DNA from: Parcubacteria bacterium C7867-006 | GTDB taxonomy: Bacteria; Patescibacteriota; Minisyncoccia; Phycocordibacterales; DATDWN01 | Direction of reading: 5' to 3' | Assembly: GCA_001189155.1 (NCBI GenBank) | Contig: LFCP01000001.1 | Span: 147,779-211,778, forward strand | Length of the DNA: 64,000 bases | Part shown: positions 1 through 64,000 of the stretch, in pieces | Position numbering within the stretch: the stretch's first letter is position 1 | Layout: the number at the start of each line of letters is the position of its first letter | The notes under the pieces: generated by a model | Seen by the model: only the letters and a program-made list of their open reading frames with translations | Database searches by the model: none | Told to the model about the DNA's origin: nothing | Position numbers and translations under genes: made by a program

Positions 1-1015
1 TTATATATCGAGATTGTACTTTTCCTGTAAGCATTCCACCAAGTGGTGAAGCGGCCATCATTGCAACTGCCATTGGTATAAAAAGATATCCTGTCTCCGT
101 GGCATTAAAACCGAGAAATGTTTGAGCAAAAACTGGTATGAGAAATACACCACCCATCATACCCATAAACACGACAAAGTTGTTCACAAGTGCATTTACG
201 AATGCTGGTATTTTGAAGAATTTAAGATCAACAATCGGCTCGGGAGCTTTTTGTTCAATTTTAATAAAGAGACCGAGAAGTACAACAACTAAGAAATAAC
301 AAATCATACTTCCTACAGAAAGCCACCCCCAATCAGATCCTTTTTCTAACACTAAAACAAGAGAAGATAGCATGCCTCCGAGAGTAAATGCGCCCCACCA
401 GTCAAAGAATTTTGTTTTTACTTCAGAACGTGATTCGTTAATGAAACGCATAGCCATAACAATACCCAGGATTCCAATTGGGAGATTAATTAGAAATACA
501 GATCGCCAGCCGAAGTTGTCTATAAGCGGTCCACCCAATAATGGGCCGAATACTACAGCCGCTGCAAAAGAAGACGACCAGATACCAAGAGCTTGTGCAC
601 GTTCCTTACCCTCCTTGAAGGTTACAGCAATAATGGCCATTGCAGTAGGATAGTCTGCCGATCCGGCAATTGCTTGGATTATACGAAAAACAATCATTGA
701 TGAAAGATTCCAAGACAATCCTGCCAAAACTGAACCGACAATAAAGATACCAAAACCCCAAATATATACTTTCTTTCTTCCAATTGTATCACCTAGTTTA
801 CCCCATATAGGAACAAAGACGGCATTAGCAAGAATGTATGCCGTTGCAATCCATCCTGCGGAAGAGACGGTTATACCAAAATCATTAATAATCTTAGGTA
901 GAGCTAGGTTAACTATGGTTTGATCAAGACGCCCCAAAAATGTTCCCACAATAACAGTGAGTAAAATCCACCAGCGTAAATTTGAGCCTTTATTGCGATC
1001 TTCTTTTTCTTCCAT
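1..1015 (-). CDS. MFS drug-efflux transporter (EmrB/DHA2-like); 3' end cut by the window edge
   Basis: Minus-strand frame from ATG (complement of 1013-1015) translates to MEEKEDRNKGSNLRWWILLTVIVGTFLGRLDQTIVNLALPKIINDFG..., a multi-TM MFS signature. It is absent from the ORF track because it runs off the window. It lies downstream of two HlyD-like genes and marR. Confidence 0.7.
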   Translation of the reverse strand, partial: MEEKEDRNKGSNLRWWILLTVIVGTFLGRLDQTIVNLALPKIINDFGITVSSAGWIATAYILANAVFVPIWGKLGDTIGRKKVYIWGFGIFIVGSVLAGLSWNLSSMIVFRIIQAIAGSADYPTAMAIIAVTFKEGKERAQALGIWSSSFAAAVVFGPLLGGPLIDNFGWRSVFLINLPIGILGIVMAMRFINESRSEVKTKFFDWWGAFTLGGMLSSLVLVLEKGSDWGWLSVGSMICYFLVVVLLGLFIKIEQKAPEPIVDLKFFKIPAFVNALVNNFVVFMGMMGGVFLIPVFAQTFLGFNATETGYLFIPMAVAMMAASPLGGMLTGKVQSRYI

Positions 1016-1021
1016 AGTTTG

Positions 1022-1666
1022 TTATTGTGTATAGACCGTTATTTTTGCAGACATACCATTTTTTAATTCTGGATAATCAGCAACATTGAAACGCACTTTT
1101 ACATCAAATTTTTTAGTTGGACGTTTATCAGAAATAGAGAAAACTACACCTGTGTCATTTGATGTTTGACTTATACTCTCTACTATTCCAACGTATGTTT
1201 TATTACCGAATGCATCAACAGTGAATGCTGCTTGTTGCCCAAGCTTAATTTTTTCTAATCCTTTAGTTTCATCAATTGCTCCTATTACACGCATATCTTC
1301 AGGATGTATCATTGAGATAATTGTTACCCCTTGAGAATAAAAAGTACCTATATTATTTGAAACATTGATAACGATACCACTCTGCTTTGAAGTAACAATA
1401 CCAGTTCCAACCAAGGCAACAGGGGTATTGGCAGAAATTTTATCTCCTTCACTGACATATAATGCATTCAATGTGCCAGCAGTACTTGCTGAAAGATTAA
1501 TCACTGGAGCACTTATCTGCGAGTTCTCAATAAGTAAAGTACCACTACCTGATTGCCAGTAAAGGAATCCTCCTAAGACTAAAAAGACAACAACAATACC
1601 AATAATACTTTGCGTTAATGGTTTACTGAACATGCTTTTCTTTTTTGTATTTTTTTCTTCATTCAT
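1022..1666 (-). CDS. HlyD-family membrane-fusion/periplasmic adaptor protein (short copy)
   Basis: N-terminal TM helix followed by a beta-rich adaptor-like domain; operonic with the MFS pump. Confidence 0.5.
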   Translation of the reverse strand: MNEEKNTKKKSMFSKPLTQSIIGIVVVFLVLGGFLYWQSGSGTLLIENSQISAPVINLSASTAGTLNALYVSEGDKISANTPVALVGTGIVTSKQSGIVINVSNNIGTFYSQGVTIISMIHPEDMRVIGAIDETKGLEKIKLGQQAAFTVDAFGNKTYVGIVESISQTSNDTGVVFSISDKRPTKKFDVKVRFNVADYPELKNGMSAKITVYTQ

Positions 1667-1686
1667 ATATGTATTTTTAAATAATA

Positions 1687-2817
1687 TTATTTTGACAATA
1701 TTTCAATCGCTGCAGTATTTGGTGTTGCAATCTGCCCAGCAGTTATTGATACATTTATTATCTTTCCATCTACTGGAGCCGTAATAATGGTGTTGTTATA
1801 CATGCCCTGTGCTATCTGAAGTGCACCTTGTGTGCTCTGAACCTGTGCCCTCGCCATATCTAAATCTTCAGATCGTGCCGGCGATTGTTTCAAAGTCAAA
1901 GATGCCCTAGCTTGGTCTAAAGATGCCTTAGCACTCTTAATTGCTTGTGCATCATTTGTGATAGTTAGATACACAGAATCAACAGTAGCTTTGGCTGAAG
2001 TTATAGCATTTTGATCTGCTGTTATGGTCGCCTGGCTACCACCAGAAGTTATTTGGGTGTGGGAAGTTAAAATAGTTAGTAAGTCAGTCAAATAATTTCT
2101 AACTTTGGTTATGTAAGTTGTTGAATTTGTAACTATTTGGTCAACATTGGTTTCGTTAATTGAGGAAATTTCATTTTGCCATTTAACAAGAGTAGAATTA
2201 ACATCTACAAATTCAGTGTTAACATTACTTACTAACTGCTGGTTTGTTTGAACAGTACCTATGATGCTGAACTGAGGATTTGCAGATTGTGGACTAGAAA
2301 ATAAACCGTAGGTGTTAGACAACACTACAGAGTTAACACTACTGTATGCCGTAGTAAGATCGCGAACTAGATTTTGTTTGGCATTTTCGAGGGCTGTGGA
2401 AGCATAATCAACAGAGGCTTGGGTTACTGCTATATCTGGGTTAGAAGCTCCATTCACCAACTTGTCATACGCTGTTTGTGCCACCAAATATGCCGCTTTA
2501 GCTTGGTTAATTGCTCCGATTGTATTTTCTGCATCAAGACTTGCCAGAACTGTTCCAGCTTTTACAGTATCACCAATTTTTACATTAACACTTTTAATTC
2601 TTCCTCCTATAGGAAAAGCCAAAGTCAAATCTCGTGGAGATGCACTGCTTATATCAGTACTGCTGGCCAATGGTAATCCATTAATTTCTGCTGACCTCTG
2701 TGCCAATGTTTTTCCATGATTAATTGAGCTTACTATACCAATGGCAAGCGCAATAATAATTGCGATTCCTATTGTGATTTTCGGACTTGAGATTAATTTT
2801 TTAAAGTGTTTTTTCAT
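1687..2817 (-). CDS. HlyD/EmrA-family membrane-fusion protein
   Basis: N-terminal TM helix, lipoyl-like hairpin (PIGGRIKSVNVKIGDTVKAGTVLASLD), long coiled-coil region. Confidence 0.65.
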   Translation of the reverse strand: MKKHFKKLISSPKITIGIAIIIALAIGIVSSINHGKTLAQRSAEINGLPLASSTDISSASPRDLTLAFPIGGRIKSVNVKIGDTVKAGTVLASLDAENTIGAINQAKAAYLVAQTAYDKLVNGASNPDIAVTQASVDYASTALENAKQNLVRDLTTAYSSVNSVVLSNTYGLFSSPQSANPQFSIIGTVQTNQQLVSNVNTEFVDVNSTLVKWQNEISSINETNVDQIVTNSTTYITKVRNYLTDLLTILTSHTQITSGGSQATITADQNAITSAKATVDSVYLTITNDAQAIKSAKASLDQARASLTLKQSPARSEDLDMARAQVQSTQGALQIAQGMYNNTIITAPVDGKIINVSITAGQIATPNTAAIEILSK

Positions 2818-2819
2818 AT

Positions 2820-3263
2820 TTATTCGTTTATTAATGTGTTAAGTATTTTGACAAATTGTTTTCGTTCATCATTTTGTAACTTTGAAAGCATCTTTGTAAA
2901 AATGTCGAGTTTAATTTGACGAAAGGATTTCCATGCCTTAGGCGTAAGTGCCACTCGTATTGTTCTCCTATCTTTATCATTTACCACACGAGTCACAAGC
3001 TTTTTCTTTTGCATTGTCTCAATAATAGCGGTAACGGATGGAGGAGTAATTTTTAAATAACTGGCTATTTCTTTCATTGATGGATTTCCATTTTCAGCAA
3101 TGTAAGAAAGAGCATCAATTTGTGAAATGGGATACTTAAGATCTTGAGATTCTCGTCTCAATATATCTGAAAGCTTAAGACGAAAAGCAAAAAGTGCTTC
3201 CTCCAAAGAAAGCCCACTACTCTTTAATTTGGGTTGTTTTTTCATACTGTAATATAGTTTCAA
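2820..3263 (-). CDS. MarR-family transcriptional regulator
   Basis: 147 aa with a winged-helix pattern (SMKEIASYLKITPPSVTAIIETMQKKKLVTRVVNDKDRR); first gene of the efflux operon. Confidence 0.7.
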   Translation of the reverse strand: MKLYYSMKKQPKLKSSGLSLEEALFAFRLKLSDILRRESQDLKYPISQIDALSYIAENGNPSMKEIASYLKITPPSVTAIIETMQKKKLVTRVVNDKDRRTIRVALTPKAWKSFRQIKLDIFTKMLSKLQNDERKQFVKILNTLINE

Positions 3264-3334
3264 TTAACTAACTATTAGGTAAACTAACGATATCATATGA
3301 CAATTAAAAAAGCAACTATATTCTTATATTTACA

Positions 3335-3366
3335 AAAAATCACCGATTTGTATCAGTGATTTTTTA
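3335..3366. terminator. Bidirectional intrinsic terminator hairpin
   Basis: aaaaaatcaccgat-ttgt-atcagtgatttttt: a stem flanked by an A-run and a T-run; lies downstream of the minus-strand tRNA-Gln. Confidence 0.5.
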
Positions 3367-3496
3367 TTCTGAATACTGCACTCAGCAGGTATGCCATTTT
3401 CGGAATAGATTCTCGTGTGGTTTATGCATACAAGTCCCGTCAGCTTTACTTCACTATAAAAGCGTTGCACTGACGCGACTCGAGCGGCGCACGAGC

Positions 3497-3570
3497 TGGC
3501 TGCCAGACTTGGACTCGAACCAAGATACTCGCCTCCAGAGGGCGAAGTCCTACCATTAGACGATCTGGCA
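3497..3570 (-). tRNA. tRNA-Gln (anticodon CUG), CCA encoded
   Basis: Reverse complement is TGCCAGATCGTCTAATGGTAGGACTTCGCCCTCTGGAGGCGAGTATCTTGGTTCGAGTCCAAGTCTGGCAGCCA. It has the U1-A72 pair and G73 typical of bacterial tRNA-Gln, anticodon loop CUCUGGA and a TTCGAGT T-loop. Confidence 0.85.
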
Positions 3571-3675
3571 ATACAACTATTTGAGTAGTCTCAAATAGAA
3601 CCTAATAACAGAAGAATACCCGAAAAATAGCCTTTTTACAAGAAATATAGACGTTTATTTTGCTATAATTTAATT

Positions 3676-4275
3676 ATGAAAATTATTAAGCCTGTTTCTC
3701 TGGTCGATGTTAAGAGAGCTTTTGTAATCTCTGATCTTGGGAAAATTAAGGGAAATCAAAAAGGAGTATCTGAAAAAACGTTTGAGAATAATTTTAATAG
3801 AGCAAAAACAAAAGTCCTTAAGTTTTCTGAAGCAGATTTAGATAAACACATAGAATGGTCTAAAAGATTGAATGCTTATAATAATTGTAAATGGTACATT
3901 GCCGAGTTTTCTCCCCCTGAGCTTGGTGTATGGAGGAGATCATCAGGTCTTCCACTCAGTTGGACAAATCAGTCTCTTCTAGAGACATCAAAAAAAATAA
4001 ATAAAGTTCTCAGTAGTGATTCAAAGTTTTTAAAGAAGAGGTCGAGATATGCTATTTATAATATATTAAATAGTAAAAGTCAGATTTCACAAAAGGAAAA
4101 ATATTTATATCCCATTGTTTTTAAAAATAGTGAAGGGACTAGAGGTAGAAGTTATTTAAGATTTAAAACTAAGGGAGATATAGATGATGGGTGTATGAGG
4201 TCTATTGCCATGACTATAAGTGGTAAAAAATCTATTCTGGTATATTTTGGTGTGCCAAAGGAGATTACTAAATAA
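3676..4275 (+). CDS. Hypothetical protein (199 aa)
   Basis: ORF with ATG start; tightly followed by the GIY-YIG and VanW genes (3-nt gap, then a 4-nt overlap). No recognisable domain. Confidence 0.45.
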   Translation: MKIIKPVSLVDVKRAFVISDLGKIKGNQKGVSEKTFENNFNRAKTKVLKFSEADLDKHIEWSKRLNAYNNCKWYIAEFSPPELGVWRRSSGLPLSWTNQSLLETSKKINKVLSSDSKFLKKRSRYAIYNILNSKSQISQKEKYLYPIVFKNSEGTRGRSYLRFKTKGDIDDGCMRSIAMTISGKKSILVYFGVPKEITK

Positions 4276-4277
4276 AT

Positions 4278-4541
4278 ATGTATTTTGTTTATTTTCTAGA
4301 GTGTGCGGATAAATCTATATACACTGGAATAACCACGGACGTTAAAAGGCGTTTCGCAGAACACAAAGCTGGAAAGGGTGGACACTATACTAGTTCCAAA
4401 AGGGCTGTTAAAATTGTTTATACAGAAGAACATTCTGATAGGTCGTCTGCATCAAAACGAGAGGCCGAAATAAAATGTTGGTCTAGAAATAAAAAACTAG
4501 AATTAATTAAAAATAACAGACGATCCAAAAAGAATGTATGA
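4278..4541 (+). CDS. GIY-YIG nuclease-superfamily small protein (UPF0213-like)
   Basis: MYFVYFLECADKSIYTGITTDVKRRFAEHKAG: GIY..YIG motif with a downstream RxxEH. Confidence 0.7.
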   Translation: MYFVYFLECADKSIYTGITTDVKRRFAEHKAGKGGHYTSSKRAVKIVYTEEHSDRSSASKREAEIKCWSRNKKLELIKNNRRSKKNV

Positions 4542-5413
4542 AGCCTAAAATCTATATACCAATCTTATTGATGACTTTGGTTGTTTTAAGTCTTTTTTCT
4601 TATGAATTTTTATACAAAAAAAATGAAGTAAGTGTTAGTCCGAGCACACCAGCTCTTGTTTTGAATACTGTTAAAGAAGAGCCTATAATTGGTCAAGATC
4701 TTTTGGGTAAAGCAGAGGTTAGTTTTGCTGGAGGAACGGATGTTAGGAATAAAAATATAGAATTAGGAATTGCTCGTATAAATGGAAAAGTATTGATGCC
4801 TGGTGAGGAATTTTCTTTTACAAAAACTATTGGTCCAGTTACAGAAGAAGATGGTTTCGGTGAAGCAAAAGTTTTTCTCAACGGTGAAGTTACAACTGGT
4901 GTGGGTGGTGGGCTCTGTCAGGTATCAACAACCCTGTTTCAGAGTGTTTTAAAGGCGGGTTTACCGGTAACGGAGAGATGGAATCATACATATTCTGTAG
5001 TGTTGTATGATGTTGGTTTAGACGCTACGTACTCAGATCCTGGCCCAGATTTTAAATTCAAAAATGATACGGCCAATCCTGTTGTTATAAAAGGTAAGAC
5101 TGAAGATCAAAAAGCTGTATTTGAAATATATGGTGTTAGTGATGGTCGTCAGGCTAGCACAACTGAACCTGATATTTCTCAGATTGTAGATTTTCCACCA
5201 ACAAAATATGTCGCAACAACTACAAGAGATAAAAGTTTGCCAGAATGTATAAATAGTCCACAGATAGGGTATACATCAAAAATTACATATGGTGTTTTGT
5301 ATCCAAATGGAACTACAACACAGCAAATATTTACTTCAACATATAAACCTTTACAGAGAGTTTGCTATGTTTATGGGACTAGTACCACAAATTTTAAAAA
5401 TTCCATAAGATAA
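4538..5413 (+). CDS. VanW-family protein
   Basis: N-terminal TM helix; conserved VanW core GGGLCQVSTTLFQSVLKAGLPVTERWNHTY. Confidence 0.7.
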   Translation: MKPKIYIPILLMTLVVLSLFSYEFLYKKNEVSVSPSTPALVLNTVKEEPIIGQDLLGKAEVSFAGGTDVRNKNIELGIARINGKVLMPGEEFSFTKTIGPVTEEDGFGEAKVFLNGEVTTGVGGGLCQVSTTLFQSVLKAGLPVTERWNHTYSVVLYDVGLDATYSDPGPDFKFKNDTANPVVIKGKTEDQKAVFEIYGVSDGRQASTTEPDISQIVDFPPTKYVATTTRDKSLPECINSPQIGYTSKITYGVLYPNGTTTQQIFTSTYKPLQRVCYVYGTSTTNFKNSIR

Positions 5414-5440
5414 ATTTATATATGTTAATATTTACCTAAT

Positions 5441-5989
5441 ATGAAAGAAAATTTTGACGCTAATAATTCTGAAACTGTTTATTCAAAAGAATCTGTAGAG
5501 AAGAAAGAAAGAGCTCCAGAGTTTAACTTTGAAAGTGGGGTAGAAGAATCTATTAATAGAATAGTTAGTATCCTGGAAAAACAACCTAAAGTTGTAGTTG
5601 CTTTTTCTGGCTCATCTTCAAATGTTGGAAAAACAACATTATCAAAACATATATCTCAAGGGTTGTATGATAGAGGTATACAGTCTAGATCTTATATGGG
5701 TGTAGAAGAGGTTCACGATAGAGGGCCTGAGCCGGGAGATTCTGTTTTTATATTTCAACAGATACATTTAGGAGTAGTTAACAGCAGTATAGTTGATAAA
5801 ATAAAAGATATTTATAATGAGGATGTTAGGGATGCTTTTAAAGAGAAAGGCCTTGATATTTCTGGTATAGATTTTTGGGTGGGTATTTACAGGCCAGACA
5901 AACCATTTGCAAGTGATGTTATTGCTGATTCTAATTCTGAACCTATAGCAGATATTATTATTAGGAATGACATGGCTGAAGATAAATAG
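5441..5989 (+). CDS. P-loop NTPase/kinase-like protein
   Basis: Walker A motif AFSGSSSNVGKTTLSK; 182 aa. Confidence 0.5.
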   Translation: MKENFDANNSETVYSKESVEKKERAPEFNFESGVEESINRIVSILEKQPKVVVAFSGSSSNVGKTTLSKHISQGLYDRGIQSRSYMGVEEVHDRGPEPGDSVFIFQQIHLGVVNSSIVDKIKDIYNEDVRDAFKEKGLDISGIDFWVGIYRPDKPFASDVIADSNSEPIADIIIRNDMAEDK

Positions 5990-5998
5990 ATTTGATTT

Positions 5999-6493
5999 AT
6001 GGTAAGTAGAGTTTTGAATAATAAAAACCTGGAAGTAAAAAAATCCAGAAATGGGGTTGGTGTTTTTGCTAAAAATGATTTTAAAACTGGAGAGAAGGTG
6101 CTTCGGGTAACTGGTAAATTTATTACTTGTGATATTGATGAAGATATTAATGATGAAATCAGATCAAATGCATATCGTTTTGATGAGGACTTGTATATTA
6201 GCCCAAAAGGAAAGTTAGCAGATTTTTTAAATCATTCTTGTAACCCAAACGCTAAGGTTGTAAAAAAAGATAATAAACTGTACATATTTTCTATTAAACC
6301 AATATCAAAAGGTCAAGAAATCGTTTTTGATTATTCTACAGTTATTGCCTCAGATGATGAGTGGGATATGGATTGTAATTGCGGTGAAAATATTTGTAGG
6401 AAAAATATAAAAAGATTTGGTTTTTTACCAACAAAAATTAAAAATAAATATATTACAGAAAATATTGTTCCTAGTTATATATTAGAAATCTAA
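5999..6493 (+). CDS. SET-domain protein (putative protein-lysine methyltransferase)
   Basis: NHSCNPN motif, a tyrosine-containing C-terminal motif (FDYST) and a cysteine cluster CNCGENICRKN (post-SET). Confidence 0.75.
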   Translation: MVSRVLNNKNLEVKKSRNGVGVFAKNDFKTGEKVLRVTGKFITCDIDEDINDEIRSNAYRFDEDLYISPKGKLADFLNHSCNPNAKVVKKDNKLYIFSIKPISKGQEIVFDYSTVIASDDEWDMDCNCGENICRKNIKRFGFLPTKIKNKYITENIVPSYILEI

Positions 6494-6519
6494 AAAAACT
6501 ACCTTGTGGTAGTTTTTTT
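6493..6519. terminator. Bidirectional intrinsic terminator
   Basis: aaaaaactacc-ttgt-ggtagttttttt. Confidence 0.6.
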
Positions 6520-6527
6520 AGATAATT

Positions 6528-6956
6528 TTAAGCTGGGAGGTCTAGTTGAATTCTAACTAGACTTACATACCAACCAAAAGAAAGGGGACCAAAATAACCA
6601 GTTCCAGATGATAATCCAGCTGGCAGTAGCACTTTGGATGCATTAGCATTTTGCCACCTTGTTACAGCCGATGCTGTTAAGGGGCCAAAGTATACACTTT
6701 CATTTCCAGGTGATCCAAATCCTGTGCTAGATACTGTGTATCCAGCCCAATTCAAGTATCTTTGTAGACACTGGACATCAAGCCCAGTATCTCCAACCTT
6801 TAAGTTTCTAGTAATCTCACAGAGCGGTATTGTCGTGTCTGCAGAAGATATTTTTGGTAGTACTACGATAGAGGTAATTACAAACATACCAATAATCATA
6901 GTGATAACCAAAGATCTTATGGAATAAAGTGATTTTAGCCTTAAATATGTTGTCAT
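6528..6956 (-). CDS. Secreted peptidoglycan-binding-domain protein
   Basis: Signal/TM at the N-terminus plus a PG_binding_1-like repeat (GDTGLDVQCLQRYLNWAGY...FGPLTASAVTRWQ). Confidence 0.6.
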   Translation of the reverse strand: MTTYLRLKSLYSIRSLVITMIIGMFVITSIVVLPKISSADTTIPLCEITRNLKVGDTGLDVQCLQRYLNWAGYTVSSTGFGSPGNESVYFGPLTASAVTRWQNANASKVLLPAGLSSGTGYFGPLSFGWYVSLVRIQLDLPA

Positions 6957-7043
6957 ATTTGTTTTTGTTATTTGCTAATAAACCGACCTTTATCTATTGT
7001 TTACGACGTGGTAGTCTAGGTTTGATTACATATTTTTATTAAC

Positions 7044-7607
7044 ATGAATTTTACAATTGATAGTGCTATTGAGGCCTTGAACACTGGTGGAGTTGGTGTA
7101 TTTCCCACAGATACTCTTTACGGTCTGGTTGCTAGGGCATTGGATATTGATGCTGTAAATCGTGTTTATAAATTAAAGAATAGATCAGATGGTAAACCAT
7201 TCATTATACTTATTTCATCTATTGATGATTTATCAATATTAAAAATCTCTATTGATGAAAAAACAAAAACTTTTCTCTCTACTGTTTGGCCGGGGTTAGT
7301 TAGTGTGATTTTGCCTTGCGAGGATAACGGTCTCAGTTATTTGCATAGTGGTATGGATTTGGCCATAAGGTTGCCCAATAATGAAATTCTTATAAATTTA
7401 ATAAAAGAAACTGGCCCGATAGTTGCTCCATCTGCAAACCCTGAAGGACTAAAACCTGCATCAAATATTAATGAAGCAAAAGAATATTTTGGAGATAATG
7501 TTGAATTTTATGTGGACGGAGGTATTTTAGATGGGGAGCCTTCGACTCTACTATCAATAAAAGATGGCGAGATAAAAGTTTTAAGACAAGGAAGATTTAA
7601 AATTTAG
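7044..7607 (+). CDS. tsaC: L-threonylcarbamoyladenylate synthase (YrdC/Sua5 family)
   Basis: GGVGVFPTDTLYGLVARALDIDAVNRVYKLKNRSDGKPFIILISS. Confidence 0.8.
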   Translation: MNFTIDSAIEALNTGGVGVFPTDTLYGLVARALDIDAVNRVYKLKNRSDGKPFIILISSIDDLSILKISIDEKTKTFLSTVWPGLVSVILPCEDNGLSYLHSGMDLAIRLPNNEILINLIKETGPIVAPSANPEGLKPASNINEAKEYFGDNVEFYVDGGILDGEPSTLLSIKDGEIKVLRQGRFKI

Positions 7608-7646
7608 TTGTTGGGTTGTTTTTTGAATAGGGTATATAATTAATTT

Positions 7647-7991
7647 ATGAATGATAAATTGGTAAAAATTCTTACTATTTTGGTTATATTGTCTGTAGGT
7701 TTTTCTATTGCTTTATGTTCGTATTCTGCTTTGGGTGATTCTAGGATGCCTCATCATGATTATATGTATAATTTTAATAATCATTTATTGATGGCACATT
7801 CATTTAATGTTTTTATAATTCCTTTTAGTATAATTTTGAATCTATTATTAGTATTTTTTGTTTTTGTATATCAGAGATTATTTATTGAGACTTTTCGAGA
7901 AGAGAGGTTTGTTTCTAAATGGATAGATGAAAAAATAGAACAAAGGTTGGGGTTTAATTATTTTAGTCCGAGATCCCCACCAAAATATTAG
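7647..7991 (+). CDS. Small membrane protein
   Basis: Two hydrophobic helices; no recognisable domain. Confidence 0.4.
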   Translation: MNDKLVKILTILVILSVGFSIALCSYSALGDSRMPHHDYMYNFNNHLLMAHSFNVFIIPFSIILNLLLVFFVFVYQRLFIETFREERFVSKWIDEKIEQRLGFNYFSPRSPPKY

Positions 7992-8025
7992 AAATAGTCT
8001 ATTACTAGTTCTAATATAAAAATAT

Positions 8026-8532
8026 ATGGAAATGACACATTACATGCAATTACTTGCAGATAATCAGCCTTGGAATCTTTTGATGTTTATGGCTATTCCT
8101 GTTGTGCTTGCTGAGACGGTTGCAGTTACAGAGTTGTATATTTTATTCACAAGAAATTTTTCCGGTTTGGTAAGAAAAATAAACTCTATTGCTGGGTCAA
8201 TAGTTGGTATTTATTTTATTGGAGTATTTTTCTATCTCCTGTATACGGCAGTTATACCTTTAACAACGTCAGGTGGGTGGAGAGGTCTTGCTGATATTGT
8301 TGCTGTAGGGTTTTATCTTTTGGGAGTGATTCCACTTGGGGGTCTTGCTTTGTTGGAATTTGGTTTAATTAAGAAAAATGCTGATCAAGAAGAAAAACTA
8401 AGAGTTCATGCAATATTGGTTGCGGTATTTCTTGTTGTTGCTCATATTGCGATGATATTTGGAATGTTGAATCCGACTGTAATCTGGTGGCAACCAGATA
8501 GTATGGCCCTGATGCAAGGAATGACTCAATAG
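8026..8532 (+). CDS. Integral membrane protein
   Basis: Four or five predicted TM helices; followed by a terminator. Confidence 0.45.
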   Translation: MEMTHYMQLLADNQPWNLLMFMAIPVVLAETVAVTELYILFTRNFSGLVRKINSIAGSIVGIYFIGVFFYLLYTAVIPLTTSGGWRGLADIVAVGFYLLGVIPLGGLALLEFGLIKKNADQEEKLRVHAILVAVFLVVAHIAMIFGMLNPTVIWWQPDSMALMQGMTQ

Positions 8533-8545
8533 ATATTAGAAAAAC

Positions 8546-8575
8546 AAAAACCGCGAATTTGCGGTTTTTGTTTTG
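8546..8575 (+). terminator. Intrinsic terminator
   Basis: aaaaaccgcgaatttgcggttttt followed by a T-run. Confidence 0.7.
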
Positions 8576-8595
8576 ATGGTATAATCATTTTTAAT

Positions 8596-9075
8596 ATGAA
8601 AAAAGACAATGCTATTATTGGTCATGTTCATTTAACCGTCGGTGATTTAGAGAGGTCTTTAGGTTTTTATCGTGATTTACTTGGTTTTGAAGTTACAAGT
8701 TACATTAGTAACTCCGCCGTGTTTCTATCTAGAGGTGGTTATCATCATCATATTGGACTTAATACTTGGTCAGGAAAAGGTGTTATACCTCCACCACGAG
8801 GTCATAGTGGTTTATATCACTTTGCTATATTGTTTCCTACTCGTAGGGAATTGGCAGAGGTTTTAAAGAGAATAATAGATGCAGGATACCAAGTTACAGG
8901 TTTTTCAGATCATGGTGTTTCTGAAGCTATATATCTAGATGATCCTGATGGAATAGGGGTTGAACTTTGTTGTGATAGGCCAAAAGAGGAGTGGAATATA
9001 GGAGATGATGGTCATGTAGAGATGGTAACAGAACCAATGGATATTAATGATTTATTGAACGAACTCAATAAATAG
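8596..9075 (+). CDS. VOC-family protein (glyoxalase/extradiol dioxygenase-like)
   Basis: IGHVHLTVGDLERSLGFYRDLLGFEV, the N-terminal VOC pattern. Confidence 0.7.
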   Translation: MKKDNAIIGHVHLTVGDLERSLGFYRDLLGFEVTSYISNSAVFLSRGGYHHHIGLNTWSGKGVIPPPRGHSGLYHFAILFPTRRELAEVLKRIIDAGYQVTGFSDHGVSEAIYLDDPDGIGVELCCDRPKEEWNIGDDGHVEMVTEPMDINDLLNELNK

Positions 9076-9154
9076 ACAATAGATTGTGTATTGTGGCTAT
9101 GGTCTTCAGAGGGAATATCCTGTATAATGTGGGTATTATATTTTAATCAAAAAT

Positions 9155-9409
9155 ATGGAAAAAAAGAATTCAGCATTTATGAAGCCTATGAACATTAGTT
9201 CAGAATTGGCTGAAGTAGTAGGAAAGGGCCCAATGCCAAGATCAGATGTTGTTAAGAAAATCTGGGCATACATCAAGAAAAACAATCTTCAGGATGAAAA
9301 GAATAAAAGAAACATTAATGCTGATGAAGCTTTAAAGAAGGTGTTTGGAGGAAAGGCTACTGTAAATATGTTTGAAATGACAAAATTGGTTTCAAAGCAT
9401 CTTTCTTAA
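9155..9409 (+). CDS. SWIB/MDM2-domain protein
   Basis: SSELAEVVGKGPMPRSDVVKKIWAYIKKNNLQDEKNKRNINADEALKKVFG matches the SWIB-domain consensus. Confidence 0.7.
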   Translation: MEKKNSAFMKPMNISSELAEVVGKGPMPRSDVVKKIWAYIKKNNLQDEKNKRNINADEALKKVFGGKATVNMFEMTKLVSKHLS

Positions 9410-9431
9410 TAGACATTACGAAATAGATAAC

Positions 9432-9456
9432 AAAAATCCCCGAAAAGGGGATTTTT
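9432..9456. terminator. Bidirectional intrinsic terminator
   Basis: aaaaatccccgaaaaggggattttt. Confidence 0.7.
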
Positions 9457-9457
9457 G

Positions 9458-10645
9458 TTATCTTAGATCCATAAAAGCGTTTATATAGTGTACAGCTAAA
9501 CCATCAAAACTCTTGTTTGTTTTAAAGGTTTCTTTTAGTTTATTTGTTTCTTTGTTGTATCTTCTTTTGCTTGTGTTGTAGAAAGTTATATAAGATGGTT
9601 CAACATCACCTGATTCCTGGGCTATTACAATTTTTGTTCTATGTTTATCTGCAGAACTTATCTCGTCCTTCGATATGTCAATAGACCCATCTTCTCCCTG
9701 GCTGAAGTTTCTGTATGACATAACTATTATTTTACTGTTTTCTCTTCTGTCTAAAATACTTAAAAGATGATCTGTTGTAAAACCATTTATACTTTTGTAG
9801 GAGAATTTTGGGGTGTCATTATTTGTTCCATCATAAAACTCCGGTATTACAACTGATAGTTCCAGGTCGCTATTGTTTAGAGCAGATACACTTTGATTTA
9901 TTAGGTTTAGAAAGTTAACCAAAATAACCTTTTTATTTTCAGTATATTTTTCAAGTAGATAGGGTTCTATATCATACTGGAAGCCCCTAAATTTAGCTGT
10001 GTGGAACTTATTAAACTTTATAGCATAGTTTAGTGTGGCGAATGCTTTGTATGTATGACCTTCTTCAGACCAGTTTCTCCATCCAGCTTCTGCATCTACA
10101 CTAATACCATTTTTATTGGCTTCTAAAATGAAATCCTGAATAGCTTGATCAAAAGCCATTTTTTTATCAGTTTTTTCTTTTCCGTCCGGCATTATATATA
10201 TATCTAGATATGAATCTATTGATAGATAGATATTTTTTATACCATTTTTAACAGCACCAGATATTATAGATTTTCTGTATTCAGGAGTTATTTGAAGTAT
10301 TGGGGTCCATAGCCAAGTACCGTTCTCAGGACCATCTTCTATTTTCGGTCTAGTATCTTTTCTGAGTGAGCTTATTGTATTAGCTAGAAGTATTTCTTTA
10401 TCAAAAATCGCAATATTTCTGTACTTAGGGTTTGATTCTATTGCACTTTTTGATATATGGGAGTCTGAATACATAACTGGCATTACCATTTTTCGAGTTT
10501 CGGAAGAAAGTATTTTGCCTCGGTTTAAACTTTTGTTTGTATTATAGATATAGAGCAAAGAACTAAATGCTGTAACAGCCAAAAAAGAAAACATTACGGT
10601 TTTATAGTCAACTATATTTTTTTTAGCCTTATTTTTTTTGGACAT
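9458..10645 (-). CDS. Hypothetical membrane-anchored/secreted protein (395 aa)
   Basis: N-terminal TM helix, long extracytoplasmic domain; no confident family. Confidence 0.45.
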   Translation of the reverse strand: MSKKNKAKKNIVDYKTVMFSFLAVTAFSSLLYIYNTNKSLNRGKILSSETRKMVMPVMYSDSHISKSAIESNPKYRNIAIFDKEILLANTISSLRKDTRPKIEDGPENGTWLWTPILQITPEYRKSIISGAVKNGIKNIYLSIDSYLDIYIMPDGKEKTDKKMAFDQAIQDFILEANKNGISVDAEAGWRNWSEEGHTYKAFATLNYAIKFNKFHTAKFRGFQYDIEPYLLEKYTENKKVILVNFLNLINQSVSALNNSDLELSVVIPEFYDGTNNDTPKFSYKSINGFTTDHLLSILDRRENSKIIVMSYRNFSQGEDGSIDISKDEISSADKHRTKIVIAQESGDVEPSYITFYNTSKRRYNKETNKLKETFKTNKSFDGLAVHYINAFMDLR

Positions 10646-10646
10646 T

Positions 10647-12299
10647 TTAATTCTTTTTGATCATCCACTTTTTGATATCATCAAAAGTCCCGCCAACTTT
10701 TTTATTGGGATTAAATATGTTTTTAGGGTCAAATATATTTTTTGTTTCAGCAAAAAGTTTGTTTACTCTCTCTCCAAATTGTTCCAAAAGATATGGTGTT
10801 CTGATTATTCCATCGTTATGCTCAGCAGAGTTTGAGCCTTTGTATTTCTTAACAATACTGTAAACTTTTTTAGAAATTTCCAGTATTGCATCAGATGTAA
10901 AAGGAGAGTCTAGATCCATAAGTGGAATGATGTGGAAGTTCCCATTACCGAGATGTCCTTGAACCGTGTAATCTAGTTTATATTCATCCAAAATAGCTTT
11001 TATTCTTGGTAGAAATTCTGGTAGAAATTCTGGTTTAACAATTAAATCGTCTATAAAAGGTGCGGTTCTTTTACCATGAACATGTTTTCTCAATAGGTTA
11101 AAGCTCTCATGCCTTATGTCCCAGTATTTTTCTGCTTCATTACTATTTTTTGCAATATGCATTTTAAAGTGGAAATCTGTTAGATGATCTCTAACTTCGG
11201 TTAGTTTACTTATCACTTCTTCTTCTGTATTTCCACTAAACTCAATCATTAGAATAAGTTTTGGAACCCCACCAGATAAAACCATAAATGTTTCTGGTAT
11301 GAATTGGAAACCTAGTTTTAGTGCGCCCCAGAATCCAAGTTGTTTAAAAAAGTCAAAGAAAAATCTTACAGCCAGAATCATACTTTTATCATCATATGTT
11401 TCCAGACTCTCTGGTTTGTAGGGAAGTATACGAGTTACTAGCTCGCTTACTTTTTCTAAAGAAGGAAGGAAAACAACGAGTAGATTTGAGTATTTTGCTA
11501 TAGGAGTTAGATTAAAAGTTATTTCCGTCACAATTCCCAAGGTCCCTTGTGAGCCCGCGATTAGTCTGCATAGATCAAATGTCTGGTTGTCCTTATCATA
11601 AACATTCCATAGGTAGTATCCTGATGAATTTTTTGAGACATCAGGTTTTGCAGACATTATTTCATCGTAGTTCTCTTTTATAAGATCAAAAAGTTTCTTA
11701 TAGAGGTTGCCTTCAAAGTTATTTTCAGATATTTTTTGTTCTAACTCACTTATTGTCATCGGCCTGAGCTCGTATTCATTTCCATCAGAAAATACAACTT
11801 TCAGTTTTTTTAAATGATTTTCTGTTTTGCCGTATTTTATGCTTTTTTCTCCTCCAGCATTATTGGCGACCATTCCTCCAACTGCACAAATCTCTCTAGA
11901 TGCTGTATATGTGGGCATTATTTTACCAATTTTTCTTGTGGCTTTATCAAAATCTCGGTAGAAACAACCCGGCTCAACAATCCCGTAGTCATCTTTGACT
12001 TCAATAATCTTATTCATGTAACGAGTAAAATCTATGATGACAGAGTCATTCAAAGGTCCTCCACTCATATCTGTTCCTGCGGATCTAGCCGTTATTGATA
12101 GGGAAGGTTCTTTTTCTTTATTTTTGTTTAGCCATTTAACGGCATTTTGTACATCACTACTACTTTTAGGAAATAGAACTAGTTTGGGTTTTATTTCGAA
12201 GAGGCTAGCATCTCTTGAATATTTTTTTAATATTTCTTCACTGTTCTCAACATCACCCTTAAAATCTTTTTTAATTTCTTCAAGTATTTCTGTATTCAT
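10647..12299 (-). CDS. FAD-linked oxidase (GlcD/D-lactate dehydrogenase-like)
   Basis: FAD-binding PCMH-type N-terminus (SARSAGTDMSGGPL), 550 aa. Confidence 0.7.
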   Translation of the reverse strand: MNTEILEEIKKDFKGDVENSEEILKKYSRDASLFEIKPKLVLFPKSSSDVQNAVKWLNKNKEKEPSLSITARSAGTDMSGGPLNDSVIIDFTRYMNKIIEVKDDYGIVEPGCFYRDFDKATRKIGKIMPTYTASREICAVGGMVANNAGGEKSIKYGKTENHLKKLKVVFSDGNEYELRPMTISELEQKISENNFEGNLYKKLFDLIKENYDEIMSAKPDVSKNSSGYYLWNVYDKDNQTFDLCRLIAGSQGTLGIVTEITFNLTPIAKYSNLLVVFLPSLEKVSELVTRILPYKPESLETYDDKSMILAVRFFFDFFKQLGFWGALKLGFQFIPETFMVLSGGVPKLILMIEFSGNTEEEVISKLTEVRDHLTDFHFKMHIAKNSNEAEKYWDIRHESFNLLRKHVHGKRTAPFIDDLIVKPEFLPEFLPRIKAILDEYKLDYTVQGHLGNGNFHIIPLMDLDSPFTSDAILEISKKVYSIVKKYKGSNSAEHNDGIIRTPYLLEQFGERVNKLFAETKNIFDPKNIFNPNKKVGGTFDDIKKWMIKKN

Positions 12300-12350
12300 A
12301 TGTTTAGTTTAACAAATACTTTAGCTTTTCCATATAACAGAGTTAACAGA

Positions 12351-12380
12351 CTTGACGTTCTGGCTACAAAAGGTGTAGTA
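12351..12380 (+). promoter_or_regulatory. Sigma70-like promoter of GC-rich cassette A
   Basis: TTGACG (12351-56), an 18-nt spacer, then TAGTAT (12375-80). Confidence 0.5.
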
Positions 12381-12397
12381 TTTTACCCGGAGGCACG

Positions 12398-12617
12398 CAT
12401 GAGTACTGTGAAGAATATCTCTCACACACCAAACAAACACCAGGCTACCGCACAGCCCATTCGCCGAATCGTTTGTCCAGTCTGTCACATCAGCCAGCCG
12501 GACATTCGCCAGACGAAGTGTCAGAGCTGTGGTCGGTTGCTTCCGGCTCGGCCTGGCGTAGTGACTGCACCTGTTCCGTCCAAGCGGTGGTTCGGGGGGA
12601 TCGCTCCCTCCAGGTAG
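12398..12617 (+). CDS. Small zinc-ribbon protein (GC-rich cassette A)
   Basis: GGAGG (12388-92) lies 5 nt before the ATG. Product is MSTVKNISHTPNKHQATAQPIRRIVCPVCHISQPDIRQTKCQSCGRLLPARPG..., with a CPxC...CxxC zinc-ribbon motif. GC-rich codons sit inside an AT-rich genome. Confidence 0.55.
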
Positions 12618-12651
12618 ATATCCGCAAGACAGAATCCCACCTCGTGCAATA

Positions 12652-12728
12652 CCGCCATGGATCCCAGCCCATGGCAAAGCCCTCGTCGCTCGTCGTCGCT
12701 TGTCGTCGTCGTCCCCGTAGGGCTTTTT
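12652..12728 (+). terminator. Hairpins downstream of the cassette A gene
   Basis: gccatgg-atcccagc-ccatggc hairpin, then agccct...(CGT-rich loop)...agggct followed by ttttt. Confidence 0.4.
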
Positions 12729-12766
12729 CTATATTTGAAATTTTCTTTGTGCTATATTGATTCAGA

Positions 12767-13309
12767 ATGAAAGAATCTTTTATAGTTCAATTTTTTAAAA
12801 AGTGGAGACAAATAGGGGCCATAGCACCCAGTTCTATTTTTTTAGTTGAGGATATGCTTTCTGAGGTTGATTGGGATAGGGCATCAATAATTATTGAGTT
12901 GGGAGCAGGCAGTGGTACTTTTACAAAACAAATATTGAAAAAAATGAGACCAGAAGCAAAACTTTTTGTTTTTGAAATAGATCATGTTTTTTTAAAAAAA
13001 TTAAATAAAATTATTGATTCTAGAATAGTCATAGTCTCTGAATCGGCAGAAAACTTATCAAAGTACCTTGATGGTAAAAAAGCAGATTATGTTATATCTG
13101 GCATCCCTCTTTCAAATTTAGATAAACATGTAAAATCTGGCATTATTTATTCCGCTATGGAGAGTATGGTTTCTGGGGGTATATTTTTGCAGTTTCAGTA
13201 TTTCCCTGAATCACTAAATTTTCTAAAGAAGTATTTTGACGATGTTAAGCTTAAATTTACGTTCTTAAATACACCTCCAGCTTTTTATTACATTTGCCTA
13301 AAAAAGTAG
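12767..13309 (+). CDS. Class I SAM-dependent methyltransferase
   Basis: SAM motif I (IIIELGAGSGTFT). Confidence 0.65.
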   Translation: MKESFIVQFFKKWRQIGAIAPSSIFLVEDMLSEVDWDRASIIIELGAGSGTFTKQILKKMRPEAKLFVFEIDHVFLKKLNKIIDSRIVIVSESAENLSKYLDGKKADYVISGIPLSNLDKHVKSGIIYSAMESMVSGGIFLQFQYFPESLNFLKKYFDDVKLKFTFLNTPPAFYYICLKK

Positions 13310-13321
13310 TATAATTGGGGG

Positions 13322-14212
13322 ATGAAAAAAATATCAATCTTTGTCTCGGCAGTCCTTATTTTATCAGTAGGTTATTTGGTCTTTTATGGTTTTAAAAAGG
13401 GGGAAAATAAGGTGGATAGCTATAAAAATGCCACTTATACTGTTGAGGGTAATAGTGTAAAACTTGTTAATGGTTTAAATGAAATACCATCAGCTCCTGG
13501 TTCTTCATCAAAAGTAGTTACTCGATATTTTGGTAATGAGGTTTCGCACGATTTTGATGGTGATGGAAGAGATGATATCGCGTTTTTGTTAACTCAAAAT
13601 GCAGGAGGTTCTGGTACATTTTATTATCTTGTTGTGGCTTTAAATAAAGAAGATGGCTATGTTGGTGGACACGCAACAATAATTGGGGACAGAATAGCCC
13701 CTCAAACAACAGAAATAGACAGCAAAGGTTTTATTGTTGTTAATTATGCTGACAGAAAACCTGGAGAAAGTTTTTCTACTCAACCTTCAGTTGGAAAAAG
13801 TCTCTGGTTTAAGTTCGACCCAACAACTATGCAGTTGGGAGTGGTCGTACAAAATTTTGAAGGCGAGGCTGATCCGTCAAAAATGACATTAAATATGAAA
13901 ACTTGGAATTGGGTTAAGACTATTTATAATGATGGAAAAGTTATTACACCGAAAAAGGATGTTTTCACCCTAACATTTAAAGGAAATCAGTTTTCTGCAA
14001 AAACTGATTGTAATGGAGTTGGAGGAGAATATACGGTAAACAGTGGAAAGATATCATTTGATAAAATGATGTCTACTATGATGTATTGTGATGGTTCACA
14101 AGAATCAGATTTTTCAAAAATGATTGGGGAAGTTTCGAGTTATATCTTTACCTCAAAAGGTGAACTGATATTAGAGTTTAAAATGGATTCAGGTAGTATG
14201 GTATTCAAATAA
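13322..14212 (+). CDS. Secreted protein with C-terminal META/HslJ-like domain
   Basis: N-terminal TM/signal; C-terminal CNGVGGEYTVNSGKISFDKMMSTMMYCDG fits the META pattern. Confidence 0.55.
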   Translation: MKKISIFVSAVLILSVGYLVFYGFKKGENKVDSYKNATYTVEGNSVKLVNGLNEIPSAPGSSSKVVTRYFGNEVSHDFDGDGRDDIAFLLTQNAGGSGTFYYLVVALNKEDGYVGGHATIIGDRIAPQTTEIDSKGFIVVNYADRKPGESFSTQPSVGKSLWFKFDPTTMQLGVVVQNFEGEADPSKMTLNMKTWNWVKTIYNDGKVITPKKDVFTLTFKGNQFSAKTDCNGVGGEYTVNSGKISFDKMMSTMMYCDGSQESDFSKMIGEVSSYIFTSKGELILEFKMDSGSMVFK

Positions 14213-14236
14213 TTATAAGATAGTTAATATACTCAT

Positions 14237-14665
14237 ATGACACTAGAAACAGAAGAAGTTAATGGAGTAATTAGAATAAAAAATCCAGACGAGGATTTAA
14301 AAGAAATGCACTATTATGGTGATAGAGTTAGAATGTTGTACATTGGAATGTCAGTTATCCTTTTAGTTATGTCTCCTTTTGTTCAAAATAGATTACCTTA
14401 TCCAGCTCTGCTTTCTATTTTTGCTGTTTTGTTTCTTACAATGGTAGCTGGACTAATAAGTCCAAAAGCTAAAGCGATAATAATCTTGAATTTTTTAGTT
14501 TCGGTAACTGCAATTATAGTTTTTGGAAAGGAAGCTATAGTATCTTATTCACATAATCTAAGTGACATTTTCTTCTGGGGCAATGTGGTGCTATCTGTAG
14601 CATCTATTTTTGCTCTTTATTACAGCAGTAAGACATTAAGAGGTGTTTTGCTTTATAAAAAATAA
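14237..14665 (+). CDS. Integral membrane protein
   Basis: Three or four TM helices. Confidence 0.45.
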   Translation: MTLETEEVNGVIRIKNPDEDLKEMHYYGDRVRMLYIGMSVILLVMSPFVQNRLPYPALLSIFAVLFLTMVAGLISPKAKAIIILNFLVSVTAIIVFGKEAIVSYSHNLSDIFFWGNVVLSVASIFALYYSSKTLRGVLLYKK

Positions 14666-14675
14666 ATAAAAAAAT

Positions 14676-14978
14676 ATGAAAGGATTTATTGATTTTATTC
14701 GTGAGCAGGGTGTTGTTGGATTAGCTGTCGGTTTTATTTTAGGGGGTGCTGTTTCAAAAGTAGTTACAGCAATAGTGACCGACATCATAAATCCTATTTT
14801 GGGTTTGGCTTTGGGGGCTGTGGGCGGATTAAAAACAGCTTCTTTTGGTATTGGGTCAGTACGAATACTATATGGGGATTTTTTGAGTGTAACTATAGAT
14901 TTTATCGTTGTTGCTTTAGTTGTTTATTTTGGAGTAAAAATGATAGGTTTGGATAGATTAGACAAAAAGAAATCCTAA
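14676..14978 (+). CDS. mscL: Large-conductance mechanosensitive channel
   Basis: MKGFIDFIREQGVVGLAVGFILGGAVSKVVTAIVTDIINPI, the canonical MscL N-terminus. Confidence 0.85.
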   Translation: MKGFIDFIREQGVVGLAVGFILGGAVSKVVTAIVTDIINPILGLALGAVGGLKTASFGIGSVRILYGDFLSVTIDFIVVALVVYFGVKMIGLDRLDKKKS

Positions 14979-15066
14979 TTATGATATAATTTAACATTAT
15001 GGCTAAAGGAGAGACACATAAAAAAGAAAAAAAGAAACCAAAGAAAATTAAATAATTTTATTTCAG

Positions 15067-15627
15067 ATGGCTTCTTCTAATAAAAAAAGTTTTTTTATGC
15101 ATGATTTATCAATCATTGCATTAAGTGTTTTGATTGCGTTAATTTTGATTAAAACAGATATTTTGTCTGGTTTTTTGGATTCTACATCTAGCTTTAAATT
15201 TTTAGGTAGTTTCATTGCTGGAATGTTTTTTACTTCGGTTTTTACCACAGCTCCTGCTATAGCTACATTAGGAGAAATAGCCCAACATGATTCCGTTTTT
15301 GTTACAGCTATTTTTGGAGCTATGGGTGCTGTTATAGGAGATATAATTATATTTCAATTTATCAGGGATGAACTAGCTGTTCATTTTGTCGAAATTATAA
15401 AACATAATTCTCTTTGGAAGAGATTTCACACACTATTTAGATTAAAGTATTTTAGGTGGTTTACTTTTATGTTGGGAGGGATAATTATAGCTTCTCCTTT
15501 TCCAGATGAGTTGGGTATAGGCCTTTTAGGTTTTGCTAAAACAAAAACTTCTTCTTTTATACCTGTGTCTTTAGCATTTAACTTTATAGGTATTCTTATA
15601 ATAGGTTTAGTAGCTAGAACCATATAG
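15067..15627 (+). CDS. Integral membrane protein
   Basis: Multiple TM helices. Confidence 0.45.
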   Translation: MASSNKKSFFMHDLSIIALSVLIALILIKTDILSGFLDSTSSFKFLGSFIAGMFFTSVFTTAPAIATLGEIAQHDSVFVTAIFGAMGAVIGDIIIFQFIRDELAVHFVEIIKHNSLWKRFHTLFRLKYFRWFTFMLGGIIIASPFPDELGIGLLGFAKTKTSSFIPVSLAFNFIGILIIGLVARTI

Positions 15628-15651
15628 TTATTTTTTTGATATAATTATTTT

Positions 15652-16098
15652 ATGAAAAGACCAGTACTATCATTAGATGAAATTAGGAAAAATAGAAAAC
15701 CTATTCGTAATGTAAACATAGAGCACAAACAAAAACTTAGTTCTTTAGATAATTTTGCTGTTTGGATAACTCAGCATATTGGCACGATGGGATTTTTCTT
15801 TGTTATTTTTTTCTGGACTGTTATTTGGTTGGGATGGAACGTGCTAGGTCCGAGTGAGTATCAGTTTGATCCTTATCCAGCTTTTGTATTTTGGCTTTTT
15901 ATATCAAATTTAATTCAGATATTCCTTATGCCTCTCATTATGATAGGACAGAATTTACAAGGTTATCACGCTGAAAGACGTGCGGAAGCTGATTTTGAGG
16001 TTAATAAAAAAGCAGAAGAAGAGATAGAAAATATCCTCACTCATTTGGAGAATCAAAATGATATGCTTTCTGATATTCTAGAGAAACTCAATAAATAA
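15652..16098 (+). CDS. Membrane protein (possibly DUF1003-like)
   Basis: Two TM helices plus a charged C-terminal tail. Confidence 0.4.
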   Translation: MKRPVLSLDEIRKNRKPIRNVNIEHKQKLSSLDNFAVWITQHIGTMGFFFVIFFWTVIWLGWNVLGPSEYQFDPYPAFVFWLFISNLIQIFLMPLIMIGQNLQGYHAERRAEADFEVNKKAEEEIENILTHLENQNDMLSDILEKLNK

Positions 16099-16491
16099 TT
16101 AGTTTTTTTTATGTATTTCTGATTCAACCTCTTCTACTTTTTGCTCTATTCTATTTAGGGTTTTTTGAAGTTTTTCTATTTTGTCTTCTTCCGTTTCTAT
16201 TTCCTCTCTTGTTTTTTCTGTAAGCTTTTTCTCGCCAGATAGACCTGAAATTATGAGTCTATTTCCAACAAAACTTGATACAAAAACTCCGGTTATTAGT
16301 AAAATACTTGATCCGAGAATTAAAGATATAAAAGAGTTTAAACTAACATCATCGGCTATGTGCCAGACTCCTCGCCAGAAAAGTACAACACCAACTCCTC
16401 CTAAAAGCGCATACAAAAAAGGAACTCTACTGAGTCTCGCCCTGGTTTTGTCTTCAAGTTTATCAAAAAATGAGAGTATGTTTTTATGCAT
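16099..16491 (-). CDS. Membrane protein with C-terminal coiled coil
   Basis: Two TM helices, then an EEIETEEDKIEKLQKTLNRIEQKVEEVE coiled coil. Confidence 0.4.
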   Translation of the reverse strand: MHKNILSFFDKLEDKTRARLSRVPFLYALLGGVGVVLFWRGVWHIADDVSLNSFISLILGSSILLITGVFVSSFVGNRLIISGLSGEKKLTEKTREEIETEEDKIEKLQKTLNRIEQKVEEVESEIHKKN

Positions 16492-16540
16492 ATTTGGCGG
16501 TGGATTTGGTGTCAGTTAATGATACAATATTAACACAATT

Positions 16541-17293
16541 ATGATGAATACCAAAAAAGTAATAGCTTGTGATTTGGATGGAACACTAGCTCCCAGCAAA
16601 TCATCTTTATCAAGAGAAATGTCAGATGTTATACGTCAGATTTTACCAAGGTATTCTCTAGCTGTTATTTCTGGAGGTGCTTTCCCTCAGTTTCAAAAAC
16701 AGTTTTTATTTAATTTAGATTGCCCTAAGGAGCTTTATAAGAATCTATATCTATTTCCAACAATGGGCAGTACTTGTTATGTTTACGACTATGAAAAAGA
16801 TGACTGGAAACAGATTTATGAAGAAAAGTTAAGTGATGAAGAGAGAAGAGATATAATACAAGCATTTAAAGATTCTATAAATGAGTCTGGTTTAGATTTG
16901 GAGGGTGCTTATGGAGAAATACTTGAAGACAGAGGAACACAAGTGACTTTTTCTGGTAGAGGACAGAATGCTCCAATAGATGCAAAAAATTCTTGGGATC
17001 CAGATAGAACAAAGAGACAGATTCTTGTTGATTTATTAAAAAGTAAAATACCAAATTTTGATATTAGGATGGGAGGAATGAGTTCTATTGATGTCACGAG
17101 ACTTGGAGTTGATAAGGCTTATGCTATAGGTAAAATAAAAAGTCTGTTGAACGTAAATGATGATGATATTGTTTTTGTTGGTGATGCTTTGTATAAAGGT
17201 GGTAATGATGCTCCAGTTAAAAAAACTAATGTGGATTATATTCAAGAAGATGGTCCAAACGAGACTCTAGAGTTGCTTAAAAATTATATATAG
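16541..17293 (+). CDS. HAD-IIB hydrolase, phosphomannomutase (eukaryotic PMM-type)-like
   Basis: CDLDGTL motif I, ~250 aa PMM-like length, mannose-metabolism gene context. Confidence 0.6.
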   Translation: MMNTKKVIACDLDGTLAPSKSSLSREMSDVIRQILPRYSLAVISGGAFPQFQKQFLFNLDCPKELYKNLYLFPTMGSTCYVYDYEKDDWKQIYEEKLSDEERRDIIQAFKDSINESGLDLEGAYGEILEDRGTQVTFSGRGQNAPIDAKNSWDPDRTKRQILVDLLKSKIPNFDIRMGGMSSIDVTRLGVDKAYAIGKIKSLLNVNDDDIVFVGDALYKGGNDAPVKKTNVDYIQEDGPNETLELLKNYI

Positions 17294-17345
17294 GATATCA
17301 ACATATTTTTTATACAAGTTCATTTTGCTGTGATAAAATTAGGAC

Positions 17346-17687
17346 ATGAATTCAACTACCACCAAAAGACCATGGGGGTCATTTACCCGTTTTACAGATA
17401 ATGAAAATTCTACAGTAAAACTTTTAAATATAAACAAAGGCGAGCAGTTGAGTTTGCAGTATCATATGAAAAGAAGTGAGTTTTGGAGAGTTATTTCTGG
17501 TAATCCAGAAATAATCATAGATGAGCAAAAATATGATGCTAAAGAGGGGGATGAGTTTAATGTTTCAGCTGAATCAAAACATAGGATAGGAGCTCCGTAT
17601 GATGACGTGGTTATTTTAGAGATATCTAAAGGTGATTTTGATGAGAACGACATAGTTAGACTCGAGGATAAATACAATAGGGTTTAA
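17346..17687 (+). CDS. Cupin-domain protein (mannose-6-phosphate isomerase type II cupin-like)
   Basis: QYHMKRSEFWRVISGNPEIIIDEQKYDAKEGDEFNVSAESKHRIGAPYDDVVILEIS. Confidence 0.6.
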   Translation: MNSTTTKRPWGSFTRFTDNENSTVKLLNINKGEQLSLQYHMKRSEFWRVISGNPEIIIDEQKYDAKEGDEFNVSAESKHRIGAPYDDVVILEISKGDFDENDIVRLEDKYNRV

Positions 17688-19576
17688 TGAAAAAGCACAT
17701 ATTAAAATCCCAGAAAAGCATGAAAATAAGCGGCTTGCCACTTGCTGTAATTTCTTTTGCTGGAAAAGTGGCAATACTACATAAAACTTCTTCAAAAACT
17801 TCTCCAATTCTATCTTTATCTTGGAGTCATAATGGTGTTGATTTTTTGCCAGATAGTAAAAAAGTATCTATATATACAATATCAAAGAAGAAAGAAAAAA
17901 TAGAAGCTTGTATTAATTTCTCTATTTCAAATACTCCAAACGGTTTTGTGATGACCTATATTAGGGTTTCAAAAATAAAAAATAAAAATAAATTAGTAGT
18001 TGCTCGTTCAAAAGATTTGTATAGATGGGACATAAAATCAGAACTAGACCCTGGGGACTCACAGTATGGAGCGGTAGTTTATGATAGACAGAAAGATAAG
18101 TTTGAGATGTATAGAGATGGTTTATTTATTAAAAACCAACCATCTATTTCTTTGTCTGTTTGGAAAGAAAAACCTAGATTAGTTTTTACATCAAGAGTCG
18201 GTCAGTTTGATGCCGGCAGAATGTCTATTATAGGAGGAACTGTTAGTACAGACGGTGTTTTAGTTTTTTATGATGCTAGCGTGGAAAATAATACAAAAAC
18301 TTTATTGCAAGTTGGGGCAGTAATTTTTGATATTAATAATCCAAAACATATTGTTTGGAGAAGTGGAATGCCAATATGGCAAGGTATTGTTGACTCAAAA
18401 GATAAAACTAGACCTATAAAACATCTGGGTTTTTCAAATCTCGGTAAAGAACTTATTTTTTATTGGTTAACAGCAGATTCAAACATAATTATTGTAAGAA
18501 TACCCGCAATGTTTAGGGAGACGGAAGATGCTCGTCATCACCCAAAAATTATGGATAGGTTTGAAAACAATCCAATAATAGAACCAATCGCTGGTAGTCA
18601 TTGGGAAAACGAAGGAACATTTAACCCTGCAGTTGTTGAGGATGATGAGGGTATAATACATATACTTTATAGAGCTGTTGGCGGAGATGGTATATCTCGT
18701 ATTGGATATGCAAAAAGTATAGACGGGGTAAGTCTAACAGGAAGATTGCCGTACCCTGTATTTGAACCAGCGCGCGGTTACGGAATGCCAGAGCCGGGAA
18801 AAGAAATGGGGCCACAGTCTTATAATCCTTATATTTATACTTCTGGTGGAGGATGGGGTGGTTCAGAAGACCCTCGTGCTGTTAGAATAGGTGATCGTGT
18901 TTATATGCTGTATACAGCTTTTGAAGGTTGGAATTCTATGAGGATAGCTCTGACTTCAATTAGTCTAAAAGATTTTAAATCTGGTAATTGGAAATGGAGA
19001 AAACCAAAATTGATATCATCTCCAGAAAATAGAAGTAAAAATTGGTTAATATTTCCTAAAAAAATAAAAGGAAAGTTTGCTGTATTGCACAGCATAAGTC
19101 CAAAGGTCTTGGTTGATTACGTAGATGATTTGGATAAGTTTGACGATATTATCTATAGTCCAAGACCAGAAGGCCCACAACCAGGAAGAAAAAATTCTTG
19201 GGACTTTTTATTAAAAGGATCTGGTCCTCCACCAGTTTTGACGGAAAAAGGCTGGTTGCTTTTGTACCATGCTTTGGAAAAAACTGATACAGGAAAGTAT
19301 AGACTTGGTGCAATGCTTTTGGATAAAGATGATCCAACAAAAATTATCTATCGTTCAGCTCACCCTATTCTTTCACCAGATATGCACTATGAAAATGACG
19401 GTAAACCTGGTGTTGTTTACGCATCAGGAGCGCTGATAAGAGGAGAGGACTTGTATGTTTATTATGGTGGTGGAGATAAGGTTGTTTGTGTAGCAAAAAC
19501 ACAAGTTTCAAAGTTATTAAAATATCTTGCTACAGGAAGCGCAAAACATTATCAGCTGGATAAAGCTAAATCATAA
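17687..19576 (+). CDS. Glycoside hydrolase family 130-like (beta-mannoside phosphorylase), tandem-domain protein
   Basis: Repeated GH130 signatures (GSEDPRAVRIGDRVYMLYTAFEGWN; WLLLYHALEKTD...YRLGAMLLDKDDPTKI); 629 aa. Confidence 0.65.
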   Translation: MKKHILKSQKSMKISGLPLAVISFAGKVAILHKTSSKTSPILSLSWSHNGVDFLPDSKKVSIYTISKKKEKIEACINFSISNTPNGFVMTYIRVSKIKNKNKLVVARSKDLYRWDIKSELDPGDSQYGAVVYDRQKDKFEMYRDGLFIKNQPSISLSVWKEKPRLVFTSRVGQFDAGRMSIIGGTVSTDGVLVFYDASVENNTKTLLQVGAVIFDINNPKHIVWRSGMPIWQGIVDSKDKTRPIKHLGFSNLGKELIFYWLTADSNIIIVRIPAMFRETEDARHHPKIMDRFENNPIIEPIAGSHWENEGTFNPAVVEDDEGIIHILYRAVGGDGISRIGYAKSIDGVSLTGRLPYPVFEPARGYGMPEPGKEMGPQSYNPYIYTSGGGWGGSEDPRAVRIGDRVYMLYTAFEGWNSMRIALTSISLKDFKSGNWKWRKPKLISSPENRSKNWLIFPKKIKGKFAVLHSISPKVLVDYVDDLDKFDDIIYSPRPEGPQPGRKNSWDFLLKGSGPPPVLTEKGWLLLYHALEKTDTGKYRLGAMLLDKDDPTKIIYRSAHPILSPDMHYENDGKPGVVYASGALIRGEDLYVYYGGGDKVVCVAKTQVSKLLKYLATGSAKHYQLDKAKS

Positions 19577-19586
19577 TATCAAAAAT

Positions 19587-21491
19587 ATGTTTGTTGTAAG
19601 AAAATCAAAACACAATCCAATACTCGCGCCGAATCCAGAAAATTCTTTTGAGAATTATGCCACTTTCAATGGTAATCCAATAGAGGTTGGTAAAAATATT
19701 CATTTACTTTATAGAGCACAATCTATTCCAGAAAAATTTGGAGATATAAATTTTTCAATGTCTGTCGTTGGCAAAGCTGTTAGTAAAGATGGTGTTAATT
19801 TTAAAAATAGATCAATTTTTATTGAACCAACAGAAGAGTGGGAGAGATATGGTTGTGAGGATCCAAGAGTAACTAAAATAGGGGGTAAATATTATACATT
19901 TTATACAGCGTTATCGGCTTTTCCATTAAATATTCCAGAAGGTATAAAAGTAGGTCTTGCTATTAGTCGGGACATGAAAAAGGTAGATGAGAAACATCTC
20001 ATCACACAATTCAATGCTAAAGCAATGTGTCTTTTCCCTGAAAAGATAAATGGCAAGTACATTGCAATGCTGACAGTGAATCCAGACCGACTACCAACAC
20101 ATATTACGTTGGCTGAGTTCAATAAGATTGAAGATATGTGGAATGAAAAGTATTGGAAGAAATGGTATTCAAATCTAGAAAAGCATATTTTTATAAGAGG
20201 AGATGACAATGATCGTATTGAAATAGGTAGTTGTCCAATTAAAACGGAGAAAGGTTGGCTGATAGTGTGTTGTCGAATTCAAAACCACTCTTCACCAAAT
20301 AGAGTATTTGCCATAGAAGCTTTTCTTTTGGATTTAAAGGATCCAAAGAAAATTATAGGTAAAACTAGAGGAGCTTTAGTTGTTCCTGAAGAAACATATG
20401 AGAAAAATGGAATAATCGGTAATACTATATTTCCGAGTGGAGCCAGAATAGAAAAAGATAAGTTAGTTATATATTACGGAGCAACTGATACAACTGTAGC
20501 TGTTGCTTCTGTTAGTTTGAACTCTCTTCTAGAGGTAATGACATACCCATATAAACAAATTGGTTTTGACAGGATAGGTGATGGAGTTTTAATGAGACCA
20601 AGGAAAGGAATAGCTTGGGAAGAGAAGGCTATATTTAACCCAGCGGCAATTGATATTGGCGGTGTAGTTAGGATACTTTATAGGGCAATGGGCAATGATA
20701 ATACATCTGTTATTGGTTATGCTGAAAGTGAAAATACTATAGATATATCATTTATTTCTGATAAACCAGCATATGTTCCAAGAGAGTCTTTTGAGAGTAA
20801 GGGGGTTCCTGGCGGTAATTCTGGATGTGAGGATCCCAGACTGACAAAAATTGGTGGAACTGTGTATATGTACTACACGGCGTATAACGGCATTACTCCT
20901 CCTGCCGTAGCGATGACTTCAATATTAGAAAAAGATCTTAAAAAAAGAAATTGGAATTGGACTAAACCTGTATTGGTTACTGCAGATGGTATAGACGATA
21001 AAGATGGATGTTTACATCCAGAAAAAGTTAATGGAAAATATTTCCTATTTCATAGAGTTCATAACTATATTTGTGGTGACTTTGGTTCAACTCCAGCTTT
21101 TCCAGAAAGAAATAGTTTTAAAAATACACCAATAATTCTACCTCGTCCGGGAATGTGGGATAGTGTAAAAGTTGGAATATCTGTACCCCCAATAAAGACT
21201 GATAAGGGTTGGTTGCTTCTTTACCATGGAGTATCAGCTCGATCTAGATATAGAATTGGTGCCGCTTTGTTGGATTTGAAAGACCCAACAAAAGTTTTGG
21301 CTAGGACAACAGACCCAATATTTGAGCCTAAAGAAGCGTATGAAATAGAAGGACAGGTAAATTATGTTGTTTTTCCATGTGGCGCGGTTGTTAGAGATGA
21401 TGAGATATATATGTATTATGGAGGGGCAGATTCTATTATAGATGTTTCTTCTATCTCGCTTAAAAAGCTTTTAAATGTGCTTACAAAATAA
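19587..21491 (+). CDS. Glycoside hydrolase family 130-like phosphorylase, tandem-domain protein
   Basis: Two copies of the GCEDPR(V/L)TKIGG..Y..YTA motif and two WLL(L/I)YHG..(R)YR(I/L)GAALLDL motifs. Start moved to the ATG at 19587, avoiding the overlap with the upstream gene. Confidence 0.65.
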   Translation: MFVVRKSKHNPILAPNPENSFENYATFNGNPIEVGKNIHLLYRAQSIPEKFGDINFSMSVVGKAVSKDGVNFKNRSIFIEPTEEWERYGCEDPRVTKIGGKYYTFYTALSAFPLNIPEGIKVGLAISRDMKKVDEKHLITQFNAKAMCLFPEKINGKYIAMLTVNPDRLPTHITLAEFNKIEDMWNEKYWKKWYSNLEKHIFIRGDDNDRIEIGSCPIKTEKGWLIVCCRIQNHSSPNRVFAIEAFLLDLKDPKKIIGKTRGALVVPEETYEKNGIIGNTIFPSGARIEKDKLVIYYGATDTTVAVASVSLNSLLEVMTYPYKQIGFDRIGDGVLMRPRKGIAWEEKAIFNPAAIDIGGVVRILYRAMGNDNTSVIGYAESENTIDISFISDKPAYVPRESFESKGVPGGNSGCEDPRLTKIGGTVYMYYTAYNGITPPAVAMTSILEKDLKKRNWNWTKPVLVTADGIDDKDGCLHPEKVNGKYFLFHRVHNYICGDFGSTPAFPERNSFKNTPIILPRPGMWDSVKVGISVPPIKTDKGWLLLYHGVSARSRYRIGAALLDLKDPTKVLARTTDPIFEPKEAYEIEGQVNYVVFPCGAVVRDDEIYMYYGGADSIIDVSSISLKKLLNVLTK

Positions 21492-21496
21492 ATAGA

Positions 21497-22672
21497 CTAT
21501 CTTGTGTCTACCAAAGAAAGAGAATAGTGTGCCCCTAGTATCATAGTTGTTCCAATAAATATAAATAGGTATTGAAATGGAATGAACTGTAAAATAATTG
21601 TTGCAAGTATGGGTGCAACAATAAAAGAGATAGGTCTAGCTATTCTAAAAAAGCTGATTACGTCAGTTTTTTCCTTGTCTACTTGTTTAAAGAAATAACT
21701 TTCCACACTTACTTCAACAAAACTTGCACCAATTCTGGTTATAAATAGTATGGTTGCCCACATCCAGAATATTTGTGCTGTGATAAAGCTTATAAAAAGA
21801 GTAGCTAGACCCATTACAATAAAACCTATTGTGAGAAATTCTTTTTCACCATACTTATCATCAGATAATTCTCCTAATGGGACCTCAAAAAGAATAAAAG
21901 GTAGAAGCATTATGGTAAAAATTATTCCGATTTCCGCCCAAGAAAAACCAATAACAGTTTCAAGATAGATAGGAGTGTAGATTATCATAAAAGCATAAAA
22001 TAATTGGAGTAGGAATTGAGATATCAAAATGTTGTATAGATTTTTATTTTTTATGTATTCAGAAGCTGTTTCTTTAAGTCTTATATGATGTATTTCTGTT
22101 GATTTTATATCTCTGAATTTTTTTATCAGGAAATAAACTGGCAGTATCGATAAACATGAGATTAAGTAAACATTTGTAAAAATATGATCCATTATTATCC
22201 ATGATAGACAAAATGGGGCAATGACTATTGTTATATTTGTTAGTGTGAGATAAGTTGCTCTGATACTTCCAACTTTTGTTTTGTCTTCTTCTATGGATTC
22301 TATAAGGACATCCATATTGAATAGAATAAGAGATATTGTAACTGTGTGTATTATAAACCAAAGACTTACATAAAAAGCCGAGTCAGATAAAGCCAAACCA
22401 GCAGTTGATATTATTTCTATAATTAAAGATAGAATAATAAATTTATAAACGCCAATCTTTTCTAGTATTTTTGATGCGTTAATTAAGAGAATAGTGCTTC
22501 CTGCCGAACTTATTATATAAAGAGCAGATACTTGTGTTTCAGAGAAAAGAGTAGATAGAAAAGAAGAGTTAATGTAGATAATTAACGCATAGTGAAATGA
22601 GATAAAAACATTGGACAAGAATAGAGTATTTAACAGTTTTCCTTGCTTGAACGGAGAAAGTATTTTATCCAT
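21497..22672 (-). CDS. Polytopic membrane transporter (MFS-like, ~11-12 TM)
   Basis: 391 aa and highly hydrophobic; adjacent to the GH130 genes. Confidence 0.5.
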   Translation of the reverse strand: MDKILSPFKQGKLLNTLFLSNVFISFHYALIIYINSSFLSTLFSETQVSALYIISSAGSTILLINASKILEKIGVYKFIILSLIIEIISTAGLALSDSAFYVSLWFIIHTVTISLILFNMDVLIESIEEDKTKVGSIRATYLTLTNITIVIAPFCLSWIIMDHIFTNVYLISCLSILPVYFLIKKFRDIKSTEIHHIRLKETASEYIKNKNLYNILISQFLLQLFYAFMIIYTPIYLETVIGFSWAEIGIIFTIMLLPFILFEVPLGELSDDKYGEKEFLTIGFIVMGLATLFISFITAQIFWMWATILFITRIGASFVEVSVESYFFKQVDKEKTDVISFFRIARPISFIVAPILATIILQFIPFQYLFIFIGTTMILGAHYSLSLVDTR

Positions 22673-22710
22673 ATAGAATCATTATATAGCAAAAAAATAC
22701 AATACAAAAC

Positions 22711-22736
22711 AAAATCCACCCTTTCGGATGGATTTT
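22711..22736. terminator. Bidirectional intrinsic terminator
   Basis: aaaatccaccctttcggatggatttt. Confidence 0.65.
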
Positions 22737-22740
22737 GTTT

Positions 22741-24564
22741 TTAGACTCCTAATATGACCGGTATAACCATCGGTTTTTTTGCGGTCTTTTGGAATAAGAA
22801 CCTTGCAACGTTGTCTGCAAGAACTGATTTCACCATATCAAAATCTATAGGATTCATACCTTGAGTTGTGTCTTCAACAGTTTTCTTTATTATCATTCGA
22901 GCGTTAGTCAAAAGATCTTGAGATTCTCTGACATAGACGAAACCTCTAGCGATAATATCTGGGGATTTCTTTAGTTTTCCAGTTTTTGTGTTGATACTTA
23001 CAACAATCAAGAATATTCCGTCTTGAGCTAGCATTTTTCTGTCTCTTATAACCATTTCTTGTACATCTCCAACAGAGAAACCATCAACCAAAACTAGATT
23101 TGAAGGAACTTTTTCTTTTAGAATTCTTATTTTTTCTCCATTATCGTAGATTTCAACGATCGAACCGTTGTCCGGTATAACCACGTCCTCTTTGTTGTGG
23201 CCGAGAGAATATGAAAGTTCAGCGTGTTGACAGAGCATATAATGGTTTCCGTGAACTGGCATAAAGAATTTGTAAGGAATCTGTTGGTGTATCCATTTCA
23301 ATTCATCTCTGTTTCCGTGACCAGATGCGTGAATATCAGAGTCTAGGTATGTAACAATTTTTGCCCCAGATCTGTAGAGGTTATCTTTGAGGTTCACAAC
23401 AGATTTGTGATTTGTTGGAATAACAGAAGCAGATAGTAGAACTGTATCTGTTGGTTTTAGACGTACGTATTTATGAGTTTTATTCGCTATTCTCATTAGC
23501 GCTGCAAATTCCTCTCCTTGTGCACCTGTAACTAGCATTATGATTCTGTCTGGGGGATAGTTTTCAATATCTTCCAATGGAATAATATTTTTTGCATCAG
23601 CTAGTTTGAGGTGTTTAACTATTTCAATATTTGATTTCATTGAACGACCTTCAATAACAATTTTTTTGTTGTATTTTTCTGCTGCATTTATAATCGCAAT
23701 TATTCTCTCTACTTGGGAAGCGAATGTCGCAATTATTAGTCTACTTTTTGTTTCTTTAATGAATTTATCAATATTTTCTACTACCACATTTTCTGATAGA
23801 GAAAATCCCGGTTTTTCAATAGATGTTGAGTCCATCGTTAGCAATAGAGTGTTCATGTTTTTAAACATTTTATATTGCTCAACCTCTTCTTCTGTTGGAA
23901 CTCCATTTACGTTGTCCACTCTAACATCTTCAATAAAAACTATATTTCCATATGGAGTTTCTATTATAAGACCCATTGAGTCTGGAATAGTGTGAGAAAT
24001 AGGAAAAGTTTTTACTTTCAATGAGCCAACGTTGATAGTTTCGTTTCCTTCAATTATTTGAATATCTAGAGGTTGTAGGTGAGGGAACTCATCTTGTCTT
24101 TTTTGGATCATTATTGCTCCGAACTGTCTTGTGTAGATTTTTGGGTAACCAATTCTGTCTATTATGAAAGGTAATCCTCCTATGTGATCTAGGTGTCCGT
24201 GTGTGATGAAAAGACCTCTAATTCTATCTTTGTTATCTTCAAGGTATTTTGTGTTTGGAAGAATATAATCTATTCCAGGAGTATCTTCGTCTTTGAATTG
24301 GAAACCAATATCAATAACTATGATATCGTTTTTGTACTCAATCATGGTCATATTTCTTCCGATTTCTTCTACTCCACCAAGGGGTATTATTCTGATGTTG
24401 TCTCCAATAGGAGGGATTATGTCTTCTGCCTTCTTCATCATTCTCGGTGATGTTGGTGTTCTACCAAATGATTTTCGGCCAAAAGACGATCTACTTCTCC
24501 CATGAGAATGACCTCTTCCTTCTCTTCCAGTATTTCTTACTTCTTTTTTCTGTTCTGTGTCCAT
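22741..24564 (-). CDS. rnj: Ribonuclease J (metallo-beta-lactamase/beta-CASP)
   Basis: HGHLDHIGG motif, 607 aa, basic disordered N-terminus. Confidence 0.8.
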   Translation of the reverse strand: MDTEQKKEVRNTGREGRGHSHGRSRSSFGRKSFGRTPTSPRMMKKAEDIIPPIGDNIRIIPLGGVEEIGRNMTMIEYKNDIIVIDIGFQFKDEDTPGIDYILPNTKYLEDNKDRIRGLFITHGHLDHIGGLPFIIDRIGYPKIYTRQFGAIMIQKRQDEFPHLQPLDIQIIEGNETINVGSLKVKTFPISHTIPDSMGLIIETPYGNIVFIEDVRVDNVNGVPTEEEVEQYKMFKNMNTLLLTMDSTSIEKPGFSLSENVVVENIDKFIKETKSRLIIATFASQVERIIAIINAAEKYNKKIVIEGRSMKSNIEIVKHLKLADAKNIIPLEDIENYPPDRIIMLVTGAQGEEFAALMRIANKTHKYVRLKPTDTVLLSASVIPTNHKSVVNLKDNLYRSGAKIVTYLDSDIHASGHGNRDELKWIHQQIPYKFFMPVHGNHYMLCQHAELSYSLGHNKEDVVIPDNGSIVEIYDNGEKIRILKEKVPSNLVLVDGFSVGDVQEMVIRDRKMLAQDGIFLIVVSINTKTGKLKKSPDIIARGFVYVRESQDLLTNARMIIKKTVEDTTQGMNPIDFDMVKSVLADNVARFLFQKTAKKPMVIPVILGV

Positions 24565-24603
24565 GATTTTATTTGTTAATTTGATTTTATAACTGTTACC
24601 TAA

Positions 24604-26349
24604 TTATTTTATAAATATTTTCCAAACATTATTTGTTTCTATGTACCACTTTCCAACATCCGCAAACCTTTCTCCTGGTGTTGTTATCTGCCCTATAGTT
24701 ACACTTTTTATTTTTTTTGGAACTATATAAATAAAGTAAGGTGAGTATGTGAAGACTGCGGGAGCGTCGTTGGTAATCTCTTTGTTAAAACTATTGAAAT
24801 ATCCCTGTTTTAACTCCGGATTACTTGTATTTCTTATATTTTCTAGAAGTTTGTCTGCTTTCAAGTTTGTGTATAGAGCAATGTTTAATCCTGGGCTATT
24901 TCTTTGTGATGAGTGCCAGAATGGATATAAATCCATATCTCTTCCCACAACCTCTCCAAACAATAGGGAGTCGTACTTTCTGGGTTTAATTATGTTTTGA
25001 TTCAAATCTCCAATTTCAAATATTTTTACTTCAACTACTGCTCCTAACTCTTGCCACTGTTTTTGTAAAAGATATGCAGTCTCTTTCAACTCTGGAACAT
25101 TTCCTGTTGAGATTGAGAAAGATAGGGTAATAGTTTCTTTTTTATCTTTTTTAACAAAAACTCCATCTTCATTTTGACTCCAACCAGCTTTTGTTAGTAT
25201 AGCTTTTGCTTTTTCTATCCTGTCGCTAGATGTAGTAGATATTTCTTTTTCTGACATTGTTTTTAGCGGAACAGGAGTGTCTATTGCCTGACCATAACCG
25301 CCTAATATATTGTCTATTATTGCTTGTTTGTCTGTTACTACGTTTAGGGCCTGACGAACTTCTTTGTTTACAAAAATAGGAGCTACGTTTTGATTGAAAA
25401 ATACTCCGAATATTCTAGGCAGAGGGGAGAGTATTATTTCATCACTCGCGATTTTTAGAGCAGGCAATTCTTTTGGTGACACACTGTGTAGACTTTCTAT
25501 ATCTCCTTTTTTATATGCATCAATAATGTCAGCTTCATTTTGATATGACTTAATAATTATTTTTGTTATATACGGTTTGCCTAGAGCATATTTGTTAAAT
25601 GAAACTAGGTGGTATTCTGATGGGAGGCCACTGCTTGTGTAAGTGATATAGTCTATTTTATATGGCCCTGTTCCAACTGGTTTTGTGTTGAATTGGCTGA
25701 AAGGGAATTCTTCTATGGAAGCTTTATTCCAAATATGTTTTGGAAGAATACCTAGTGTAGTGTTTTGTATAAAAGATGAATAAGGCTGTTTCAATATAAA
25801 AGAAACTGTTTTGTCGTTTATTTTTTCTACTTTAACACCACTCCAGTTTGCCTCTCTCGGACTTTTTAGTTCAGAGTTTTGAGCTTTCTCAATAGTAAAT
25901 ATTACATCATCTGCTGTAACGCTTGTTCCATCGTGGAATACTGCATCATCTCTGATTTTAAAAGTATAGATTAGGGAATCATCTGAAATAGTGTAACTAT
26001 CGGCAAGATCTGGAGACAACTCTCCACTAGAGTCTGCTTTTAGTAGGCCTGAATAAATTAAAGATGTTAAATCTTTATCTATATCACTAGATGCTAATAG
26101 GGGATTTATAAAACGAGGTGAGCCAATAACTCCTTCTGTTAAAGAGCCACCGTAGTTCGGAACCTCTACTAGGAAAAGTTTGTTAACTTGATATAAAAGT
26201 GAAAGGCCGCTAATTATAAAAATAGCAGAAAAAATGAAAAATATTGTTTTTTCTGTAAGAGAAAAAGACTGAATGACTTTCATAGCCTTATCTGAATAAG
26301 GTATTTTCCACTCCTTTTTAGTTAGTGATTTCAAATATTCTTTGTCCAC
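24604..26349 (-). CDS. ABC transporter substrate-binding protein, family 5 (peptide/nickel type)
   Basis: 581 aa, N-terminal TM/signal, SBP_bac_5-like length and pattern. Confidence 0.6.
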   Translation of the reverse strand: MDKEYLKSLTKKEWKIPYSDKAMKVIQSFSLTEKTIFFIFSAIFIISGLSLLYQVNKLFLVEVPNYGGSLTEGVIGSPRFINPLLASSDIDKDLTSLIYSGLLKADSSGELSPDLADSYTISDDSLIYTFKIRDDAVFHDGTSVTADDVIFTIEKAQNSELKSPREANWSGVKVEKINDKTVSFILKQPYSSFIQNTTLGILPKHIWNKASIEEFPFSQFNTKPVGTGPYKIDYITYTSSGLPSEYHLVSFNKYALGKPYITKIIIKSYQNEADIIDAYKKGDIESLHSVSPKELPALKIASDEIILSPLPRIFGVFFNQNVAPIFVNKEVRQALNVVTDKQAIIDNILGGYGQAIDTPVPLKTMSEKEISTTSSDRIEKAKAILTKAGWSQNEDGVFVKKDKKETITLSFSISTGNVPELKETAYLLQKQWQELGAVVEVKIFEIGDLNQNIIKPRKYDSLLFGEVVGRDMDLYPFWHSSQRNSPGLNIALYTNLKADKLLENIRNTSNPELKQGYFNSFNKEITNDAPAVFTYSPYFIYIVPKKIKSVTIGQITTPGERFADVGKWYIETNNVWKIFIK

Positions 26350-26414
26350 GAAAATAAATATTTAGTATTAATTTTAAGATAATACAAAGGTAGAACCTGT
26401 AATGTATTAACTAA

Positions 26415-26645
26415 TTACAAAAGTAGTAGGCTGAATGAAGTCGCGGCAAAGAGAACAGCTATAACAATAGTTGCAATAAATAGTGTTTTCTCAAACCCTC
26501 GTTTTGTATGATATCCAGAAGAGAAACTGTCACCTCCGCCAAATGCAGAACCTAAGCCAGCTTCTGATTGTTGTAGGAGTATGCCCCCGATAAGTAGGAC
26601 AGACAATACAATTTGGATATAAGGAATCATTCCAGCAATACTCAT
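26415..26645 (-). CDS. secG: Preprotein translocase subunit SecG
   Basis: IQIVLSVLLIGGILLQQSEAGLGSAFGGG; two TM helices; 76 aa. Confidence 0.7.
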   Translation of the reverse strand: MSIAGMIPYIQIVLSVLLIGGILLQQSEAGLGSAFGGGDSFSSGYHTKRGFEKTLFIATIVIAVLFAATSFSLLLL

Positions 26646-26693
26646 GATGGGTTACATAATATCAAAGTTTCCTAAAAATGCAACCCTGGCAAA

Positions 26694-27335
26694 GTGGAAG
26701 TACTTATTATATGTGTTATAATCCCTCTATTATTGTTAACTAAAATTATTATGATGCCAACAGAACAAAGCTTTTTTCAAAGAAATAAAACATGGTTGGT
26801 TATATTAGGTCTTGTTGTTGTTTTAGCTTTTTGGGTAATGGGCAGTTATAACTCACTCATTACACAGGATAAAGCTGTAACAGCGCAGTGGGCTCAGGTA
26901 GATAACCAGTTGCAACGACGTTTTGACTTGATTCCAAATGTTGTTGAGACTGTTAAAGGTGAAATGAAGCAGGAGACTGCAGTATTTACTGCAATAGCGG
27001 AGGCTAGAACTCGCTATTCTGGAGCTACAACTGTAGATCAAAAAGCTGCTGCGGCTTCACAGTATGAATCTGCGATTGGAAGATTACTCGTTATTTCAGA
27101 AAATTATCCAGTTCTCGGCTCTTCAAAGGGTTTCTCTGAGTTAAGAACTCAGTTGGAAGGGGCAGAAAATAGAATTGCTGTTGAAAGAATGAAATACAAT
27201 CAATTGGTTCAGGCTTTTGACACAAGTATAAGTAGATTCCCTGGAATCCTAGTGGCTAAAATGTTTGGATTTGGTGAAAAGTCATATTTTGAAGTTCCGG
27301 AGACAGCTAAAGTTAATCCAGAGGTAAAGTTCTAA
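26694..27335 (+). CDS. LemA-family protein
   Basis: YNSLITQDKAVTAQWAQVDNQLQRRFDLIPNVVETVKG. Confidence 0.75.
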   Translation: MEVLIICVIIPLLLLTKIIMMPTEQSFFQRNKTWLVILGLVVVLAFWVMGSYNSLITQDKAVTAQWAQVDNQLQRRFDLIPNVVETVKGEMKQETAVFTAIAEARTRYSGATTVDQKAAAASQYESAIGRLLVISENYPVLGSSKGFSELRTQLEGAENRIAVERMKYNQLVQAFDTSISRFPGILVAKMFGFGEKSYFEVPETAKVNPEVKF

Positions 27336-27344
27336 TAAACTCTA

Positions 27345-28211
27345 ATGCAAAAAACTTTTGCATTTTTAGCTCTATTTGTTTTTCCTATTTACCTTTCAGC
27401 CTTTACTGTTCCTAATAAACCAACTGGTTTTGTTCAGGACTATGCTGGAATTTTAACTGCACAGCAAGTTTCGGATCTTGAGGTAAAATTAGAAACTTTT
27501 GAGAGGAACACAACAAATGAAATCGCTGTTGTAACTATTCCATCACTTGATGGTGATATTATTGAAAATGTTGCACAAGATATTTTTACAAAGTGGGGAA
27601 TAGGTAAAAAGGGAAAAGACAATGGAGTATTACTCCTCATTTCTCTTTCAGATAGAAAAACTAGAATACATACAGGATATGGGGTTGAAGGAGATTTAAC
27701 TGATATCGGCACATCATATATACAGAGTGATGTTATAACGCCAGCGTTTAGAAATGGTGATTACTATCTAGGTATAAATGGTGCTATAGATAAAATGATA
27801 AAGGCTTTAGGTGGAAATAATATTGTTCCAGATAATTATTCACAAAAATCAAATGGTTTGCCTTGGGACTTGTTGTTCTTTGTATTTATTTTTGGGGTAC
27901 AACTTATTACAGCAATTTTAGCAAGATCGAAGTCGTGGTGGGGTGGTGGAGTTTTGGGTGGTGTTGTCGGGATGCTCCTGTGGCATTTTTTCATAGCATC
28001 TTTGATTGTTGCTATTCCCACAATAGTTGTTTTGGTTTTGTTCGGGCTATTTCTTGATTATATAGTTTCCAACTCATATAGTCGGGCAAGAGCTAGTGGA
28101 GTTTATCCATGGTGGATGAGAGGTGGAGGAGGTGGCTCTGGTGGCGGTGGAGGTTTCGGTGGATTCGGAGGCGGTTCGTCTGGAGGAGGAGGTAGTAGCG
28201 GTTCTTGGTAG
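27345..28211 (+). CDS. TPM-domain protein (YgcG-like) with Gly-rich C-terminus
   Basis: Signal peptide, VQDYAGILTAQQVSDLEVKLETFERNTTNEIAVVTIPSLDG, a C-terminal TM helix and a poly-Gly/Ser tail; the classic LemA partner. Confidence 0.7.
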   Translation: MQKTFAFLALFVFPIYLSAFTVPNKPTGFVQDYAGILTAQQVSDLEVKLETFERNTTNEIAVVTIPSLDGDIIENVAQDIFTKWGIGKKGKDNGVLLLISLSDRKTRIHTGYGVEGDLTDIGTSYIQSDVITPAFRNGDYYLGINGAIDKMIKALGGNNIVPDNYSQKSNGLPWDLLFFVFIFGVQLITAILARSKSWWGGGVLGGVVGMLLWHFFIASLIVAIPTIVVLVLFGLFLDYIVSNSYSRARASGVYPWWMRGGGGGSGGGGGFGGFGGGSSGGGGSSGSW

Positions 28212-28237
28212 AGTTTATTTTGTGATAATATTAAATT

Positions 28238-28831
28238 ATGGACGAAACACAAAAACTAAAAGAACAAATAGCTATTTTGGAGTTTAAGATAAATGAGTTA
28301 GAGAAAGATCTTATTCATGATTCATTAACTGGATTGAGAACAAGAGATTTTTTTGAGGAGGAAACTGCTGTTTATTTGTCTACTATATTAAAAGTTGAAG
28401 AGGGGAAGAGAAAAGATTGGTTTGGTTTCAGGAATCTTTCTGTATTATTTTTTGATATTGATAATTTTAAAATTATAAATGACACATATGGTCATGATGT
28501 TGGTGATATGGTTTTGGAAAAAGTATCAGGAATAATAAAACAAAGTATTAGAGAGGGAGACACTGCTGCGCGATGGGGCGGTGAAGAGATTGTGGTGTCA
28601 TTATTGGGCGCTAATGAAGCAGATGCAAAAAGTAAGGCTGATGATATTAGAGCAAGAATAGAAAATTATGTTTTTGAGTTAAAGCCAGAACTAAGAGTTA
28701 CTATTAGTGCTGGTGTTGCTAGTTATGAAAATGGTATTGATTTGCATGAGTTAATAAAAAATGCGGATAAGTCTCTTTATAAAGCAAAAGAGTCTGGAAG
28801 AAACAAAGTCATAGCATTTTCTGAAATATAA
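28238..28831 (+). CDS. GGDEF-domain diguanylate cyclase (stand-alone)
   Basis: ARWGGEEIVV (GGEEF-type active site), 197 aa, N-terminal coiled coil. Confidence 0.75.
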   Translation: MDETQKLKEQIAILEFKINELEKDLIHDSLTGLRTRDFFEEETAVYLSTILKVEEGKRKDWFGFRNLSVLFFDIDNFKIINDTYGHDVGDMVLEKVSGIIKQSIREGDTAARWGGEEIVVSLLGANEADAKSKADDIRARIENYVFELKPELRVTISAGVASYENGIDLHELIKNADKSLYKAKESGRNKVIAFSEI

Positions 28832-28873
28832 ATATGTTTTCGTGTAATTAATTTGAATAGGGTCTGAAGATTG

Positions 28874-28960
28874 GGAGAGTTCGCATAGCGGTCTAGTGCG
28901 CTCGCTTGGAAAGCGGGTAAGGGAGAGATCCCTTCAGGAGTTCGAATCTCCTACTCTCCG
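28874..28960 (+). tRNA. tRNA-Ser (anticodon GGA), long variable arm, CCA not encoded
   Basis: GGAGAGT...anticodon loop TTGGAAA...long variable arm...GGAGTTCGAATCTCC T-arm...ACTCTCCG. Confidence 0.8.
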
Positions 28961-28983
28961 CTAATTAGTTATATAATTTTATT

Positions 28984-29475
28984 ATGGAAAATTTAAGAAA
29001 TTCTACTCTCATATTTTTAGTAAATACAGATGGCAATAAAATTACTAAAGTTTGCCTAGCTATGAAAAAGCGAGGTTTCGGAGCTGGTAGATGGAATGGA
29101 GTTGGTGGAAAAGTTGAAAGCGGTGAGACCATAGAAGACGCAGCAAAAAGAGAAGCAAAAGAAGAGATAGGTGTAAATATAGAAATTATCAAAAAAGTTG
29201 GAGAGATATCTTTTTATTTTCCACACAAAACTGAATGGAATCAGCTGGTCAGTATATTTTTTTCAGACAAATGGATTGGAGAACCATCCGAGAGTGAAGA
29301 AATGAGACCAGAATGGTTTGAGATTGATAAAATTCCTTTTGATAAAATGTGGCCAGATGACAAGTTTTGGTTACCAATTGTTTTGGGTGGAAAGTTAATA
29401 AAAGGAAGTTTTACTTTTTTGGACGGTGATATAATAAAGGATGAAAAAGTGGAGATAGTTGATTCTTTAAACTAA
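28984..29475 (+). CDS. NUDIX hydrolase
   Basis: Nudix box GGKVESGETIEDAAKREAKEEIGV. Confidence 0.8.
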   Translation: MENLRNSTLIFLVNTDGNKITKVCLAMKKRGFGAGRWNGVGGKVESGETIEDAAKREAKEEIGVNIEIIKKVGEISFYFPHKTEWNQLVSIFFSDKWIGEPSESEEMRPEWFEIDKIPFDKMWPDDKFWLPIVLGGKLIKGSFTFLDGDIIKDEKVEIVDSLN

Positions 29476-30407
29476 TGTCTAATACTTCAAAAAATATAAT
29501 TAGTGCCCTCATTCTTCTCGGAGTGATTTTTTATTTTCGAACAACATTACAGAATTATTGGCGTTATCTAGAGAGAACATATTTCCCTTGTAAATCTCCA
29601 ATTAGTTACAGTATCGGAACATTTGATACAAGATTTGGAGTTTCAAAAGCTGATTTTCTTTCAGCTATGAAAGAAGCAGAGGCAATATGGGAAAAACCTA
29701 TTGGTAAGGATTTATTTTCTTATTCAACAGACGGAGCTTTAAAAGTAAATCTTATCTATGACACTCGTCAGGAGACAACAAAACAATTGCAGGTTATGGG
29801 TATAACATTGAAAAATGATAAAGCCACATATGATGAAGTAAAAGCAAAATACGAAACTGTTTTGGTCCAATACAATCAAGAAAAAGCAGAGTTTGAGTCT
29901 AGAGTTTCTGCTTTTGAAATACGTAAAACTACATATGAAACAGCGGTCGCACAAGCAAATAGAAGAGGTGGTGCTGATAAAACAACATATGCAAAACTGA
30001 CTGCTGAAAAAGAGTATCTGCAAAATGAAAGCGCCTCACTGGTTAATTTACAAAACCAGTTAAATAAGGATGCTAGTAATGTTAACTCTCTCGTTTCTGC
30101 ACTAAATGATTTAGCAAAAGCTCTAAATATAAATGTTAAAAATTACAATACAATAGGAGATAATCTTGGTGGTGAGTTTGACGAGGGTTTGTATAAAGTT
30201 GATGCCAATGGAGAGGAAATAGATATCTATCAGTTCGATAATAGAACAAAACTTATTAGAGTCTTGGCTCATGAGTTAGGTCACGCTTTGGGTTTGGATC
30301 ATAATGAGGATCCAAAAGCTATAATGTACAGATTAAACAACGGTGTTAATGAAAAGCTAACAAATACTGATTTGATTGAGCTGAAAAATCTGTGCGGAAT
30401 TAAATAG
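29475..30407 (+). CDS. Matrixin-like zinc metalloprotease (metzincin)
   Basis: HELGHALGLDHNEDPKAIMY (HExxHxxGxxH plus Met-turn), N-terminal TM helix, central coiled coil. Confidence 0.75.
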   Translation: MSNTSKNIISALILLGVIFYFRTTLQNYWRYLERTYFPCKSPISYSIGTFDTRFGVSKADFLSAMKEAEAIWEKPIGKDLFSYSTDGALKVNLIYDTRQETTKQLQVMGITLKNDKATYDEVKAKYETVLVQYNQEKAEFESRVSAFEIRKTTYETAVAQANRRGGADKTTYAKLTAEKEYLQNESASLVNLQNQLNKDASNVNSLVSALNDLAKALNINVKNYNTIGDNLGGEFDEGLYKVDANGEEIDIYQFDNRTKLIRVLAHELGHALGLDHNEDPKAIMYRLNNGVNEKLTNTDLIELKNLCGIK

Positions 30408-30415
30408 CTCAGATA

Positions 30416-30444
30416 TTTACTTGTATATTTTCTGATGCTAGTAT
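30416..30444 (+). promoter_or_regulatory. Sigma70-like promoter of GC-rich cassette B
   Basis: TTTACT, a 17-nt spacer, then TAGTAT. Confidence 0.4.
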
Positions 30445-30475
30445 CTTTTGGGACGTACAAACACATGGGGGGTTT

Positions 30476-30658
30476 ATGTTGTATTTGCGCGGGGTGTCTG
30501 GTCCGAGAAAGATACTCGCAACTCATCCTGAACTGAAGGAACTGCCGCCATTTGAGCGGACAGTCGCCATGATTAGGCTTCTCCGTCAGGAAGCTGAACG
30601 GCTCAAGTCGAAGAAGATCGAACAGTTCGATCGCGAAATTCCAGAATTGTTGTTCTGA
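30476..30658 (+). CDS. Small helical protein (GC-rich cassette B, 60 aa)
   Basis: GGGGGG precedes the ATG. Product is MLYLRGVSGPRKILATHPELKELPPFERTVAMIRLLRQEAERLKSKKIEQFDREIPELLF. GC-rich with its own terminator. Confidence 0.45.
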   Translation: MLYLRGVSGPRKILATHPELKELPPFERTVAMIRLLRQEAERLKSKKIEQFDREIPELLF

Positions 30659-30668
30659 ACACTCCACA

Positions 30669-30701
30669 CAGTCGGGCTTCGGCCCGACTGTTCCCGTTTT
30701 T
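30669..30701 (+). terminator. Intrinsic terminator of cassette B
   Basis: cagtcgggc-ttcg-gcccgactg (9-bp stem, UUCG loop) then ttcccgttttt. Confidence 0.7.
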
Positions 30702-30702
30702 G

Positions 30703-30773
30703 TGCGGGATACGAGAATCGAACTCGTGTCTCATCCTTGGGAAGGACGTATCATACCACTAAACTAATCCCGC
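30703..30773 (-). tRNA. tRNA-Gly (anticodon CCC), CCA not encoded
   Basis: Reverse complement is GCGGGATTAGTTTAGTGGTATGATACGTCCTTCCCAAGGATGAGACACGAGTTCGATTCTCGTATCCCGC; close to E. coli tRNA-Gly; anticodon loop TTCCCAA. Confidence 0.8.
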
Positions 30774-30844
30774 TTATCCAGGATTATATCACCGCATTCA
30801 TATTCTACAATTTTAAACTTTTATATTTTAAAAATATTGTTATA

Positions 30845-31531
30845 ATGCTTTTTATGACAAAAAATATTTTAATTAGTCTCGTCTTGGTTTGTGGAATATC
30901 TGTCTGTGGCTATTATTTATTCTCAGACAAAAAATCTGAAGTTGCAGGTTCTCTTGTTTCAAGTATCCCTGCTGTTGATAATACTACTCAGGTAGCGACA
31001 ACAGCTGTTTCTCCTGTTACTTCCTTAACGGAGTCGGCTCAAATTAAAAGTGATGATAAAAAAACACATATGATTACAATAGATACAAATTATGGAAAGA
31101 TAGTTTTTGAAACTTACGATGCAGATGCTCCAAATACCGTAAAAAACTTTGTAACTTTAGCAGACAAAGGATTTTATAACGGCCTTACATTCCATCGAGT
31201 AATAAAAGGCTTTATGATTCAGGGAGGGGATCCAAATGGAAATGGAACTGGAGGTCCTGGTTATCAGTTTGCTGATGAACTTGACCCAAATACACCATCA
31301 TATAAAGCTGGTTATAAAAAGGGAGTTGTTGCTATGGCTAATGCCGGCCCAAATACAAACGGAAGTCAGTTTTTTATAATGACAGCAGACTATCCGCTAC
31401 CTAACAACTACACTATTTTTGGGAAAGTTGTTTCAGGTCAGGATGTTGTAGATAAGATCGCAAGTGTCCAAACTGGGGCTAATGACAAGCCTGCTTCTCC
31501 TGTTGTAATGAAAACTGTTACAGCAAATTAA
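30845..31531 (+). CDS. Cyclophilin-type peptidyl-prolyl cis-trans isomerase (secreted/membrane-anchored)
   Basis: FHRVIKGFMIQGGDPNGNGTGGPGY...SQFFIM. Start moved to the ATG at 30845, because the longer track ORF would overlap the tRNA. Confidence 0.8.
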   Translation: MLFMTKNILISLVLVCGISVCGYYLFSDKKSEVAGSLVSSIPAVDNTTQVATTAVSPVTSLTESAQIKSDDKKTHMITIDTNYGKIVFETYDADAPNTVKNFVTLADKGFYNGLTFHRVIKGFMIQGGDPNGNGTGGPGYQFADELDPNTPSYKAGYKKGVVAMANAGPNTNGSQFFIMTADYPLPNNYTIFGKVVSGQDVVDKIASVQTGANDKPASPVVMKTVTAN

Positions 31532-31676
31532 GTCTATTGACTTTCGAATGCAATAGGTGGTATAATAGTACCAATGTAAGTTTCTCACAGGTTTTCGCAT
31601 TTTCATTTTTGAAAGTAGGAAAAGGAGAGAGTACTAGTCGTCTTACAGTTTTAAAATAAAGACTAGTGAAAATATA

Positions 31677-31988
31677 ATGGCAAAGAAGTTATACGTAGGA
31701 GGTATTGCATATTCTACTTCAGAGACAGCATTGAAAGATGCTTTCGCTCAGGTTGGAGAAGTTACATCTGCTACAATTATCATGGATAGAATGACAGGCC
31801 GATCAAAAGGATTCGGTTTCGTCGAGATGGCAAACGATGCTGACGCAGAGGCTGCTATCGCAAAGTGGAATGGTCAGGAACTAGATGGACGAAAGCTTAC
31901 AGTAAATGAAGCTCGACCTATGGAACCTAGAGCACCACGAACAGGAGGCTTTGATCGTGGAAACGATCGAGGTGGCCGAACATGGTAA
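31677..31988 (+). CDS. RRM-type RNA-binding protein
   Basis: KLYVGGIAYSTSE...RSKGFGFVEM (RNP2/RNP1), Gly/Arg-rich tail. Confidence 0.8.
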   Translation: MAKKLYVGGIAYSTSETALKDAFAQVGEVTSATIIMDRMTGRSKGFGFVEMANDADAEAAIAKWNGQELDGRKLTVNEARPMEPRAPRTGGFDRGNDRGGRTW

Positions 31989-32032
31989 TCTCTCCGTTTA
32001 GTTTTAAAGGCTAAACAAACAAAAAACCGCAG

Positions 32033-32066
32033 AGTTTAATTGCTCAGCGGTTTTTTGTTGTCTCAA
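32033..32066 (+). terminator. Intrinsic terminator
   Basis: aaaaccgcagag...ctcagcggtttttt. Confidence 0.7.
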
Positions 32067-32092
32067 AATACTCACGTGATACAATTAACACA

Positions 32093-32551
32093 ATGAAAAG
32101 TGATAAAATAGCTATAATTTTTATATTGGTAGCTGTTTTTATAATTATTGTTGTTCTTTTATCTAACTTTACTTATAGGGCAAGGGTTGTTGTTGGGGGT
32201 GCTGTTTTCAATGTGGATGTTGCTGAGACAAAATATCTCTTAGAAAAGGGTCTTTCTGGTCATAAACCTCTTACAAAAGATGAGGGAATGTTTTTTGTTT
32301 TTCAAAAACCAGATAATTACGGATTTTGGATGAAAGATATGCTTTTTCCAATAGATATCATATGGATCAGTTCAGATTTTAAGATTACACACATAGAAAA
32401 ATCTGTTTTACCAGAAACTTATCCAAAAGTTTTTTATCCAGAAATAGATTCAATGTATGTTTTGGAGATTTCTGCTGGTAGTTCTGATGCTTTAAATTTA
32501 AAAATTGGTGATTCTGTGCAATTCTTTAGAAAGACTTCAAAAAACTCCTAA
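32093..32551 (+). CDS. DUF192-family protein
   Basis: N-terminal TM helix; GMFFVFQKPDNYGFWMKDMLFPIDIIWISSD fits the DUF192/COG1430 pattern. Confidence 0.6.
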   Translation: MKSDKIAIIFILVAVFIIIVVLLSNFTYRARVVVGGAVFNVDVAETKYLLEKGLSGHKPLTKDEGMFFVFQKPDNYGFWMKDMLFPIDIIWISSDFKITHIEKSVLPETYPKVFYPEIDSMYVLEISAGSSDALNLKIGDSVQFFRKTSKNS

Positions 32552-32672
32552 ACAAAAGCCTATTTTGGCGAGGTACTTTACATATTTTTTAATTCGTTTT
32601 ATGGCGATCCAGAAAGGGTTTATCCACAGTTCTTTCTGTATGAGTTTGGAGTAAAATTGATAAACAAATCTG

Positions 32673-32713
32673 AAAAATATTGATGATTTTCATAAAAAAT
32701 CATCAATATTTTA
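32673..32713. promoter_or_regulatory. Perfect 18-bp inverted repeat (candidate operator) upstream of nrdA
   Basis: aaaaatattgatgatttt-cataa-aaaatcatcaatattttt. Confidence 0.5.
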
Positions 32714-32765
32714 TAAAAAGCGCGAGAAATTATTAAAATTTATCAATTTTTAATTTATTTTTAAT

Positions 32766-35513
32766 ATGAGTATAACAGTCACTAGGCACGATGGTAAAAA
32801 AGAACCTTTCAATGCAGATAAAATCAATCGTTCTATAGAAAGAGCGTGCTACGGACTGTTTGATCCAGTCTCAAAAGTAACTCAAATCGCGACTGAAACA
32901 CAACTCACTCTTTATGATGGAATTACAACTGATGAAATGGATCAGGCGACCATTAATGCAGCTGTTCAAAATATAAAAGATGATATTGAGTACGACATAG
33001 TAGCAAAAAGACTTCTACTAAAAACTCTCTACAGACAAGTTATAAAAGATTTTCATCCTAGTGATGAGGTAGAAGTATTTGCAAACAAACATAGAATAAG
33101 TTTTATTGATTTTATAGAAACAGGAGTAGCAAACGGAAAGCTTCATCCAGAAATGAAAGCAAAGTTTAATCTAAATGAACTAGCGAACACACTTAAAATA
33201 GAAAGAGATGAGTTATTTCAGTATGCTGGACTAGATGGATTGATAAATAGATATTTAATAAAAGATATAAACCAGAAGCCTATTGAGGTTCCTCAGTACT
33301 TCTTTATGAGAATTGCAATGGGGCTTTCATATAATGAAAGCAACCCAACAGAAATGGCAAAGAAGTTTTACAACAAAATGTCCAGACTAGAGTATGTTGC
33401 TGGAGGTTCAACTAATCTTGCTGCTGGAACAATTAACCCTGCACTTTCTAACTGTTATTTGTTGGAAATTCAAGATGATATGAGACATATTGCAAAGTCT
33501 GTTTCTGATGTAATGCTTCTCTCAAAAGGTTCTGGAGGAATTGGAGCTTCTGTTACAAAACTTCGTGCTTCAGGTTCTCCATTGAGAAAATATGGAGGAA
33601 CATCTACTGGACCAACTCCATTTGCGAAAATAATCGATACTGCTATTCGTGCTATCCAAAGAGGTGGAAAGAAAAAAGGTGCTCTATGTTTCTATATGGA
33701 GAACTGGCACATTGATTTTCCAGAGTTTTTGGATTGGAAAAAGAATAATGGTGATGACTATATGAGAATGCGAACAGCAAACACTGCTGTATTTCTATCT
33801 GATGAGTTTATGAAGCGCGTAGCTTCTGGAGATGAGTGGTATATGTTTGATCCCGCCGAGACAGCTGATTTAAATGAATTGTACGGAGAGGCTTTTTCAA
33901 AGAGATACGTTGAGTATGTAGATATGGCTAACGCAGGAAAATTAAGAGCTTTTAAAAAAGTTCCAGCTAGTGAACAGTACAGACAAATTTTGACAGAACT
34001 ACAAAGTTCATCACATCCATGGCTCGTTTGGAAAGATTCAATAAATCTTAGAGCGTTAAACAATAACACTGGTACTATTCATATGAGTAACCTTTGTACA
34101 GAAATTTGTTTACCTCAAGACAGGGATAATGTTGCTGTATGTAATCTAGCATCACTTAACCTTGCAGCTCACATAAAAAATAAAGAAGTAAATTGGTCAC
34201 GACTAGAAGAGTCAGTCAGACTTGCAGTAAGACAGTTAGATAATCTTATTGATATAAATGTTCTTCCTATTCCAGAGGCTGCAAAGTCTGACAGAGAGAA
34301 CAGAGCAGTTGGACTTGGCGTTATGGGATTTTCTGACACTATTGAACAGCTTGGAATGTCTTATGACTCACCGCACGCATGGGATTTTGCTGACAGGATA
34401 TTTGAGTTCGTTTCATATATGGCGATAGATGAGTCAGCAAATCTAGCTCAAGAAAGAGGAAGTTATACAAATTTCCAGGGTTCAGAATGGTCTAAAGGAA
34501 AAGTTCCAATAGATACACTAGTTACTCTTGAGGAGGGAAGAGGGCGACCTCTTACAGTCTCTAAAACAAGTAAACATAAAGGACTTAATTGGGACGTTTT
34601 GAGATCAAAAGTTTCAAAGGGAATGCGAAACGCAACTCTAATGGCTGTAGCTCCAAATGCAAATATCGGTTTACTCGCAGCTACAACTCCAGGAATAGAT
34701 GCTAGATTTGCACAGGTATTTTCTAGAAATAAAATTTCAGGAAAATATCTAGATATAAATCATAATCTCGTAAAAGATTTAAAAAATATGGGAATCTGGG
34801 ATGATGTAAAGGAGCAGATTATTGAAAATCAAGGAGATATTGCTGGAATATCACTTATTCCTCCTCACATAAAAGAAGTTTACAAAACATCATTTACAAC
34901 TTCACCTTATGCGTATATTGAAGTTGCTGCTAGAGCACAAAAATGGGTTGATCAAGCTTTATCACGAAATATGTATCTAGAAACTAGAGATATTGATGAG
35001 ACTATGCAGATATATAGTACTGCTTGGGAAAAAGGTTTGAAGTCTACATACTATCTACATATGAAACCTAGACATACAGCAGAGCAGAGCACAACAAATG
35101 TAAATAAAGCTGCAAAAATTGGAAAGGTTGGATTCGGTGCGTTGAATTTTTCAAATTCACCAGCTTTTTCTGCACCACTTCAGAAGTCTCTTGATGTAAA
35201 TGTTCCAACTCAGGCTCCGATAGTAGAACCTGTAGCAGTAGTTTCTCCTATGACAGCAAAACAAGAGGCTATTGCTAATATAACTTTGGAGGAAGAGATA
35301 TTGGTTTCAACTTCTATTGTAAAAACAGAGCCTGTATTTTCTCAACCAGTTATGGTAAAAGAGGAAGTAGTTGTTCAGGAAAAAGTTCTGGTTAGTGAGG
35401 CTCCAAGAAATGAATACAAACCTCTTGAGAGAGTGGTTGGGGAGAAAAAATATAATATTATCGCTCCGGAGGATCCGGCGGATAGTGATAATATTTGCAT
35501 CGCCTGCCAATAG
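32766..35513 (+). CDS. nrdA: Ribonucleotide reductase large subunit (class I alpha-type, with ATP-cone and C-terminal extension)
   Basis: N-terminal ATP cone (VTRHDGKKEPFNADKINRSIERA), NLCTEI active-site motif, C-terminal CxxC; followed by the R2 gene. Confidence 0.8.
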   Translation: MSITVTRHDGKKEPFNADKINRSIERACYGLFDPVSKVTQIATETQLTLYDGITTDEMDQATINAAVQNIKDDIEYDIVAKRLLLKTLYRQVIKDFHPSDEVEVFANKHRISFIDFIETGVANGKLHPEMKAKFNLNELANTLKIERDELFQYAGLDGLINRYLIKDINQKPIEVPQYFFMRIAMGLSYNESNPTEMAKKFYNKMSRLEYVAGGSTNLAAGTINPALSNCYLLEIQDDMRHIAKSVSDVMLLSKGSGGIGASVTKLRASGSPLRKYGGTSTGPTPFAKIIDTAIRAIQRGGKKKGALCFYMENWHIDFPEFLDWKKNNGDDYMRMRTANTAVFLSDEFMKRVASGDEWYMFDPAETADLNELYGEAFSKRYVEYVDMANAGKLRAFKKVPASEQYRQILTELQSSSHPWLVWKDSINLRALNNNTGTIHMSNLCTEICLPQDRDNVAVCNLASLNLAAHIKNKEVNWSRLEESVRLAVRQLDNLIDINVLPIPEAAKSDRENRAVGLGVMGFSDTIEQLGMSYDSPHAWDFADRIFEFVSYMAIDESANLAQERGSYTNFQGSEWSKGKVPIDTLVTLEEGRGRPLTVSKTSKHKGLNWDVLRSKVSKGMRNATLMAVAPNANIGLLAATTPGIDARFAQVFSRNKISGKYLDINHNLVKDLKNMGIWDDVKEQIIENQGDIAGISLIPPHIKEVYKTSFTTSPYAYIEVAARAQKWVDQALSRNMYLETRDIDETMQIYSTAWEKGLKSTYYLHMKPRHTAEQSTTNVNKAAKIGKVGFGALNFSNSPAFSAPLQKSLDVNVPTQAPIVEPVAVVSPMTAKQEAIANITLEEEILVSTSIVKTEPVFSQPVMVKEEVVVQEKVLVSEAPRNEYKPLERVVGEKKYNIIAPEDPADSDNICIACQ

Positions 35514-35660
35514 AACCTTTAAATTTGACGAATACCACAAGGGTACTTCTTGTTTTCTAGCTCACTTCGTTCTCAAGAAAACAAAGTCGCTCCCTCGTTC
35601 AGTTTCATTTAAAAGTTCTATGATGAGCAGATTATTTATAAATTTAATTAAAATAAAATC

Positions 35661-36668
35661 ATGACACTAATAGGAAAACCATCACCGACGGATATGAATT
35701 TGCATCCTCTAAATTATAAGTGGGCATATGATTTATATAATCAAGCAGTGAGAAATACTTGGTTTCCACATGAAATTGCTTTAAAGGAGGATTTGGAGGA
35801 TTTTGAAAAAATGACAGAGGATGAGAGGCATGCAGTAAAGTTTTTGATGGCCTTTTTTAATCCTGCAGAGCTCATAGTTAACAGGTCTATTGCTTTGGGT
35901 ATATATCCGTATTTGAAATCTCCAGAGTGTCATTTGTATCTAGCGAAACAAATGTGGGAAGAAGCAAACCACTGTGTGTCTTTTGAGTATGTTTTGGAAA
36001 CCTTTCCTTTCGATAGAGAGTCTGTTTTTAATACTCATCTAGAAGTTCCATCTATGATTGCGAAAGAGGCCTTCATAAACAAATACCTTTCTAGAATGAC
36101 AGATGACAAGCTTGATATTGATACAGTTGAGGGAAAGAAAGATTTTATTAGAAATTTAGTTGCTACAAATATTGTGATGGAGGGAGTTTGGTTCTATTCC
36201 GGTTTTATGGTTGCTCTTTCTTTTCGACAAAGAAATCAACTTAGAAACTTTGGTTCAATGATAAACTGGGTACTACGAGATGAAAGTTTACATCTAAAGT
36301 TTGGTATCAATCTCGTTCATAACATTTTGGAAGAAAATCCAGAACTACTAACAGAGGAGTTTGCTGCTGAAATCAGAAATATTGTCATAGAAGGTGTTGA
36401 TCTAGAGGTTGCTTATAATAAAGATCTATTCCCAAATGGAATACTTGGTCTAAATGCGGATTATGTTAACCAGTACGTACAATATGTCGCAGACAGAAGA
36501 CTTCAGGAGCTTGGAATGCCTAAATATTATAACGCAACAAACCCAGCAAAGTGGATGAGTACTGCGACAGATGTGTTTGAACTAGTAAACTTCTTTGAAT
36601 CACAGAACACTAGCTACGAGGTTGATTCTCATTCAAGTGGAACAAAAAAAGAAAATCCTGCCGAGTAG
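35661..36668 (+). CDS. nrdB: Ribonucleotide reductase small subunit (R2, ferritin-like)
   Basis: EEANH iron-ligand motif, EGVWFYSGF, 335 aa. Confidence 0.8.
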   Translation: MTLIGKPSPTDMNLHPLNYKWAYDLYNQAVRNTWFPHEIALKEDLEDFEKMTEDERHAVKFLMAFFNPAELIVNRSIALGIYPYLKSPECHLYLAKQMWEEANHCVSFEYVLETFPFDRESVFNTHLEVPSMIAKEAFINKYLSRMTDDKLDIDTVEGKKDFIRNLVATNIVMEGVWFYSGFMVALSFRQRNQLRNFGSMINWVLRDESLHLKFGINLVHNILEENPELLTEEFAAEIRNIVIEGVDLEVAYNKDLFPNGILGLNADYVNQYVQYVADRRLQELGMPKYYNATNPAKWMSTATDVFELVNFFESQNTSYEVDSHSSGTKKENPAE

Positions 36669-36722
36669 TTTTTACAGTTTCCCATTTTAGGAGTAAATTT
36701 GATATAATTTACCTATTATTTC

Positions 36723-37781
36723 TTGAACATTTTTAATATGTCATTTTTTAGCAAAAACAAAAAGATAAAAGTTGCGATAAACGGTTTTGGTAGAATCGGA
36801 AGACAATTCCTAAAAGAGAGTTGGGATAGAGAGGAACTAGAAGTTGTTGCTGTAAATGATTTAGGAAATGTTGATAATATGGCCTATCTTTTAAAGTACG
36901 ACACCGTGTATAAGACTTGGAAGCATGATGTATCTGTAAAGGATGGAAATCTGGTTATAGATGGACGAGTGGTAAAATTTGTTTCTGAAAAAGAACCAAC
37001 AAAACTTCCATGGAAGGATTTGGATATTGATGTGGTTGTGGAGTCCACAGGACTTTTCACTTCATATGACAAAGCATCTGTGCATCTACAAGCTGGAGCA
37101 AAAAAGGTTGTGATTTCTGCACCCGCAAAAGATGGTGATGATGCTGGCGTTAAAGGTGAAACTATTTTAATGGGTGTAAACGAAGAAAAGTTTGGAACAT
37201 GTGATGTAACTTCAAATGCATCTTGTACAACAAATGCAGCTTCACCACTCATTGCTATTATGGACGAGAACTTTGGTATAGAAAAAGCAATTCTTAACAC
37301 TGTGCATGGATATACAGCTAGTCAGGCCCTGGTTGACGGTCCATCAAAGAAAGATTTGAGAGAGGGAAGAGCAGCGGCACAAAATATAGTTCCATCATCA
37401 ACAGGTGCTGCTATAGCTGTTACAAAGGCATTTACAAAACTAGAGGGGTTATTTGATGGTATTTCTATCAGAGTACCAGTTCCAGCTGGGTCTATTGTTG
37501 ATGTAACTTTTATTTCAAAGAAAGAAACCACAGCAGAGGAGGTCAACGATGTGCTTAGAAAGGCTGCAGCCAACGACAGATGGAAAAATATTTTCTCTGC
37601 AACAGATGAGGAACTAGTTTCATCAGATATTTTGGGTAGTCATTATGGTTCTATTGCTGATCTCAAAATGACACGTGTTGTTGGTGGAAACCTGGTTAAA
37701 GTAATGGCTTGGTACGATAATGAGGCGGGATATACTCACACTCTCATAGACCATGTTATAAAAACGGCTAACGCCCAATAA
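36723..37781 (+). CDS. gap: Glyceraldehyde-3-phosphate dehydrogenase
   Basis: KVAINGFGRIGR Rossmann motif, SCTTNA active site. Confidence 0.9.
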   Translation: MNIFNMSFFSKNKKIKVAINGFGRIGRQFLKESWDREELEVVAVNDLGNVDNMAYLLKYDTVYKTWKHDVSVKDGNLVIDGRVVKFVSEKEPTKLPWKDLDIDVVVESTGLFTSYDKASVHLQAGAKKVVISAPAKDGDDAGVKGETILMGVNEEKFGTCDVTSNASCTTNAASPLIAIMDENFGIEKAILNTVHGYTASQALVDGPSKKDLREGRAAAQNIVPSSTGAAIAVTKAFTKLEGLFDGISIRVPVPAGSIVDVTFISKKETTAEEVNDVLRKAAANDRWKNIFSATDEELVSSDILGSHYGSIADLKMTRVVGGNLVKVMAWYDNEAGYTHTLIDHVIKTANAQ

Positions 37782-37943
37782 CATTCAGGTCTTTTTATCC
37801 AATTTCTGCGTTGGAATTTCAAAAATATTCGTCACCTTAGTGTTAAACTAAGGTTTCTCATATTTTTTTATTCCGCCTTGAACTTGAATAAAAATCCACT
37901 GAATTATTTTTCAATACGTGTTTAGTAATGGTATAATATCTCC

Positions 37944-38390
37944 ATGCGAATCTATATAGGTTCAGATCATGCTGGTTTTGAGATGAAGAGAAATCTCATT
38001 GCATTTTTGATTGAACAAGGATTAGAAGTCTATGATTGTGGTCCAAAAGAATATAACCACGAAGATGATTACCCAGACTACATCTCTGTAGTAGCATCCA
38101 GCGTTTCAAAAGACAAGGACTCGAAAGGAATTGTTTTGGGTTGGTCAGGACAGGGTGAGGCTATGGTGGCCAATCGTTTTCCAAATGTTCGTTGTTCTCT
38201 TTACTATGGTGGTTCAAAACATATATTAACTTTAGCTAGAGATCATAATGATTCAAATGTACTTTCATTAGCTTCTCATTTTATTACAACTCAAGAGGCT
38301 AGGGAGGCTGTGCTTTTATGGCTCCATACTCCATTTTCAGGTGAGCCAAGACATATTCGTAGAATAAAGAAAATAGAACAGTATGACTAA
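37944..38390 (+). CDS. rpiB: Ribose-5-phosphate isomerase B
   Basis: MRIYIGSDHAGFEMK; 148 aa. Confidence 0.8.
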   Translation: MRIYIGSDHAGFEMKRNLIAFLIEQGLEVYDCGPKEYNHEDDYPDYISVVASSVSKDKDSKGIVLGWSGQGEAMVANRFPNVRCSLYYGGSKHILTLARDHNDSNVLSLASHFITTQEAREAVLLWLHTPFSGEPRHIRRIKKIEQYD

Positions 38391-39054
38391 AGTCCTGCCA
38401 GCCATTATTCCTGTAAATAAAGTTCAGTTGGAAGAAGAAATTAATAAAGTTTCTAGTTTTGCTGATTTTATTCAAGTTGACATCGCAGATGGAACTTTTG
38501 CTCCTGTTAAAACTTGGCCATATAACAGCAGAGACGAAGAATATTTTGAACAACTAAAAACTCAAAATACTGGTTGGCCAAAATGGGAGTATGTTGATAT
38601 AGAACTTCATATGATGGTATCCAATCCAGAGAATATTTTGGAGGAATGGATTTCAACTGGTATTTCTTCTGTTGTTGTACACATAGAAGCAACAGAAAAT
38701 TTTCAAAAAATTATAGATATTTGTAAAAACAATGAAGTTTCTGTTGGAGTTGCTGTAAAACCAAGTACAGATATTTCAAAAATAGAATCGATAGTCTCCC
38801 AAATAGATTTTATTCAAGTTATGGGTTCAGATAACATAGGTAGACATGGAGTTGAGCTTGAAGAAAAAGCTATTGAGAGAATAAAAGAATTGCGAAAGCT
38901 TTATCCAGAGCGTATAATTGCTATTGATATAGGTGTAACGACTGAAACCGCAGAGAATCTGGTAAGGGCTGGTGCAAATAAATTAATCTCTGGCGGTGCA
39001 ATACTGAATTCAGAAAATCCGGAGGAGGTTTTTGATTTTCTATCATCTCTTTAA
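38383..39054 (+). CDS. Ribulose-phosphate 3-epimerase family protein
   Basis: TIM-barrel pattern DIADGTF.P...HMMV...GVAVKP...QVMGS; pentose-phosphate gene neighbourhood. Confidence 0.55.
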   Translation: MTKVLPAIIPVNKVQLEEEINKVSSFADFIQVDIADGTFAPVKTWPYNSRDEEYFEQLKTQNTGWPKWEYVDIELHMMVSNPENILEEWISTGISSVVVHIEATENFQKIIDICKNNEVSVGVAVKPSTDISKIESIVSQIDFIQVMGSDNIGRHGVELEEKAIERIKELRKLYPERIIAIDIGVTTETAENLVRAGANKLISGGAILNSENPEEVFDFLSSL

Positions 39055-39055
39055 A

Positions 39056-39958
39056 ATGGCAATGCCAAATTTAACAGACGACAAAATAAAGTTCCTTGAG
39101 GAAAAGGCTAAGGCGATACGCATTTCAATCATAGAAATGCTTGTTGCTGCTGGATCAGGACATTCTGCAGGTCCACTTGGTATGTCTGATATTTTTGCCG
39201 CACTTTATTTTTTTATACTTAGACACAACCCCGCAGAACCATTTTGGGAGGAAAGAGACAGACTTATTCTTTCAAATGGCCACATAAATCCAGTTTTATA
39301 TGCAACGATGGCTCACGCTGGTTATTTTCCTGTTTCTGAACTTTTGACATTACGAAAGTTCGGTACTCGTCTTCAGGGGCATCCACACAGAGAGTATTTA
39401 CCAATGTTGGAAAATAGTTCTGGGCCTTTGGGTTCTGGATTGTCACAGGCTGTTGGAATGGCGATTGCAGACAGGATGGATAAAGGAAAAACTTCAGATA
39501 GATTTTTTTATTGTTTGCTTGGTGATGGAGAATTGGATGAGGGACAGAACTGGGAGGCTATAATGTTAGCTAATAAAGAAAGATTGGGGAATCTAATAGT
39601 TTTTGTAGATAGAAATAATATTCAGATAGATGGGTATACGGAGGATGTTATGCCTCTCGATTCTGTTCTGCATAAGTTCGAGTCATTCGGTTGGCATGCA
39701 GAGGAGATTGACGGTCACAACTTTGCGGAGATTATCGCAGCTGTAGGACGTGCACAGGCTGTCTTTGATGGTCCTAGTGTAATAGTAGCGCGAACAATCC
39801 CAGGAAAAGGAGTTTCATTTATGGAGCGTGATTATAAATGGCACGGCAATCCACCAGGAACAGATATTCCAGGTGAACCACCAAAAGATGAACAAGCAAA
39901 GATAGCTTTGCATGACTTGAGAACGTTAGGTGGACAAATAACTTCAGAACACCAATAA
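39056..39958 (+). CDS. Transketolase, N-terminal subunit (split tkt)
   Basis: TPP-binding GDGELDEGQNWEA motif; alternative TTG start at 39032. Confidence 0.8.
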   Translation: MAMPNLTDDKIKFLEEKAKAIRISIIEMLVAAGSGHSAGPLGMSDIFAALYFFILRHNPAEPFWEERDRLILSNGHINPVLYATMAHAGYFPVSELLTLRKFGTRLQGHPHREYLPMLENSSGPLGSGLSQAVGMAIADRMDKGKTSDRFFYCLLGDGELDEGQNWEAIMLANKERLGNLIVFVDRNNIQIDGYTEDVMPLDSVLHKFESFGWHAEEIDGHNFAEIIAAVGRAQAVFDGPSVIVARTIPGKGVSFMERDYKWHGNPPGTDIPGEPPKDEQAKIALHDLRTLGGQITSEHQ

Positions 39959-39959
39959 A

Positions 39960-40958
39960 ATGATTAACTTAATCCAAAAATTAAATCCAAAGATTTTTGA
40001 TAAAAAGGTAGAACAGGTACCTATTCGCCAGGGATTTGGTGAAGGTTTAGTTATTGCTGGAGAAAACAATACTCAGGTTGTGGGACTTTGTTCTGATTTA
40101 ACAGAGTCAACAAAAATGCATTTGTTCAGAGATAAATTCCCAGAAAGATTTGTTGAGATTGGTATTGCAGAGCAGAATTTAGCTTCGGTTGCTTCTGGAA
40201 TGTCTGCAATGGGAAAGATACCTTTCATATCTAGCTACGCAATGTTTTCTCCTGGTAGGAATTGGGAACAAATCAGAACCACTATTTGTTACAACGATAG
40301 ACCTGTAGTTATTGCTGGAAGTCATGCCGGAGTTTCTGTTGGTCCAGATGGAGGAACCCATCAAGCCATAGAAGATCTTGCTATTACTCGTGTAATACCA
40401 AATATGGTAGTTATTTCTCCTTGTGATGCTATAGAAGCAAAGAAAGCCACAATAGCGGCAGCAGAACTCAAAAAACCTGTTTACATAAGACTGGCTAGAG
40501 AAAAAACTCCAGTCATAACAACAGAATCAACACCGTTTGAAATTGGTAAAGCTCAAATATATTTTGGAGAAGAAAAGGGAAAGGCTGATGTGGGAATTAT
40601 TGCTACTGGGGCATTGCTATACAAGGCTCTCAAAGTTGCAGAAGCTTTAAAAAAAGATGACATAACAGCAAAGGTTTTAAATATTTCTACAATTAAACCA
40701 ATAGATACTGATGCAGTTATAAATATTGCAAAAACTTGCGGAGCGATAGTCACTGTTGAGGAGCACCAGATTATTGGGGGACTCGGTTCAGCTGTTTCAG
40801 AAGTTCTAGTGCAAAATTTTCCTGTGCCACAGGAGTTTATTGGGGTTCATGATAAGTTCGGACAGAGTGGTAAGCCAGATGAACTTATTGAACATTATGA
40901 AATGGGGGAGAAAAGTATTTTATTGGCAGTCAAAAAAGTTATAGGGAGGAAAAATTAA
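39960..40958 (+). CDS. Transketolase, C-terminal subunit (split tkt)
   Basis: Pyrimidine-binding/C-terminal domain; 1-nt gap after the N-terminal subunit. Confidence 0.8.
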   Translation: MINLIQKLNPKIFDKKVEQVPIRQGFGEGLVIAGENNTQVVGLCSDLTESTKMHLFRDKFPERFVEIGIAEQNLASVASGMSAMGKIPFISSYAMFSPGRNWEQIRTTICYNDRPVVIAGSHAGVSVGPDGGTHQAIEDLAITRVIPNMVVISPCDAIEAKKATIAAAELKKPVYIRLAREKTPVITTESTPFEIGKAQIYFGEEKGKADVGIIATGALLYKALKVAEALKKDDITAKVLNISTIKPIDTDAVINIAKTCGAIVTVEEHQIIGGLGSAVSEVLVQNFPVPQEFIGVHDKFGQSGKPDELIEHYEMGEKSILLAVKKVIGRKN

Positions 40959-40984
40959 ATTTTTTAAAGGTTGGTTTTTGTAAT

Positions 40985-41013
40985 GTGAAAAGCGCCGAGT
41001 TCCGGCGCTTCAC
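40985..41013. terminator. Bidirectional hairpin between tkt and cassette C
   Basis: gtgaaaagcgccg-agtt-ccggcgcttcac. Confidence 0.5.
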
Positions 41014-41023
41014 CTCCTTTGGT

Positions 41024-41416
41024 TTAGAAATGAACGATGTTGATGTGGTTGTCGGTGAGAGTTGGGATTGCGACGTCGAGGATGGCCGGCATTGCCAGTT
41101 TGTCCATCTCGGACATCTTGATGAGTATATCTGACACACGGATCTCTCCGTTGGTTGGCAGTCCGCAGAGTGTTGAAAATTCTTTCGCTCCCCAGACTTC
41201 GAATCCAACGTAGTTTTTCTTTCCGTCTTCTTCGTGGTTCCGCCGAAGAAGAGACAGATGAGTTCCTTTGATGAACTCCTCTGTTGTAGAGCAGTCCTCA
41301 ACAATGACCGAAATCATGTCGAGTTCGTCGCTGTATGTAATACAGGGACGAAACGCCAGTCTCCCCGTGAGCCAACCCGAGAATATTTCATCTAAGGTTT
41401 GATTTTCCACATTCAC
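41024..41416 (-). CDS. Hypothetical 128-130 aa protein (GC-rich cassette C)
   Basis: Minus-strand promoter TTGAGT (complement of 41452-57), 17-nt spacer, TACAAT (complement of 41429-34); AGAGG SD; GTG start (41416, or 41410 with better SD spacing). GC-rich relative to the flanks; product MNVENQTLDEIFSGWLTGRLAFRPCITYSDELDMISVIVEDCSTTEEF... has no recognisable family. Confidence 0.5.
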   Translation of the reverse strand: MNVENQTLDEIFSGWLTGRLAFRPCITYSDELDMISVIVEDCSTTEEFIKGTHLSLLRRNHEEDGKKNYVGFEVWGAKEFSTLCGLPTNGEIRVSDILIKMSEMDKLAMPAILDVAIPTLTDNHINIVHF

Positions 41417-41467
41417 CTCTAGATTTTTATTGTAACAGATGGATCGTAGTAACTCAATGGATTTTTA

Positions 41468-42457
41468 CTAGATTTTTTTGATTTTATAATCTTCAGGAGC
41501 TTTGGCTAGATATTCTTCAATTTTTTCTGGAGAAAGTAATCCTTTTTGAGCTCCGACATGTTGTGTAACTGACATTGCGTTTATTGGTGCCCATGTTAGA
41601 GCCTCTCCTAGAGTTTTACCTTGAGCTAAAATAGATACAACTGTTGATGCATAGGCATCGCCAGCTCCAGTTCTGTCTATTGGTGTGTGTGGATATACGG
41701 ACATAAACCACATATCGCCAGTTGATGACTCAAATGCATAAGCTCCTTCAAAACCATCTGTTATAACTACAGTTTTTGGTCCAAGAGCACTAATGCCTTT
41801 CATGAGTGTAGGTAGGTCGCGACTAGTTTCGTTTAATATTTTCTGTGATTCTTCAACGTTACAGAAAAAAATCTCACTATTTTTATATATTCTTTCTAAT
41901 TCTTTCGCTCCCATTTTTATTTGAAATGTTCCTGGCTGAAAAGCTAGTTTTGTTTCCGGATGACTCTCGACAAAATCAACTATTTGCATTTGGAAATCAA
42001 AAGTATTGTCTCCTAGTGATGAAAGATAAATCCATCTTGGAGCTTCTTCTACTTTGAAATCATATTTATAGTGTTCGTGTTTAACCAAAATAGTTCTGTC
42101 TACGTCATACCATAGTACGTAATGGTAGTTTGTTTTATTTGCCGGGTCTATATGAACGTATTTTGTTTCAACTTTATCGTTTTGAAGAGAGGTTAGACAT
42201 TCTTTTCCATCTTTATCATCTCCTACATATGCATATAGTGCAGAGGATAGACCTAGTCGTGAGGCTGATACTGCTGCATTAGCACTGTTTCCAACCGCAT
42301 AACATATTTCCACTGATTCATATGGAACTTTGTCACCATAACGAACACAGAGCTTGCAGTTTTTGTTGTGATCATCACATTTCACTTCTGCATCATTCAT
42401 TTTTATAAAAGCATCTACTACTATGTCGCCAATGGCCAGTATATCTATATTTTTCAT
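41468..42457 (-). CDS. PfkB-family carbohydrate kinase (ribokinase-like)
   Basis: C-terminal GAGDAYASTVV motif. Confidence 0.75.
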   Translation of the reverse strand: MKNIDILAIGDIVVDAFIKMNDAEVKCDDHNKNCKLCVRYGDKVPYESVEICYAVGNSANAAVSASRLGLSSALYAYVGDDKDGKECLTSLQNDKVETKYVHIDPANKTNYHYVLWYDVDRTILVKHEHYKYDFKVEEAPRWIYLSSLGDNTFDFQMQIVDFVESHPETKLAFQPGTFQIKMGAKELERIYKNSEIFFCNVEESQKILNETSRDLPTLMKGISALGPKTVVITDGFEGAYAFESSTGDMWFMSVYPHTPIDRTGAGDAYASTVVSILAQGKTLGEALTWAPINAMSVTQHVGAQKGLLSPEKIEEYLAKAPEDYKIKKI

Positions 42458-42485
42458 ATGAAAAGTATAGCATGACCTATCTGGC

Positions 42486-43370
42486 GTGTGCTACAATATT
42501 GCAATGAAAACATTAAAACAATCAGTACTCGAGGCACGAGAAAAAAAGGTAGCAATCGGCCATTTTAATATTTCTAACTTGGAGGCTTTTTGGGGTATTT
42601 TTAGAGCAGCACAGTCACTAGATGTCCCTGTTATTATTGGAGTTTCAGAAGGGGAAAGGGATTTTGTTGGTGTAAAACAAGCAGTAGCTTTGGTAAAAAG
42701 TATTCGTGAGGAATACGACTATCCTATTTATTTAAATGCTGATCACACTTACTCATTTGAGAGAGTAAAGGAGGCAATAGATGCTGGTTTTGATTCTGTT
42801 ATTATAGACGGAGCAAAACTTTCTTTTGAGGAGAATGTAAAACTGACAAAACAGTGTGTCGAGTATGCCCGCTCTAGTGGTAGAGAAGTTTTGGTTGAAG
42901 GAGAGCTTGGATATATTGGTCAGTCATCAAAAATTTTAGATGAGATACCAGAGGGGGTAGTTTTAGACGAGAGTTCTCTTACTGATCCAGTAAAGGCCAA
43001 AGAATTTGTTGAGTTAACTGGTGTAGATATGTTGGCTCCAGCTATAGGAAACTTTCACGGTATGCTCCGGGGTGGTGTAGATCCAAAATTAAATATAGAA
43101 AGAGTAAAGCAAATCGCTGATTCGACTAGTATTCCTCTAGTTTTACACGGAGGTTCTGGCAATTCTGAAGACGATTTTAAACAGTCCATAGCAAACGGTA
43201 TAGCTATAGTACACATAAATACAGAAATACGTGTAGCTTATAAGCAAGGACTCCAAATAGGGCTTTCCGAGAACCCAGATGAGGTTGCTCCATATAAATT
43301 TCTAAAGCAGTCAGTAAAAGCGGTTCGAGATGTTGTTACAGACAAGTTAAGATTTTTTAATAACTTATAA
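42486..43370 (+). CDS. fba: Class II fructose/ketose-bisphosphate aldolase
   Basis: AIGHFNISNLE, LNADHTYSFE and VLHGGSG motifs; true start may be the internal ATG (MKTLKQ). Confidence 0.8.
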   Translation: MCYNIAMKTLKQSVLEAREKKVAIGHFNISNLEAFWGIFRAAQSLDVPVIIGVSEGERDFVGVKQAVALVKSIREEYDYPIYLNADHTYSFERVKEAIDAGFDSVIIDGAKLSFEENVKLTKQCVEYARSSGREVLVEGELGYIGQSSKILDEIPEGVVLDESSLTDPVKAKEFVELTGVDMLAPAIGNFHGMLRGGVDPKLNIERVKQIADSTSIPLVLHGGSGNSEDDFKQSIANGIAIVHINTEIRVAYKQGLQIGLSENPDEVAPYKFLKQSVKAVRDVVTDKLRFFNNL

Positions 43371-43372
43371 TT

Positions 43373-43400
43373 TTGTTTATTAAGTGTTTTATTGTATAAA
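43373..43400 (+). promoter_or_regulatory. Promoter of GC-rich cassette D
   Basis: TTGTTT, a 16-nt spacer, then TATAAA with an adjacent TG. Confidence 0.4.
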
Positions 43401-43418
43401 TGTTGTCGGAGGCTGCGC

Positions 43419-43637
43419 ATGATGGATGATGATATTCCACCGGTCACCCTTGATGAGGCTTTCGAGATCTGTCAGCGAGCGTTCGCTGGTGGTCACGTTG
43501 ACCATGAAAGGGTCCTAGACATCAAGGCCTACTGTTACGTTGATGACAACTTCGCAATCGCTCTGTATGAGAGGTTGCATCTGTCTGGGCATTTCGTTAT
43601 GTCAGCTCTGGACCGTGCCGTCTATGAAAGTCTATAG
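43419..43637 (+). CDS. Small acidic protein (GC-rich cassette D, 72 aa)
   Basis: GGAGG (43408-12) lies 6 nt before the ATG. Product is MMDDDIPPVTLDEAFEICQRAFAGGHVDHERVLDIKAYCYVDDNFAIALYERLHLSGHFVMSALDRAVYESL. Confidence 0.5.
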   Translation: MMDDDIPPVTLDEAFEICQRAFAGGHVDHERVLDIKAYCYVDDNFAIALYERLHLSGHFVMSALDRAVYESL

Positions 43638-43669
43638 ACGGCAACGGATAACAACATCTCGTCCGCACG

Positions 43670-43693
43670 AAAACTCGTCGCGGGCGAGTTTTC
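43670..43693. terminator. Bidirectional hairpin terminator of cassette D
   Basis: aaaactcgtcgcgggcgagtttt. Confidence 0.55.
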
Positions 43694-43740
43694 AATTATA
43701 TAGGGGTTGATTAATTTAGACTTTTTGTTATACTACCCGA

Positions 43741-44382
43741 ATGATTAATTTAGAAGCACAACTACGAGACAAGGCAGTTAGTCTTGATATTTTAAAGAAA
43801 GAGGCAAAAATGCCAGCTGTTTTTTATGGGAAAAAGACAGAGTCAACACCTATTTCAGTATTGAAAAAGGATTTTATTGCTGTTTGGAAAAAAGCGGGTG
43901 AGTCTGGAGTTGTTACTATTAAAACAGAAAAAGGAACAGTTGATACTCTTATTCAGGATGTTGATGTAGATCCAGTTACAGACATTCCACGACATGCTGA
44001 CTTTTATGTATTCGAGAAAGGAAAGAAGGTTGAAGTTTCAGTTCCTCTAGAATTTGTTGGAGTTTCTCCAGCAGTAAAGGATCTAGGCGGTCTTTTGGTT
44101 AAATCTCTTCATGATTTGAAGATTTCTGCGGATCCTCAGAGTATCCCACACGTTATCGAAGTTGATATCTCATCTCTTGTTGATTTTTCAAGTCAAATAC
44201 TTGCTTCACAGGTTAAACTACCTGCAGGAGTAAATCTAATAGAAAATCCAGATGAAGTTGTTGCTTCTGCTTCAGCTCCTAGAGAGGAACTTGTTGAAGA
44301 ATCAGCTCCAATCGATCTATCAGCTATTGAGGTTGAGAAGAAAGGTAAGAAAGAAGAGGAGGGAGAAGAAGCTACCGCTTAA
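43741..44382 (+). CDS. rplY: Ribosomal protein L25 / general stress protein Ctc
   Basis: L25 N-domain (PAVFYGKK), Ctc-like beta domain and an acidic tail. Confidence 0.75.
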   Translation: MINLEAQLRDKAVSLDILKKEAKMPAVFYGKKTESTPISVLKKDFIAVWKKAGESGVVTIKTEKGTVDTLIQDVDVDPVTDIPRHADFYVFEKGKKVEVSVPLEFVGVSPAVKDLGGLLVKSLHDLKISADPQSIPHVIEVDISSLVDFSSQILASQVKLPAGVNLIENPDEVVASASAPREELVEESAPIDLSAIEVEKKGKKEEEGEEATA

Positions 44383-44487
44383 TTGTAACTATTTTAAATA
44401 TGTTTCGTCTAAAAGAGAGCTACAAGGCTCTTTTTTGGTAATAAAAGTAAGAGACAAAACCTGTCCTTGTAGTGTATAATCTTAAAG

Positions 44488-45867
44488 ATGTTATCACGGT
44501 TATTTTTATTTTTTAAAAATCAGTTTTTCGGCAAATCCTTGTTATTTTTAGGCGTTATTTGCCTTTTTGTATTTAGTTATTCTGTAACTTTTGCCATTAC
44601 TCCTGAGGAGCAGGATGCTATTTGGAGAGCGGAATTGGCTCAAACAGAAGCAGATATAGCTAAATGGCAAAGTATTTTGAATAGTACACAAGCTAATACA
44701 AAATCTCTTCAACAAGAGGCTGCCCTTTTGAATGCAAAAATAAAAGAAGCTCAAGCTACAATAAAAAAGAAAAATATTGCAATACAACAGTTGGGAGTTG
44801 ATATACAAAATAGGGTAAAAAAAATCAGTGATTTAGAAAATAAAATAGAAAAAGGTCACGAGTCTTTAGCTCAGCTAATCCGTCAAACGAACGAGATAGA
44901 TCAGTCTTCATTGCCCGAGGTTGTTTTGGGTAATAAAGACATATCAGATTTTTTTGCTGATGTTGATTCATTTCAAATGATAAAAAGATCTCTTAAAGAA
45001 TTATTTGCCGAAATAAGAGATACTAAAAATCTTACAGAGAAAGAAAAAGAGGCTCTGGATAAAAAGAAAGACCAAGAGTTGGATACAAAAGCTAGTATTG
45101 AGGCTCAAAAGAAAGCAGTTGAAGCAAATGAAAAAGAAAAGCAGTATCTAATTACTGTGAACAAAACTCAAGAAAAAACTTATTCACAAGTTATTGCTGA
45201 TAGGCAGGCAAAAGCAAACGAAATAAGAGCAAAACTTTTCAAACTTGCTGGAGGTGGGGCAGCTATTCCTTTTGGTACAGCTCTTGTATATGCTCAAAAC
45301 GCTTCAGCAAAAACTGGTGTTTCTCCAGCTTTTGTCTTGGCCATCCTTACTCAAGAGAGTAATCTGGGGGCAAATGTTGGTAAGTGTTATGTTACAGATT
45401 TGAAAACAGGAACTGGTGTAAATACTGCTGGTACAAAGACATTTTCTAATGTTATGAAAGCTCCAAGAGACACCGTGCCTTTTGTTGAAATATTGAACAA
45501 TCTCGGATACAGCACAGAAAAGACAGTGGTTTCTTGTCCTATTGCGGGTGTAGCTGGTTACGGTGGAGCTATGGGTCCAGCGCAGTTTATTCCATCAACT
45601 TGGAAAATATTTGAAGACAGACTATTGAGTGTTCTGGGACACAATGCTAATCCATGGAATCCAGAAGACGCATTTATGGCTTCTGCTATGTATCTAGGAG
45701 ACCTTGGTGCTGGAAGCGGTACATATAGTGGGGAAATAAAGGCAGCTTGTAGGTATTACGGTAGTGGTGGGACAAGTTGTTCTTATGGTAAAAGCGTTAT
45801 GAAGCTTAAAGATAGTATTCAAGCAGATATCGAATACCTTCAGCAGTACGGTATTTCTAGACGGTAG
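44488..45867 (+). CDS. Secreted coiled-coil protein with C-terminal lytic-transglycosylase-like domain
   Basis: Signal/TM, ~200 aa coiled coil, C-terminal ILTQESNLGAN...GPAQFIPSTW (SLT-like); PcsB-like architecture. Confidence 0.5.
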   Translation: MLSRLFLFFKNQFFGKSLLFLGVICLFVFSYSVTFAITPEEQDAIWRAELAQTEADIAKWQSILNSTQANTKSLQQEAALLNAKIKEAQATIKKKNIAIQQLGVDIQNRVKKISDLENKIEKGHESLAQLIRQTNEIDQSSLPEVVLGNKDISDFFADVDSFQMIKRSLKELFAEIRDTKNLTEKEKEALDKKKDQELDTKASIEAQKKAVEANEKEKQYLITVNKTQEKTYSQVIADRQAKANEIRAKLFKLAGGGAAIPFGTALVYAQNASAKTGVSPAFVLAILTQESNLGANVGKCYVTDLKTGTGVNTAGTKTFSNVMKAPRDTVPFVEILNNLGYSTEKTVVSCPIAGVAGYGGAMGPAQFIPSTWKIFEDRLLSVLGHNANPWNPEDAFMASAMYLGDLGAGSGTYSGEIKAACRYYGSGGTSCSYGKSVMKLKDSIQADIEYLQQYGISRR

Positions 45868-45902
45868 ACAAAATAAGCCTATTTTGGTAGAGTAATCTGG
45901 CA

Positions 45903-46166
45903 ATGAAAAAAGATATACATCCACAAAACTATAGACCAGTACTATTTATCGACAACTCAAATGGCGCTGAGTTTATTATTTCTTCTACTGTAGAAACTAA
46001 AGAGACAGCAAAATCAAAGGCTGATAAGAAAGAATACCCTGTTTACCGAGTTGAAATTTCAAGTGCATCGCACCCTTTCTATACTGGAAACGAGAAATCT
46101 CTAGATACAGCTGGTAGAGCAGAGAAGTTCCGAGCACGAGTTGCTAAAGCGAAAAAATCTAAGTAA
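45903..46166 (+). CDS. rpmE: Ribosomal protein L31
   Basis: MKKDIHPQNYRPV...HPFYTG. Confidence 0.85.
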   Translation: MKKDIHPQNYRPVLFIDNSNGAEFIISSTVETKETAKSKADKKEYPVYRVEISSASHPFYTGNEKSLDTAGRAEKFRARVAKAKKSK

Positions 46167-46318
46167 CGAAGTTTCTTTTTCCTCATAACTTTTCCGTCAC
46201 CGGAATAATTTTCTGCTGAAAATTTTCCTCGCGCTCATGTATCCACTCATTCCGCGATGTGCCGTAAAAGTTACGAGTTCGACGAAACTTCGTTTTTTGT
46301 TATGCTAAACTTAAACCA

Positions 46319-47296
46319 ATGGACCTAGAAAAATTTTTACAAAACCCAAAGACTGCATACCTAGCTCAGAGCTATAAGGCTCTTTTAGAGCAAGAGTCTT
46401 CTACAGAGCAAATGATAGAGAGTGATCCTTCACTTGCTGAGTTAGCGTACTCAGAACTTGAGGGTCTGAAAGAGCAAAAAGAAGCTCTTATGAAACAAAT
46501 GCAAGAGATTGTTTTTGAGGAGGAAAAAGAGGAAGAGTTTCCTAATGAGATTATTCTTGAAGTTAGAGCTGGGGCAGGAGGTGAAGAAGCATCTATTTTT
46601 GCCGAAGATTTGGCTCATATGTATACACGATACGCAGAAAACCAAGGTTGGTCTGTTTCTCCAATAGACGAGTCTAGGAGTGCGGTGGGGGGTTACAAAG
46701 AAGCCTCTTTTGAGATACGAGGACGTGATGTTTATAAACAACTTCGTTTTGAAACAGGTGTTCACAGAGTTCAGAGAATCCCGGCTACAGAGAAAATGGG
46801 GCGTGTTCACACTTCAACAGCAACGGTTGCCGTGCTTCCTGTACGAAAGAAAACTAGTATTGAAATAAAACCAAGTGATTTGGAAATTGAGACATCTCGT
46901 TCTGGTGGCGCTGGAGGACAGAATGTTAACAAAGTGGAAACGGCTGTAAGAATTATACATAAACCAACAGGAATAGATGTTCGCTCTACATCACAGCGAA
47001 GTCAGCTCAAAAATCGTGAAGCGGCAATGAGTATTTTGATAGCAAAACTGGAAAGAATGAAAGAAGAAGAGGAAGCTGCAAAGTATTCAGCAGATAGAAA
47101 GTCACAAGTTGGAACCGCTGATAGATCAGAGAAAATAAGAACATATAATATCCTACAAGACCGTATAACAGACCACCGTATTAAGCAGTCTTGGCACAAT
47201 ATTGAGAAGATTCTAGCTGGGGGACTAGAGCCAATAGTGGAGGCAATGGAGGGCTTTGATGGAACTAGTGTAAATAGTGGAGACTCTGATGAGTAA
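46319..47296 (+). CDS. prfA: Peptide chain release factor 1
   Basis: PAT tripeptide ([17 protein letters not shown]) and GGQ motif ([15 protein letters not shown]). Confidence 0.85.
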
Positions 47297-47340
47297 TTAA
47301 AAAACCTCTAGAAATAGAGTTTTTTTACTATATAAAATAC

Positions 47341-47369
47341 TTGACAAATATATTATATAGTAGTATAAT
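47341..47369 (+). promoter_or_regulatory. Consensus-perfect sigma70 promoter of GC-rich cassette E
   Basis: TTGACA (47341-46), a 17-nt spacer, then TATAAT (47364-69). Confidence 0.65.
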
Positions 47370-47406
47370 TATTAAAGATCTAACAATTTCCTTGAAAGGG
47401 GAAACA

Positions 47407-47796
47407 ATGCCCTATACGAAGACCTTCGCCGTTGTTACCAGCCTTCTCGCTTTTCAGATTGCCATGATGTGGTTCGCAGTTGGTTCCACTTCTGGCGGTA
47501 ACGAGTTCAAGACTGTGACAACCCACAGCTACGACGTTCCGTTCGAAAGGTACTGCGGTTATCTGGAAGAAGTTGCCCATGGAGTCATCCAGTTCGACGG
47601 CAAGGACCCAGTGGACATCGCGTATCTTTTCTTCCGCTCATCGGTTGGGAAGCCTAGCATCCCGCGTATCATCTACGGGGACACAGAGAGACTCAGTAAG
47701 ATTGAGTCGGGTCGTCATTACGACATCGGTGTCCGTCAGTACGGTGGTGGACTAAACTTCCCACGCCGTCTTGATGTAGTCGAGTCGTGCAAGTAG
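47407..47796 (+). CDS. Secreted/membrane-anchored hypothetical protein (GC-rich cassette E, 129 aa)
   Basis: AAGGGG SD lies 5 nt before the ATG. N-terminal signal/TM helix (TKTFAVVTSLLAFQIAMMWFAVGS), GC-rich codons. Confidence 0.55.
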   Translation: MPYTKTFAVVTSLLAFQIAMMWFAVGSTSGGNEFKTVTTHSYDVPFERYCGYLEEVAHGVIQFDGKDPVDIAYLFFRSSVGKPSIPRIIYGDTERLSKIESGRHYDIGVRQYGGGLNFPRRLDVVESCK

Positions 47797-47811
47797 TAGA
47801 TCTGAGCACAA

Positions 47812-47860
47812 GTCGGTGGGTTGATCCCACCGACAGGACCACACATTTGTGTGGTTTTTT
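47812..47860 (+). terminator. Tandem hairpin terminator of cassette E
   Basis: gtcggtggg-ttgat-cccaccgac, then ccacac-attt-gtgtgg followed by tttttt. Confidence 0.7.
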
Positions 47861-47935
47861 CAAATTCAAATATGTCAAAAAACCTAAGCTCTGACTATTG
47901 CACAACATTTATGTTTCTGCTACTATATCCACCAC

Positions 47936-48667
47936 ATGGAAAAAACAAGTAATTCATCATCAAATAGCGGAAACAGCGTTGTAGACGCTCTATTTTCTGC
48001 CGGTGCTCATTTCGGCTTTATAAAGTCTAGACGACACCCATCTACAAAACCTTTTATATACGGAGTAAAAAATAAAATTGAGATATTTGACCTTGAGAAG
48101 ACAAAGGATTCTTTGGATAAAGCAGTGGCTTTTATTGAGAGTATCGCTTCAAAAAATGGTTCAGTTCTATTTGTTAGCGGTAAAAACGAAGCAAAGGGTG
48201 CTATTACAGCAGTAGCTGAGTCTATAAATATGCCTTATGTTGCCGGAAGATTTATTGGAGGAACTTTGACTAACTTTCCAGAAATACGAAAAAGAGTAGA
48301 GAAGCTAGAGTCTCTTGTATCACAGAAAGAAAAAGGAGAACTAGTAAAATACACTAAAAAAGAGAGACTTTTGATTGACCGAGAGATAGATAAATTGCGA
48401 GAGTTTTTCTTTGGTCTTTCTGTTATGAAGAAACTTCCTGATGCTGTATTTATTATTGATGCTAAAAGGGAATCTATCGCTGTAAAAGAGGCAAAATATA
48501 TGGGAATCCCAGTTGTTGCTTTGTGTGGAACAGACAACAATCTAAACGAAGTAGAGTTTCCTATCCCTGGAAATGATGCTTCAAAAGCAAGTATCACATT
48601 TTTCCTAGAGAAAATTGCAGAAGCTTACAAGGCTGGCCAGTTGAAGAAACCTACAGCTACTGTATAA
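47936..48667 (+). CDS. rpsB: Ribosomal protein S2
   Basis: ALFSAGAHFGF...IFDLEKT, typical S2. Confidence 0.85.
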   Translation: MEKTSNSSSNSGNSVVDALFSAGAHFGFIKSRRHPSTKPFIYGVKNKIEIFDLEKTKDSLDKAVAFIESIASKNGSVLFVSGKNEAKGAITAVAESINMPYVAGRFIGGTLTNFPEIRKRVEKLESLVSQKEKGELVKYTKKERLLIDREIDKLREFFFGLSVMKKLPDAVFIIDAKRESIAVKEAKYMGIPVVALCGTDNNLNEVEFPIPGNDASKASITFFLEKIAEAYKAGQLKKPTATV

Positions 48668-48705
48668 TTATCTATTGTCTAGATTAGTTTTAACTTATTT
48701 TAAAT

Positions 48706-49203
48706 ATGACTGAAATAACAACAGAACTCGTAAAGGAATTGCGAGATAAAACAGGTGTCTCTGTAATGCAATGTAAGAAGGCTTTGGAAGAGACAGGTGG
48801 GGATATCGAGAAAGCTACAGCTCTATTGCTTGAAAAAAGCGCTGAAATAGCTGGTAAAAAGAGTGATAGAACTCTAGGAGCCGGTACTATAGGTTCATAC
48901 GTACACTCTACCGGTACAGTTGGAGTTATGGTAGAATTACTATGTGAGACTGACTTCGTAGCAAAGAACGAAGAGTTCAAAGCTTTAGCTCGTGACATAG
49001 CGATGCATGTGTCAGCTACAGATCCAAAGTTTCTAAAATCAGAGGATGCTGGAGCAGACAGTGATCCAGAGTCAGTATTGTTAAACCAACCATTCATAAA
49101 AAATCCGGAAGTTACTATTATTAACTTAGTTCAGTCAGCTACTCAGAAATTTGGTGAAAAAATAGAAGTCTCACGTTTTGTAAGATTTTCAATTTCTCAA
49201 TAA
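48706..49203 (+). CDS. tsf: Elongation factor Ts (short form)
   Basis: ITTELVKELRDKTGVSVMQCKKALEETGGDIEKA (UBA-like N-terminus); short 165 aa form as seen in reduced genomes. Confidence 0.8.
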   Translation: MTEITTELVKELRDKTGVSVMQCKKALEETGGDIEKATALLLEKSAEIAGKKSDRTLGAGTIGSYVHSTGTVGVMVELLCETDFVAKNEEFKALARDIAMHVSATDPKFLKSEDAGADSDPESVLLNQPFIKNPEVTIINLVQSATQKFGEKIEVSRFVRFSISQ

Positions 49204-49211
49204 ATTTATTT

Positions 49212-49592
49212 ATGACAACTATATTATTTTTCGTCTCTCTTTTTGTGCTGGCCTCTCTTGTGGGCTCAAAAGTATTTGAGATAAAAGTTAGAAAAATTGA
49301 GTCTCTCTCAAGTATCTTTGCAAAAGGAGATGAGCAGATACACAAACTAATAGATCTAGCTATTTTCAAATATAACCGATACAAGAAAATTGCTCATATC
49401 TTTGTATTTGAGTTTATTCCTTCATACATATACGAGTTACTCGTAAAAATGAAAGACTACGTCTCAAAGAAGTATTACAGCTCAGCAGACGGTTTTAGGG
49501 GTCGAAGAGTTCTTCGAACTAATGGTTCAGTTTCTTTTTTCCTAGAAAGATTGGCTGATGATAAAAATAGTCCAGAAGTTAGAAAAGTGTAG
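49212..49592 (+). CDS. Hypothetical protein (126 aa)
   Basis: N-terminal TM helix; no recognisable domain. Confidence 0.4.
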   Translation: MTTILFFVSLFVLASLVGSKVFEIKVRKIESLSSIFAKGDEQIHKLIDLAIFKYNRYKKIAHIFVFEFIPSYIYELLVKMKDYVSKKYYSSADGFRGRRVLRTNGSVSFFLERLADDKNSPEVRKV

Positions 49593-49656
49593 GGTTGAAA
49601 ATACTCTAAACTTCTGATACATTAGTAGGGTTGTTTCAAATTTTAGTACCAATATT

Positions 49657-49729
49657 GCCACTTTAGCTCAGTTGGTAGAGCAGCCGTTTTGTAAACGGCA
49701 GGTCGTCAGTTCGAGCCTGACAAGTGGCT
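49657..49729 (+). tRNA. tRNA-Thr (anticodon UGU), CCA not encoded
   Basis: GCCACTTTAGCTCAGTTGGTAGAGCAGCCGTTTTGTAAACGGCAGGTCGTCAGTTCGAGCCTGACAAGTGGCT. Confidence 0.85.
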
Positions 49730-49733
49730 CACT

Positions 49734-49757
49734 AAAATCCCCGCAAGGGGATTTTTG
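49734..49757 (+). terminator. Intrinsic terminator after tRNA-Thr
   Basis: aaaatccccgcaaggggattttt. Confidence 0.7.
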
Positions 49758-49902
49758 CGTAAGACACTTGTTAGGCGAGAACTAGATGGGGGGTCGGAAA
49801 AGAAGGGTCTTTCCCATGTCGGAAGGTAGTGAGAGATAGTGCAATAGGTGGTTTAGTTGGAATCTACCTAGGTTTCAAAATCGGAGAGTAGCTAGTGGCT
49901 AG

Positions 49903-50583
49903 TTATTTTTTTACTGATGTTGTTGTACTAGTCTTCATCTTTTTTAGTTCAGGAACAACTTTCTCTATATCTTCAACACTTTTGAATCCATAGTAAACAT
50001 TATCTTTTATTATCAGAGCAGGAAGTTCACTTTTTATTTTGTTTATTGATATAAGAGTTTTAACTGCTGATAGATCAGCATTATAATCAAAAGAGTATAC
50101 TCGTAAATCTGGATATGTCTCTCTTAATTTTGTTAAAACATAACCCTCTTTTTCGCAGTCTGCACAACTGTCATCTAGTGAGTAGAAATAGATAATTGAT
50201 ATTGGTGTTTTATTACACTTCTGGCTAATCTTGTTCATCAAAAGATAGTCCTTGATTTCTAGTAGGAAGTAGTATTTTTTTAGAGTTTGAACTTCAATAT
50301 CGCTTTCTCCTCGCTCCTTCTCTGTATATGAGAGTTTATCCTCTAGTGTGCCTAGTTCTGTTGATAGGCTACCTGTACCAACATCTTTACAAGAAGATTC
50401 CTCTAGAAGAGAGAATTGAGTCTCTGATGATAGAGTATCAATAGCTATTTTGTCTTGTATGCCTCTGATTTCATCTACTCGCTTTTGGGCAAAATAATTA
50501 CTCATTAAGATAGCAGTAATAAAAATAACCGCTGTTATAGTAAATGATAGTACGTATTGTTTCCAGTTGATTGAATTGTTCAT
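49903..50583 (-). CDS. Membrane-anchored hypothetical protein (possible thioredoxin-like fold)
   Basis: N-terminal TM helix; CADCEKEG motif in the C-terminal half. Confidence 0.4.
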   Translation of the reverse strand: MNNSINWKQYVLSFTITAVIFITAILMSNYFAQKRVDEIRGIQDKIAIDTLSSETQFSLLEESSCKDVGTGSLSTELGTLEDKLSYTEKERGESDIEVQTLKKYYFLLEIKDYLLMNKISQKCNKTPISIIYFYSLDDSCADCEKEGYVLTKLRETYPDLRVYSFDYNADLSAVKTLISINKIKSELPALIIKDNVYYGFKSVEDIEKVVPELKKMKTSTTTSVKK

Positions 50584-50587
50584 ATTG

Positions 50588-51835
50588 TTATCTCCACTTA
50601 GTGTCTACCTTAAAGATGGCGTTAAATGCAGCCTTTATAATCCATATAGGTGCAATAAACATATACAAAGATAGGTAATAAATCAAATCCATACCAATAT
50701 CCAGTTTACCCTCAGACATTTTTTTGGAAATAACAACGAAAGTTATTGTTCCTATTGCAGTAGCTAGTCCAAGTAGGGTTAGTATCTGTGTATTTACATA
50801 AAACAAGTCAAAATTCCAGTTTGGCCAGTGTGGGTTGAATCCTACTGTCCTAAATATGACGTATTGGTTTATTGCGGATCTTATTATGTTAAATATAGAA
50901 ACACTAGATATAAATACTACAGAGATTATTGAAATCGCGGCCATTGGTAGGATTAACATACCAACATTTCCGTATTTTTTTCGGAAAAACATGTGGCGGT
51001 AGTCTTTTGCATTCTGGATAAAACCATGTGACCATCGGATTCTCTGCTTTAGAAGTTTTTTAACTGTATTAGGGGGAACAGTATAGACGAAAGCATTGTG
51101 TGCGTGGACTATTTTAAATCCATTTTCCTGCATACGTAGGGCAATCTCAATATCTTCTGTGTTGTGAGCGTGTCTGTATGGGCCAAGTTTCTCAAAAACT
51201 TCTTTTCGGAAAATAGAAAAAGGTCCAGGAGTGATGTAAATAGCGTTCATATACTGGAACATTTTTCTGGTGAATATACCAAAGCCGTACTCTATTTTTT
51301 GGAGTAGCTGTAGAATAGATTTTGGCTCCCAAAGTTTGATAGATGGAGCAACAGCCATTGTTTCTCTGTCTTGAAAATAATAAACAATCTTTTTTAGGGT
51401 GTCTTTGTGTACGTATGAGTCAGCGTCCAAACATCCAACTAGATCTGTTGTTAGTTTTGATAGTCCATAGTTTAGAGCGGTGTATTTTCCTCCATTTGGT
51501 TTAGTGTGTATTTCTATTTGAGGGTTGTTTTTGAATTTTTGAATAACTTCCCAGGTTTTGTCTGTAGAACCATCATCTACAATCATGATTTTTAGTTTAT
51601 CTTTTGGGTAGTCTAGGTTTAGTAGGGAATGTATTGTTTTGCCTACAGTTTTTTCTTCGTTCCAACAAGGAACTATAATTGTTACTGTTGGGTATTTTTT
51701 TACACCTTGAGCGACCAATTCCTCCTCTTTTTTCATATTTTCCTTGTTTTGGAAATATGTCATTAGTAAAAAGACCTCAAAGTTCAGTGAGGCAAACAAA
51801 AAAACATATGTTACTAGGTTGGTAAAGTCAGGCAT
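50588..51835 (-). CDS. Family 2 glycosyltransferase (processive, membrane-bound)
   Basis: IMIVDDGSTD, QxxRW-like motif (QRIRWSHG), multiple TM helices. Confidence 0.8.
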   Translation of the reverse strand: MPDFTNLVTYVFLFASLNFEVFLLMTYFQNKENMKKEEELVAQGVKKYPTVTIIVPCWNEEKTVGKTIHSLLNLDYPKDKLKIMIVDDGSTDKTWEVIQKFKNNPQIEIHTKPNGGKYTALNYGLSKLTTDLVGCLDADSYVHKDTLKKIVYYFQDRETMAVAPSIKLWEPKSILQLLQKIEYGFGIFTRKMFQYMNAIYITPGPFSIFRKEVFEKLGPYRHAHNTEDIEIALRMQENGFKIVHAHNAFVYTVPPNTVKKLLKQRIRWSHGFIQNAKDYRHMFFRKKYGNVGMLILPMAAISIISVVFISSVSIFNIIRSAINQYVIFRTVGFNPHWPNWNFDLFYVNTQILTLLGLATAIGTITFVVISKKMSEGKLDIGMDLIYYLSLYMFIAPIWIIKAAFNAIFKVDTKWR

Positions 51836-51909
51836 AAAGCGCTTTAATTAACCGTCATACTAGCACTTTTGCTTGGTTTTTTCAATTTTTTGGCTATAAT
51901 AGGGAGATT

Positions 51910-52523
51910 ATGGACTCTAGTCTAAAAATAGATGTTTCTTCTGGTCATTTGCACCCAATCAGTCTAGTTTTGCTTGAAATAAACAAAATATTTTCTGATT
52001 ACTTAGAACACACACATCTCCTGTTCAGGTTAGGTTTATGGAGAAAAATAAACCACCTATTCGTATCATTGCTCCGGGAAAAGTTTTTAGACATGAGGCA
52101 ACAGACGCAACTCACGAAGCTCAGTTTTACCAGTTAGAGGGTTTGGTTGTTGGTGAGAATATTTCTGTAGCTAATTTGAAATGGACTCTAGAAACAATGT
52201 TTGAAAAACTTTTTGGTAAAAAAATGAATATTAGGTTGCGACCAAGTTATTTCCCATTCGTCGAACCTGGTTTTGAAATGGATATGTCTTGTTTCAAATG
52301 TGAAGGAAGGGGTTGTAGTACTTGTAAAAATACTGGATGGATTGAGATCGGTGGCTCAGGAATGGTGCATCCCAAAGTTTTGGAAAGTGCCGGAGTTGAT
52401 TCAAAAAAATATTCTGGTTTCGCTTTTGGTTACGGAGTGGACAGAATTGCGATGCTTAAATACGGAATAGACGATGTTCGTCTACTTTATCAAGGAGATT
52501 TACGTTTGGTTAATCAATTCTAA
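51910..52523 (+). pseudogene. pheS: Phenylalanyl-tRNA synthetase alpha subunit, disrupted (internal deletion plus frameshift) or assembly error
   Basis: Frame 1 (51910..52137) gives ...[22 protein letters not shown], the PheS region before motif 1. Frame 2 (open from 51999) gives [49 protein letters not shown]... (motifs 2 and 3). About 39 codons including motif 1 (the HPAR...DTFY region of class-II motif 1) are missing, and the frames differ. Confidence 0.6.
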
Positions 52524-52524
52524 T

Positions 52525-52749
52525 ATGATTAAAAACGGTATTTATAAACATTCAAAGAAAGGAACTATGTACAAAGTTATTTGTACAGCAAAAAATTCAG
52601 AAACTCTGGAGGATTTTGTTGTTTATGAATCTTTGTATGATAATGAAACTTCAAAATACTGGGTTCGACCAGCATCTATGTTTGAGGATTTGGTGGAAGT
52701 AGATGGAAATAAAGTTCCAAGATTTGTATTGGTAGAAGAAGAAAAATAA
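52525..52749 (+). CDS. DUF1653-family small protein
   Basis: GIYKHSKKGTMYKVICTAKNSETLEDFVVYESLYDN...KYWVRPASMFEDLVEVDGNKVPRF matches the DUF1653 pattern. Confidence 0.6.
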   Translation: MIKNGIYKHSKKGTMYKVICTAKNSETLEDFVVYESLYDNETSKYWVRPASMFEDLVEVDGNKVPRFVLVEEEK

Positions 52750-52750
52750 A

Positions 52751-54658
52751 ATGAAAGTCTCATATAAATGGCTACAAGAATATATAGAAAATGAATTACC
52801 TCCAGTAGAAAGGGTGGTTGAGGCTTTAACTATGCATTCATTTGAGATAGAGGGTGTAGAGGATTTTGGCGACGATAAAATACTAGATGTAAAAGTTTTA
52901 CCAAACAGAACTCATGATTGTTTATCTCACTACGGGATAGCTTCTGAAATAGCTTCTGTCTGTGATTTAAAAAGAAAACCACTATTATCAAAACAAGATT
53001 TTCCAAAAACAGAAGATATAAAATTGTCTATTAATACAAAACTCTGCGTCAGGGCAGTGATGATTTTAATAAAAGATGTGGAAGTAGATGAAAGTCCAGA
53101 GTGGCTAAAAGAAAAGTTGAAAGTCTATGGAAATAAATCAATCAATAACATAGTTGATATAACAAACTATCTGACTTTTGCTTTCGGTCAGCCAATGCAC
53201 GCTTTTGATGCAGATAAAATCGCTAAAAATAAAAAGGACCAATACGAAATAATAATCCGTGACGCTAAAAAAGGAGAGAAAATAACTCTACTAGATGGAA
53301 AGGAATACACACTAGACTCAACCATGATGGTTATTTCAGATACAGAAAAGCCACTGGATGTTGCCGGGGTAATGGGTGGAAAAGATTCTGGAGTAAGCAG
53401 TGAGACAAAAAATATTATTTTATCTCTCTCTCATTTTGATCCTGTTTCTATAAGAAAAACCGCAAAAGCTTTGGGAATCAGAACAGACGCTTCTCAAAGG
53501 TTTGAGAACTCTATATCTCCATCTCTTATTGATCGAAGTTTGCCTTATGCTCTTGAGCTTATTGATGATTTAGTTGGTGGAATAGTTGTTGGCGGAACAG
53601 ATATATATCTAAAGGAACAAAAAGAAACAGTTATATTTATAACACCAGAAAAAATATCAGATATTTTAGGTGTAGATATTTCAGCTGAAGAAATAGTAAA
53701 AACTTTAGACAGACAAAATATAAAATCTGAAATAAAAGGGGGAGATATACTCGTTACTTCACCACTAGAGAGATTGGATTTAGAAATTCCAGAAAATATT
53801 GCAGAGGAGGTTGGGCGAATATACGGGTATGAAAAAGTTTTACCTAAAGAGCTTGGTCCTGGTCTAAAAGTGTCTGTTAATATTGAGGATTATACTTCAA
53901 ACTTGATTAGACTTTCTCTTTTGAAACAAGGATTTTCTGAAATATATACATACTCGTTTACAAATAAAGGTTTAGTTGAGTTAGAAAATCCTATTGCTGG
54001 AGATAAAAGTTTTCTAAGACAAGATTTAATTTCAGGAATGGAAGACTCTCTTGAACACAACTTCAAATACGCTGATTTGCTTGGAATAAAAGAGGTAAAA
54101 CTTTTTGAAATCGGAAAAGTTTTTGGTGGGAAAGGAGAGAAACTTCATTTGTGTATTGGAGTAAAGTTTCCAAAAAATAAAAAAACTCCAAGTGTTGATG
54201 AGGAATTAGCAAAAACTATTCAGAATCTAGAAAATGATTTAGGTATTTCTGTTGGAGATGTATCTATAATGAGCGGAGTGGTTGAGTTTGATATAGATAG
54301 AATTGTAAAAGAAATAAAAATAGGGGATACAAACTATGAAGAAGCTTCTTCTGTTTTGGGTAAAGATGTTTCTTACAAAACTATTTCCCCGTACCCTTTT
54401 GCGGTTAGAGATGTTGCAGTGTTTGTTCCAAACACTGTGAGTGAGGAAGCAGTAACTCAAATAATAAAAGATAAACTGACAGATATTGTTGTTAGATTTT
54501 CATTGTTTGATAAATTCGCAAAACCAGAAAAAACTTCATACGCATTTCGCCTAGTTTTCCAATCAAAAGAAAAGACTCTGACTGATGATGAAATAAATGC
54601 AGTAATGAACCCAATATACGAGACACTAAAAGCTCAAGAAGGCTTCGAAATAAGGTAG
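52751..54658 (+). CDS. pheT: Phenylalanyl-tRNA synthetase beta subunit (short form)
   Basis: B3/B4 and B5 domains, C-terminal FDX-ACB-like domain; 635 aa. Confidence 0.8.
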   Translation: MKVSYKWLQEYIENELPPVERVVEALTMHSFEIEGVEDFGDDKILDVKVLPNRTHDCLSHYGIASEIASVCDLKRKPLLSKQDFPKTEDIKLSINTKLCVRAVMILIKDVEVDESPEWLKEKLKVYGNKSINNIVDITNYLTFAFGQPMHAFDADKIAKNKKDQYEIIIRDAKKGEKITLLDGKEYTLDSTMMVISDTEKPLDVAGVMGGKDSGVSSETKNIILSLSHFDPVSIRKTAKALGIRTDASQRFENSISPSLIDRSLPYALELIDDLVGGIVVGGTDIYLKEQKETVIFITPEKISDILGVDISAEEIVKTLDRQNIKSEIKGGDILVTSPLERLDLEIPENIAEEVGRIYGYEKVLPKELGPGLKVSVNIEDYTSNLIRLSLLKQGFSEIYTYSFTNKGLVELENPIAGDKSFLRQDLISGMEDSLEHNFKYADLLGIKEVKLFEIGKVFGGKGEKLHLCIGVKFPKNKKTPSVDEELAKTIQNLENDLGISVGDVSIMSGVVEFDIDRIVKEIKIGDTNYEEASSVLGKDVSYKTISPYPFAVRDVAVFVPNTVSEEAVTQIIKDKLTDIVVRFSLFDKFAKPEKTSYAFRLVFQSKEKTLTDDEINAVMNPIYETLKAQEGFEIR

Positions 54659-54750
54659 TCTTTAAGCCATATAAATAGACTAAAATAGCTTGTTGTGAGG
54701 ACTGTTTTTTGCTATAATTAATGGGTTAAATTAACTAAAATATCAACAAA

Positions 54751-56838
54751 ATGGCTGGAAAAAAAGATAGTTACGGTGCAGACGCTATACAGATTCTAGA
54801 GGGCTTGGAGCCGGTTAGAAAGCGACCCGGAATGTACATTGGTACAACTGGCCTTGATGGACTACACCACCTTATTACAGAAATTTTCGACAACTCTCGT
54901 GACGAAGCCATGGGTGGTTTTGCGAACGACATTGAGGTTGCACTACTGCCTGGAAACAGAATCCGAGTAACAGATAACGGACGAGGCATCCCAGTTGATA
55001 TTCACAAACAAACAAAAGTTTCAGCGCTTGAAACTATTATGACAACTCTCCACGCTGGAGGAAAGTTCGGTGGAGAAGGAACTGGTTACAAAGTTTCTGG
55101 AGGTTTGCATGGAGTAGGAGCATCTGTTGTAAACGCCTTATCTATCTATTGTAAAGTAACAGTTCACAAGGACGGTGGTATTTATATACAGGAGTATTCT
55201 CAAGGAAAGAGAAAAGCTGCTGTAAAGAAAATCGGAACAACTAAGAAAAATGGAACTATCGTGATGTTTGAACCAGATTCAGCTATTTTCCCAATCATTG
55301 ATTTTGATGCAAAAAGAGTAATGGATCATATGCGACAGCAAGCATATCTTGTAAAAGGTTTGCGTATCACTGTTGTTGATGCTTCAAAATACGAAGGTAA
55401 AATAAAAGAAGATGAAGTTTTCAAAATATCTGAGTTGGGGCTTGAGGTTCCATCAATGTCTTTCTACTTTGAGGGAGGATTACTTTCTCTTGTTAAATTT
55501 ATTAATCACGACCAGAAGCCTGTTCACAAAAATGTTTTCTATGTAGAGAAGAAAACAAATGAGTGGGAATCTGTTGAAGTTTCTCTTCAGTATGTAGATG
55601 ATATTGCGTGCCGACTTTCTGCTTTTGCAAACAACATCAACACTCCAGAAGGAGGAACTCATGTTACTGGTTTCAAAACTGCGCTTACTCGTACACTCAA
55701 CACATACGGACGAAAGAATAATATTATAAAAGAGTCAGAAGATAACTTTACCGGAGAGGATGTTTTGGAGGGACTAACAGCTGTGGTTTCAGTAAAACTA
55801 CGAGAGATTCAGTTTGAGGGACAGACAAAAGCAAAACTTGGAACAGTTGAGGCACAGTCTTCTGTTAACACTATTTTCTCAGAGGCATTTTCACAATTCC
55901 TAGAAGAAAATCCAGATGATGCAAAAGCTATAGTTAATAAAGTTATTCTTGCTCTAAAAGCTCGAAAGGCTGCGAAGGCTGCAAAAGACTCTGTTTTGCG
56001 AAAAGGCGCACTAGAGGGAATGACACTTCCTGGAAAGCTTGCTGACTGTCAGAGTAAATCAGCAGAGGATTCGGAGATATTTATTGTGGAGGGAGATTCC
56101 GCTGGAGGTACAGCAAAAACTGGTAGAGACAGAAAGACACAAGCCATACTTCCGCTCCGAGGAAAAATTTTGAACATTGAACGAGCTCGTCTAGATAGAA
56201 TGCTAGAGTCAGAACAAATTCGAAATCTCGTTATCGCACTCGGAACAGCTATAGGAGATACATTTGATATTAGTAAACTGCGATATCACAAAATTATTAT
56301 TGCAACAGATGCCGACGTGGACGGTGCTCATATTAGAACTTTGATTTTGACATTGTTATACAGATTTTTTAGACCACTTATCGATGGAGGTTTTGTTTAT
56401 ATTGCTCAACCACCTCTATTTAAAATAAAGAAGGGTAAGGAGTTGTTCTATGCGTATTCTGATGCAGAGCGAGATAGTATTATGAAGAAACTTGGTTTCG
56501 CTGATGTTGATCTAAATGAAATAACAACAGACTCTGATGAACCAGAGGTGGAAGGAGAGGAGACAGAAACAGAGGAGTCTGAAAATACTAAAAAATCTGA
56601 CTCTAAAAACGCAAAAACTAAAAAACCATCAATTCAACGATACAAAGGTCTCGGAGAAATGAACGCAGATGAGCTGTGGGAAACTACTATGGATCCAGCT
56701 AGAAGAGTGTTAAAACAAGTAAATATTGGTGATGGTGTTGCAGCAGACAAGGTGTTTGATGTACTCATGGGAAGTGATGTGCCTTCTCGAAAGTCGTTTA
56801 TTCAGTCAAACGCTACAAAAGCTAATTTGGATATCTAA
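54751..56838 (+). CDS. gyrB: DNA gyrase subunit B
   Basis: GHKL ATPase N-terminus (LEGLEPVRKRPGMYIGTTG), Toprim EGDSAGG, C-terminal RYKGLGEM. Confidence 0.85.
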   Translation: MAGKKDSYGADAIQILEGLEPVRKRPGMYIGTTGLDGLHHLITEIFDNSRDEAMGGFANDIEVALLPGNRIRVTDNGRGIPVDIHKQTKVSALETIMTTLHAGGKFGGEGTGYKVSGGLHGVGASVVNALSIYCKVTVHKDGGIYIQEYSQGKRKAAVKKIGTTKKNGTIVMFEPDSAIFPIIDFDAKRVMDHMRQQAYLVKGLRITVVDASKYEGKIKEDEVFKISELGLEVPSMSFYFEGGLLSLVKFINHDQKPVHKNVFYVEKKTNEWESVEVSLQYVDDIACRLSAFANNINTPEGGTHVTGFKTALTRTLNTYGRKNNIIKESEDNFTGEDVLEGLTAVVSVKLREIQFEGQTKAKLGTVEAQSSVNTIFSEAFSQFLEENPDDAKAIVNKVILALKARKAAKAAKDSVLRKGALEGMTLPGKLADCQSKSAEDSEIFIVEGDSAGGTAKTGRDRKTQAILPLRGKILNIERARLDRMLESEQIRNLVIALGTAIGDTFDISKLRYHKIIIATDADVDGAHIRTLILTLLYRFFRPLIDGGFVYIAQPPLFKIKKGKELFYAYSDAERDSIMKKLGFADVDLNEITTDSDEPEVEGEETETEESENTKKSDSKNAKTKKPSIQRYKGLGEMNADELWETTMDPARRVLKQVNIGDGVAADKVFDVLMGSDVPSRKSFIQSNATKANLDI

Positions 56839-57773
56839 TGTCTAAATATCTAGTAACAGGTGGGGCGGGGTTTATTGGTTCGAATATTGTGAAAAGACTA
56901 GTCGAAGAGGGAAAGGATGTGAGAGTTTTAGATAATCTCTCTACAGGAAAGATAAAGAACATCGAGCCTTTTCTCGACAAGATAGAGTTCATTGATGGCG
57001 ACTTTACTGATATTGAAGTTGCTCGGTCTGCTGTAAAAGGCGTGGACTACGTAATACACACAGGGGCTATACCTTCTGTACCACGTTCTATTGATGATCC
57101 AGTAAAAACAAACGCATCAAATATAACCGGAACACTCAACCTCCTCATTGCTTCTCGTGATGAAAAAGTAAAACGTTTTGTGTATTCAGCTTCGTCATCT
57201 GCATATGGAGACTCACCAGTAATGCCGAAGGAAGAAACTATGCCGATAGCTCCAAAGTCTCCATATGCAATACAGAAACTAGTTGGTGAGATGTATTGTC
57301 AGAATTTTTATAAATTATTTGGATTAGAGACTGTGTGTCTACGATACTTTAATGTGTTTGGTCCCAATCAAGATCCAGAGTCTGTTTACTCCGCAGTAAT
57401 ACCTTTGTTTATTAAAAAGCTACAAAAAGGTGAGTCACCAGTTATATTTGGAGACGGACTAACTTCTAGAGATTTTACTTATGTAGATAATAATGTTGAT
57501 GCAAACCTGCGAGCGTGTGTTGCAGACTCAGCTTGTGCAGGAGAGGTTATAAACATTGCTTGTGGGTATGAGATATCACTGAACCAGTTAGTTGAGAAAA
57601 TAAACACGGAGCTTGGAACTGATATAAAACCAGAATATAAAGATGAACGAGCCGGAGATGTAAAACACTCACTAGCAGACATTTTAAAAGCAGAAAAACT
57701 TTTGGGCTACAAACCTCTAGTTAGTTTTGAAGAAGGACTCAGAAAAACAATAGAGTTTTATAAAAACAAATAA
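56838..57773 (+). CDS. NAD-dependent epimerase/dehydratase (UDP-sugar 4-epimerase-like)
   Basis: VTGGAGFIGSN Rossmann motif, YxxxK (YAIQK). Confidence 0.8.
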   Translation: MSKYLVTGGAGFIGSNIVKRLVEEGKDVRVLDNLSTGKIKNIEPFLDKIEFIDGDFTDIEVARSAVKGVDYVIHTGAIPSVPRSIDDPVKTNASNITGTLNLLIASRDEKVKRFVYSASSSAYGDSPVMPKEETMPIAPKSPYAIQKLVGEMYCQNFYKLFGLETVCLRYFNVFGPNQDPESVYSAVIPLFIKKLQKGESPVIFGDGLTSRDFTYVDNNVDANLRACVADSACAGEVINIACGYEISLNQLVEKINTELGTDIKPEYKDERAGDVKHSLADILKAEKLLGYKPLVSFEEGLRKTIEFYKNK

Positions 57774-57774
57774 A

Positions 57775-57802
57775 CAAAAAACCTCCAAATTTGGAGGTTT
57801 TT
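57775..57802. terminator. Bidirectional intrinsic terminator
   Basis: aaaaaacctccaaatttggaggtttttt. Confidence 0.75.
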
Positions 57803-57805
57803 TGT

Positions 57806-58048
57806 TTATTTAGTTTCTTCCTTCTTTGTTTCAGTATACTCCGCCTCTTTCGCTTTAGCTTCTGGGTGTTTTGGAATAATTATTGTAGCAACGATGTAAC
57901 CTAGAATTGCAGGAACAACTCCTGTCATAATTGCTAGCACTATAAAAACAAGCCGAAGAACTGTAGGATCAATATCTACATATTCACCTATACCACCTAT
58001 AACTCCAGCTAGTATTTTGTCATCTTTACTTTTATATAGCTTTCTCAT
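57806..58048 (-). CDS. PspC-domain membrane protein
   Basis: KSKDDKILAGVIGGIGEYVDIDPTVLRLVFIVLAI. Confidence 0.7.
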   Translation of the reverse strand: MRKLYKSKDDKILAGVIGGIGEYVDIDPTVLRLVFIVLAIMTGVVPAILGYIVATIIIPKHPEAKAKEAEYTETKKEETK

Positions 58049-58061
58049 TTTTTTAATTTAA

Positions 58062-59333
58062 CTATTTTTTATTAGCGATTTCTTCTTTTAACTTTGCAAG
58101 AAGTTCTTCTGCTCCCATCTGTCCTAACTGGCCCGCATCTCTTGACTCTAGGGTTACTTTGCCAGCTTCAACTTCTTTATCTCCTAGTACAATCCAATAC
58201 GGTATTTTATTTGTTTTAGCGTCACGAACTTTTGTACCAAGGTTTTCATCGGCAAGATCTATTTCAGAACGAATTCCTGCTTCAATAAGCATCTGGTTAA
58301 TTTTTTGCGCGTACTCATTATGGTTTTCTCGAACAGGAATAACTTTGACCTGAGTAGGTGATAACCATAGCGGGAAAGAGCCTTTGTAGTGTTCGATGAT
58401 AAAGGCCATCACTCTCTCGATAGCTCCGATAGATGATCGGTGTACGACAACAGCCTGTTGCTCAGAGCCATCTTTTGCTGTGTAAACAAGGTTAAATCTT
58501 TTTGGCATAACAAAGTCGTACTGAACAGTGAAAGCTGTATTTTCGATACCTCGAACATCTTTCATTTGGATGTCTATCTTTGGTCCATAGAAAGCGGCTT
58601 CGTCTTTTGCTTCGTTAAACTTTACTCCTTGTCCTTGTAGTACTTCTCTTAGAATTCCTTCAGATTTTTCCCAGGCATCATCATCTTTGTAATACTTTTT
58701 ATCATCAGCTCTGTCGCCAAGAGAAAGCCTGTACCAGAAATCCTCACCCTTTTTTAGTCCAAAAGTTCCAGCTACTTCTTCGATAAGATCTAGAACATTT
58801 TTTACTTCTTCTTTTGCTTGCTCGTCATCCGCACAGATAATGTGTGAGTCGGCAAGACAGAATGAACGTACTCGAACAAGTCCAGATAGGTTTCCAGAAG
58901 CTTCGTATCGGTAAAGTTTTGCTATCTCGGCGATACGCATAGGTAGCTCTCTATATGAGTGAGGCTTTGAAAGGTAGAGCTCAAAATGATGAGGACAAGT
59001 CATTGGTCGGAGCATAAACTCTTCGTCATCCACAACGATAGGAGAGTACATAGTGTCTTTGTAGTATGGATAGTGTCCAGACTTTTTGTACAAATCAATC
59101 TTTGCAATATCAGGAGTCGTTACGTGTTTATATCCACGTTTGATTTCTAGATCTACAACAAACCTTTCTAGTTCACGTCGTATAGTTGTACCTTTTTCGG
59201 TGTATAGTGGGAGACCTTTTCCAACTGTATCTGAGAATACAAATAATCCTAATTCCTTACCAATGACTCGGTGGTCATTTTTGTCCATCTCATTGTTTTT
59301 GTCATTTTCCATAGTAAATACAGCATACCACAA
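58062..59333 (-). CDS. thrS: Threonyl-tRNA synthetase, catalytic plus anticodon-binding domains only (no N-terminal editing domain)
   Basis: DHRVIGKELGLF, class-II motifs, C-terminal anticodon-binding domain; 423 aa. Confidence 0.8.
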   Translation of the reverse strand: MWYAVFTMENDKNNEMDKNDHRVIGKELGLFVFSDTVGKGLPLYTEKGTTIRRELERFVVDLEIKRGYKHVTTPDIAKIDLYKKSGHYPYYKDTMYSPIVVDDEEFMLRPMTCPHHFELYLSKPHSYRELPMRIAEIAKLYRYEASGNLSGLVRVRSFCLADSHIICADDEQAKEEVKNVLDLIEEVAGTFGLKKGEDFWYRLSLGDRADDKKYYKDDDAWEKSEGILREVLQGQGVKFNEAKDEAAFYGPKIDIQMKDVRGIENTAFTVQYDFVMPKRFNLVYTAKDGSEQQAVVVHRSSIGAIERVMAFIIEHYKGSFPLWLSPTQVKVIPVRENHNEYAQKINQMLIEAGIRSEIDLADENLGTKVRDAKTNKIPYWIVLGDKEVEAGKVTLESRDAGQLGQMGAEELLAKLKEEIANKK

Positions 59334-59404
59334 CTAGTAGAAAATTGAATTGTATTGACGTTTACTACTTATTATGTGAGAGTTATTTATGGAGGACCAG
59401 AAAG

Positions 59405-59608
59405 ATGAAGACTCTGAATCTCAGCCAGACTGGTCGTGCTATGGTGACGACGGCGTTGATGTACTTTCTCTTCATCGCTGTCGCGATCACACTACTCCTC
59501 AGTATCGGGACGTTGGGGTGGTACCTGTTTCTGGCCGTGGTTATCGCTTTCGCGGCCTTGAGGGCCTACAGCGACTGGGACAGGAGGAACTGGAGGGGGT
59601 TTTTCTAA
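59405..59608 (+). CDS. Small two-TM membrane protein (GC-rich cassette F, 67 aa)
   Basis: GGAGG (59391-95) lies 9 nt before the ATG. Product is MKTLNLSQTGRAMVTTALMYFLFIAVAITLLLSIGTLGWYLFLAVVIAFAALRAYSDWDRRNWRGFF. An upstream TTGACG (59355-60) may be its -35. Confidence 0.5.
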   Translation: MKTLNLSQTGRAMVTTALMYFLFIAVAITLLLSIGTLGWYLFLAVVIAFAALRAYSDWDRRNWRGFF

Positions 59609-59618
59609 TCCTTCTCCA

Positions 59619-59660
59619 TAGGGCTACCCGCGATTTCGTCGCTGGTAGCCCTTCAGCTTT
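59619..59660 (+). terminator. Intrinsic terminator of cassette F
   Basis: agggctaccc-gcgatttcgtcgc-tggtagccct followed by tcagctttt. Confidence 0.6.
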
Positions 59661-59835
59661 TATTGTGATTTTTGTCAGTGGAGGAAATAGTTTTTGAGAA
59701 ACATCCGCAGACGCCGAGCTTGGCGTTGTCAACGACCCGAGTATAACGAGGGCTCTTGACGACAAGGCGTTGAGGACAGAATGAGGCTTCCGTTGGAAGA
59801 AGCCGAATGTTTTCGAAAAACTATTTCTGAAACTT

Positions 59836-62800
59836 CTATTCCAACAATTTTACTTTATCAACCAAAATACTTTTTTCTCCATTTCTTAGAGAAAAAGTGC
59901 CTTTTATAACCACACAGCTTTCTGGTATTAATATATCTTGAAACTCTTCAAATATTTTTGGAAACGCAACTCCTTCAATTGTGTCAGTTAGATCTGATAT
60001 TTTTAAGAAAACCATTTTGTCTCCCTTTTTTGTGACGACAGGTTTTACCTCATCTATTATTCCACCAAAAACTATTGGCTGTTTTTCTTTTCCAGTTTCT
60101 TTTAATTTTTTAATATTATTTTCTCTACCTTCTAGTTTTTCTCGGAAAGATTCAAGTGGGTGTCCAGAAATATAGAGTCCAAGAAGTTCTTTTTCCCAAA
60201 GTAGTTTATCTGCAGAATTGCCGTGAGATGCTTTTTCTAAATCAATTTCTGTGACTTCTCCACTATTTATCATTCCACCGAAAAGAGAGTCTTGATCAGA
60301 TTCTTTTGCTCTTTCTTCTTTGTTAAAAGCCAACAGTCTATCTAGATTGTGAAGTAGAGTAAATCTGTATTGATCTTTGTCATCAGTATCTTTTGCTAGA
60401 GAGTCTAACGCCCCTGTTTTTATGAGGGATTCCATTGATTTTTTATTTAGGTTTTTGTCTTTTATGCGACTTAGGAAATCAGAAAGAGATTTGAATGGTC
60501 CATTTGCCTTTCTTTCGTCTATGATTGATGTGGCTATTCCTTCACCAAAATTTTTTATTGTAGAAAGTCCAAAACGGATAGTATCTATCTCCCCAGGATT
60601 TTTCGCCTTGTTTACTCCAAACCCTTCAAAAGAAAAGTTAACGTCTGGAGGAAGAACAGGTATGTTCATATGTTTACACTCACCGATTATTTCGGCAATC
60701 ATATCTGTGTCGCCAGATTCTGCTGTAAGAACAGCTGACATATATATAGCAGGGAAGTTGGCTTTCATATATGCGGTTTGATACGCGACACGTCCATAAC
60801 TCGCAGCGTGAGCTTTGTTGAAACCGTAACCCTGAAAAGGTTCAAACAAGAGCCATAGCTCTTCCGCTTTTTTCTCAGTCATTCCACCAAACTTTTGACA
60901 ACCCTCAACGAACTTCACATGTTGCTTCTTCATTTCCTCTGGGATTTTCTTTCCAACAGCTTTTCGGAATTTATCCACTTCACCCCAGTCGTAACCAGCT
61001 ATTTCAATGGCGGTATAGAGTAGGTCGTCCTGGTAAACAAGCACTCCAAAAGTTCTATCCAAAAAGTTTTTCATTTTTGGGTGTAGATATGTCACAGGTT
61101 TTTTGCCGTGCTTTCGCGCGATGTACTCGTTTATGTTATCCATCGGACCCGGTCGGTAAAGCGCCACCATCACGTTTATGTCGTGGATAGTTGTTGGCTT
61201 GAGTTCCTTCAGGGCCCGAGTCATTCCATCTCCATTTAGTTGGAAAAGTCCAATAGTTTCTCCTCGAGCCAGCATTTCAAAAGTTTTTTTATCATCTACT
61301 GGAACTGTATCCATATCAACATCTATTCCTTCTACTTTTTTTGTAATTTTTACAGCATCAGCCAATATTGATAGGTTTCTGATTCCAAGGAAGTCGAATT
61401 TTAGTAGCCCTACTCCGTCTTCACCAACAGCATGCATATCGTATTGAGTAATGATTTTGTTATCTCCTTTTGTATCGTACTGTAGTGGTACGTAGTCGGT
61501 AAGTGGAGTAGGTGAGATAACAACGCCAGCAGCGTGCACGGAGATATGGCGGGCACAACCTTCGATTTTTTTAGCCATATCAATTATTTTTTTTACGTCT
61601 TCATCGTCCGTATACATTTTTTTGAGTTCTGGATTTTCTTTTAAAGCTCTTTCGATTGTCATAGGGAATCCTTGTGCCCCCATTGGAATTGCCTTTGCAA
61701 TAGAGTCTCCAAGGCTGTATGGAAAACCAAGTGCGCGAGTTACATCACGAACAGAACCACGAGCAGCCATGGTACCGAACGTACCTATTTGAGCTACCTT
61801 ATCAATCCCATATTTTCCACGAGCATAGTCTATTACCTCGTCACGTCTGTTATCAGCAAAATCCATATCGATATCAGGAGCAGATGGTCTAGATGGATTG
61901 AGAAATCGCTCGAAAGGCAAATAGTATTCAATAGGATCTACATTTGTAATTCTAGTTAGATATGTTGTAAGGGAGCCTGCAACTGAACCTCGGATGTTTG
62001 TTAGTATTCCATGATCGTGGGCATAGTGCAGAAGATCGGACACAACGAGGAAATATGGAGCATAACCTTTATCTCTAATAACTTTTAATTCGTATTCTAA
62101 CCTCTCTATATATTCTGGAGTTTGTTTTAGATTTCTTTTTTCAAAACCTTCATACGCAATTTTTTTGAGTTCATCATCGTAAGACAAACCACTTTCAACA
62201 ATATAGTTTGGTAGGAACCATTTTCCAATAGATATTTCTAGATTACACCTATCAGCTATTTTTACTGTATTTTCTAGAGCTTCGGGTGTATCTTTGAAAA
62301 TTTTTTCAGCTTGTTTTTGAGTTATGAAAGAAAAGTCTTCATCACTTTCTTCTATTTTGTCATCATGTTGTGACTGAATAGAAAGTAGAGTTTGTCTGGC
62401 TATGCGGTCTTCTGAGCTTAGATAATAAACATCTTGAGCACCAACAATAGGTGTATTTGTATTTTTTGCAAATTGTATTATTTTTTTTGTATTTTCTTCA
62501 GTACCTTTTATTTCTGGATGGTGAGTTATTTCAAAATAAAGGTTTGGACCATCTTCGGTATCAGGAAAAGTTTTTTTATACCAAGACAACCTTTCATCTG
62601 CCTGTTCTGTATTTGAAAGTTGAAGAGATTTCGGTATGTCGCCACTCAAAGAAGGTATTATAGCAATAAGTCCCTCGTTGTATTTTTCTAAAAGTTCTCG
62701 GTCAATACGAGGTTTGTAGTAGAAACCTTCAAGATGGGCAAGAGTTACTAGCTTAATTAGATTTTTATACCCCGTATCATTTTTTGCTAGTAAGATTAGT

Positions 62801-63069
62801 CTGTATCTTTCTTTATCAATTCCAGATTGTTTATCTAGTCGGCTTCTATACGCAACATAAGCATCAATACCTATTATAGGTTTGATCTCTTTTTTCTTGC
62901 ACTTTTGGTAAAACTCTATCGCACCATATAAGTTGCAGTTATCAGTTAGAGCTATAGCAGTCTGTCCGTCTTTTACTGCTGCATCTATAAGGTCTGGGAT
63001 TTTTGGCAGAGCATTAAGTAGGGAATAATGAGAGTGGGTGTGAAGATGAATAAACTTTGAATCTGCCAT
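59836..63069 (-). CDS. dnaE: DNA polymerase III alpha subunit
   Basis: PHP domain (HLHTHSHYSLL) at the N-terminus, 1077 aa, OB-fold C-terminus. Confidence 0.9.
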   Translation of the reverse strand: MADSKFIHLHTHSHYSLLNALPKIPDLIDAAVKDGQTAIALTDNCNLYGAIEFYQKCKKKEIKPIIGIDAYVAYRSRLDKQSGIDKERYRLILLAKNDTGYKNLIKLVTLAHLEGFYYKPRIDRELLEKYNEGLIAIIPSLSGDIPKSLQLSNTEQADERLSWYKKTFPDTEDGPNLYFEITHHPEIKGTEENTKKIIQFAKNTNTPIVGAQDVYYLSSEDRIARQTLLSIQSQHDDKIEESDEDFSFITQKQAEKIFKDTPEALENTVKIADRCNLEISIGKWFLPNYIVESGLSYDDELKKIAYEGFEKRNLKQTPEYIERLEYELKVIRDKGYAPYFLVVSDLLHYAHDHGILTNIRGSVAGSLTTYLTRITNVDPIEYYLPFERFLNPSRPSAPDIDMDFADNRRDEVIDYARGKYGIDKVAQIGTFGTMAARGSVRDVTRALGFPYSLGDSIAKAIPMGAQGFPMTIERALKENPELKKMYTDDEDVKKIIDMAKKIEGCARHISVHAAGVVISPTPLTDYVPLQYDTKGDNKIITQYDMHAVGEDGVGLLKFDFLGIRNLSILADAVKITKKVEGIDVDMDTVPVDDKKTFEMLARGETIGLFQLNGDGMTRALKELKPTTIHDINVMVALYRPGPMDNINEYIARKHGKKPVTYLHPKMKNFLDRTFGVLVYQDDLLYTAIEIAGYDWGEVDKFRKAVGKKIPEEMKKQHVKFVEGCQKFGGMTEKKAEELWLLFEPFQGYGFNKAHAASYGRVAYQTAYMKANFPAIYMSAVLTAESGDTDMIAEIIGECKHMNIPVLPPDVNFSFEGFGVNKAKNPGEIDTIRFGLSTIKNFGEGIATSIIDERKANGPFKSLSDFLSRIKDKNLNKKSMESLIKTGALDSLAKDTDDKDQYRFTLLHNLDRLLAFNKEERAKESDQDSLFGGMINSGEVTEIDLEKASHGNSADKLLWEKELLGLYISGHPLESFREKLEGRENNIKKLKETGKEKQPIVFGGIIDEVKPVVTKKGDKMVFLKISDLTDTIEGVAFPKIFEEFQDILIPESCVVIKGTFSLRNGEKSILVDKVKLLE

Positions 63070-63119
63070 ATGTGCGAGTCATTATAGCACAGCCTAAAAT
63101 CAGTGATAATTAATAAAAA

Positions 63120-63148
63120 TTGACAATGTTTTAATGGTATAACATAAT
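63120..63148 (+). promoter_or_regulatory. Sigma70-like promoter of GC-rich cassette G
   Basis: TTGACA (63120-25), a 17-nt spacer, then CATAAT (63143-48). Confidence 0.55.
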
Positions 63149-63173
63149 CAAAAAAGATCATTTGCGGGGTGCT

Positions 63174-63347
63174 ATGGGAGAAATCGTTCACGAAGTCCGT
63201 TGGCAAGTTCAGAACAACAGAAAGAATCTTCTGGAGTTCGGTGCAGTAATTGTGGTAATCCTTTTCACTGTTGCCGTGATTCTAGCTCCAGTTTTTGAGT
63301 TTGCGATAGGACTCGCAGCTTATATGGAAAGGAGGTTCTGGGGGTGA
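63174..63347 (+). CDS. Small membrane protein G1 (GC-rich cassette G)
   Basis: GGGG lies before the ATG at 63174 (the track uses a TTG at 63162). Product is MGEIVHEVRWQVQNNRKNLLEFGAVIVVILFTVAVILAPVFEFAIGLAAYMERRFWG. Confidence 0.5.
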   Translation: MGEIVHEVRWQVQNNRKNLLEFGAVIVVILFTVAVILAPVFEFAIGLAAYMERRFWG

Positions 63348-63592
63348 GCTTCATACACAAGGAAAGCCAGATCGGATCGGTTGCAATCATTGTCGGGTTG
63401 GTCTTCCTAGTCGCTGTTCTTGTCGGGTTATCCTCTAGTGCTGAGGAGCCTGTTCGAGCGACACTCTTGGGGATCTGTATCGCGTTTGCGATAACAGACC
63501 TTGCTCTGGTGCCCTATGTCTTCCAGAGTTTTCTTTTTTGGTGGCAACGCCGAAAAGAAGATAAGGAAGATGAAATGAGAAGGTACTGTTGA
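63344..63592 (+). CDS. Small two-TM membrane protein G2, translationally coupled to G1
   Basis: The GTG start overlaps the G1 TGA (GTGA), and GGAGG lies 8 nt upstream. Product is MSFIHKESQIGSVAIIVGLVFLVAVLVGLSSSAEEPVRATLLGICIAFAITDLALVPYVFQSFLFWWQRRKEDKEDEMRRYC. Confidence 0.5.
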   Translation: MSFIHKESQIGSVAIIVGLVFLVAVLVGLSSSAEEPVRATLLGICIAFAITDLALVPYVFQSFLFWWQRRKEDKEDEMRRYC

Positions 63593-63607
63593 GTTACCAA
63601 GTCGTTC

Positions 63608-63644
63608 AAGGGGTCACCGTGCTGAGCACAGTGACCCCTTTTAG
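63608..63644 (+). terminator. Strong intrinsic terminator of cassette G
   Basis: aaggggtcaccgtg-ctgag-cacagtgacccctt followed by ttagt. Confidence 0.7.
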
Positions 63645-63661
63645 TATGTTAAAATCTTTGT

Positions 63662-64000
63662 ATGAAAATTGTCGGTATAGATGAAGTTGGTCGAGGACCC
63701 CTAGCTGGACCAGTTACAGTCTGTGCAGTTTCCTGTGATGAAAAAATATATAAATCTCTTTTTAAAAATAAAAATCTTCCAGCTTTAGGAAAAGATAGTA
63801 AAAAATTAAAAGAAAAAGACCGTGAATTTTATAACAAATATTTAAAAAAATTATCAAAAGAAGGGGTTATTGATTATCAGGTCGTTCACATATCAAATCT
63901 AGTAATAGATAAAAAGGGTATTTCTTATTCAATAAAAAAAGCTATACAGACTTCAATTTATAAGCTTAAAATAGACAAAAATTCAAAAATTCTTTTAGAT
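63662..64000 (+). CDS. rnhB: Ribonuclease HII (5' part; continues beyond the window)
   Basis: MKIVGIDEVGRGPLAGPVTVCAVSCDE... Confidence 0.75.
   Translation, partial: MKIVGIDEVGRGPLAGPVTVCAVSCDEKIYKSLFKNKNLPALGKDSKKLKEKDREFYNKYLKKLSKEGVIDYQVVHISNLVIDKKGISYSIKKAIQTSIYKLKIDKNSKILLD

Follow-up and report, generated by a model that had tools for sequence, protein, structure and literature searches.

Morons of bacteriophage genomes are reportedly autonomous units of promoter, gene and terminator that lie between phage genes. Islands targeted to tRNA genes enter chromosomes by tyrosine-integrase-mediated att recombination within tRNA 3' ends. We analysed a 64-kb stretch of DNA (hereafter the window) in which a GC-rich unit that we call cassette B lies in the gap between genes for an M10 metallopeptidase and a cyclophilin. 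Among described systems, cassette B in its build resembles a phage moron most. By sequence, it consists of a single small gene with its own predicted promoter (kept in the related genome L002) and its own putative terminator, a hairpin followed by a T-run; it also has a distinct, deviant GC content and is present in some relatives and absent from others. Unlike phage morons, cassette B lies outside a prophage among the chromosomal housekeeping genes of a CPR (candidate phyla radiation) bacterium, and its translation start, led by a Shine-Dalgarno (SD) sequence, differs from the mostly leaderless-looking starts of its host. Searches for a phage context gave no PHROGs match and no relative on a viral contig. 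In common with tRNA-targeted elements and islands, cassette B adjoins an intact tRNA 3' end and has a foreign composition; unlike them, it comes without an integrase and without attL or attR, the insert is just 250-380 bp, and the L002 counterpart has no tRNA beside it. Integron gene cassettes are likewise short, strain-variable units with a single ORF and a hairpin-forming sequence at the 3' end. In cassette B, by contrast, the 24-nt perfect hairpin and T-run read as a terminator and not as attC, neither IntI nor a cassette array is present, and the promoter appears to be the unit's own. No RYYYAAC/GTTRRRY boundary motifs and no R''/R' core motifs were seen on reading cassette B. It thus lacks the defining features of both a tRNA-targeted island and an integron cassette. 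The account that we favour, to which we give somewhat better than even chances, is that cassette B is a genuine, self-contained and fast-evolving gene for an accessory small protein, located in a variable gap, and that its contact with the tRNA gene arose by local rearrangement.

Table 1. Features of the cassette B locus and the other GC-rich cassettes of the window (positions are those of the window).
Feature	Position	Strand	Basis	Remarks
M10 metallopeptidase gene	29475-30407			left flank of cassette B; 33.4% GC
Antisense ORF, judged spurious	30299-30667	-	ORF list	122 aa
Putative promoter of cassette B	30416-30444	+	read from sequence; kept in L002	
Segment absent from the empty L003 site	30432-30809			cassette from the -10 box onward, tRNA-Gly and tRNA promoter
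SD-like GGGGGG of cassette B	30467-30472	+		3 nt upstream of ATG
ORF B	30476-30658	+	ORF list; called gene on public JGI contig	60 aa
Intrinsic-terminator-like hairpin and T-run of cassette B	30668-30701	+	terminator scan, folding	
tRNA-Gly(CCC)	30702/30703-30773	-	ARAGORN; Rfam, 61.9 bits	intact; convergent with ORF B
Putative own promoter of tRNA-Gly	30783-30810	-	read from sequence	
Cyclophilin gene	30857-31531			right flank of cassette B; 37.0% GC
Cassette A	12399-12617		screen	
Cassette C	41024-41416	-	screen	
Cassette D	43419-43637		screen	
Cassette E	47407-47796		screen	
Cassette F	59405-59608		screen	
Cassette G	63344-63592		screen	upstream partner ORF 63174-63347

Cassette B contains the parts of a complete transcription unit (Table 1). 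Its putative promoter has a -35 element TTTACT (30416-30421), a 17-nt spacer with a terminal TGC that would make an extended -10, and a -10 element TAGTAT (30439-30444). This promoter matches the sigma-70 consensus at 8 of 12 positions and was absent from the output of a consensus promoter scan. Transcription from it is predicted to start at about 30451, giving a 24-nt leader. The stop codon of ORF B is 9 nt from a hairpin (30668-30691) of the form ACAGTCGGGC-TTCG-GCCCGACTGT, a perfect 10-bp stem with a C(UUCG)G loop that folds with -19.8 kcal/mol (z = -5.5) and was also picked up by the terminator scan. On its 3' side follow TCCCG and then TTTTT (30697-30701), an interrupted U-tract that starts 5 nt past the stem. 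The hairpin sits between ORF B and the convergent tRNA-Gly gene, the 3' end of which comes within 1-2 nt of the T-run. Read on the minus strand, this hairpin folds with -19.9 kcal/mol but has no U-tract. The tRNA gene is preceded by a putative promoter composed of TTGTAG (30810-30805), a 16-nt spacer ending in TGA, and TATAAT (30788-30783), located 9 nt from the mature 5' end.

All of the parts named in the initial annotation, a 60-aa ORF with a UUCG-loop hairpin and an adjoining tRNA-Gly, were thus recovered by the ORF list, the terminator scan, ARAGORN and Rfam, and its distance of about 2 nt between the tRNA 3' end and the terminator agrees with our measurement to the T-run. The annotation had also called this the sole cassette beside a tRNA gene, and this is correct if only those GC-rich cassettes of the window that bear an ORF are counted. 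GC-richer stretches with no convincing ORF adjoin tRNA-Gln and tRNA-Thr elsewhere in the window.

The cassette coincides with an island of 51.6% GC (30450-30701) in a window of 35.8% GC, and both flanking genes are far poorer in GC than the island. In ORF B the GC content at third codon positions (GC3) is 0.56, versus 0.22-0.23 in the two flanking genes. The GC values of its three codon positions, 0.57/0.36/0.56, form a coding-like pattern, and its codon usage is foreign. One reading of the island is that it specifies a non-coding RNA or is an insert devoid of function and that the 60-codon ORF is a by-product of stop-poor, GC-rich sequence. Shuffling the cassette B transcript produced a closed frame of 60 codons or more in 6% of cases, so the length of ORF B is by itself weak evidence of coding, and the ease with which ORFs originate here is illustrated by the 122-codon frame on the opposite strand. 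That ORF B has no homologue and that the transcript folds slightly better than its shuffles (z = -2.2) would also suit a non-coding segment. However, the fold score is due mainly to the terminator hairpin, and in an Rfam search of 30300-30850 the tRNA alone reached the gathering score; the other entries obtained at E <= 10 covered only the hairpin or had E > 0.09. We therefore rejected cassette B as a known structured RNA. Coding is favoured by the placement of ORF B, which begins right after the SD-like sequence, fills the transcript and stops just short of the hairpin, by its codon-position GC, by the L002 counterpart, which retains this layout with an open 76-codon frame, and by the public gene call. 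Other cassettes of the same build, moreover, encode conserved proteins. Taken together, these features make a non-coding island improbable, and we regard ORF B as a probable protein-coding gene.

The antisense ORF is a different case. It extends into the 3' end of the M10 peptidase gene, its codon-position GC is flat (0.41/0.38/0.47), it matches no family, and the public contig has no gene call for it. The L002 genome has comparable antisense ORFs over its own GC-rich cassette. The earlier opinion that this frame is an artefact of GC content is reasonable on these grounds. Cassette B also has traits of orphan (ORFan) and de novo small genes, since ORF B lacks a homologue, its protein is short, simple and helical, and its GC-rich sequence keeps ORFs open on either strand. 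Unlike such genes, it comes with complete and well-placed expression signals and belongs to a recurring class of units that includes the conserved family of cassette E, described below.

ORF B is predicted to encode a basic-leaning, helical, cytoplasmic protein with no cysteine and no transmembrane segment. AlphaFold2, run without an alignment, predicted helices at residues 10-16, 18-22 and 25-54 with a mean pLDDT of 73, which is moderate confidence. A word-indexed search of 5.8 billion protein clusters and an exhaustive HMMER scan of 1.84 billion representatives returned only ORF B itself, and the sequence was found solely on the JGI metagenome contig 3300001199|J055_10000324. The best E values were 0.11 in Pfam and 0.087 in PHROGs, and NCBIfam and PADLOC gave none. 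A Foldseek search of the PDB with the predicted model gave no fold match (best E = 7.2). No described family of proteins or RNAs includes cassette B.

Several candidate identities were considered and set aside. With nothing in PADLOC, we rejected a defence or anti-defence family for ORF B. A phage or plasmid origin of the cassette was rejected on the searches of IMG/VR, which gave no relative, and of PLSDB, which gave nothing. A match in INPHARED to a mycobacteriophage protein labelled 'HTH' had E = 0.8, was unconfirmed by BLASTP and had no Pfam domain. We also dropped the idea that ORF B encodes an immunity or inhibitor partner of the neighbouring M10 peptidase, since the peptidase is 71-80% conserved in relatives in which the small gene is absent or unalignable. 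We infer a small protein with a 30-residue amphipathic helix whose most likely mode of action is to bind another macromolecule. Rapid divergence and a patchy distribution may, with low confidence, point to an accessory role, possibly as a binder involved in conflict. Weak constraint on its sequence fits a strain-specific role of a conflict or accessory type.

Cassette B has housekeeping genes as its chromosomal neighbours. The roughly 10 kb to its left encode GH130, MFS, RNase J, SBP_bac_5, SecG, LemA, TPM, GGDEF, NUDIX and M10 proteins. The roughly 10 kb to its right encode the cyclophilin, RRM and DUF192 proteins, the large and small subunits of ribonucleotide reductase (RNR), GAPDH, RpiB, Rpe and transketolase. 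Core functions encoded in the window include DnaE, ribonucleotide reductase, GyrB, ribosomal protein S2, PheRS and pentose-phosphate enzymes. No integrase or recombinase was found within about 10 kb of the cassette, and there is no recombinase family among the 25 listed of the 92 families in the window.

We compared this gap with that of relatives retrieved via the M10 protein, all of which are Paceibacteria/Parcubacteria-type metagenome-assembled genomes. The contigs compared were CAZSFU010000004.1 (L002), CAZTQY010000003.1 (L003) and CAZKGG010000061.1 (L004). In the window the gap contains cassette B on the plus strand followed by tRNA-Gly on the minus strand with a private promoter stretch of 38 nt that has no counterpart in L003 or L004. 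In L003 (M10 71% identical to that of the window at the amino acid level) the gap is empty, with about 58 nt from the M10 stop codon to the cyclophilin promoter. In L004 (M10 also 71% identical) there is a tRNA-Gly(CCC) on the plus strand 4 nt past the M10 stop codon and no cassette. In L002 (M10 80% identical) the gap holds a counterpart, cassette B', and a 1331-aa gene of host-like GC (39%) before the cyclophilin gene, and no tRNA-Gly. The comparison with relatives called for by the initial annotation thus finds the cassette absent from two of the three closest. The gap is prone to rearrangement, and no two of the four related Parcubacteria genomes examined have the same contents in it.

The tRNA-Gly genes of the window and L004 are 97.4% identical over 78 nt and have opposite orientations relative to the flanking genes. 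Since the tRNA is inverted in L004 and missing from the L002 gap, its position varies in its own right and without regard to the cassette. The window and L002 also differ nearby in how tRNA-Ser and the NUDIX gene are ordered. The segment of the window that is absent from the empty L003 site (Table 1) is bordered on both sides by ATTTT, a 5-nt repeat that carries no weight in AT-rich DNA. A 13-nt flank repeat (D5) is present as a tandem pair at the empty L003 site already. We considered whether the promoter of cassette B is a duplicate of the cyclophilin promoter. MAFFT aligns the two, but the match is not among the top five of 51 window promoters. We rejected this idea because the similarity is not special among the promoters of the window and because the 13-nt repeat is already in tandem in L003.

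In L002 the resemblance to the window extends through the start of the cassette. In a blastn alignment, the window and L002 are homologous (75% identity) from the M10 gene across the promoter and as far as 30448. The L002 promoter reads TTTGCT-17-TAGTAT, the stretch ATGCTAGTAT is identical to the window, and GGGGGG-N3-ATG is identical in B and B'. Cassette B' has 59% GC, an ORF of 76 aa at 6994-7224 and a 12-bp hairpin. In both cassettes the frame stays open between the ATG next to the SD sequence and a point just short of the hairpin; the chance of both frames being open is roughly 0.06 x 0.08, estimated from the stop-codon frequency at the GC content of each ORF. The two proteins gave no BLASTP alignment, and a Smith-Waterman comparison against shuffles gave p = 0.067. 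In their best alignment, 9 residues are identical over 37 codons, and the motifs L-x-P-F-x-R and R-x-(I/V)-x-E-L occur at similar spacing. A codon-guided alignment of the same length has 48% nucleotide identity, which was reached by 1.25% of codon shuffles. The bases of the two hairpin stems match, CAG[T/C]CGG...CCG[A/G]CTGTT, with one compensatory pair, and the hairpin tops differ. We infer that B and B' are probably orthologous, in which case the protein has diverged very fast.

Because the protein similarity is not significant, replacement instead of orthology is possible. B and B' would then be unrelated genes, each introduced separately behind a promoter and leader already in place, making the site an expression slot for foreign segments of ORF plus terminator. 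Only under this alternative would cassette B resemble an integron cassette in being expressed from a resident upstream promoter. The failure of BLASTP to align the proteins, the different ORF lengths (60 and 76 aa) and hairpin tops, a GC content in both cassettes far above that of the host, as for recent arrivals, and the four different gap contents in four relatives are all consistent with replacement. At another locus, L003 has a GC-rich, SD-led cassette directly behind a -10 box that seemingly matches the -10 box of the cassette-free GAPDH gene of the window, an arrangement that is likewise consistent with replacement. However, no known mechanism would swap an ORF and yet keep the leader, the SD sequence and the start codon, no recombinase or attC-like site is present, and the codon-level similarity together with the shared stem base and its compensatory change favours common descent. 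Neither protein has a donor-side homologue, B', like B, having no homologue in 5.8 billion protein clusters. We consider replacement unlikely, if less so than a non-coding island, and we prefer common descent with fast divergence. If the gene is old and weakly constrained, the persistence of 52-59% GC in genomes of 36-39% GC is without an established explanation.

The initial annotation had inferred that the cassette was acquired by site-specific insertion at the 3' end of tRNA-Gly, and in this form cassette B would be the remnant of a small element that integrated there. The geometry invites this reading. The tRNA 3' end faces the cassette, and the T-run coincides with a CAAA(A/T)A trailer that also follows tRNA-Gly in L004, placing the junction right at the tRNA trailer, which fits the layout that the annotation had in mind. 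In addition, the homologue of cassette E in L032 is also convergent with a tRNA gene, tRNA-Tyr. We searched for a duplicated fragment of the tRNA-Gly 3' end that could serve as an att site and found nothing beyond chance. Allowing up to 3 mismatches, no second copy of the 21-nt 3' end occurs in the 64 kb, and 12-mers with 2 mismatches occur in the window at chance level. The best local match to the tRNA 3' end is a direct match of 9 of 10 nt, TGTGCGGAAT (30391-30400), immediately to the left of cassette B. This position would suit an att site, but the match is equalled in 6% of shuffles and falls within the conserved C-terminal LCGIK* codons of the M10 gene. No longer tRNA fragment occurs anywhere in the window. 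A tRNA-like stretch of 26 nt within ORF B (30504-30529), 73% identical to the T-arm region, was rejected because 3.6% of shuffles do as well or better and because its place is wrong for an att site.

Other evidence also argues against integration. There is no integrase nearby, the 250-bp unit itself encodes no recombination function, and the comparative pattern is contrary, with a counterpart cassette and no tRNA in L002 and an inverted tRNA and no cassette in L004. Two of about ten cassettes adjoin tRNA genes, which by a rough estimate is no enrichment. We regard integration at the tRNA as very unlikely, the least probable of the alternatives that we weighed. Of the two observations that the annotation had named as jointly refuting its view, one was made and the other was not: no att-like repeat was found, but the cassette is not carried by all relatives. 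What stands is that cassette B is compositionally foreign and not universal; the tRNA as its integration site does not.

Based on these results, we propose the following history and operation for cassette B, in keeping with its reading as an accessory small-protein gene. The unit was probably present in the common ancestor with the L002 genome; its ORF and its high GC content would have been retained throughout a very fast divergence of the protein sequence. ORF B is presumably expressed, with translation initiating in an SD-dependent manner. The UUCG hairpin would terminate the cassette transcript and separate the cassette from the convergent tRNA-Gly, which would be transcribed from its own promoter. 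The same hairpin lies in the path of the tRNA-Gly transcript and has no U-tract in that direction, so that some read-through from the tRNA, antisense to B, may occur. The contact between cassette and tRNA would stem from local rearrangement, consistent with the inversion relative to L004 and the absence of the tRNA from the L002 and L003 gaps, and not from att-type integration.

Cassette B is one of several similar units in the window. We screened the window for ORFs of at least 40 codons with at least 45% GC and an SD-like motif. The screen returned seven units, A-G (Table 1), as well as two antisense ORFs within unit A and the glycine-rich 3' end of a host gene (27954-28211). All seven cassettes are solitary and scattered and have a promoter-like sequence, a strong SD sequence and a GC-rich hairpin with a T-run. 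The GC3 of the seven units is 0.52-0.76. All SD-led ORFs in the window are rich in GC (GC3 0.45-0.76), versus a GC3 of 0.18-0.33 in 48 host ORFs of the window. These host ORFs (at least 150 aa) differ in their starts as well: an SD-like motif precedes only 2 of the 48, and in 33 a TAnnnT box ends 4-12 nt upstream of the ATG, versus 19% at random positions. About two thirds of the host genes in the window thus look leaderless. The relatives show the same split between GC-rich, SD-led genes and SD-less host genes, and units of the same type are present in them.

The proteins of the cassettes in the window had no match in Pfam, NCBIfam, PHROGs or PADLOC. Cassette E has five homologues with 44-60% identity in other Parcubacteria-like contigs, and in both distinct contexts that we read (L032/L033 and L034-L036) the homologue is located in a GC-rich island with its own terminator hairpin. 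The conservation of cassette E across genomes indicates that the class contains real, conserved proteins. Two viral matches of cassette E were artefacts of the search pattern. High GC3 persists after divergence both between B and B' and within the E family.

These features raise the tentative possibility, which we put well below even chances, that cassette B is a member of an undescribed class in Parcubacteria, drawn here from one window and a handful of loci: GC-rich, SD-led single-gene units scattered in the gaps of AT-rich genomes that are otherwise largely leaderless and lack SD sequences. Each unit of the proposed class would have its own promoter and hairpin terminator, and the units vary between close relatives. 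Literature searches for such cassettes in CPR bacteria (Patescibacteria) gave nothing relevant. If the class is real, the persistence of high GC3 would call for a dedicated source or mechanism, such as a GC-richer mobile gene pool or the insertion of transcript-shaped units. Alternatively, selection may keep these mRNAs GC-rich and dependent on the SD sequence, as a separately regulated class of translation. Cassette B alone is one more orphan accessory gene; the contrast between SD-led, GC-rich units and their host is the more useful observation. If this contrast holds genome-wide and across the clade, it would provide a simple sequence signature for a distinct, fast-turning-over pool of CPR genes. 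It also raises the question of how SD-led, foreign-looking genes are translated in an organism that does not normally use SD sequences. The cassette at the L003 GAPDH site has no equivalent at that site in the window.

We compared the translation starts of the host genes in the window, taken as the 48 ORFs of at least 150 aa, with those of the cassettes. A Shine-Dalgarno (SD) motif precedes just two of these 48 genes across the whole window. A -10-like box lies 4-12 nt upstream of the ATG in approximately two-thirds of host genes versus 19% of random positions. Judged from the sequence, the layout of the host genes is a leaderless-type organization. The SD-led ORFs of the window are GC-rich without exception.

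Besides cassette B, the SD-led unit encoding a 60-aa protein, the window contains six GC-rich cassettes (A and C-G), in all of which a strong SD is combined with a promoter-like sequence and a hairpin terminator. All are single-gene units except G, which has two genes. Searches of Pfam, NCBIfam, PHROGs, and PADLOC returned no family matches for their products.

Cassettes in the window, homologues of cassette E, and example host gene starts
Feature	Location	Strand	Product or type
Cassette A	window 12330-12740		72 aa, zinc-ribbon-like
Cassette C	window 40968-41420	minus	130 aa
Cassette D	window 43350-43690		72 aa
Cassette E	window 47330-47870		129 aa, hydrophobic segment at the N-terminus
Cassette F	window 59340-59660		predicted small membrane protein
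Cassette G	window 63170-63650		predicted small membrane protein and 57-aa partner, likewise a predicted small membrane protein
Cassette E homologue	L032 4001-4516
Cassette E homologue	L034 2192-2599
Further cassette E homologues	L033, L035, L036
Example host starts	window 3676, 8596, 28238, 28984		leaderless-type
Example host starts	window 21497-22672, 59836-63069	minus	leaderless-type

Homologues of cassette E with 44-60% identity were found in other Parcubacteria-like contigs (L032-L036), where they occupy two distinct genomic contexts. In the two contexts read, the homologues are GC-richer than their surroundings (GC3 of 0.58-0.72 versus 41-47% GC for the remaining locus) and are accompanied by their own terminator hairpin. 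The homologue in L032 is convergent with a tRNA-Tyr gene.

Cassette-like units were also observed in relatives. In locus L014, a cassette with GC up to 65% (5140-5900) lies just upstream of the homologue of M10, the metallopeptidase gene that directly precedes cassette B in the window. The cassette encodes a predicted lipoprotein of 216 aa; its promoter is TTGACA-17-TATAGT, its SD is AAGGAG, and it has a hairpin terminator. In L003, which stops before the 3' end of the cassette, a GC-rich ORF with a GGAGGG SD (12700-12927) lies directly 3' of a -10 box. This box appears to be the counterpart of the one upstream of the GAPDH gene in the window, and at the corresponding window site (36668-36738) there is no cassette.

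Two GC-richer stretches of the window contain no convincing ORF. One (window 3367-3496) lies between the 3' end of tRNA-Gln and a bidirectional hairpin (3336-3366); another (window 49731-49860), 3' of the tRNA-Thr terminator, has ATGGGGGG in common with the leader of cassette B. Immediately 3' of the M10 homologue of a more distant relative, a GC-rich stretch of approximately 230 nt (L017 6875-7100, equal to L028 459-702) contains no clear SD-led ORF or Rfam match and is followed by a 90-aa HTH-like ORF.

At cassette B itself, a 33-aa alternative ORF in another frame (window 30435-30536, including MGGLCCICAGC) shares sequence with the leader and the beginning of ORF B and is probably incidental. 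In L002, a further relative's locus, NUDIX and tRNA-Ser stand in the opposite order to that in the window, and two c-di-GMP-II riboswitch aptamers occur in tandem (4644-4727 and 4769-4854; 61 and 58 bits) at a position where a GGDEF-domain gene has its 3' end in the window.

Follow-up and report, generated by a model that had tools for sequence, protein, structure and literature searches.

Patescibacteria (CPR) are mostly uncultured; to our knowledge, there is no experimental work on their promoters, and little is known about how they attach to their hosts. Integron cassettes, small single-gene units, are normally promoterless, end in attC and lie in an array next to intI and attI. Phage morons, a concept of Juhala and Hendrix exemplified by the gene 15 element of phage HK97 and reviewed in PMC3594210, are recognized by five traits: a promoter of their own, a factor-independent terminator of their own, deviant composition, insertion between genes that are adjacent in relatives, and residence in a phage or prophage. 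Highly expressed proteins with signal peptides and without an assigned role have been proposed to function in host attachment in cultured Paceibacteria (Kuroda et al. 2024, PMC10936435).

Here we analyze positions 47341-47860 of a stretch of 64,000 nucleotides (the window, by which we mean this whole stretch of DNA). Our main reading, to which we assign a probability of roughly 0.6, is that this segment is an autonomous, insulated unit inserted in the spacer between prfA and rpsB, and that it is a strongly transcribed, moron-like accessory gene for an abundant cell-surface binding or attachment protein. The features of the unit and its borders are the following.

46319 to 47296, plus strand: prfA, peptide chain release factor 1, the upstream neighbour (Pfam PCRF, 2.7e-52; RF-1, 1.7e-36)
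47298 to 47327, plus strand: terminator-like hairpin of prfA itself (A-run, CTCTA/TAGAG stem, T-run), the left border of the unit (inverted repeat I3, 13 nt, 92% complementary)
47326 to 47362, no strand assigned: imperfect palindrome of 18 nt with the -35 hexamer at its centre (inverted repeat I1, 89% complementary, arms 1 nt apart)
47341 to 47369, plus strand: perfect sigma70-type promoter, TTGACA-N17-TATAAT (sole match in the window; 12/12 in the promoter scan)
47396 to 47401, plus strand: Shine-Dalgarno-like AAGGGG, followed after 5 nt by the ATG at 47407
47407 to 47796, plus strand: coding sequence of 129 aa, with an N-terminal signal or anchor helix (residues 4-24), a linker and a predicted OB-fold domain of about 90 aa
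47812 to 47834, plus strand: terminator hairpin 1, gtcggtggg/cccaccgac (inverted repeat I8, 100% complementary; part of the MFE structure)
47835 to 47860, plus strand: terminator hairpin 2, a ccacac/gtgtgg core with a T-run (MFE calculated for both hairpins together)
47936 to 48667, plus strand: rpsB, ribosomal protein S2, the downstream neighbour (Pfam Ribosomal_S2, 6.1e-68)

The promoter consists of the -35 hexamer TTGACA (47341-47346), a 17-nt spacer and the -10 hexamer TATAAT (47364-47369). On both strands of the 64 kb, this exact arrangement occurs once, against 0.02 occurrences expected from shuffles; two of 100 shuffles of the window reach a single match, and no other site in the window scores 12/12 in the promoter scan. 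The leader between the -10 hexamer and the ATG is 37 nt long, and the leader and start region (47376-47440) shows structure no stronger than in shuffles (fold z = 0.09). The ORF is directly followed by a second in-frame TAG (47797-47799). Hairpin 2, with its ccacac/gtgtgg stem within 47835-47858, abuts hairpin 1, and TTTTTT runs to 47860; the two hairpins together have an MFE of -31.1 kcal/mol (z = -5.39), a value equalled by 0 of 200 shuffles. The translation of prfA, a gene with GC3 of 0.29, contains the IPAT and GGQ motifs, and rpsB has a promoter-like site directly upstream, separate from the promoter of the unit. The GC content of the ORF is 0.526 and its GC3 is 0.62, about 11 SD above the host genes, represented by 35 long host ORFs in the window with a GC3 of 0.249 ± 0.033. 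An earlier note on this DNA, made from the sequence alone, had described an exact sigma70 consensus of a kind rare in natural sequence, AAGGGG-N5-ATG, a tandem hairpin terminator with a T-run, a codon GC of about 55% unlike that of the flanks, and a position between prfA and rpsB. Each of these observations was borne out, the sequence elements base for base and the position by the Pfam matches of the two neighbours.

With 100% identity, the protein corresponds to AB201_01155 of Parcubacteria bacterium C7867-006, a metagenome-assembled genome of 652 kb and 36% GC from the Hanford site (Nelson & Stegen 2015, PMC4508563). The deposited model is 151 aa long and starts at the TTG of the -35 hexamer. 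Homologues, however, align from the ATG at 47407 onwards; the 22 residues annotated ahead of it are translated promoter, and the true start, judged by this alignment, is that ATG and not the annotated TTG. The same type of misannotation is found in protein P0002, the model of which starts inside its own -10 box.

The location of the unit was compared with that in other genomes by a prfA scan of species-representative genomes, which yielded 80 loci, with both prfA and rpsB contained in 19 loci of Patescibacteria relatives. The order L25, SLT, L31, prfA, rpsB, tsf is widely conserved among these relatives, and the window has the same order (L25, SLT-domain protein, L31, prfA, unit, rpsB, tsf) with the unit interposed. 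The earlier note had proposed to check whether prfA and rpsB are contiguous in relatives, and in most they are: the gap is shorter than 200 bp in 13 of the 19, compared with 640 bp in the window, which marks the unit as an insertion and its site as variable. In the other six loci, the gap holds unrelated genes (Y1-transposase-like, PGA_cap, CN-hydrolase-like, orphans and another GC-rich patch), and in the closest relative, L011, it contains an 84-aa orphan. With 47341-47865 removed, the spacer in the window is about 115 bp long, which is typical of relatives. Homologues at the same locus with native codon usage, named in the earlier note as the finding that would speak against its interpretation, did not emerge from the comparison: no homologue lies between prfA and rpsB, and all of them are GC-rich.

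Family copies in related genomes occupy other addresses. L095 comes from a close relative (amino-acid identity of 83% for gyrB, 77% for tsf, 70% for a glycosyltransferase and 71% for orf126) and has in common with the window the neighbourhood of rpsB, tsf, orf126, glycosyltransferase, pheS and gyrB; this locus ends at rpsB, before its prfA side. In L095, the family gene is found upstream of gyrB in divergent orientation, some 7 kb away from the site in the window. The copies in L007 and L008, which show 80-84% nucleotide identity to the 5' end of the window gyrB, likewise adjoin gyrB, and the similarity of L007 to the window stops 8 bp short of the -35 hexamer. In L001 and L092, the genes around the family copy are entirely different. 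Relocation with fast divergence and independent acquisition would fit these different addresses equally. At the window unit, we found no terminal inverted repeats, convincing target duplication or nearby recombinase. The only repeats found at its borders are a 10-nt inverted repeat of A/T-runs (47319/47874) and the 9-nt AAAAAACCT, present on either side, for which chance could account in spacers rich in AT. Transposon-like ends of the IS or MITE type were considered and found not convincing, and no transposase is present.

The homologue search suggested in the earlier note revealed a tiny orphan family without a match to any curated family. A search with the single sequence detected five homologues with 44-60% identity. 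A profile search of 1.84 billion representative proteins returned 10 matches, of which eight were judged real; P0012 and P0013 are repeat proteins with many weak repeated stretches and were rejected as spurious. The profile search of 5.8 billion proteins resulted in 10 clusters, and a metagenome scan added a single new contig, L092. Overall, the family amounts to roughly a dozen clusters out of billions of proteins, and the genomic contexts in which it has been seen are all of the Patescibacteria type. Searches of Pfam, NCBIfam, PADLOC and PDB sequences returned 0 matches to the window protein, and a role as a defence-system component, considered in this connection, was dropped given the negative PADLOC result. 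Across the loci of family copies, no conserved partner gene was found; small GC-rich ORFs next to homologues were considered as partners, but are unrelated to each other and to the other cassettes of the window.

The members of the family share a common architecture, in which a short linker joins a hydrophobic segment at the N-terminus to a domain of about 90 aa. The alignment of six sequences contains 33 invariant columns, including FERYCGY, PSI, YDxGxRxY, FPRxL and the C-terminal Cys; two cysteines, Cys50 and Cys128 of the window protein, are invariant. The invariant Arg of FERYCGY is encoded by five different codons over six loci (AGG, AGA, CGG, CGT, CGC, AGA), which demonstrates protein-coding constraint. 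Domain identities are star-like, 45-67% among the core members, and do not follow the relatedness of the hosts.

These data bear on two alternative explanations of the unit. The first is an artefact, that is, an assembly chimera, contamination of the metagenome-assembled genome, a synthetic construct, or a non-coding GC-rich element with a chance ORF. The perfect promoter, the BglII sites (AGATCT at 47376 and 47798) that bracket the ORF, and codon usage like that of highly expressed E. coli genes could all raise this suspicion. However, the same architecture, with 45-67% domain identity and synonymous variation, recurs in independent NCBI, JGI, ENA and Logan assemblies from different samples. 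Furthermore, AGATCT is not enriched in the window (21 occurrences against 25 expected) and was not seen beside the ORFs of homologues in those stretches that were read; the sequence passes without a break into syntenic host genes at both junctions; and no Rfam RNA family was detected at the unit, the Rfam matches in the whole window being four tRNAs. We therefore consider an artefact extremely improbable. The second alternative is a phage moron or prophage remnant, a lysogenic-conversion gene left behind in the chromosome. The unit resembles morons in its own promoter and terminator, its deviant GC content and its insertion between genes adjacent in relatives (PMC3594210), but both flanks consist of housekeeping genes, with no phage genes nearby. 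Moreover, no relative of the family was found among 2.9 million IMG/VR contigs, no PHROG matches with E < 0.01 (the best E-value is 0.014), and the predicted fold has no significant match in BFVD (none at E <= 0.001 with Foldseek). A phage origin thus appears quite unlikely.

The main argument for the strong transcription put forward in our main reading is the conservation of the promoter across the family. The upstream sequence was readable in nine distinct genes of the family. Seven of these (window, L001, L007, L008, L095/L097, L098 and L099) have a 12/12 TTGACA-N17/18-TATAAT promoter, and the remaining two, L092/L003 (TTGACT) and L100 (TAGAAT), have an 11/12 promoter. By comparison, the other fetched loci, 632 kb in total, contain 0 perfect sites. 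In about 350 kb of Patescibacteria DNA that includes five family loci, there are five perfect sites, four of which belong to the family, and the fifth is the promoter of a small, divergent and GC-rich gene beside the L001 copy. When the regions from promoter to start are aligned, essentially the hexamers alone are invariant, and an RBS-proximal block, ctgttcYttgaggag, is common to several members and partly alignable in the window. The combination of invariant hexamers and this alignable block indicates that the whole unit is homologous and that the hexamers are under strong purifying selection. A strong hairpin terminator is present in every family member. A regulatory leader RNA was considered as well and rejected: the leader in the window is unstructured, and a GAGGC-N6-GCCTC hairpin common to L007 and L008 is not a general feature.

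The occurrence of 12/12 promoters in seven of the nine genes, and 11/12 promoters in the other two, makes the idea of very high expression, put forward in the earlier note, much more plausible. We infer that transcription of the unit is very high and constitutive, with the proviso that rules of the E. coli type are taken to hold for promoter strength in this phylum. Beyond the unit itself, the retention of TTGACA and TATAAT in nine diverged copies, the surroundings of which have drifted past alignment, suggests that this phylum reads the canonical sigma70 consensus and probably uses it to the full.

The composition of the unit is likewise a property of the family. All members have a GC content of 0.48-0.55 and GC3 of 0.59-0.74, whereas the host GC content is 0.29-0.49. 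The codons TTC, GAC, ATC and AAG account for 72-83% of their codon sets in the family vs 14-26% in host genes, a figure that includes the host ribosomal-protein genes, which show host-typical codon usage. The bias of the family is towards C-ending two-fold codons as well as ATC, AAG, GTC, ACC and GCC, and that of the host genes is the opposite. A composition control was provided by cassette B, a GC-rich unit elsewhere in the window (41024-41416, minus strand) that is unrelated to the one described here. Cassette B is syntenic in a close relative, L093, where the flanking transketolase subunits are 91-95% identical; the two copies of the cassette show 75% protein identity and differ at 46% of the 4-fold sites vs 57-60% in the flanks. 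Its GC3 is 0.50-0.57 vs 0.22-0.32 in the flanks. Preservation of this GC3 despite the divergence at 4-fold sites favours maintenance, at least for cassette B.

These observations can be set against the explanation that the unit was acquired recently by horizontal transfer, its GC-rich composition being that of a donor (another bacterium, a plasmid or a phage) with a GC content of about 50-55%, such that the unit is unameliorated, and the promoter and codons are those of the donor. Recent transfer would account for a GC3 about 11 SD above the host genes, for the patchy and very sparse distribution of the family, and for the star-like protein tree, in which close relatives (gyrB 83% identical at the amino-acid level) carry domains 52-58% identical at another locus; large serine recombinases and tRNA genes within a few kb of the copies in L001 and L092 would fit as well. 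On the other hand, all nine members are alike in composition, over a range of host GC content from 29 to 49%, no donor lineage with such native usage was detected among 5.8 billion proteins, IMG/VR and PHROGs yielded no match, and the syntenic cassette B retains its GC3 of 0.50-0.57 with 46% of the 4-fold sites changed. Recent transfer is thus possible, but we rate its chances as clearly below even. The composition may instead be maintained by selection, and the GC-rich codons of the family in hosts of 29-49% GC, together with cassette B, offer a testable case for selection on base composition at the level of individual genes.

The window contains at least five more GC-rich units, and relatives carry others beside their family copy. 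The earlier note had grouped such units of the window into a cassette family. This grouping holds for architecture and composition but not for sequence, given that the encoded proteins are unrelated orphans, and no repeated DNA linking the cassettes of the window was found. A generalization that we put forward only tentatively, considering it rather doubtful at present, is that AT-rich Patescibacteria harbour an undescribed class of small orphan genes, organized as insulated promoter-gene-terminator units, with near-consensus promoters and GC- or C-ending codons held by selection, moving or being exchanged between housekeeping spacers and encoding fast-evolving surface proteins involved in host interaction.

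We next consider the product of the unit. The earlier note had called it a secreted 129-aa protein. The N-terminal hydrophobic helix on which this was based is indeed present (residues 4-24 in the AlphaFold2 model, Kyte-Doolittle 2.0), but release is doubtful: the hydrophobic stretch of 20 residues is followed by no clear AXA cleavage site, so that the window copy may be membrane-anchored rather than released. Across the family, some members have cleavable-looking N-termini (SEA|A, AQA|A, VYA|S), a partial motif resembling a lipobox, LMMGC, is present in one, and others, along with the window copy, have N-termini that resemble uncleaved anchors.

The AlphaFold2 model, a monomer built with the six-sequence alignment, has a mean pLDDT of 75, with 84-91 in much of the core. 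After helix 4-24 come strands, interrupted by a single short helix that separates strand 3 from strand 4, as in an OB fold. In the Foldseek search against PDB, no match was found at E <= 0.001 (best, 0.038), and all matches have at most 17% identity. The fold matches are generic, and the model supports assignment to the OB fold class only. The domain is neutral to acidic (pI about 5-7.7 in 8 of 10 members) and rich in aromatics (11-13 per domain of 91-98 aa). The neutral-to-acidic pI argues against nucleic-acid binding and names no ligand; considered together, the pI and the aromatic content suggest that an exported domain of this kind is better suited to a sugar- or polymer-binding role than to a DNA-binding one.

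The predicted fold resembles those of the B subunits of AB5 toxins (CtxB, PT S4/S5, SubB, PltB, ArtB), as well as BOF/YgiW and DUF2500 (YhhM), in each case as an OB-fold likeness without sequence similarity in Pfam, NCBIfam or PDB. This likeness raises the alternative of a secreted lectin or toxin component similar to an AB5 B subunit, or else of a small bacteriocin-like effector, directed against the host or competitors. Yet the unit, with prfA and rpsB as neighbours, lacks a gene for an A subunit, no adjacent immunity gene is present, and no partner is conserved across the loci; the protein matches no toxin family in sequence. Because the OB folds of the cytoplasmic proteins SSB, PriB and LEF-3 score equally well, and those of the SSB type equally well or better, the fold match to the AB5 B subunits goes no further than the fold class. 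We consider a toxin or lectin of this type unlikely.

In the abundant surface protein that we favour, these elements would work together as follows. The housekeeping sigma factor would read the perfect pair of -35 and -10 hexamers, and the short, unstructured leader with its Shine-Dalgarno sequence would allow efficient initiation. The product would then be exported via Sec by means of the N-terminal hydrophobic helix, remaining tethered in some members, being cleaved in others and probably lipid-anchored in one. Outside the cell, the domain of about 90 aa would fold into an OB-type beta-barrel, probably locked by a disulfide between Cys50 and Cys128. The two hairpins and the T-run would block read-through into rpsB-tsf. 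The likeliest role of the product would be that of an abundant surface protein of an episymbiotic cell, either binding a ligand (a glycan or other polymer) or mediating attachment. If the unit is as strongly expressed as its signals suggest, the OB-fold product would be among the most abundant surface proteins of these cells, and this small exported protein would become a concrete candidate for host attachment or nutrient capture.

Compared with the described systems, the unit shares with integron cassettes the small single-gene format, the variable positions and the 3' hairpin-forming DNA. It cannot be classed as one of them, given its own promoter and the T-run after the 3' hairpins, and the lack of an attC-like shared 3' element and of an array. 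From the nucleic-acid binders SSB and PriB, the window protein differs by the predicted N-terminal export helix and by having no Pfam SSB match. The proteins described in cultured Paceibacteria (PMC10936435) come from the same bacterial class and are exported, as predicted for the product of the unit, but contain PGBD, Ig-like, PKD and galactose-binding folds, in contrast to the predicted OB-like fold of the unit, and their expression was measured, whereas that of the unit is deduced from the promoter.

The closest analogy is with phage morons. The unit displays four of the five moron traits, having a promoter and a factor-independent terminator of its own, a deviant composition and a position between two genes that adjoin each other in relatives. 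It does not, however, reside in a phage or prophage, as the fifth trait would have it: the flanks are prfA, rpsB, tsf, L31 and L25. By this analogy, the unit appears to work like a moron, yet it is not one. A consensus promoter and atypical composition that are kept across diverged members are features of the unit that lie outside the moron concept. What the comparison of genomes adds is insertion at a hot spot; a tiny family of predicted exported OB-fold proteins; conservation of the promoter, the terminator and the GC-rich codons; and a different address of the unit even in close relatives.

Cassette E, the promoter-ORF-terminator unit between prfA and rpsB (47341-47860, +), is not the only compact GC-rich unit of the window, which contains five or more others.

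Further GC-rich units in the window (GC of each within 0.46-0.57; window mean, 0.36)
12340-12730, + strand, GC-rich unit
41024-41416, - strand, GC-rich unit, denoted cassette B
43392-43637, + strand, GC-rich unit
59350-59670, + strand, GC-rich unit
63110-63640, + strand, GC-rich unit

Most of these units combine a promoter-like site scoring 10-11/12 with a strong hairpin 3' of the ORF. The products are mutually unrelated orphans, including a 72-aa zinc-ribbon-like protein rich in Cys, a cytoplasmic protein of 130 aa, an acidic protein of 72 aa and small membrane proteins; no Pfam or PHROG matches were detected for the proteins of these units, and no DNA repeats common to the units were found.

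Cassette B is syntenic with positions 125-553 of L093, a locus from a close relative, and an independently assembled copy of the unit with its flanks (L094) is identical over 1966 bp (100%). Between the window and L093, the flanking transketolase subunits share 91-95% aa identity compared with 75% for the cassette B protein, which diverges faster than its flanks. Despite differences at 46% of the 4-fold sites, GC3 of cassette B is still ~0.5-0.57, compared with 0.22-0.32 in the flanks.

Small GC-rich orphan ORFs (75, 104, 82 and 180 aa; GC 0.52-0.54) are also located 3' of the genes for orphan proteins, predicted to be exported and to adopt an OB-fold, related to the cassette E product in several relatives (L095, 6400-6810; L098, 800-1270; L007, 830-1913). 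A TTGACA-type promoter of its own directly follows the terminator in at least one case. Because these downstream ORFs show no kinship among themselves, the loci resemble short arrays of units of this kind. In another locus with a family gene, L001, two perfect divergent promoters (7940-8010; TTGACA-N16-TATAAT on the - strand and TTGACA-N18-TATAAT on the + strand) are housed in an inverted repeat with perfectly matching 14-nt arms, ATATGTCAATATAT / ATATATTGACATAT, and each drives a different small GC-rich gene; a tRNA gene is located directly downstream, and a large serine recombinase is encoded 3.5 kb upstream. The long leaders (90-96 nt) of the family members in L001 and L098 have GAGAAAGTGCT in common. 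A hairpin, GAGGC-N6-GCCTC with CAACTC after it, is common to the leaders of the family members in L007 (380-410) and L008 (530-565); this hairpin is missing in the window copy.

Two deposited gene models of the family start inside promoters (regions 47341-47406 of the window and 8001-8108 of L001): AB201_01155, the 151-aa model of the cassette E gene, takes the TTG of the -35 hexamer as its start, and P0002, a 171-aa homologue model, begins at ATG GTG TAT AAT spanning the -10 box. Residues 1-22 of the former model and 1-36 of the latter are artefactual.

The -35 hexamer of cassette E is at the centre of an imperfect 18-nt palindrome (47326-47362; 89% complementary), TACTATATAAAATACTTG A CAAATATATTATATAGTA, which could be an operator or a chance occurrence in AT-rich DNA. 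The unit is flanked on both sides by the 9-nt sequence AAAAAACCT (47300-47308 and 47877-47885), and A/T runs at 47319 and 47874 form a 10-nt inverted repeat around it. Insertion may have left these repeats as scars, but both are explained equally well as A/T tracts of bidirectional terminators. The ORF lies between two AGATCT (BglII) sites, one just past the -10 box (47376-47381) and the other just past the stop codons (47798-47803). AGATCT shows no enrichment in the window (21 sites against 25 expected), and no such site was observed beside the homologous ORFs in the stretches read, so we consider this arrangement coincidental.

The gene at 49903-50583 (-) encodes a protein of 226 aa that has a membrane helix at its N-terminus and carries the CxxC motif CADC; it has no Pfam match, and is conserved, syntenic and 74% identical in L095, from a close relative. 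This protein may be an extracytoplasmic thiol-disulfide oxidoreductase and, if so, could serve exported proteins with predicted disulfide bonds, such as the cassette E product.

Unrelated insertions recur between prfA and rpsB in other Patescibacteria, which makes this spacer a hot spot; they include those listed below.

Content of the prfA-rpsB spacer in other Patescibacteria
L011 (the closest relative), L023 and L012, orphan ORFs
L012, about 5940-6600, patch of 45-52% GC within DNA of 23-29% GC
L025, PGA_cap
L033, CN-hydrolase-like membrane protein of 526 aa
L024, IS200-like Y1 transposase gene

Follow-up and report, generated by a model that had tools for sequence, protein, structure and literature searches.

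A frameshifting 136-nt gap in the pheS gene of Parcubacteria bacterium C7867-006 is very likely an error of local assembly

pheS is an essential gene with a single copy per genome, and its motif 1 belongs to the class II core. A sequence in which this gene appears broken can be compared with two kinds of described lesion, local errors of metagenome assembly on the one hand and genuine pseudogenes of symbionts on the other. IDBA-UD has been named as an assembler whose local assembly errors place wrong protein sequences in databases, and 13 local assembly errors were found in one CPR genome of 1.13 Mb (Chen et al. 2020, PMC7111523). In the case of another Parcubacterium, the scaffolds needed correction of local scaffolding errors with ra2.py (PMC5220378). 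Known local errors are defined by a consensus that lacks perfect read support, whereas the pheS lesion described here was judged from a comparison of assemblies. The script ra2.py reportedly originates from Brown et al. 2015.

The pheS lesion resembles the local errors of IDBA-UD in that it is isolated, lies on an uncurated scaffold, has carried a truncated gene into GenBank, and is not reproduced by a second assembly; at one lesion in 64 kb, its frequency is of the same order as in the 1.13-Mb genome (PMC7111523). With genuine symbiont pseudogenes it shares the frameshifted and truncated open reading frame (ORF) and the occurrence in a small-genome, probably symbiotic bacterium. However, genuine pseudogenes gain further substitutions and usually arise in dispensable genes, whereas pheS is essential and the window copy, outside the gap, shows 100% identity to a functional allele.

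The DNA analysed, a stretch of 64 kb that is called the window throughout, could be assigned to its source by exact sequence in NCBI nr: the truncated PheS is deposited as KND48194.1 from Parcubacteria bacterium C7867-006, and its contig in that genome, which has a length of 255,141 nt, also encodes PheT (KND48196.1), GyrB (KND48197.1) and LemA (KND48165.1). The metagenome-assembled genome (MAG; LFCP00000000) was obtained from groundwater of the Hanford 300 Area by 2x100 HiSeq sequencing, assembly into scaffolds with IDBA_ud v1.1.0 at default parameters, and ESOM binning, and the coverage was 8-42x across the eight bins of that study (Nelson & Stegen 2015, PMC4508563). The article describes no read-level curation and mentions neither pheS nor frameshifts (PMC4508563). 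The scaffolds are thus the product of an error-prone workflow without curation.

In the window, two pieces of PheS are encoded in different frames (Table 1), as the initial annotation had claimed and as both the reading frames and the Pfam matches bear out. The N-terminal frame opens with the ATG at 51910, is PheS-like up to D30 (51997-51999), and runs into a stop codon at 52135-52137. The C-terminal frame is shut by a TGA at 51996-51998, is PheS-like from 51999 onwards, and ends with a sense codon at 52518-52520 and a TAA stop; the longest ORF in this frame that can be started begins with the ATG at 52038. The 3' part is one frame off the 5' part and bears motifs 2 and 3. Of the 246 positions in the Pfam model PF01409, the C-terminal piece is matched to no more than 82-246, and a fused translation of both pieces covers positions 79-246. 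The 75-aa frameshift ORF matched no family in searches with Pfam and TIGR00468, and it is absent from the public protein sets that were checked.

Table 1. Features of the split pheS locus and its neighbours (window coordinates)
Feature	Position	Strand	Remarks
Perfect TATAAT, predicted	51895-51900		Upstream of AGGGAGA; direct sequence reading
Shine-Dalgarno-like AGGGAGA, predicted	51901..51907	+	3 nt before the pheS ATG; sequence reading alone
pheS 5' part, codons 1-30, original frame	51910..51999	+	100% match to the intact 249-aa PheS of J055_10000035
Deletion junction	51999..52000	+	136 nt (L081 3114-3249) missing; prefix/suffix comparison and megablast
pheS 3' part, codon 76 position 2 to stop	52000..52523	+	100% match to residues 76-249 of the intact protein
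161-aa remnant ORF from internal Met89	52038..52523	+	GenBank entry KND48194.1, named "phenylalanyl-tRNA synthetase alpha chain"
75-aa frameshift ORF	51910..52137	+	30 true PheS residues, then out-of-frame read-through
Family-2 glycosyltransferase, 415 aa, divergent	50588..51835	-	Conserved left neighbour of pheS, likewise in L001-L003
DUF1653 gene between pheS and pheT	52525..52749	+	PF07866, E 3.8e-21
pheT, 635 aa, intact	52751..54658	+	Domains B3_4, B5, CLM, FDX-ACB

The order of pheS and pheT is kept, with pheS upstream of pheT, as in the three related loci L001-L003, and the product of pheT has the same sequence in the second assembly described below and in KND48196.1. The DUF1653 gene, which encodes 74 aa, begins 1 nt past the pheS stop codon and ends 1 nt ahead of pheT. 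At the corresponding position in L001-L003 it is absent, and pheT comes immediately after pheS. The public call of this gene comprises 91 aa from 52474 and overlaps the 3' end of pheS by 50 nt; it probably starts too early.

An intact allele is present in a second assembly. Contig J055_10000035 (165,764 nt) of the JGI dataset 3300001199 contains a pheS of 249 codons for amino acids between an identical glycosyltransferase gene and an identical pheT, and this intact form occupies positions 3024-3773 of the compared locus, L081. The window is 100% identical to L081 on both sides of the lesion, over 3,113 nt on the left (window 48887-51999, L081 1-3113) and over 6,659 nt on the right (window 52000-58658, L081 3250-9908), so that chance is not at issue; in other words, the two sequences agree fully in the 9.8 kb surrounding the site, with the exception of 136 nt. 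A base-by-base comparison showed that the deletion begins at the codon boundary after D30 and comprises nt 91-226 of the coding sequence, i.e. codons 31-75 and the first base of codon 76, removing 45 residues and shifting the frame. The lost residues 31-75 include motif 1 of the class II enzymes with its invariant Pro, as well as the HHPARD..DTFW segment. The internal deletion with frameshift and loss of motif 1 that the initial annotation had proposed is thus borne out by the intact allele, although its size had been put too low, at about 120 nt and about 39 residues instead of 136 nt and 45 residues. The remaining 614 nt of pheS in the window are 100% identical to the intact allele.

The difference between the two alleles is also reflected in the assignment to protein families. 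A protein is assigned to the PheS equivalog family TIGR00468 if its whole-protein score exceeds the curated cut-off, 237.45 bits, which the intact PheS passes with 312.9 bits, whereas the 161-aa remnant scores 206.3 bits and falls below it. The intact allele covers positions 10-246 of PF01409; the window copy does not contain a complete core in one frame. Structures of bacterial PheS include 2RHQ, 4P71, 1PYS/1B70 and 3PCO, and the intact protein aligns with the catalytic module from end to end, residues 8-249 with residues 46-286 of 2rhq_A (E 1.8e-93) and residues 11-249 with residues 103-337 of 4p71_C.

The comparison with the JGI contigs could be extended to 45.5 kb of the window (12741-45513 and 45903-58658), and in this range the 136-nt gap and one SNP are the differences, the sequences being otherwise 99.998% identical. 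The SNP is located at 26799, with G in the window and A in the JGI sequence, and changes LemA from Ile to Val. The deposited LemA call (194 aa) starts later than the 213-aa ORF. One of the JGI contigs, J055_10000324, ends at 31935 and the next, J055_10000035, begins at 31923, with an overlap of 13 nt, and the GenBank scaffold runs through this site. The window therefore bridges two JGI contigs, which indicates that the window and the JGI contigs stem from separate assemblies. A scan of a JGI metagenome-contig collection with 33 nt of the left flank gave no hits, but this collection evidently does not contain even J055_10000035, and a literature search on 3300001199 retrieved no paper.

Taken together, these comparisons argue that the break in pheS is an error of the deposited MAG, made in local assembly or in a scaffold join, and not a property of the organism, a reading that we consider very likely and that had been the first explanation listed in the initial annotation. 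It is from the second assembly that we infer the status of an artefact: the same population, when assembled independently, does not show the lesion, and the presence of an intact gene in an otherwise 99.998% identical sequence favours an artefact over a mutation. Moreover, an essential single-copy gene that shows no other change is unlike a decaying pseudogene. The real gene of the organism would, almost certainly, be an ordinary pheS of 249 aa just upstream of pheT, with the small DUF1653 gene in between.

The sequence at the breakpoints is in accordance with a particular course of events. The two breakpoints (TCTGAT/CTAGGG and GAAAAC/TACTTA) share 0 nt of microhomology, and the sole repeat nearby is the 4-nt CTAG, which would yield a different deletion of 126 nt. 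In a comparison of the deleted segment with relatives, the only long k-mer in common was a 20-mer shared with the Logan contig SRR28161539_3438177 (L089). Slippage or a microhomology-mediated deletion was considered and rejected, because the breakpoints contain neither a direct repeat nor microhomology. The complete lack of microhomology speaks against replication slippage as well as against a jump of the assembly graph through a repeat, and it fits an end-to-end join of scaffold pieces.

The IDBA-UD scaffolder can trim contigs when the distance between them is negative, and Ns can be stripped from its scaffolds. In the presumed course, the de Bruijn graph would have broken inside pheS, and read-pair scaffolding would then have linked two IDBA-UD contigs across a gap that was wrongly sized or collapsed, either because a misestimated or negative distance led to trimming of the next contig or because an N-filler was lost before deposition. 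In both cases the bases in between would disappear and the junction would contain no shared sequence, and the subsequent gene calling would have produced the 161-aa "PheS alpha chain" from an internal Met.

Related genomes contain the segment that is missing from the window. When the intact PheS was compared with 80 related loci of the genome collection, the best match at every locus was unbroken from query residue 1-20 to residue 249, which means that all of them contain the missing segment; the alignment with relatives had been suggested as a check, and the short in-frame linker that would have spoken against a lesion was not found. The loci L001, L002 and L003, all from Patescibacteria, encode proteins with 82%, 80% and 72% identity, respectively (for a C-terminal query of 174 residues), and have the gene order glycosyltransferase-pheS-pheT and an intact motif 1. 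A protein at NCBI with about 94% identity (P0002) is intact and includes the segment. The motif 1 segment is present also in L089, which is about 90% identical. In the first 700 nt of the latter contig (1-700), pheS contains at least three frameshifts, and its gene call also begins at an internal Met, so that it was clustered with the 161-aa remnant of the window; L089 looks like an error-prone assembly.

The alternative that survives best is that the deletion is a genuine allele, carried by a sub-population or a dominant bloom in the Hanford sample of December 2011, and that the assembler followed this path. The cells would then be non-viable, decaying, or charging tRNA-Phe in another way. 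Two observations can be cited for this alternative. First, the SNP that separates the window from the JGI sequence is shared by the Logan contigs of run SRR2043728, so that different genotypes may be involved; the two assemblies could represent slightly different sub-populations. Second, the intact segment is present in none of the SRR2043728 assemblies that could be reached (Logan contigs and protein fragments). On the other hand, pheS is an essential single-copy gene without a second copy in the window, an intact version exists in a 99.998% identical sequence, the lesion lacks microhomology, and there is no decay elsewhere in the gene or the operon, the downstream pheT being intact. We therefore regard a genuine allele as improbable, and still less probable, in our view, is a real deletion allele that was dominant in the bloom of Parcubacteria sampled at Hanford in December 2011. 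If the latter were true, this would be a CPR bacterium whose only pheS is frameshifted and devoid of motif 1, which would mean a dying clonal population or a reliance on external PheRS activity or externally charged tRNA-Phe.

A further argument for an assembly error comes from SRR2043728. The Logan contigs of this run show 100% identity to the window, also at the SNP position 26799, and the run is thus very probably the read set from which the MAG was assembled; it presumably corresponds to SRX1041926. A literature search on SRR2043728 retrieved one unrelated use, in which nothing ties the JGI sample, the SRA run and the MAG to one another. The examined Logan contigs of this run stop short of the junction: contig L091 ends at 50795, and contig L088 begins at 52056, 56 nt from the junction, which indicates that the locus is not cleanly assembled from these reads. 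Since the Logan contigs are short here (1.8-5.9 kb), a break within 56 nt of the junction has a chance of about 4-10% of being a coincidence. A search among Logan protein fragments for sequences identical to the N-terminus with motif 1 recovered only relatives with at most 79% identity and at most 192 aa.

Another explanation listed in the initial annotation, a second, intact pheS in some other part of the genome that would make up for a true pseudogene in the window, is extremely unlikely. A tblastn search with the intact PheS found no second copy in the window, i.e. in 64 kb of a bin of about 0.65 Mb, the next best match having an E value of 0.34. In addition, the broken gene occupies the conserved position between glycosyltransferase and pheT that is also seen in L001-L003, the gene at this very position is intact in the JGI assembly, and, the gap aside, the window copy is free of mutations.

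Two further alternatives have next to no probability. The clean, microhomology-free excision from an otherwise identical sequence resembles an edit, and neither the 161-aa nor the 75-aa ORF had an exact match in a contig index, but an introduction of the lesion after deposition, be it a deliberate or synthetic edit, as had also been suggested, or a corruption of the window, is effectively refuted by the finding that the 161-aa product, which exists only through the deletion, is identical to the GenBank entry KND48194.1. A functional split or recoded PheS, whether it consisted of two separate chains or arose by programmed frameshifting, might be favoured by the perfect conservation of both pieces and the good predicted ribosome-binding site of the 5' piece, yet a joining of the pieces cannot give back the 45 missing residues including motif 1, the arrangement with a short linker is found at none of the 80 related loci, the remnant scores under the cut-off of the PheS family, an intact allele exists, and there is neither a slippery site nor a conserved recoding context.

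The biological significance of the break is small, and the organism almost certainly has the normal, short-type pheS of its lineage. With an assembly error as the very likely cause, KND48194.1 would be a truncation artefact in GenBank, for which the correct 249-aa sequence can be obtained from the JGI contig. Artefacts of this kind depress estimates of genome completeness, because pheS is a standard single-copy marker, and such entries can be mistaken for gene loss or pseudogenization in arguments about the "reduced genomes" of CPR bacteria and spread into protein clusters. The case also illustrates a cheap check that requires no reads, namely to compare such a locus with its counterpart in a separate assembly of the same population.

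The sole biologically interesting point at the locus is the minimal PheRS that is found throughout the lineage. The intact PheS comprises only 249 aa, with 11 residues ahead of GHLHP, and even this allele lacks the coiled-coil domain PF02912 and matches PF01409 only. In 14 patescibacterial relatives (L001-L007, L009, L020, L034, L037, L039, L069, L071), PheS has a length of 244-283 aa, counted from the first start codon, and likewise lacks PF02912. By contrast, the locus set also includes PheS proteins of Firmicutes and Dehalococcoidia, which are 339-357 aa long and contain the coiled-coil domain, and those of the other CPR lineages Moranbacteria and Falkowbacteria (L050, L075) have 341-354 aa. 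The short N-terminus, which the initial annotation had noted in addition, is thus real, but the closest relatives, with 245-255 aa, have the same short N-terminus, and sequence comparison indicates that it is a trait of the lineage and separate from the lesion. In its extent, the intact PheS resembles the 266-residue chain of T. thermophilus in 2AKW/2ALY/2AMC, which we take to be an N-terminally truncated construct. In the PheRS of T. thermophilus, the coiled coil contacts tRNA-Phe, and its absence throughout the lineage suggests an altered binding of the tRNA.

The other subunit is small as well. Typical bacterial PheT proteins have about 790-800 aa and contain the B2 tRNA_bind domain, whereas those of the clade have 631-635 aa (the window protein in Table 1; L001 4538-6433) and consist of B3_4, B5, CLM and FDX-ACB; a domain search gave no match to the B2 OB-fold tRNA_bind domain in the PheT proteins of the clade. 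The PheT encoded at L003 4526-6868 (JAGVCW010000029.1, Candidatus Paceibacterota WC_11) owes its length of 780 aa to an insertion within B5, at aa 353-472, of a cell-wall peptidase domain of the NlpC/P60 type (E 5.5e-17), an odd fusion for a subunit of an aminoacyl-tRNA synthetase.

Follow-up and report, generated by a model that had tools for sequence, protein, structure and literature searches.

The spacer between thrS and dnaE in Parcubacteria bacterium C7867-006 contains an accessory micro-gene followed by a 166-bp insertion found in this strain only, and with moderate confidence this insertion is best regarded as a MITE-like non-autonomous element or an equivalent foreign insertion made through a staggered cut. 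The sequence analysed, referred to as the window, is a stretch of 64,000 nucleotides, and positions are counted within it. C7867-006 is a metagenome-assembled genome (MAG) from Hanford sediment, 652 kb in size and 36% in GC (PMC4508563). In the window, dnaE (59836-63069) lies on the minus strand, ending in a stop codon that reads TAG on that strand (59836-59838), and thrS (58062-59312/59333) is found downstream on the same strand. Over the approximately 500 nt between the two genes, GC climbs to 50-62%, in comparison to 35.8% for the window. A JGI metagenome contig and a Logan assembly of the same strain (L047 and L048) match these 500 nt at 100% identity, thus the insertion is not an artefact of the MAG assembly. 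ARAGORN found no tRNA or tmRNA in this region.

The first component of the spacer is a micro-ORF on the plus strand (59405-59608), encoding a membrane protein of 67 amino acids. The sequence-only reading had proposed a protein with two transmembrane (TM) segments preceded by GGAGG-N9-ATG, and both features are borne out: the Shine-Dalgarno GGAGG occupies 59391-59395, 9 nt ahead of the ATG at 59405, and the protein has a hydrophobic stretch of 45 residues that AlphaFold models as a helical hairpin (H6-32 and H36-66; pLDDT 78.6). Its C-terminal region carries the conserved motif W-x3-NWRG-(F/Y)(F/L). A search of 5.8 billion proteins returned a single homologue (P0001, 82% identity), a further orthologue (P0122) came from a profile search against 1.84 billion cluster representatives, and the third and more remote orthologue, with 27% identity, is an ORF left uncalled in L003/L004/L045. 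All of these occupy the same slot, antisense between thrS and dnaE, and the C-terminal W-x3-N-W-R-G is invariant in all four orthologous sequences. Their Shine-Dalgarno sequences, in an alignment of the micro-ORF lineages, are GGAGG or GGGAGG. In comparison to L001, 25 of the 41 differences fall at third codon positions, dN/dS is 0.11 in frame, as opposed to 1.2 and 2.0 for the two alternative frames, and dS is approximately 1. Judged from its sequence, the micro-ORF is a real gene under purifying selection, given the in-frame dN/dS, the orthologues in the same slot, the covariation in its terminator and the helical-hairpin model. No significant match was found in Pfam, NCBIfam, PHROGs, PADLOC or the PDB sequences. 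The best profile match is VirB3, with an E-value of 0.011 that falls below the VirB3 cut-off, and the remaining matches reflect hydrophobic bias.

Gene callers overlook the micro-ORF. In the same strain, an ORF of 102 amino acids in the wrong frame is called instead (L047 9616-9924; L048 1857-2165), and in L003 a 32-amino-acid antisense ORF (2179-2277) is called in place of the micro-protein. The near-invisibility of this family in protein databases, with two homologues among billions of proteins, is thus explained by automatic calls that miss the gene. The composition of the gene is also unusual, with a third-position GC content (GC3) of 0.76, compared to 0.27-0.31 in neighbouring genes of the window. 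Across the four lineages (window 59405-59608; L001 1335-1541; L049 1473-1667; the L003 spacer), GC3 of the micro-ORF ranges from 0.65 to 0.76 and that of thrS in the same contigs from 0.30 to 0.34, and the micro-proteins are mutually 27-82% identical. As the high GC3 persists over long divergence, it is not a signature of fresh transfer.

Upstream of the Shine-Dalgarno, a putative promoter/leader block on the plus strand (59345-59383) consists of TTGAAT (59345-59350), TTGACG (59355-59360), 14 nt and TGT-GAGAGT (59375-59383). This block, located beside the start of thrS, is kept in all four micro-ORF lineages of the alignment, and its spacing suggests that it is the promoter of the micro-ORF; a consensus promoter scan made no call there. 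The block probably overlaps the divergent minus-strand promoter of thrS. Downstream, the terminator with a 9-bp stem that had been read from the sequence is confirmed as an intrinsic terminator on the plus strand (59620-59664), in which a hairpin of 9 bp and an inner 5 bp (59620-59652; -25.7 kcal/mol, z -5.8) is followed by the T-rich tract TCAGCTTTTATT. The hairpin is kept in L001 and L049, where two of its 14 pairs are changed on both sides in a compensatory manner; a GC-rich stem, a T-tract and compensatory changes are thus all present. It is a standard intrinsic terminator, of the kind shared by convergent genes, and in the relatives its T-tract overlaps the dnaE stop. The conserved unit of the locus is the promoter, the micro-ORF and the terminator.

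Beyond this unit lies the 166-bp insertion (59665-59830), referred to here as the tail, which is absent at the orthologous junctions. An alignment of the window with L001 by blastn runs unbroken from thrS through the micro-ORF and terminator to 59664; a second segment starts at 59831, and on L001 the two have 10 bp in common (AACTTTTATT; L001 1588-1597). This sequence is single-copy in L001, with similar single sites in L049 and L003. In the window it corresponds to a 10-bp direct repeat flanking the tail, of which the left copy, AGCTTTTATT (59655-59664), is the T-tract of the terminator, and the right copy, AACTTCTATT (59831-59840), holds the dnaE stop codon. The two copies are identical to each other at eight of ten positions, and each is identical to the single L001 site at nine of ten; by a binomial estimate, the chance of a flank match of at least 8/10 in this composition is approximately 0.002. 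Such a duplicated target is the mark left by insertion at a staggered cut.

Comparison with the relatives supports an empty site. In L001/L002, L049/L050 and L003/L004/L045, the T-run of the terminator (…TTTTATTC…) directly abuts the reverse-complemented stop and last codons of dnaE. The same arrangement, or absence of the element, is seen in L006, L007, L008 and L054. The tail is thus missing from all three other lineages that carry the micro-ORF. The sequence-only reading had included the tail in a single cassette with the micro-ORF, had taken a hairpin in it as a possible small RNA or dnaE terminator, and had named the 3' UTR of dnaE in relatives as the alternative. The comparison supports this view only in part: the gene, its terminator and the non-coding nature of the tail hold, and most of what had been observed is right, but the tail behaves as a separate insertion with a target-site-like duplication and is thus neither a conserved small RNA nor a 3' UTR that dnaE has in the relatives. 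The polarity of the event is set by parsimony, as a deletion between repeats in the relatives would look alike, with the repeats still needing explanation.

Within the tail, the dominant feature is a 24-nt imperfect inverted repeat (59684-59707 and 59804-59827; 83% complementary), which had been overlooked in the sequence-only reading together with the flanking direct repeat. Its arms, with the consensus GAAATAGTTTTTGRGAAAC, form the 5' half (59683-59707) and the 3' half (59804-59828) of a closing helix, P1, in which about 20 bp are predicted between 59683-59704 and 59807-59828. The helix encloses two hairpins in the minimum free energy (MFE) folds and gives a Y-shaped structure. Hairpin A, long and imperfect (59710-59771), is an MFE prediction from a single sequence; hairpin B, with six base pairs, has the form GGCTTC-N8-GAAGCC (59785-59804). 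A second TTGACG and the six-base-pair hairpin had both been noticed previously and do exist, with their positions corrected from 59746-59751 to 59756-59761 and from 59777-59796 to 59785-59804, respectively; these were slips of approximately 8-10 nt, and the loop of the hairpin had been given in its minus-strand reading. The TTGACG does not hold as a -35 element, as it lies inside the predicted helix of hairpin A and has no supporting -10. Likewise, hairpin B is not the dnaE terminator that had been suggested, being an arm of the larger structure with no U-run after it on the minus strand. The left arm is set back 19 nt from the left boundary of the insertion, and the right arm 3 nt from the right boundary; owing to the offset of the left arm, the inverted repeats are not strictly terminal.

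The tail folds stably as RNA on either strand, with -57 kcal/mol (z -3.5) for the plus strand and -50 kcal/mol (z -4.4) for the minus strand, and its z-score when folded as DNA is -4.1. None of the shuffled sequences matched the native stability on either strand. These folds are predictions from one sequence. The tail has a GC content of 48% (54% in the core) in comparison to 36% for the genome, consistent with the earlier description of an approximately 170-nt GC-rich stretch without a convincing ORF. The ORFs that it contains are of the size expected by chance (21-24 amino acids), in addition to ORFs entering from outside, and the tail is non-coding. It differs from intrinsic terminators in that no U-run follows the closing helix on either strand, and it lies beyond the true terminator.

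Such stability raises the question of whether the tail was brought in by insertion as a plus-strand gene for a small structured RNA, which would now have a role in trans or in cis, for example one linked to the micro-protein. The plus strand folds 6-7 kcal/mol better than the minus strand due to five G-U pairs, which become A-C mismatches on the other strand, and a GC content above that of the genome is typical of structured RNAs in AT-rich genomes. However, all relatives that keep the micro-ORF lack the tail, and the tail directly follows an efficient-looking terminator with no recognisable promoter of its own, a promoter consensus scan having found none. Furthermore, there is no Rfam match and no homologue, so that covariation is unavailable, and in a crude test the duplex energies of the tail with the micro-ORF mRNA fall within the range of shuffles. 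A small RNA gene is thus an unlikely identity for the tail.

The position of the tail relative to dnaE suggests a different role. On the minus strand, the closing helix starts at 59828, 7 nt past the stop codon (59838-59836), and the tail must therefore belong to the dnaE transcript. A helix of about 20 bp is of the size recognised by RNase III, a gene for which is encoded in the genome (L047 3109-3807), and could be an RNase III substrate. Together with the z-score of the minus-strand fold, these features are compatible with a cis element that selection maintains in the dnaE mRNA, and that could stabilise the 3' UTR, be a site of RNase III processing, or insulate dnaE from the convergent micro-ORF or from thrS downstream. 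Arguing in the other direction, the relatives manage without the tail, no conservation points to selection, and the lack of a minus-strand U-run after the structure means that it is no intrinsic terminator. A selected cis element is consequently an improbable explanation.

It is very improbable that the tail encodes a peptide, in this case the arginine-rich sequence MRNIRRRRAWRCQRPEYNEGS of 21 amino acids, read at 59694-59759 from a TTG start. The ORF is present and has the arrangement GGAGG-N9-TTG, at the 9-nt spacing also seen for the micro-ORF; however, the closing helix sequesters both the Shine-Dalgarno and the start codon, the start is a TTG, there is no homologue, and an ORF of this size is expected by chance in GC-rich sequence. 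The related idea that the 5' end of the tail is a duplicate of the micro-ORF leader and its -10 was rejected, as the similarity is not significant (p ~0.2-0.35).

The locus comprises two separate things. One is a genuine accessory gene with its own promoter, Shine-Dalgarno and terminator, antisense to dnaE and thrS. The other is the insert: in the lineage of this strain only, 166 bp entered behind the terminator, with duplication of the 10-bp target AACTTTTATT. In the relatives this target is both T-tract and dnaE stop, and because it was duplicated, the terminator and the stop codon both survived, the left copy retaining the T-tract and the right copy the stop. The near-terminal inverted repeats around a GC-richer core allow either strand to fold into the Y shape, and transcription of dnaE on the minus strand necessarily runs into the insert, which opens the 3' UTR past the stop codon. 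Under the favoured reading of a MITE-like or equivalent insertion, the tail would be a mobile sequence that is passively transcribed and has presumably no selected function.

Searches for relatives of the tail were largely negative. Rfam 15, searched with the window and the local region at the gathering threshold and at E<=10, gave no relevant match; the best local matches (E 0.87-7) are unrelated eukaryotic and viral families far under their gathering scores. No match was found by blastn of the tail against phages and plasmids, and from four scans of viral contigs came a single 20-mer match, located within coding sequence and due to chance. The antisense frame of the tail, which is open throughout, was used as a protein query intended to catch mis-called ORFs on other copies, and likewise found no match. 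No second copy was found in the 64-kb window and the approximately 5 kb beyond it, out of a genome of 652 kb, or in the other fetched loci and the scanned collections. Within the window, pheT (52751-54658) contains a match to 22 of the 24 nt of the left arm (GGAAATAGTTTTGTAAGAAACATC; 54365-54388, minus strand; blastn E 0.002). This match has no partner arm and was rejected as a related copy, being probably due to chance.

Genome and metagenome collections were scanned with a pattern of the outer 12+12 nt of the arms, and these exact-arm scans found no element with a related core. Seven palindromes with long extended stems from the arm scan (L012, L013, L014, L020, L037, L040 and L044) were considered as one family and rejected, since their cores are unrelated. 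The depth of the 12-mer in these palindromes varies from 0 to 57 nt from the outer ends, and they are regarded as chance matches because any long inverted repeat that contains the 12-mer matches both arms. L012 alone, from Candidatus Paceibacterota isolate STB_28 (2086-2247), shares 19 of 20 arm nucleotides with the tail. It is laid out like the tail, with a 24-bp closing helix and two inner hairpins (-97.6 kcal/mol, z -13.4), and sits between two convergent genes. The L012 element has no flanking duplication and no core alignable to the tail, and is a weak lead of low probability for kinship. It is conceivable, if improbable, that the tail and L012 represent an undescribed family of structured mobile elements specific to Paceibacterota, with arms of about 20 nt (GAAATAGTTTTTG-GAAAC and its complement) and exchangeable GC-rich cores. 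In that case, the elements or the mechanism of 10-bp duplication could load GC3-rich orphan cassettes into hot spots such as dnaE-thrS.

Other structured or GC-rich segments are found elsewhere in the window. A palindromic element on the plus strand (46160-46305), between rpmE (L31; 45903-46166) and a gene at 46319-47296, has 36-nt arms and a Y-shaped fold (-43 kcal/mol, z -6.1) with a U-run after it. It has no Rfam match, and its sequence is unrelated to the tail despite similar architecture. A seemingly perfect bidirectional terminator palindrome (57763-57816) with 27-nt arms, 93% complementary and without a spacer, lies between an epimerase gene (56838-57773) and a PspC-domain gene (57806-58048), with sub-threshold Rfam matches only (Phe_leader and rimP). 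Additional GC-rich islands, with up to 63% GC, are located at ~12340-12730, 30476-30658, 41024-41416 (minus strand), ~47340-47860 and 63162-63592. Those at ~12340-12730 and 47340-47860 contain small ORFs with promoter-like and terminator-like sequences, and apparently correspond to other cassettes of the sequence-only reading. A GC-rich non-coding stretch of approximately 110 nt (~12618-12730) precedes the terminator of the former island.

Small palindromic elements are found in a range of bacteria, including the Correia/NEMIS elements of Neisseria, RUP of Streptococcus pneumoniae, ERIC/IRU of enterobacteria and the Rickettsia palindromic elements. The nearest analogues of the tail are bacterial MITEs, and it resembles these and the other small palindromic elements in its size class of 100-200 bp, its non-coding content, its inverted repeats in terminal or near-terminal position and its flanking target duplication. 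It is also alike in folding as a long hairpin, in being located just past a stop codon and co-transcribed with its neighbour, and in its presence/absence polymorphism between close relatives. At 166 bp it falls within the size of non-coding MITEs (<300 bp), and a target duplication with an empty site in relatives is present. In contrast to MITEs, the tail is known from a single copy in all of the sequences searched (the window, ~5 kb beyond it, fetched loci and collections), no parent IS or transposase is known, and the left arm is offset by 19 nt. The tail is not filed as a member of a MITE family, owing to the lack of multiple copies within reach and of a known parent IS. In addition, its duplication is 10 bp, unlike that of Correia elements, which duplicate TA, and it has no sequence similarity to any described element, the Rfam, phage and plasmid searches being negative.

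Two other known systems share part of this layout. Integron cassettes with attC sites also have a small ORF followed by an imperfect palindrome, with exchangeable content. However, the palindrome is missing from the other cassettes of the slot, which end in plain terminators and, unlike integron cassettes, have their own promoters. Furthermore, no GTTRRRY or RYYYAAC boxes were seen when the tail arms were read by eye, so that the arms do not have the form of attC, and no integrase was noticed in a visual reading of the ORF lists. Type I toxin-antitoxin systems are similar in that they, too, combine a small hydrophobic membrane protein, expressed from its own promoter, with a neighbouring segment that is structured and non-coding, at a variable accessory locus. 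The micro-protein is larger than typical type I toxins, with 67 amino acids and two helices rather than a single helix, and the putative RNA is absent from all other lineages with the protein. In a crude test, no antisense complementarity above that of shuffles was detected, and the micro-protein has no match in PADLOC or Pfam.

The slot formed by the dnaE-thrS spacer is hypervariable, and the relatives examined carry no fewer than six different sets of orphan genes in it. The thrS genes of the strains compared are 88-97% identical, except in P0003/L046, which is more diverged and only partly alignable, and the DNA flanking the slot is 81-88% identical between strains. The micro-ORF is found in the window, L001, L049 and L003. 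In its place, L006 has a 94-amino-acid ORF with a 61-amino-acid two-TM ORF, L007 the 94-amino-acid ORF alone, L008-L011 an ORF of 197 amino acids, L046 a 71-amino-acid TM ORF with one of 185 amino acids, and L054 a 70-amino-acid ORF with a 49-amino-acid TM ORF. All slot ORFs are antisense to dnaE and thrS, all are orphans, and most encode small membrane proteins; the other slot genes have no match in Pfam or PHROG. Their GC3 is 0.54-0.76 in comparison to ~0.3 for the host, with the exception of the 197-amino-acid ORF of L008 (0.39), and this elevation holds across deep divergence. The cassette terminators of L003, which carries the micro-ORF, and of L006, which carries the 94- and 61-amino-acid ORFs, share homology (…GGCGGGCGACTCGTTTTTTA), and what the slot holds thus looks mosaic, built from exchangeable modules.

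This variability bears on another origin for the tail, as non-mobile filler left by illegitimate recombination, repair or cassette exchange, with the direct repeat arising from microhomology and the palindrome as a by-product. A recombination hot spot with so many contents, the single known copy and the inverted repeats that are not strictly terminal are all consistent with filler. However, the 10-bp duplication exceeds usual microhomology, a 24-nt inverted repeat around a core is unexpected in random filler, and the core has no match in other slot variants by blastn or tblastx. Such an origin is rather unlikely, and insertion of a MITE-like element, or an equivalent staggered-cut event, is preferred.

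Taken alone, the tail would be among the very few MITE-like insertions on record for bacteria of the candidate phyla radiation. Its lesson is that an intergenic segment of an AT-rich genome may be GC-rich and fold well without being an RNA gene. The slot is of more interest than the tail, as it gives inexpensive access to the Parcubacteria accessory genome, and its persistent GC3-richness stands out as a compositional anomaly.
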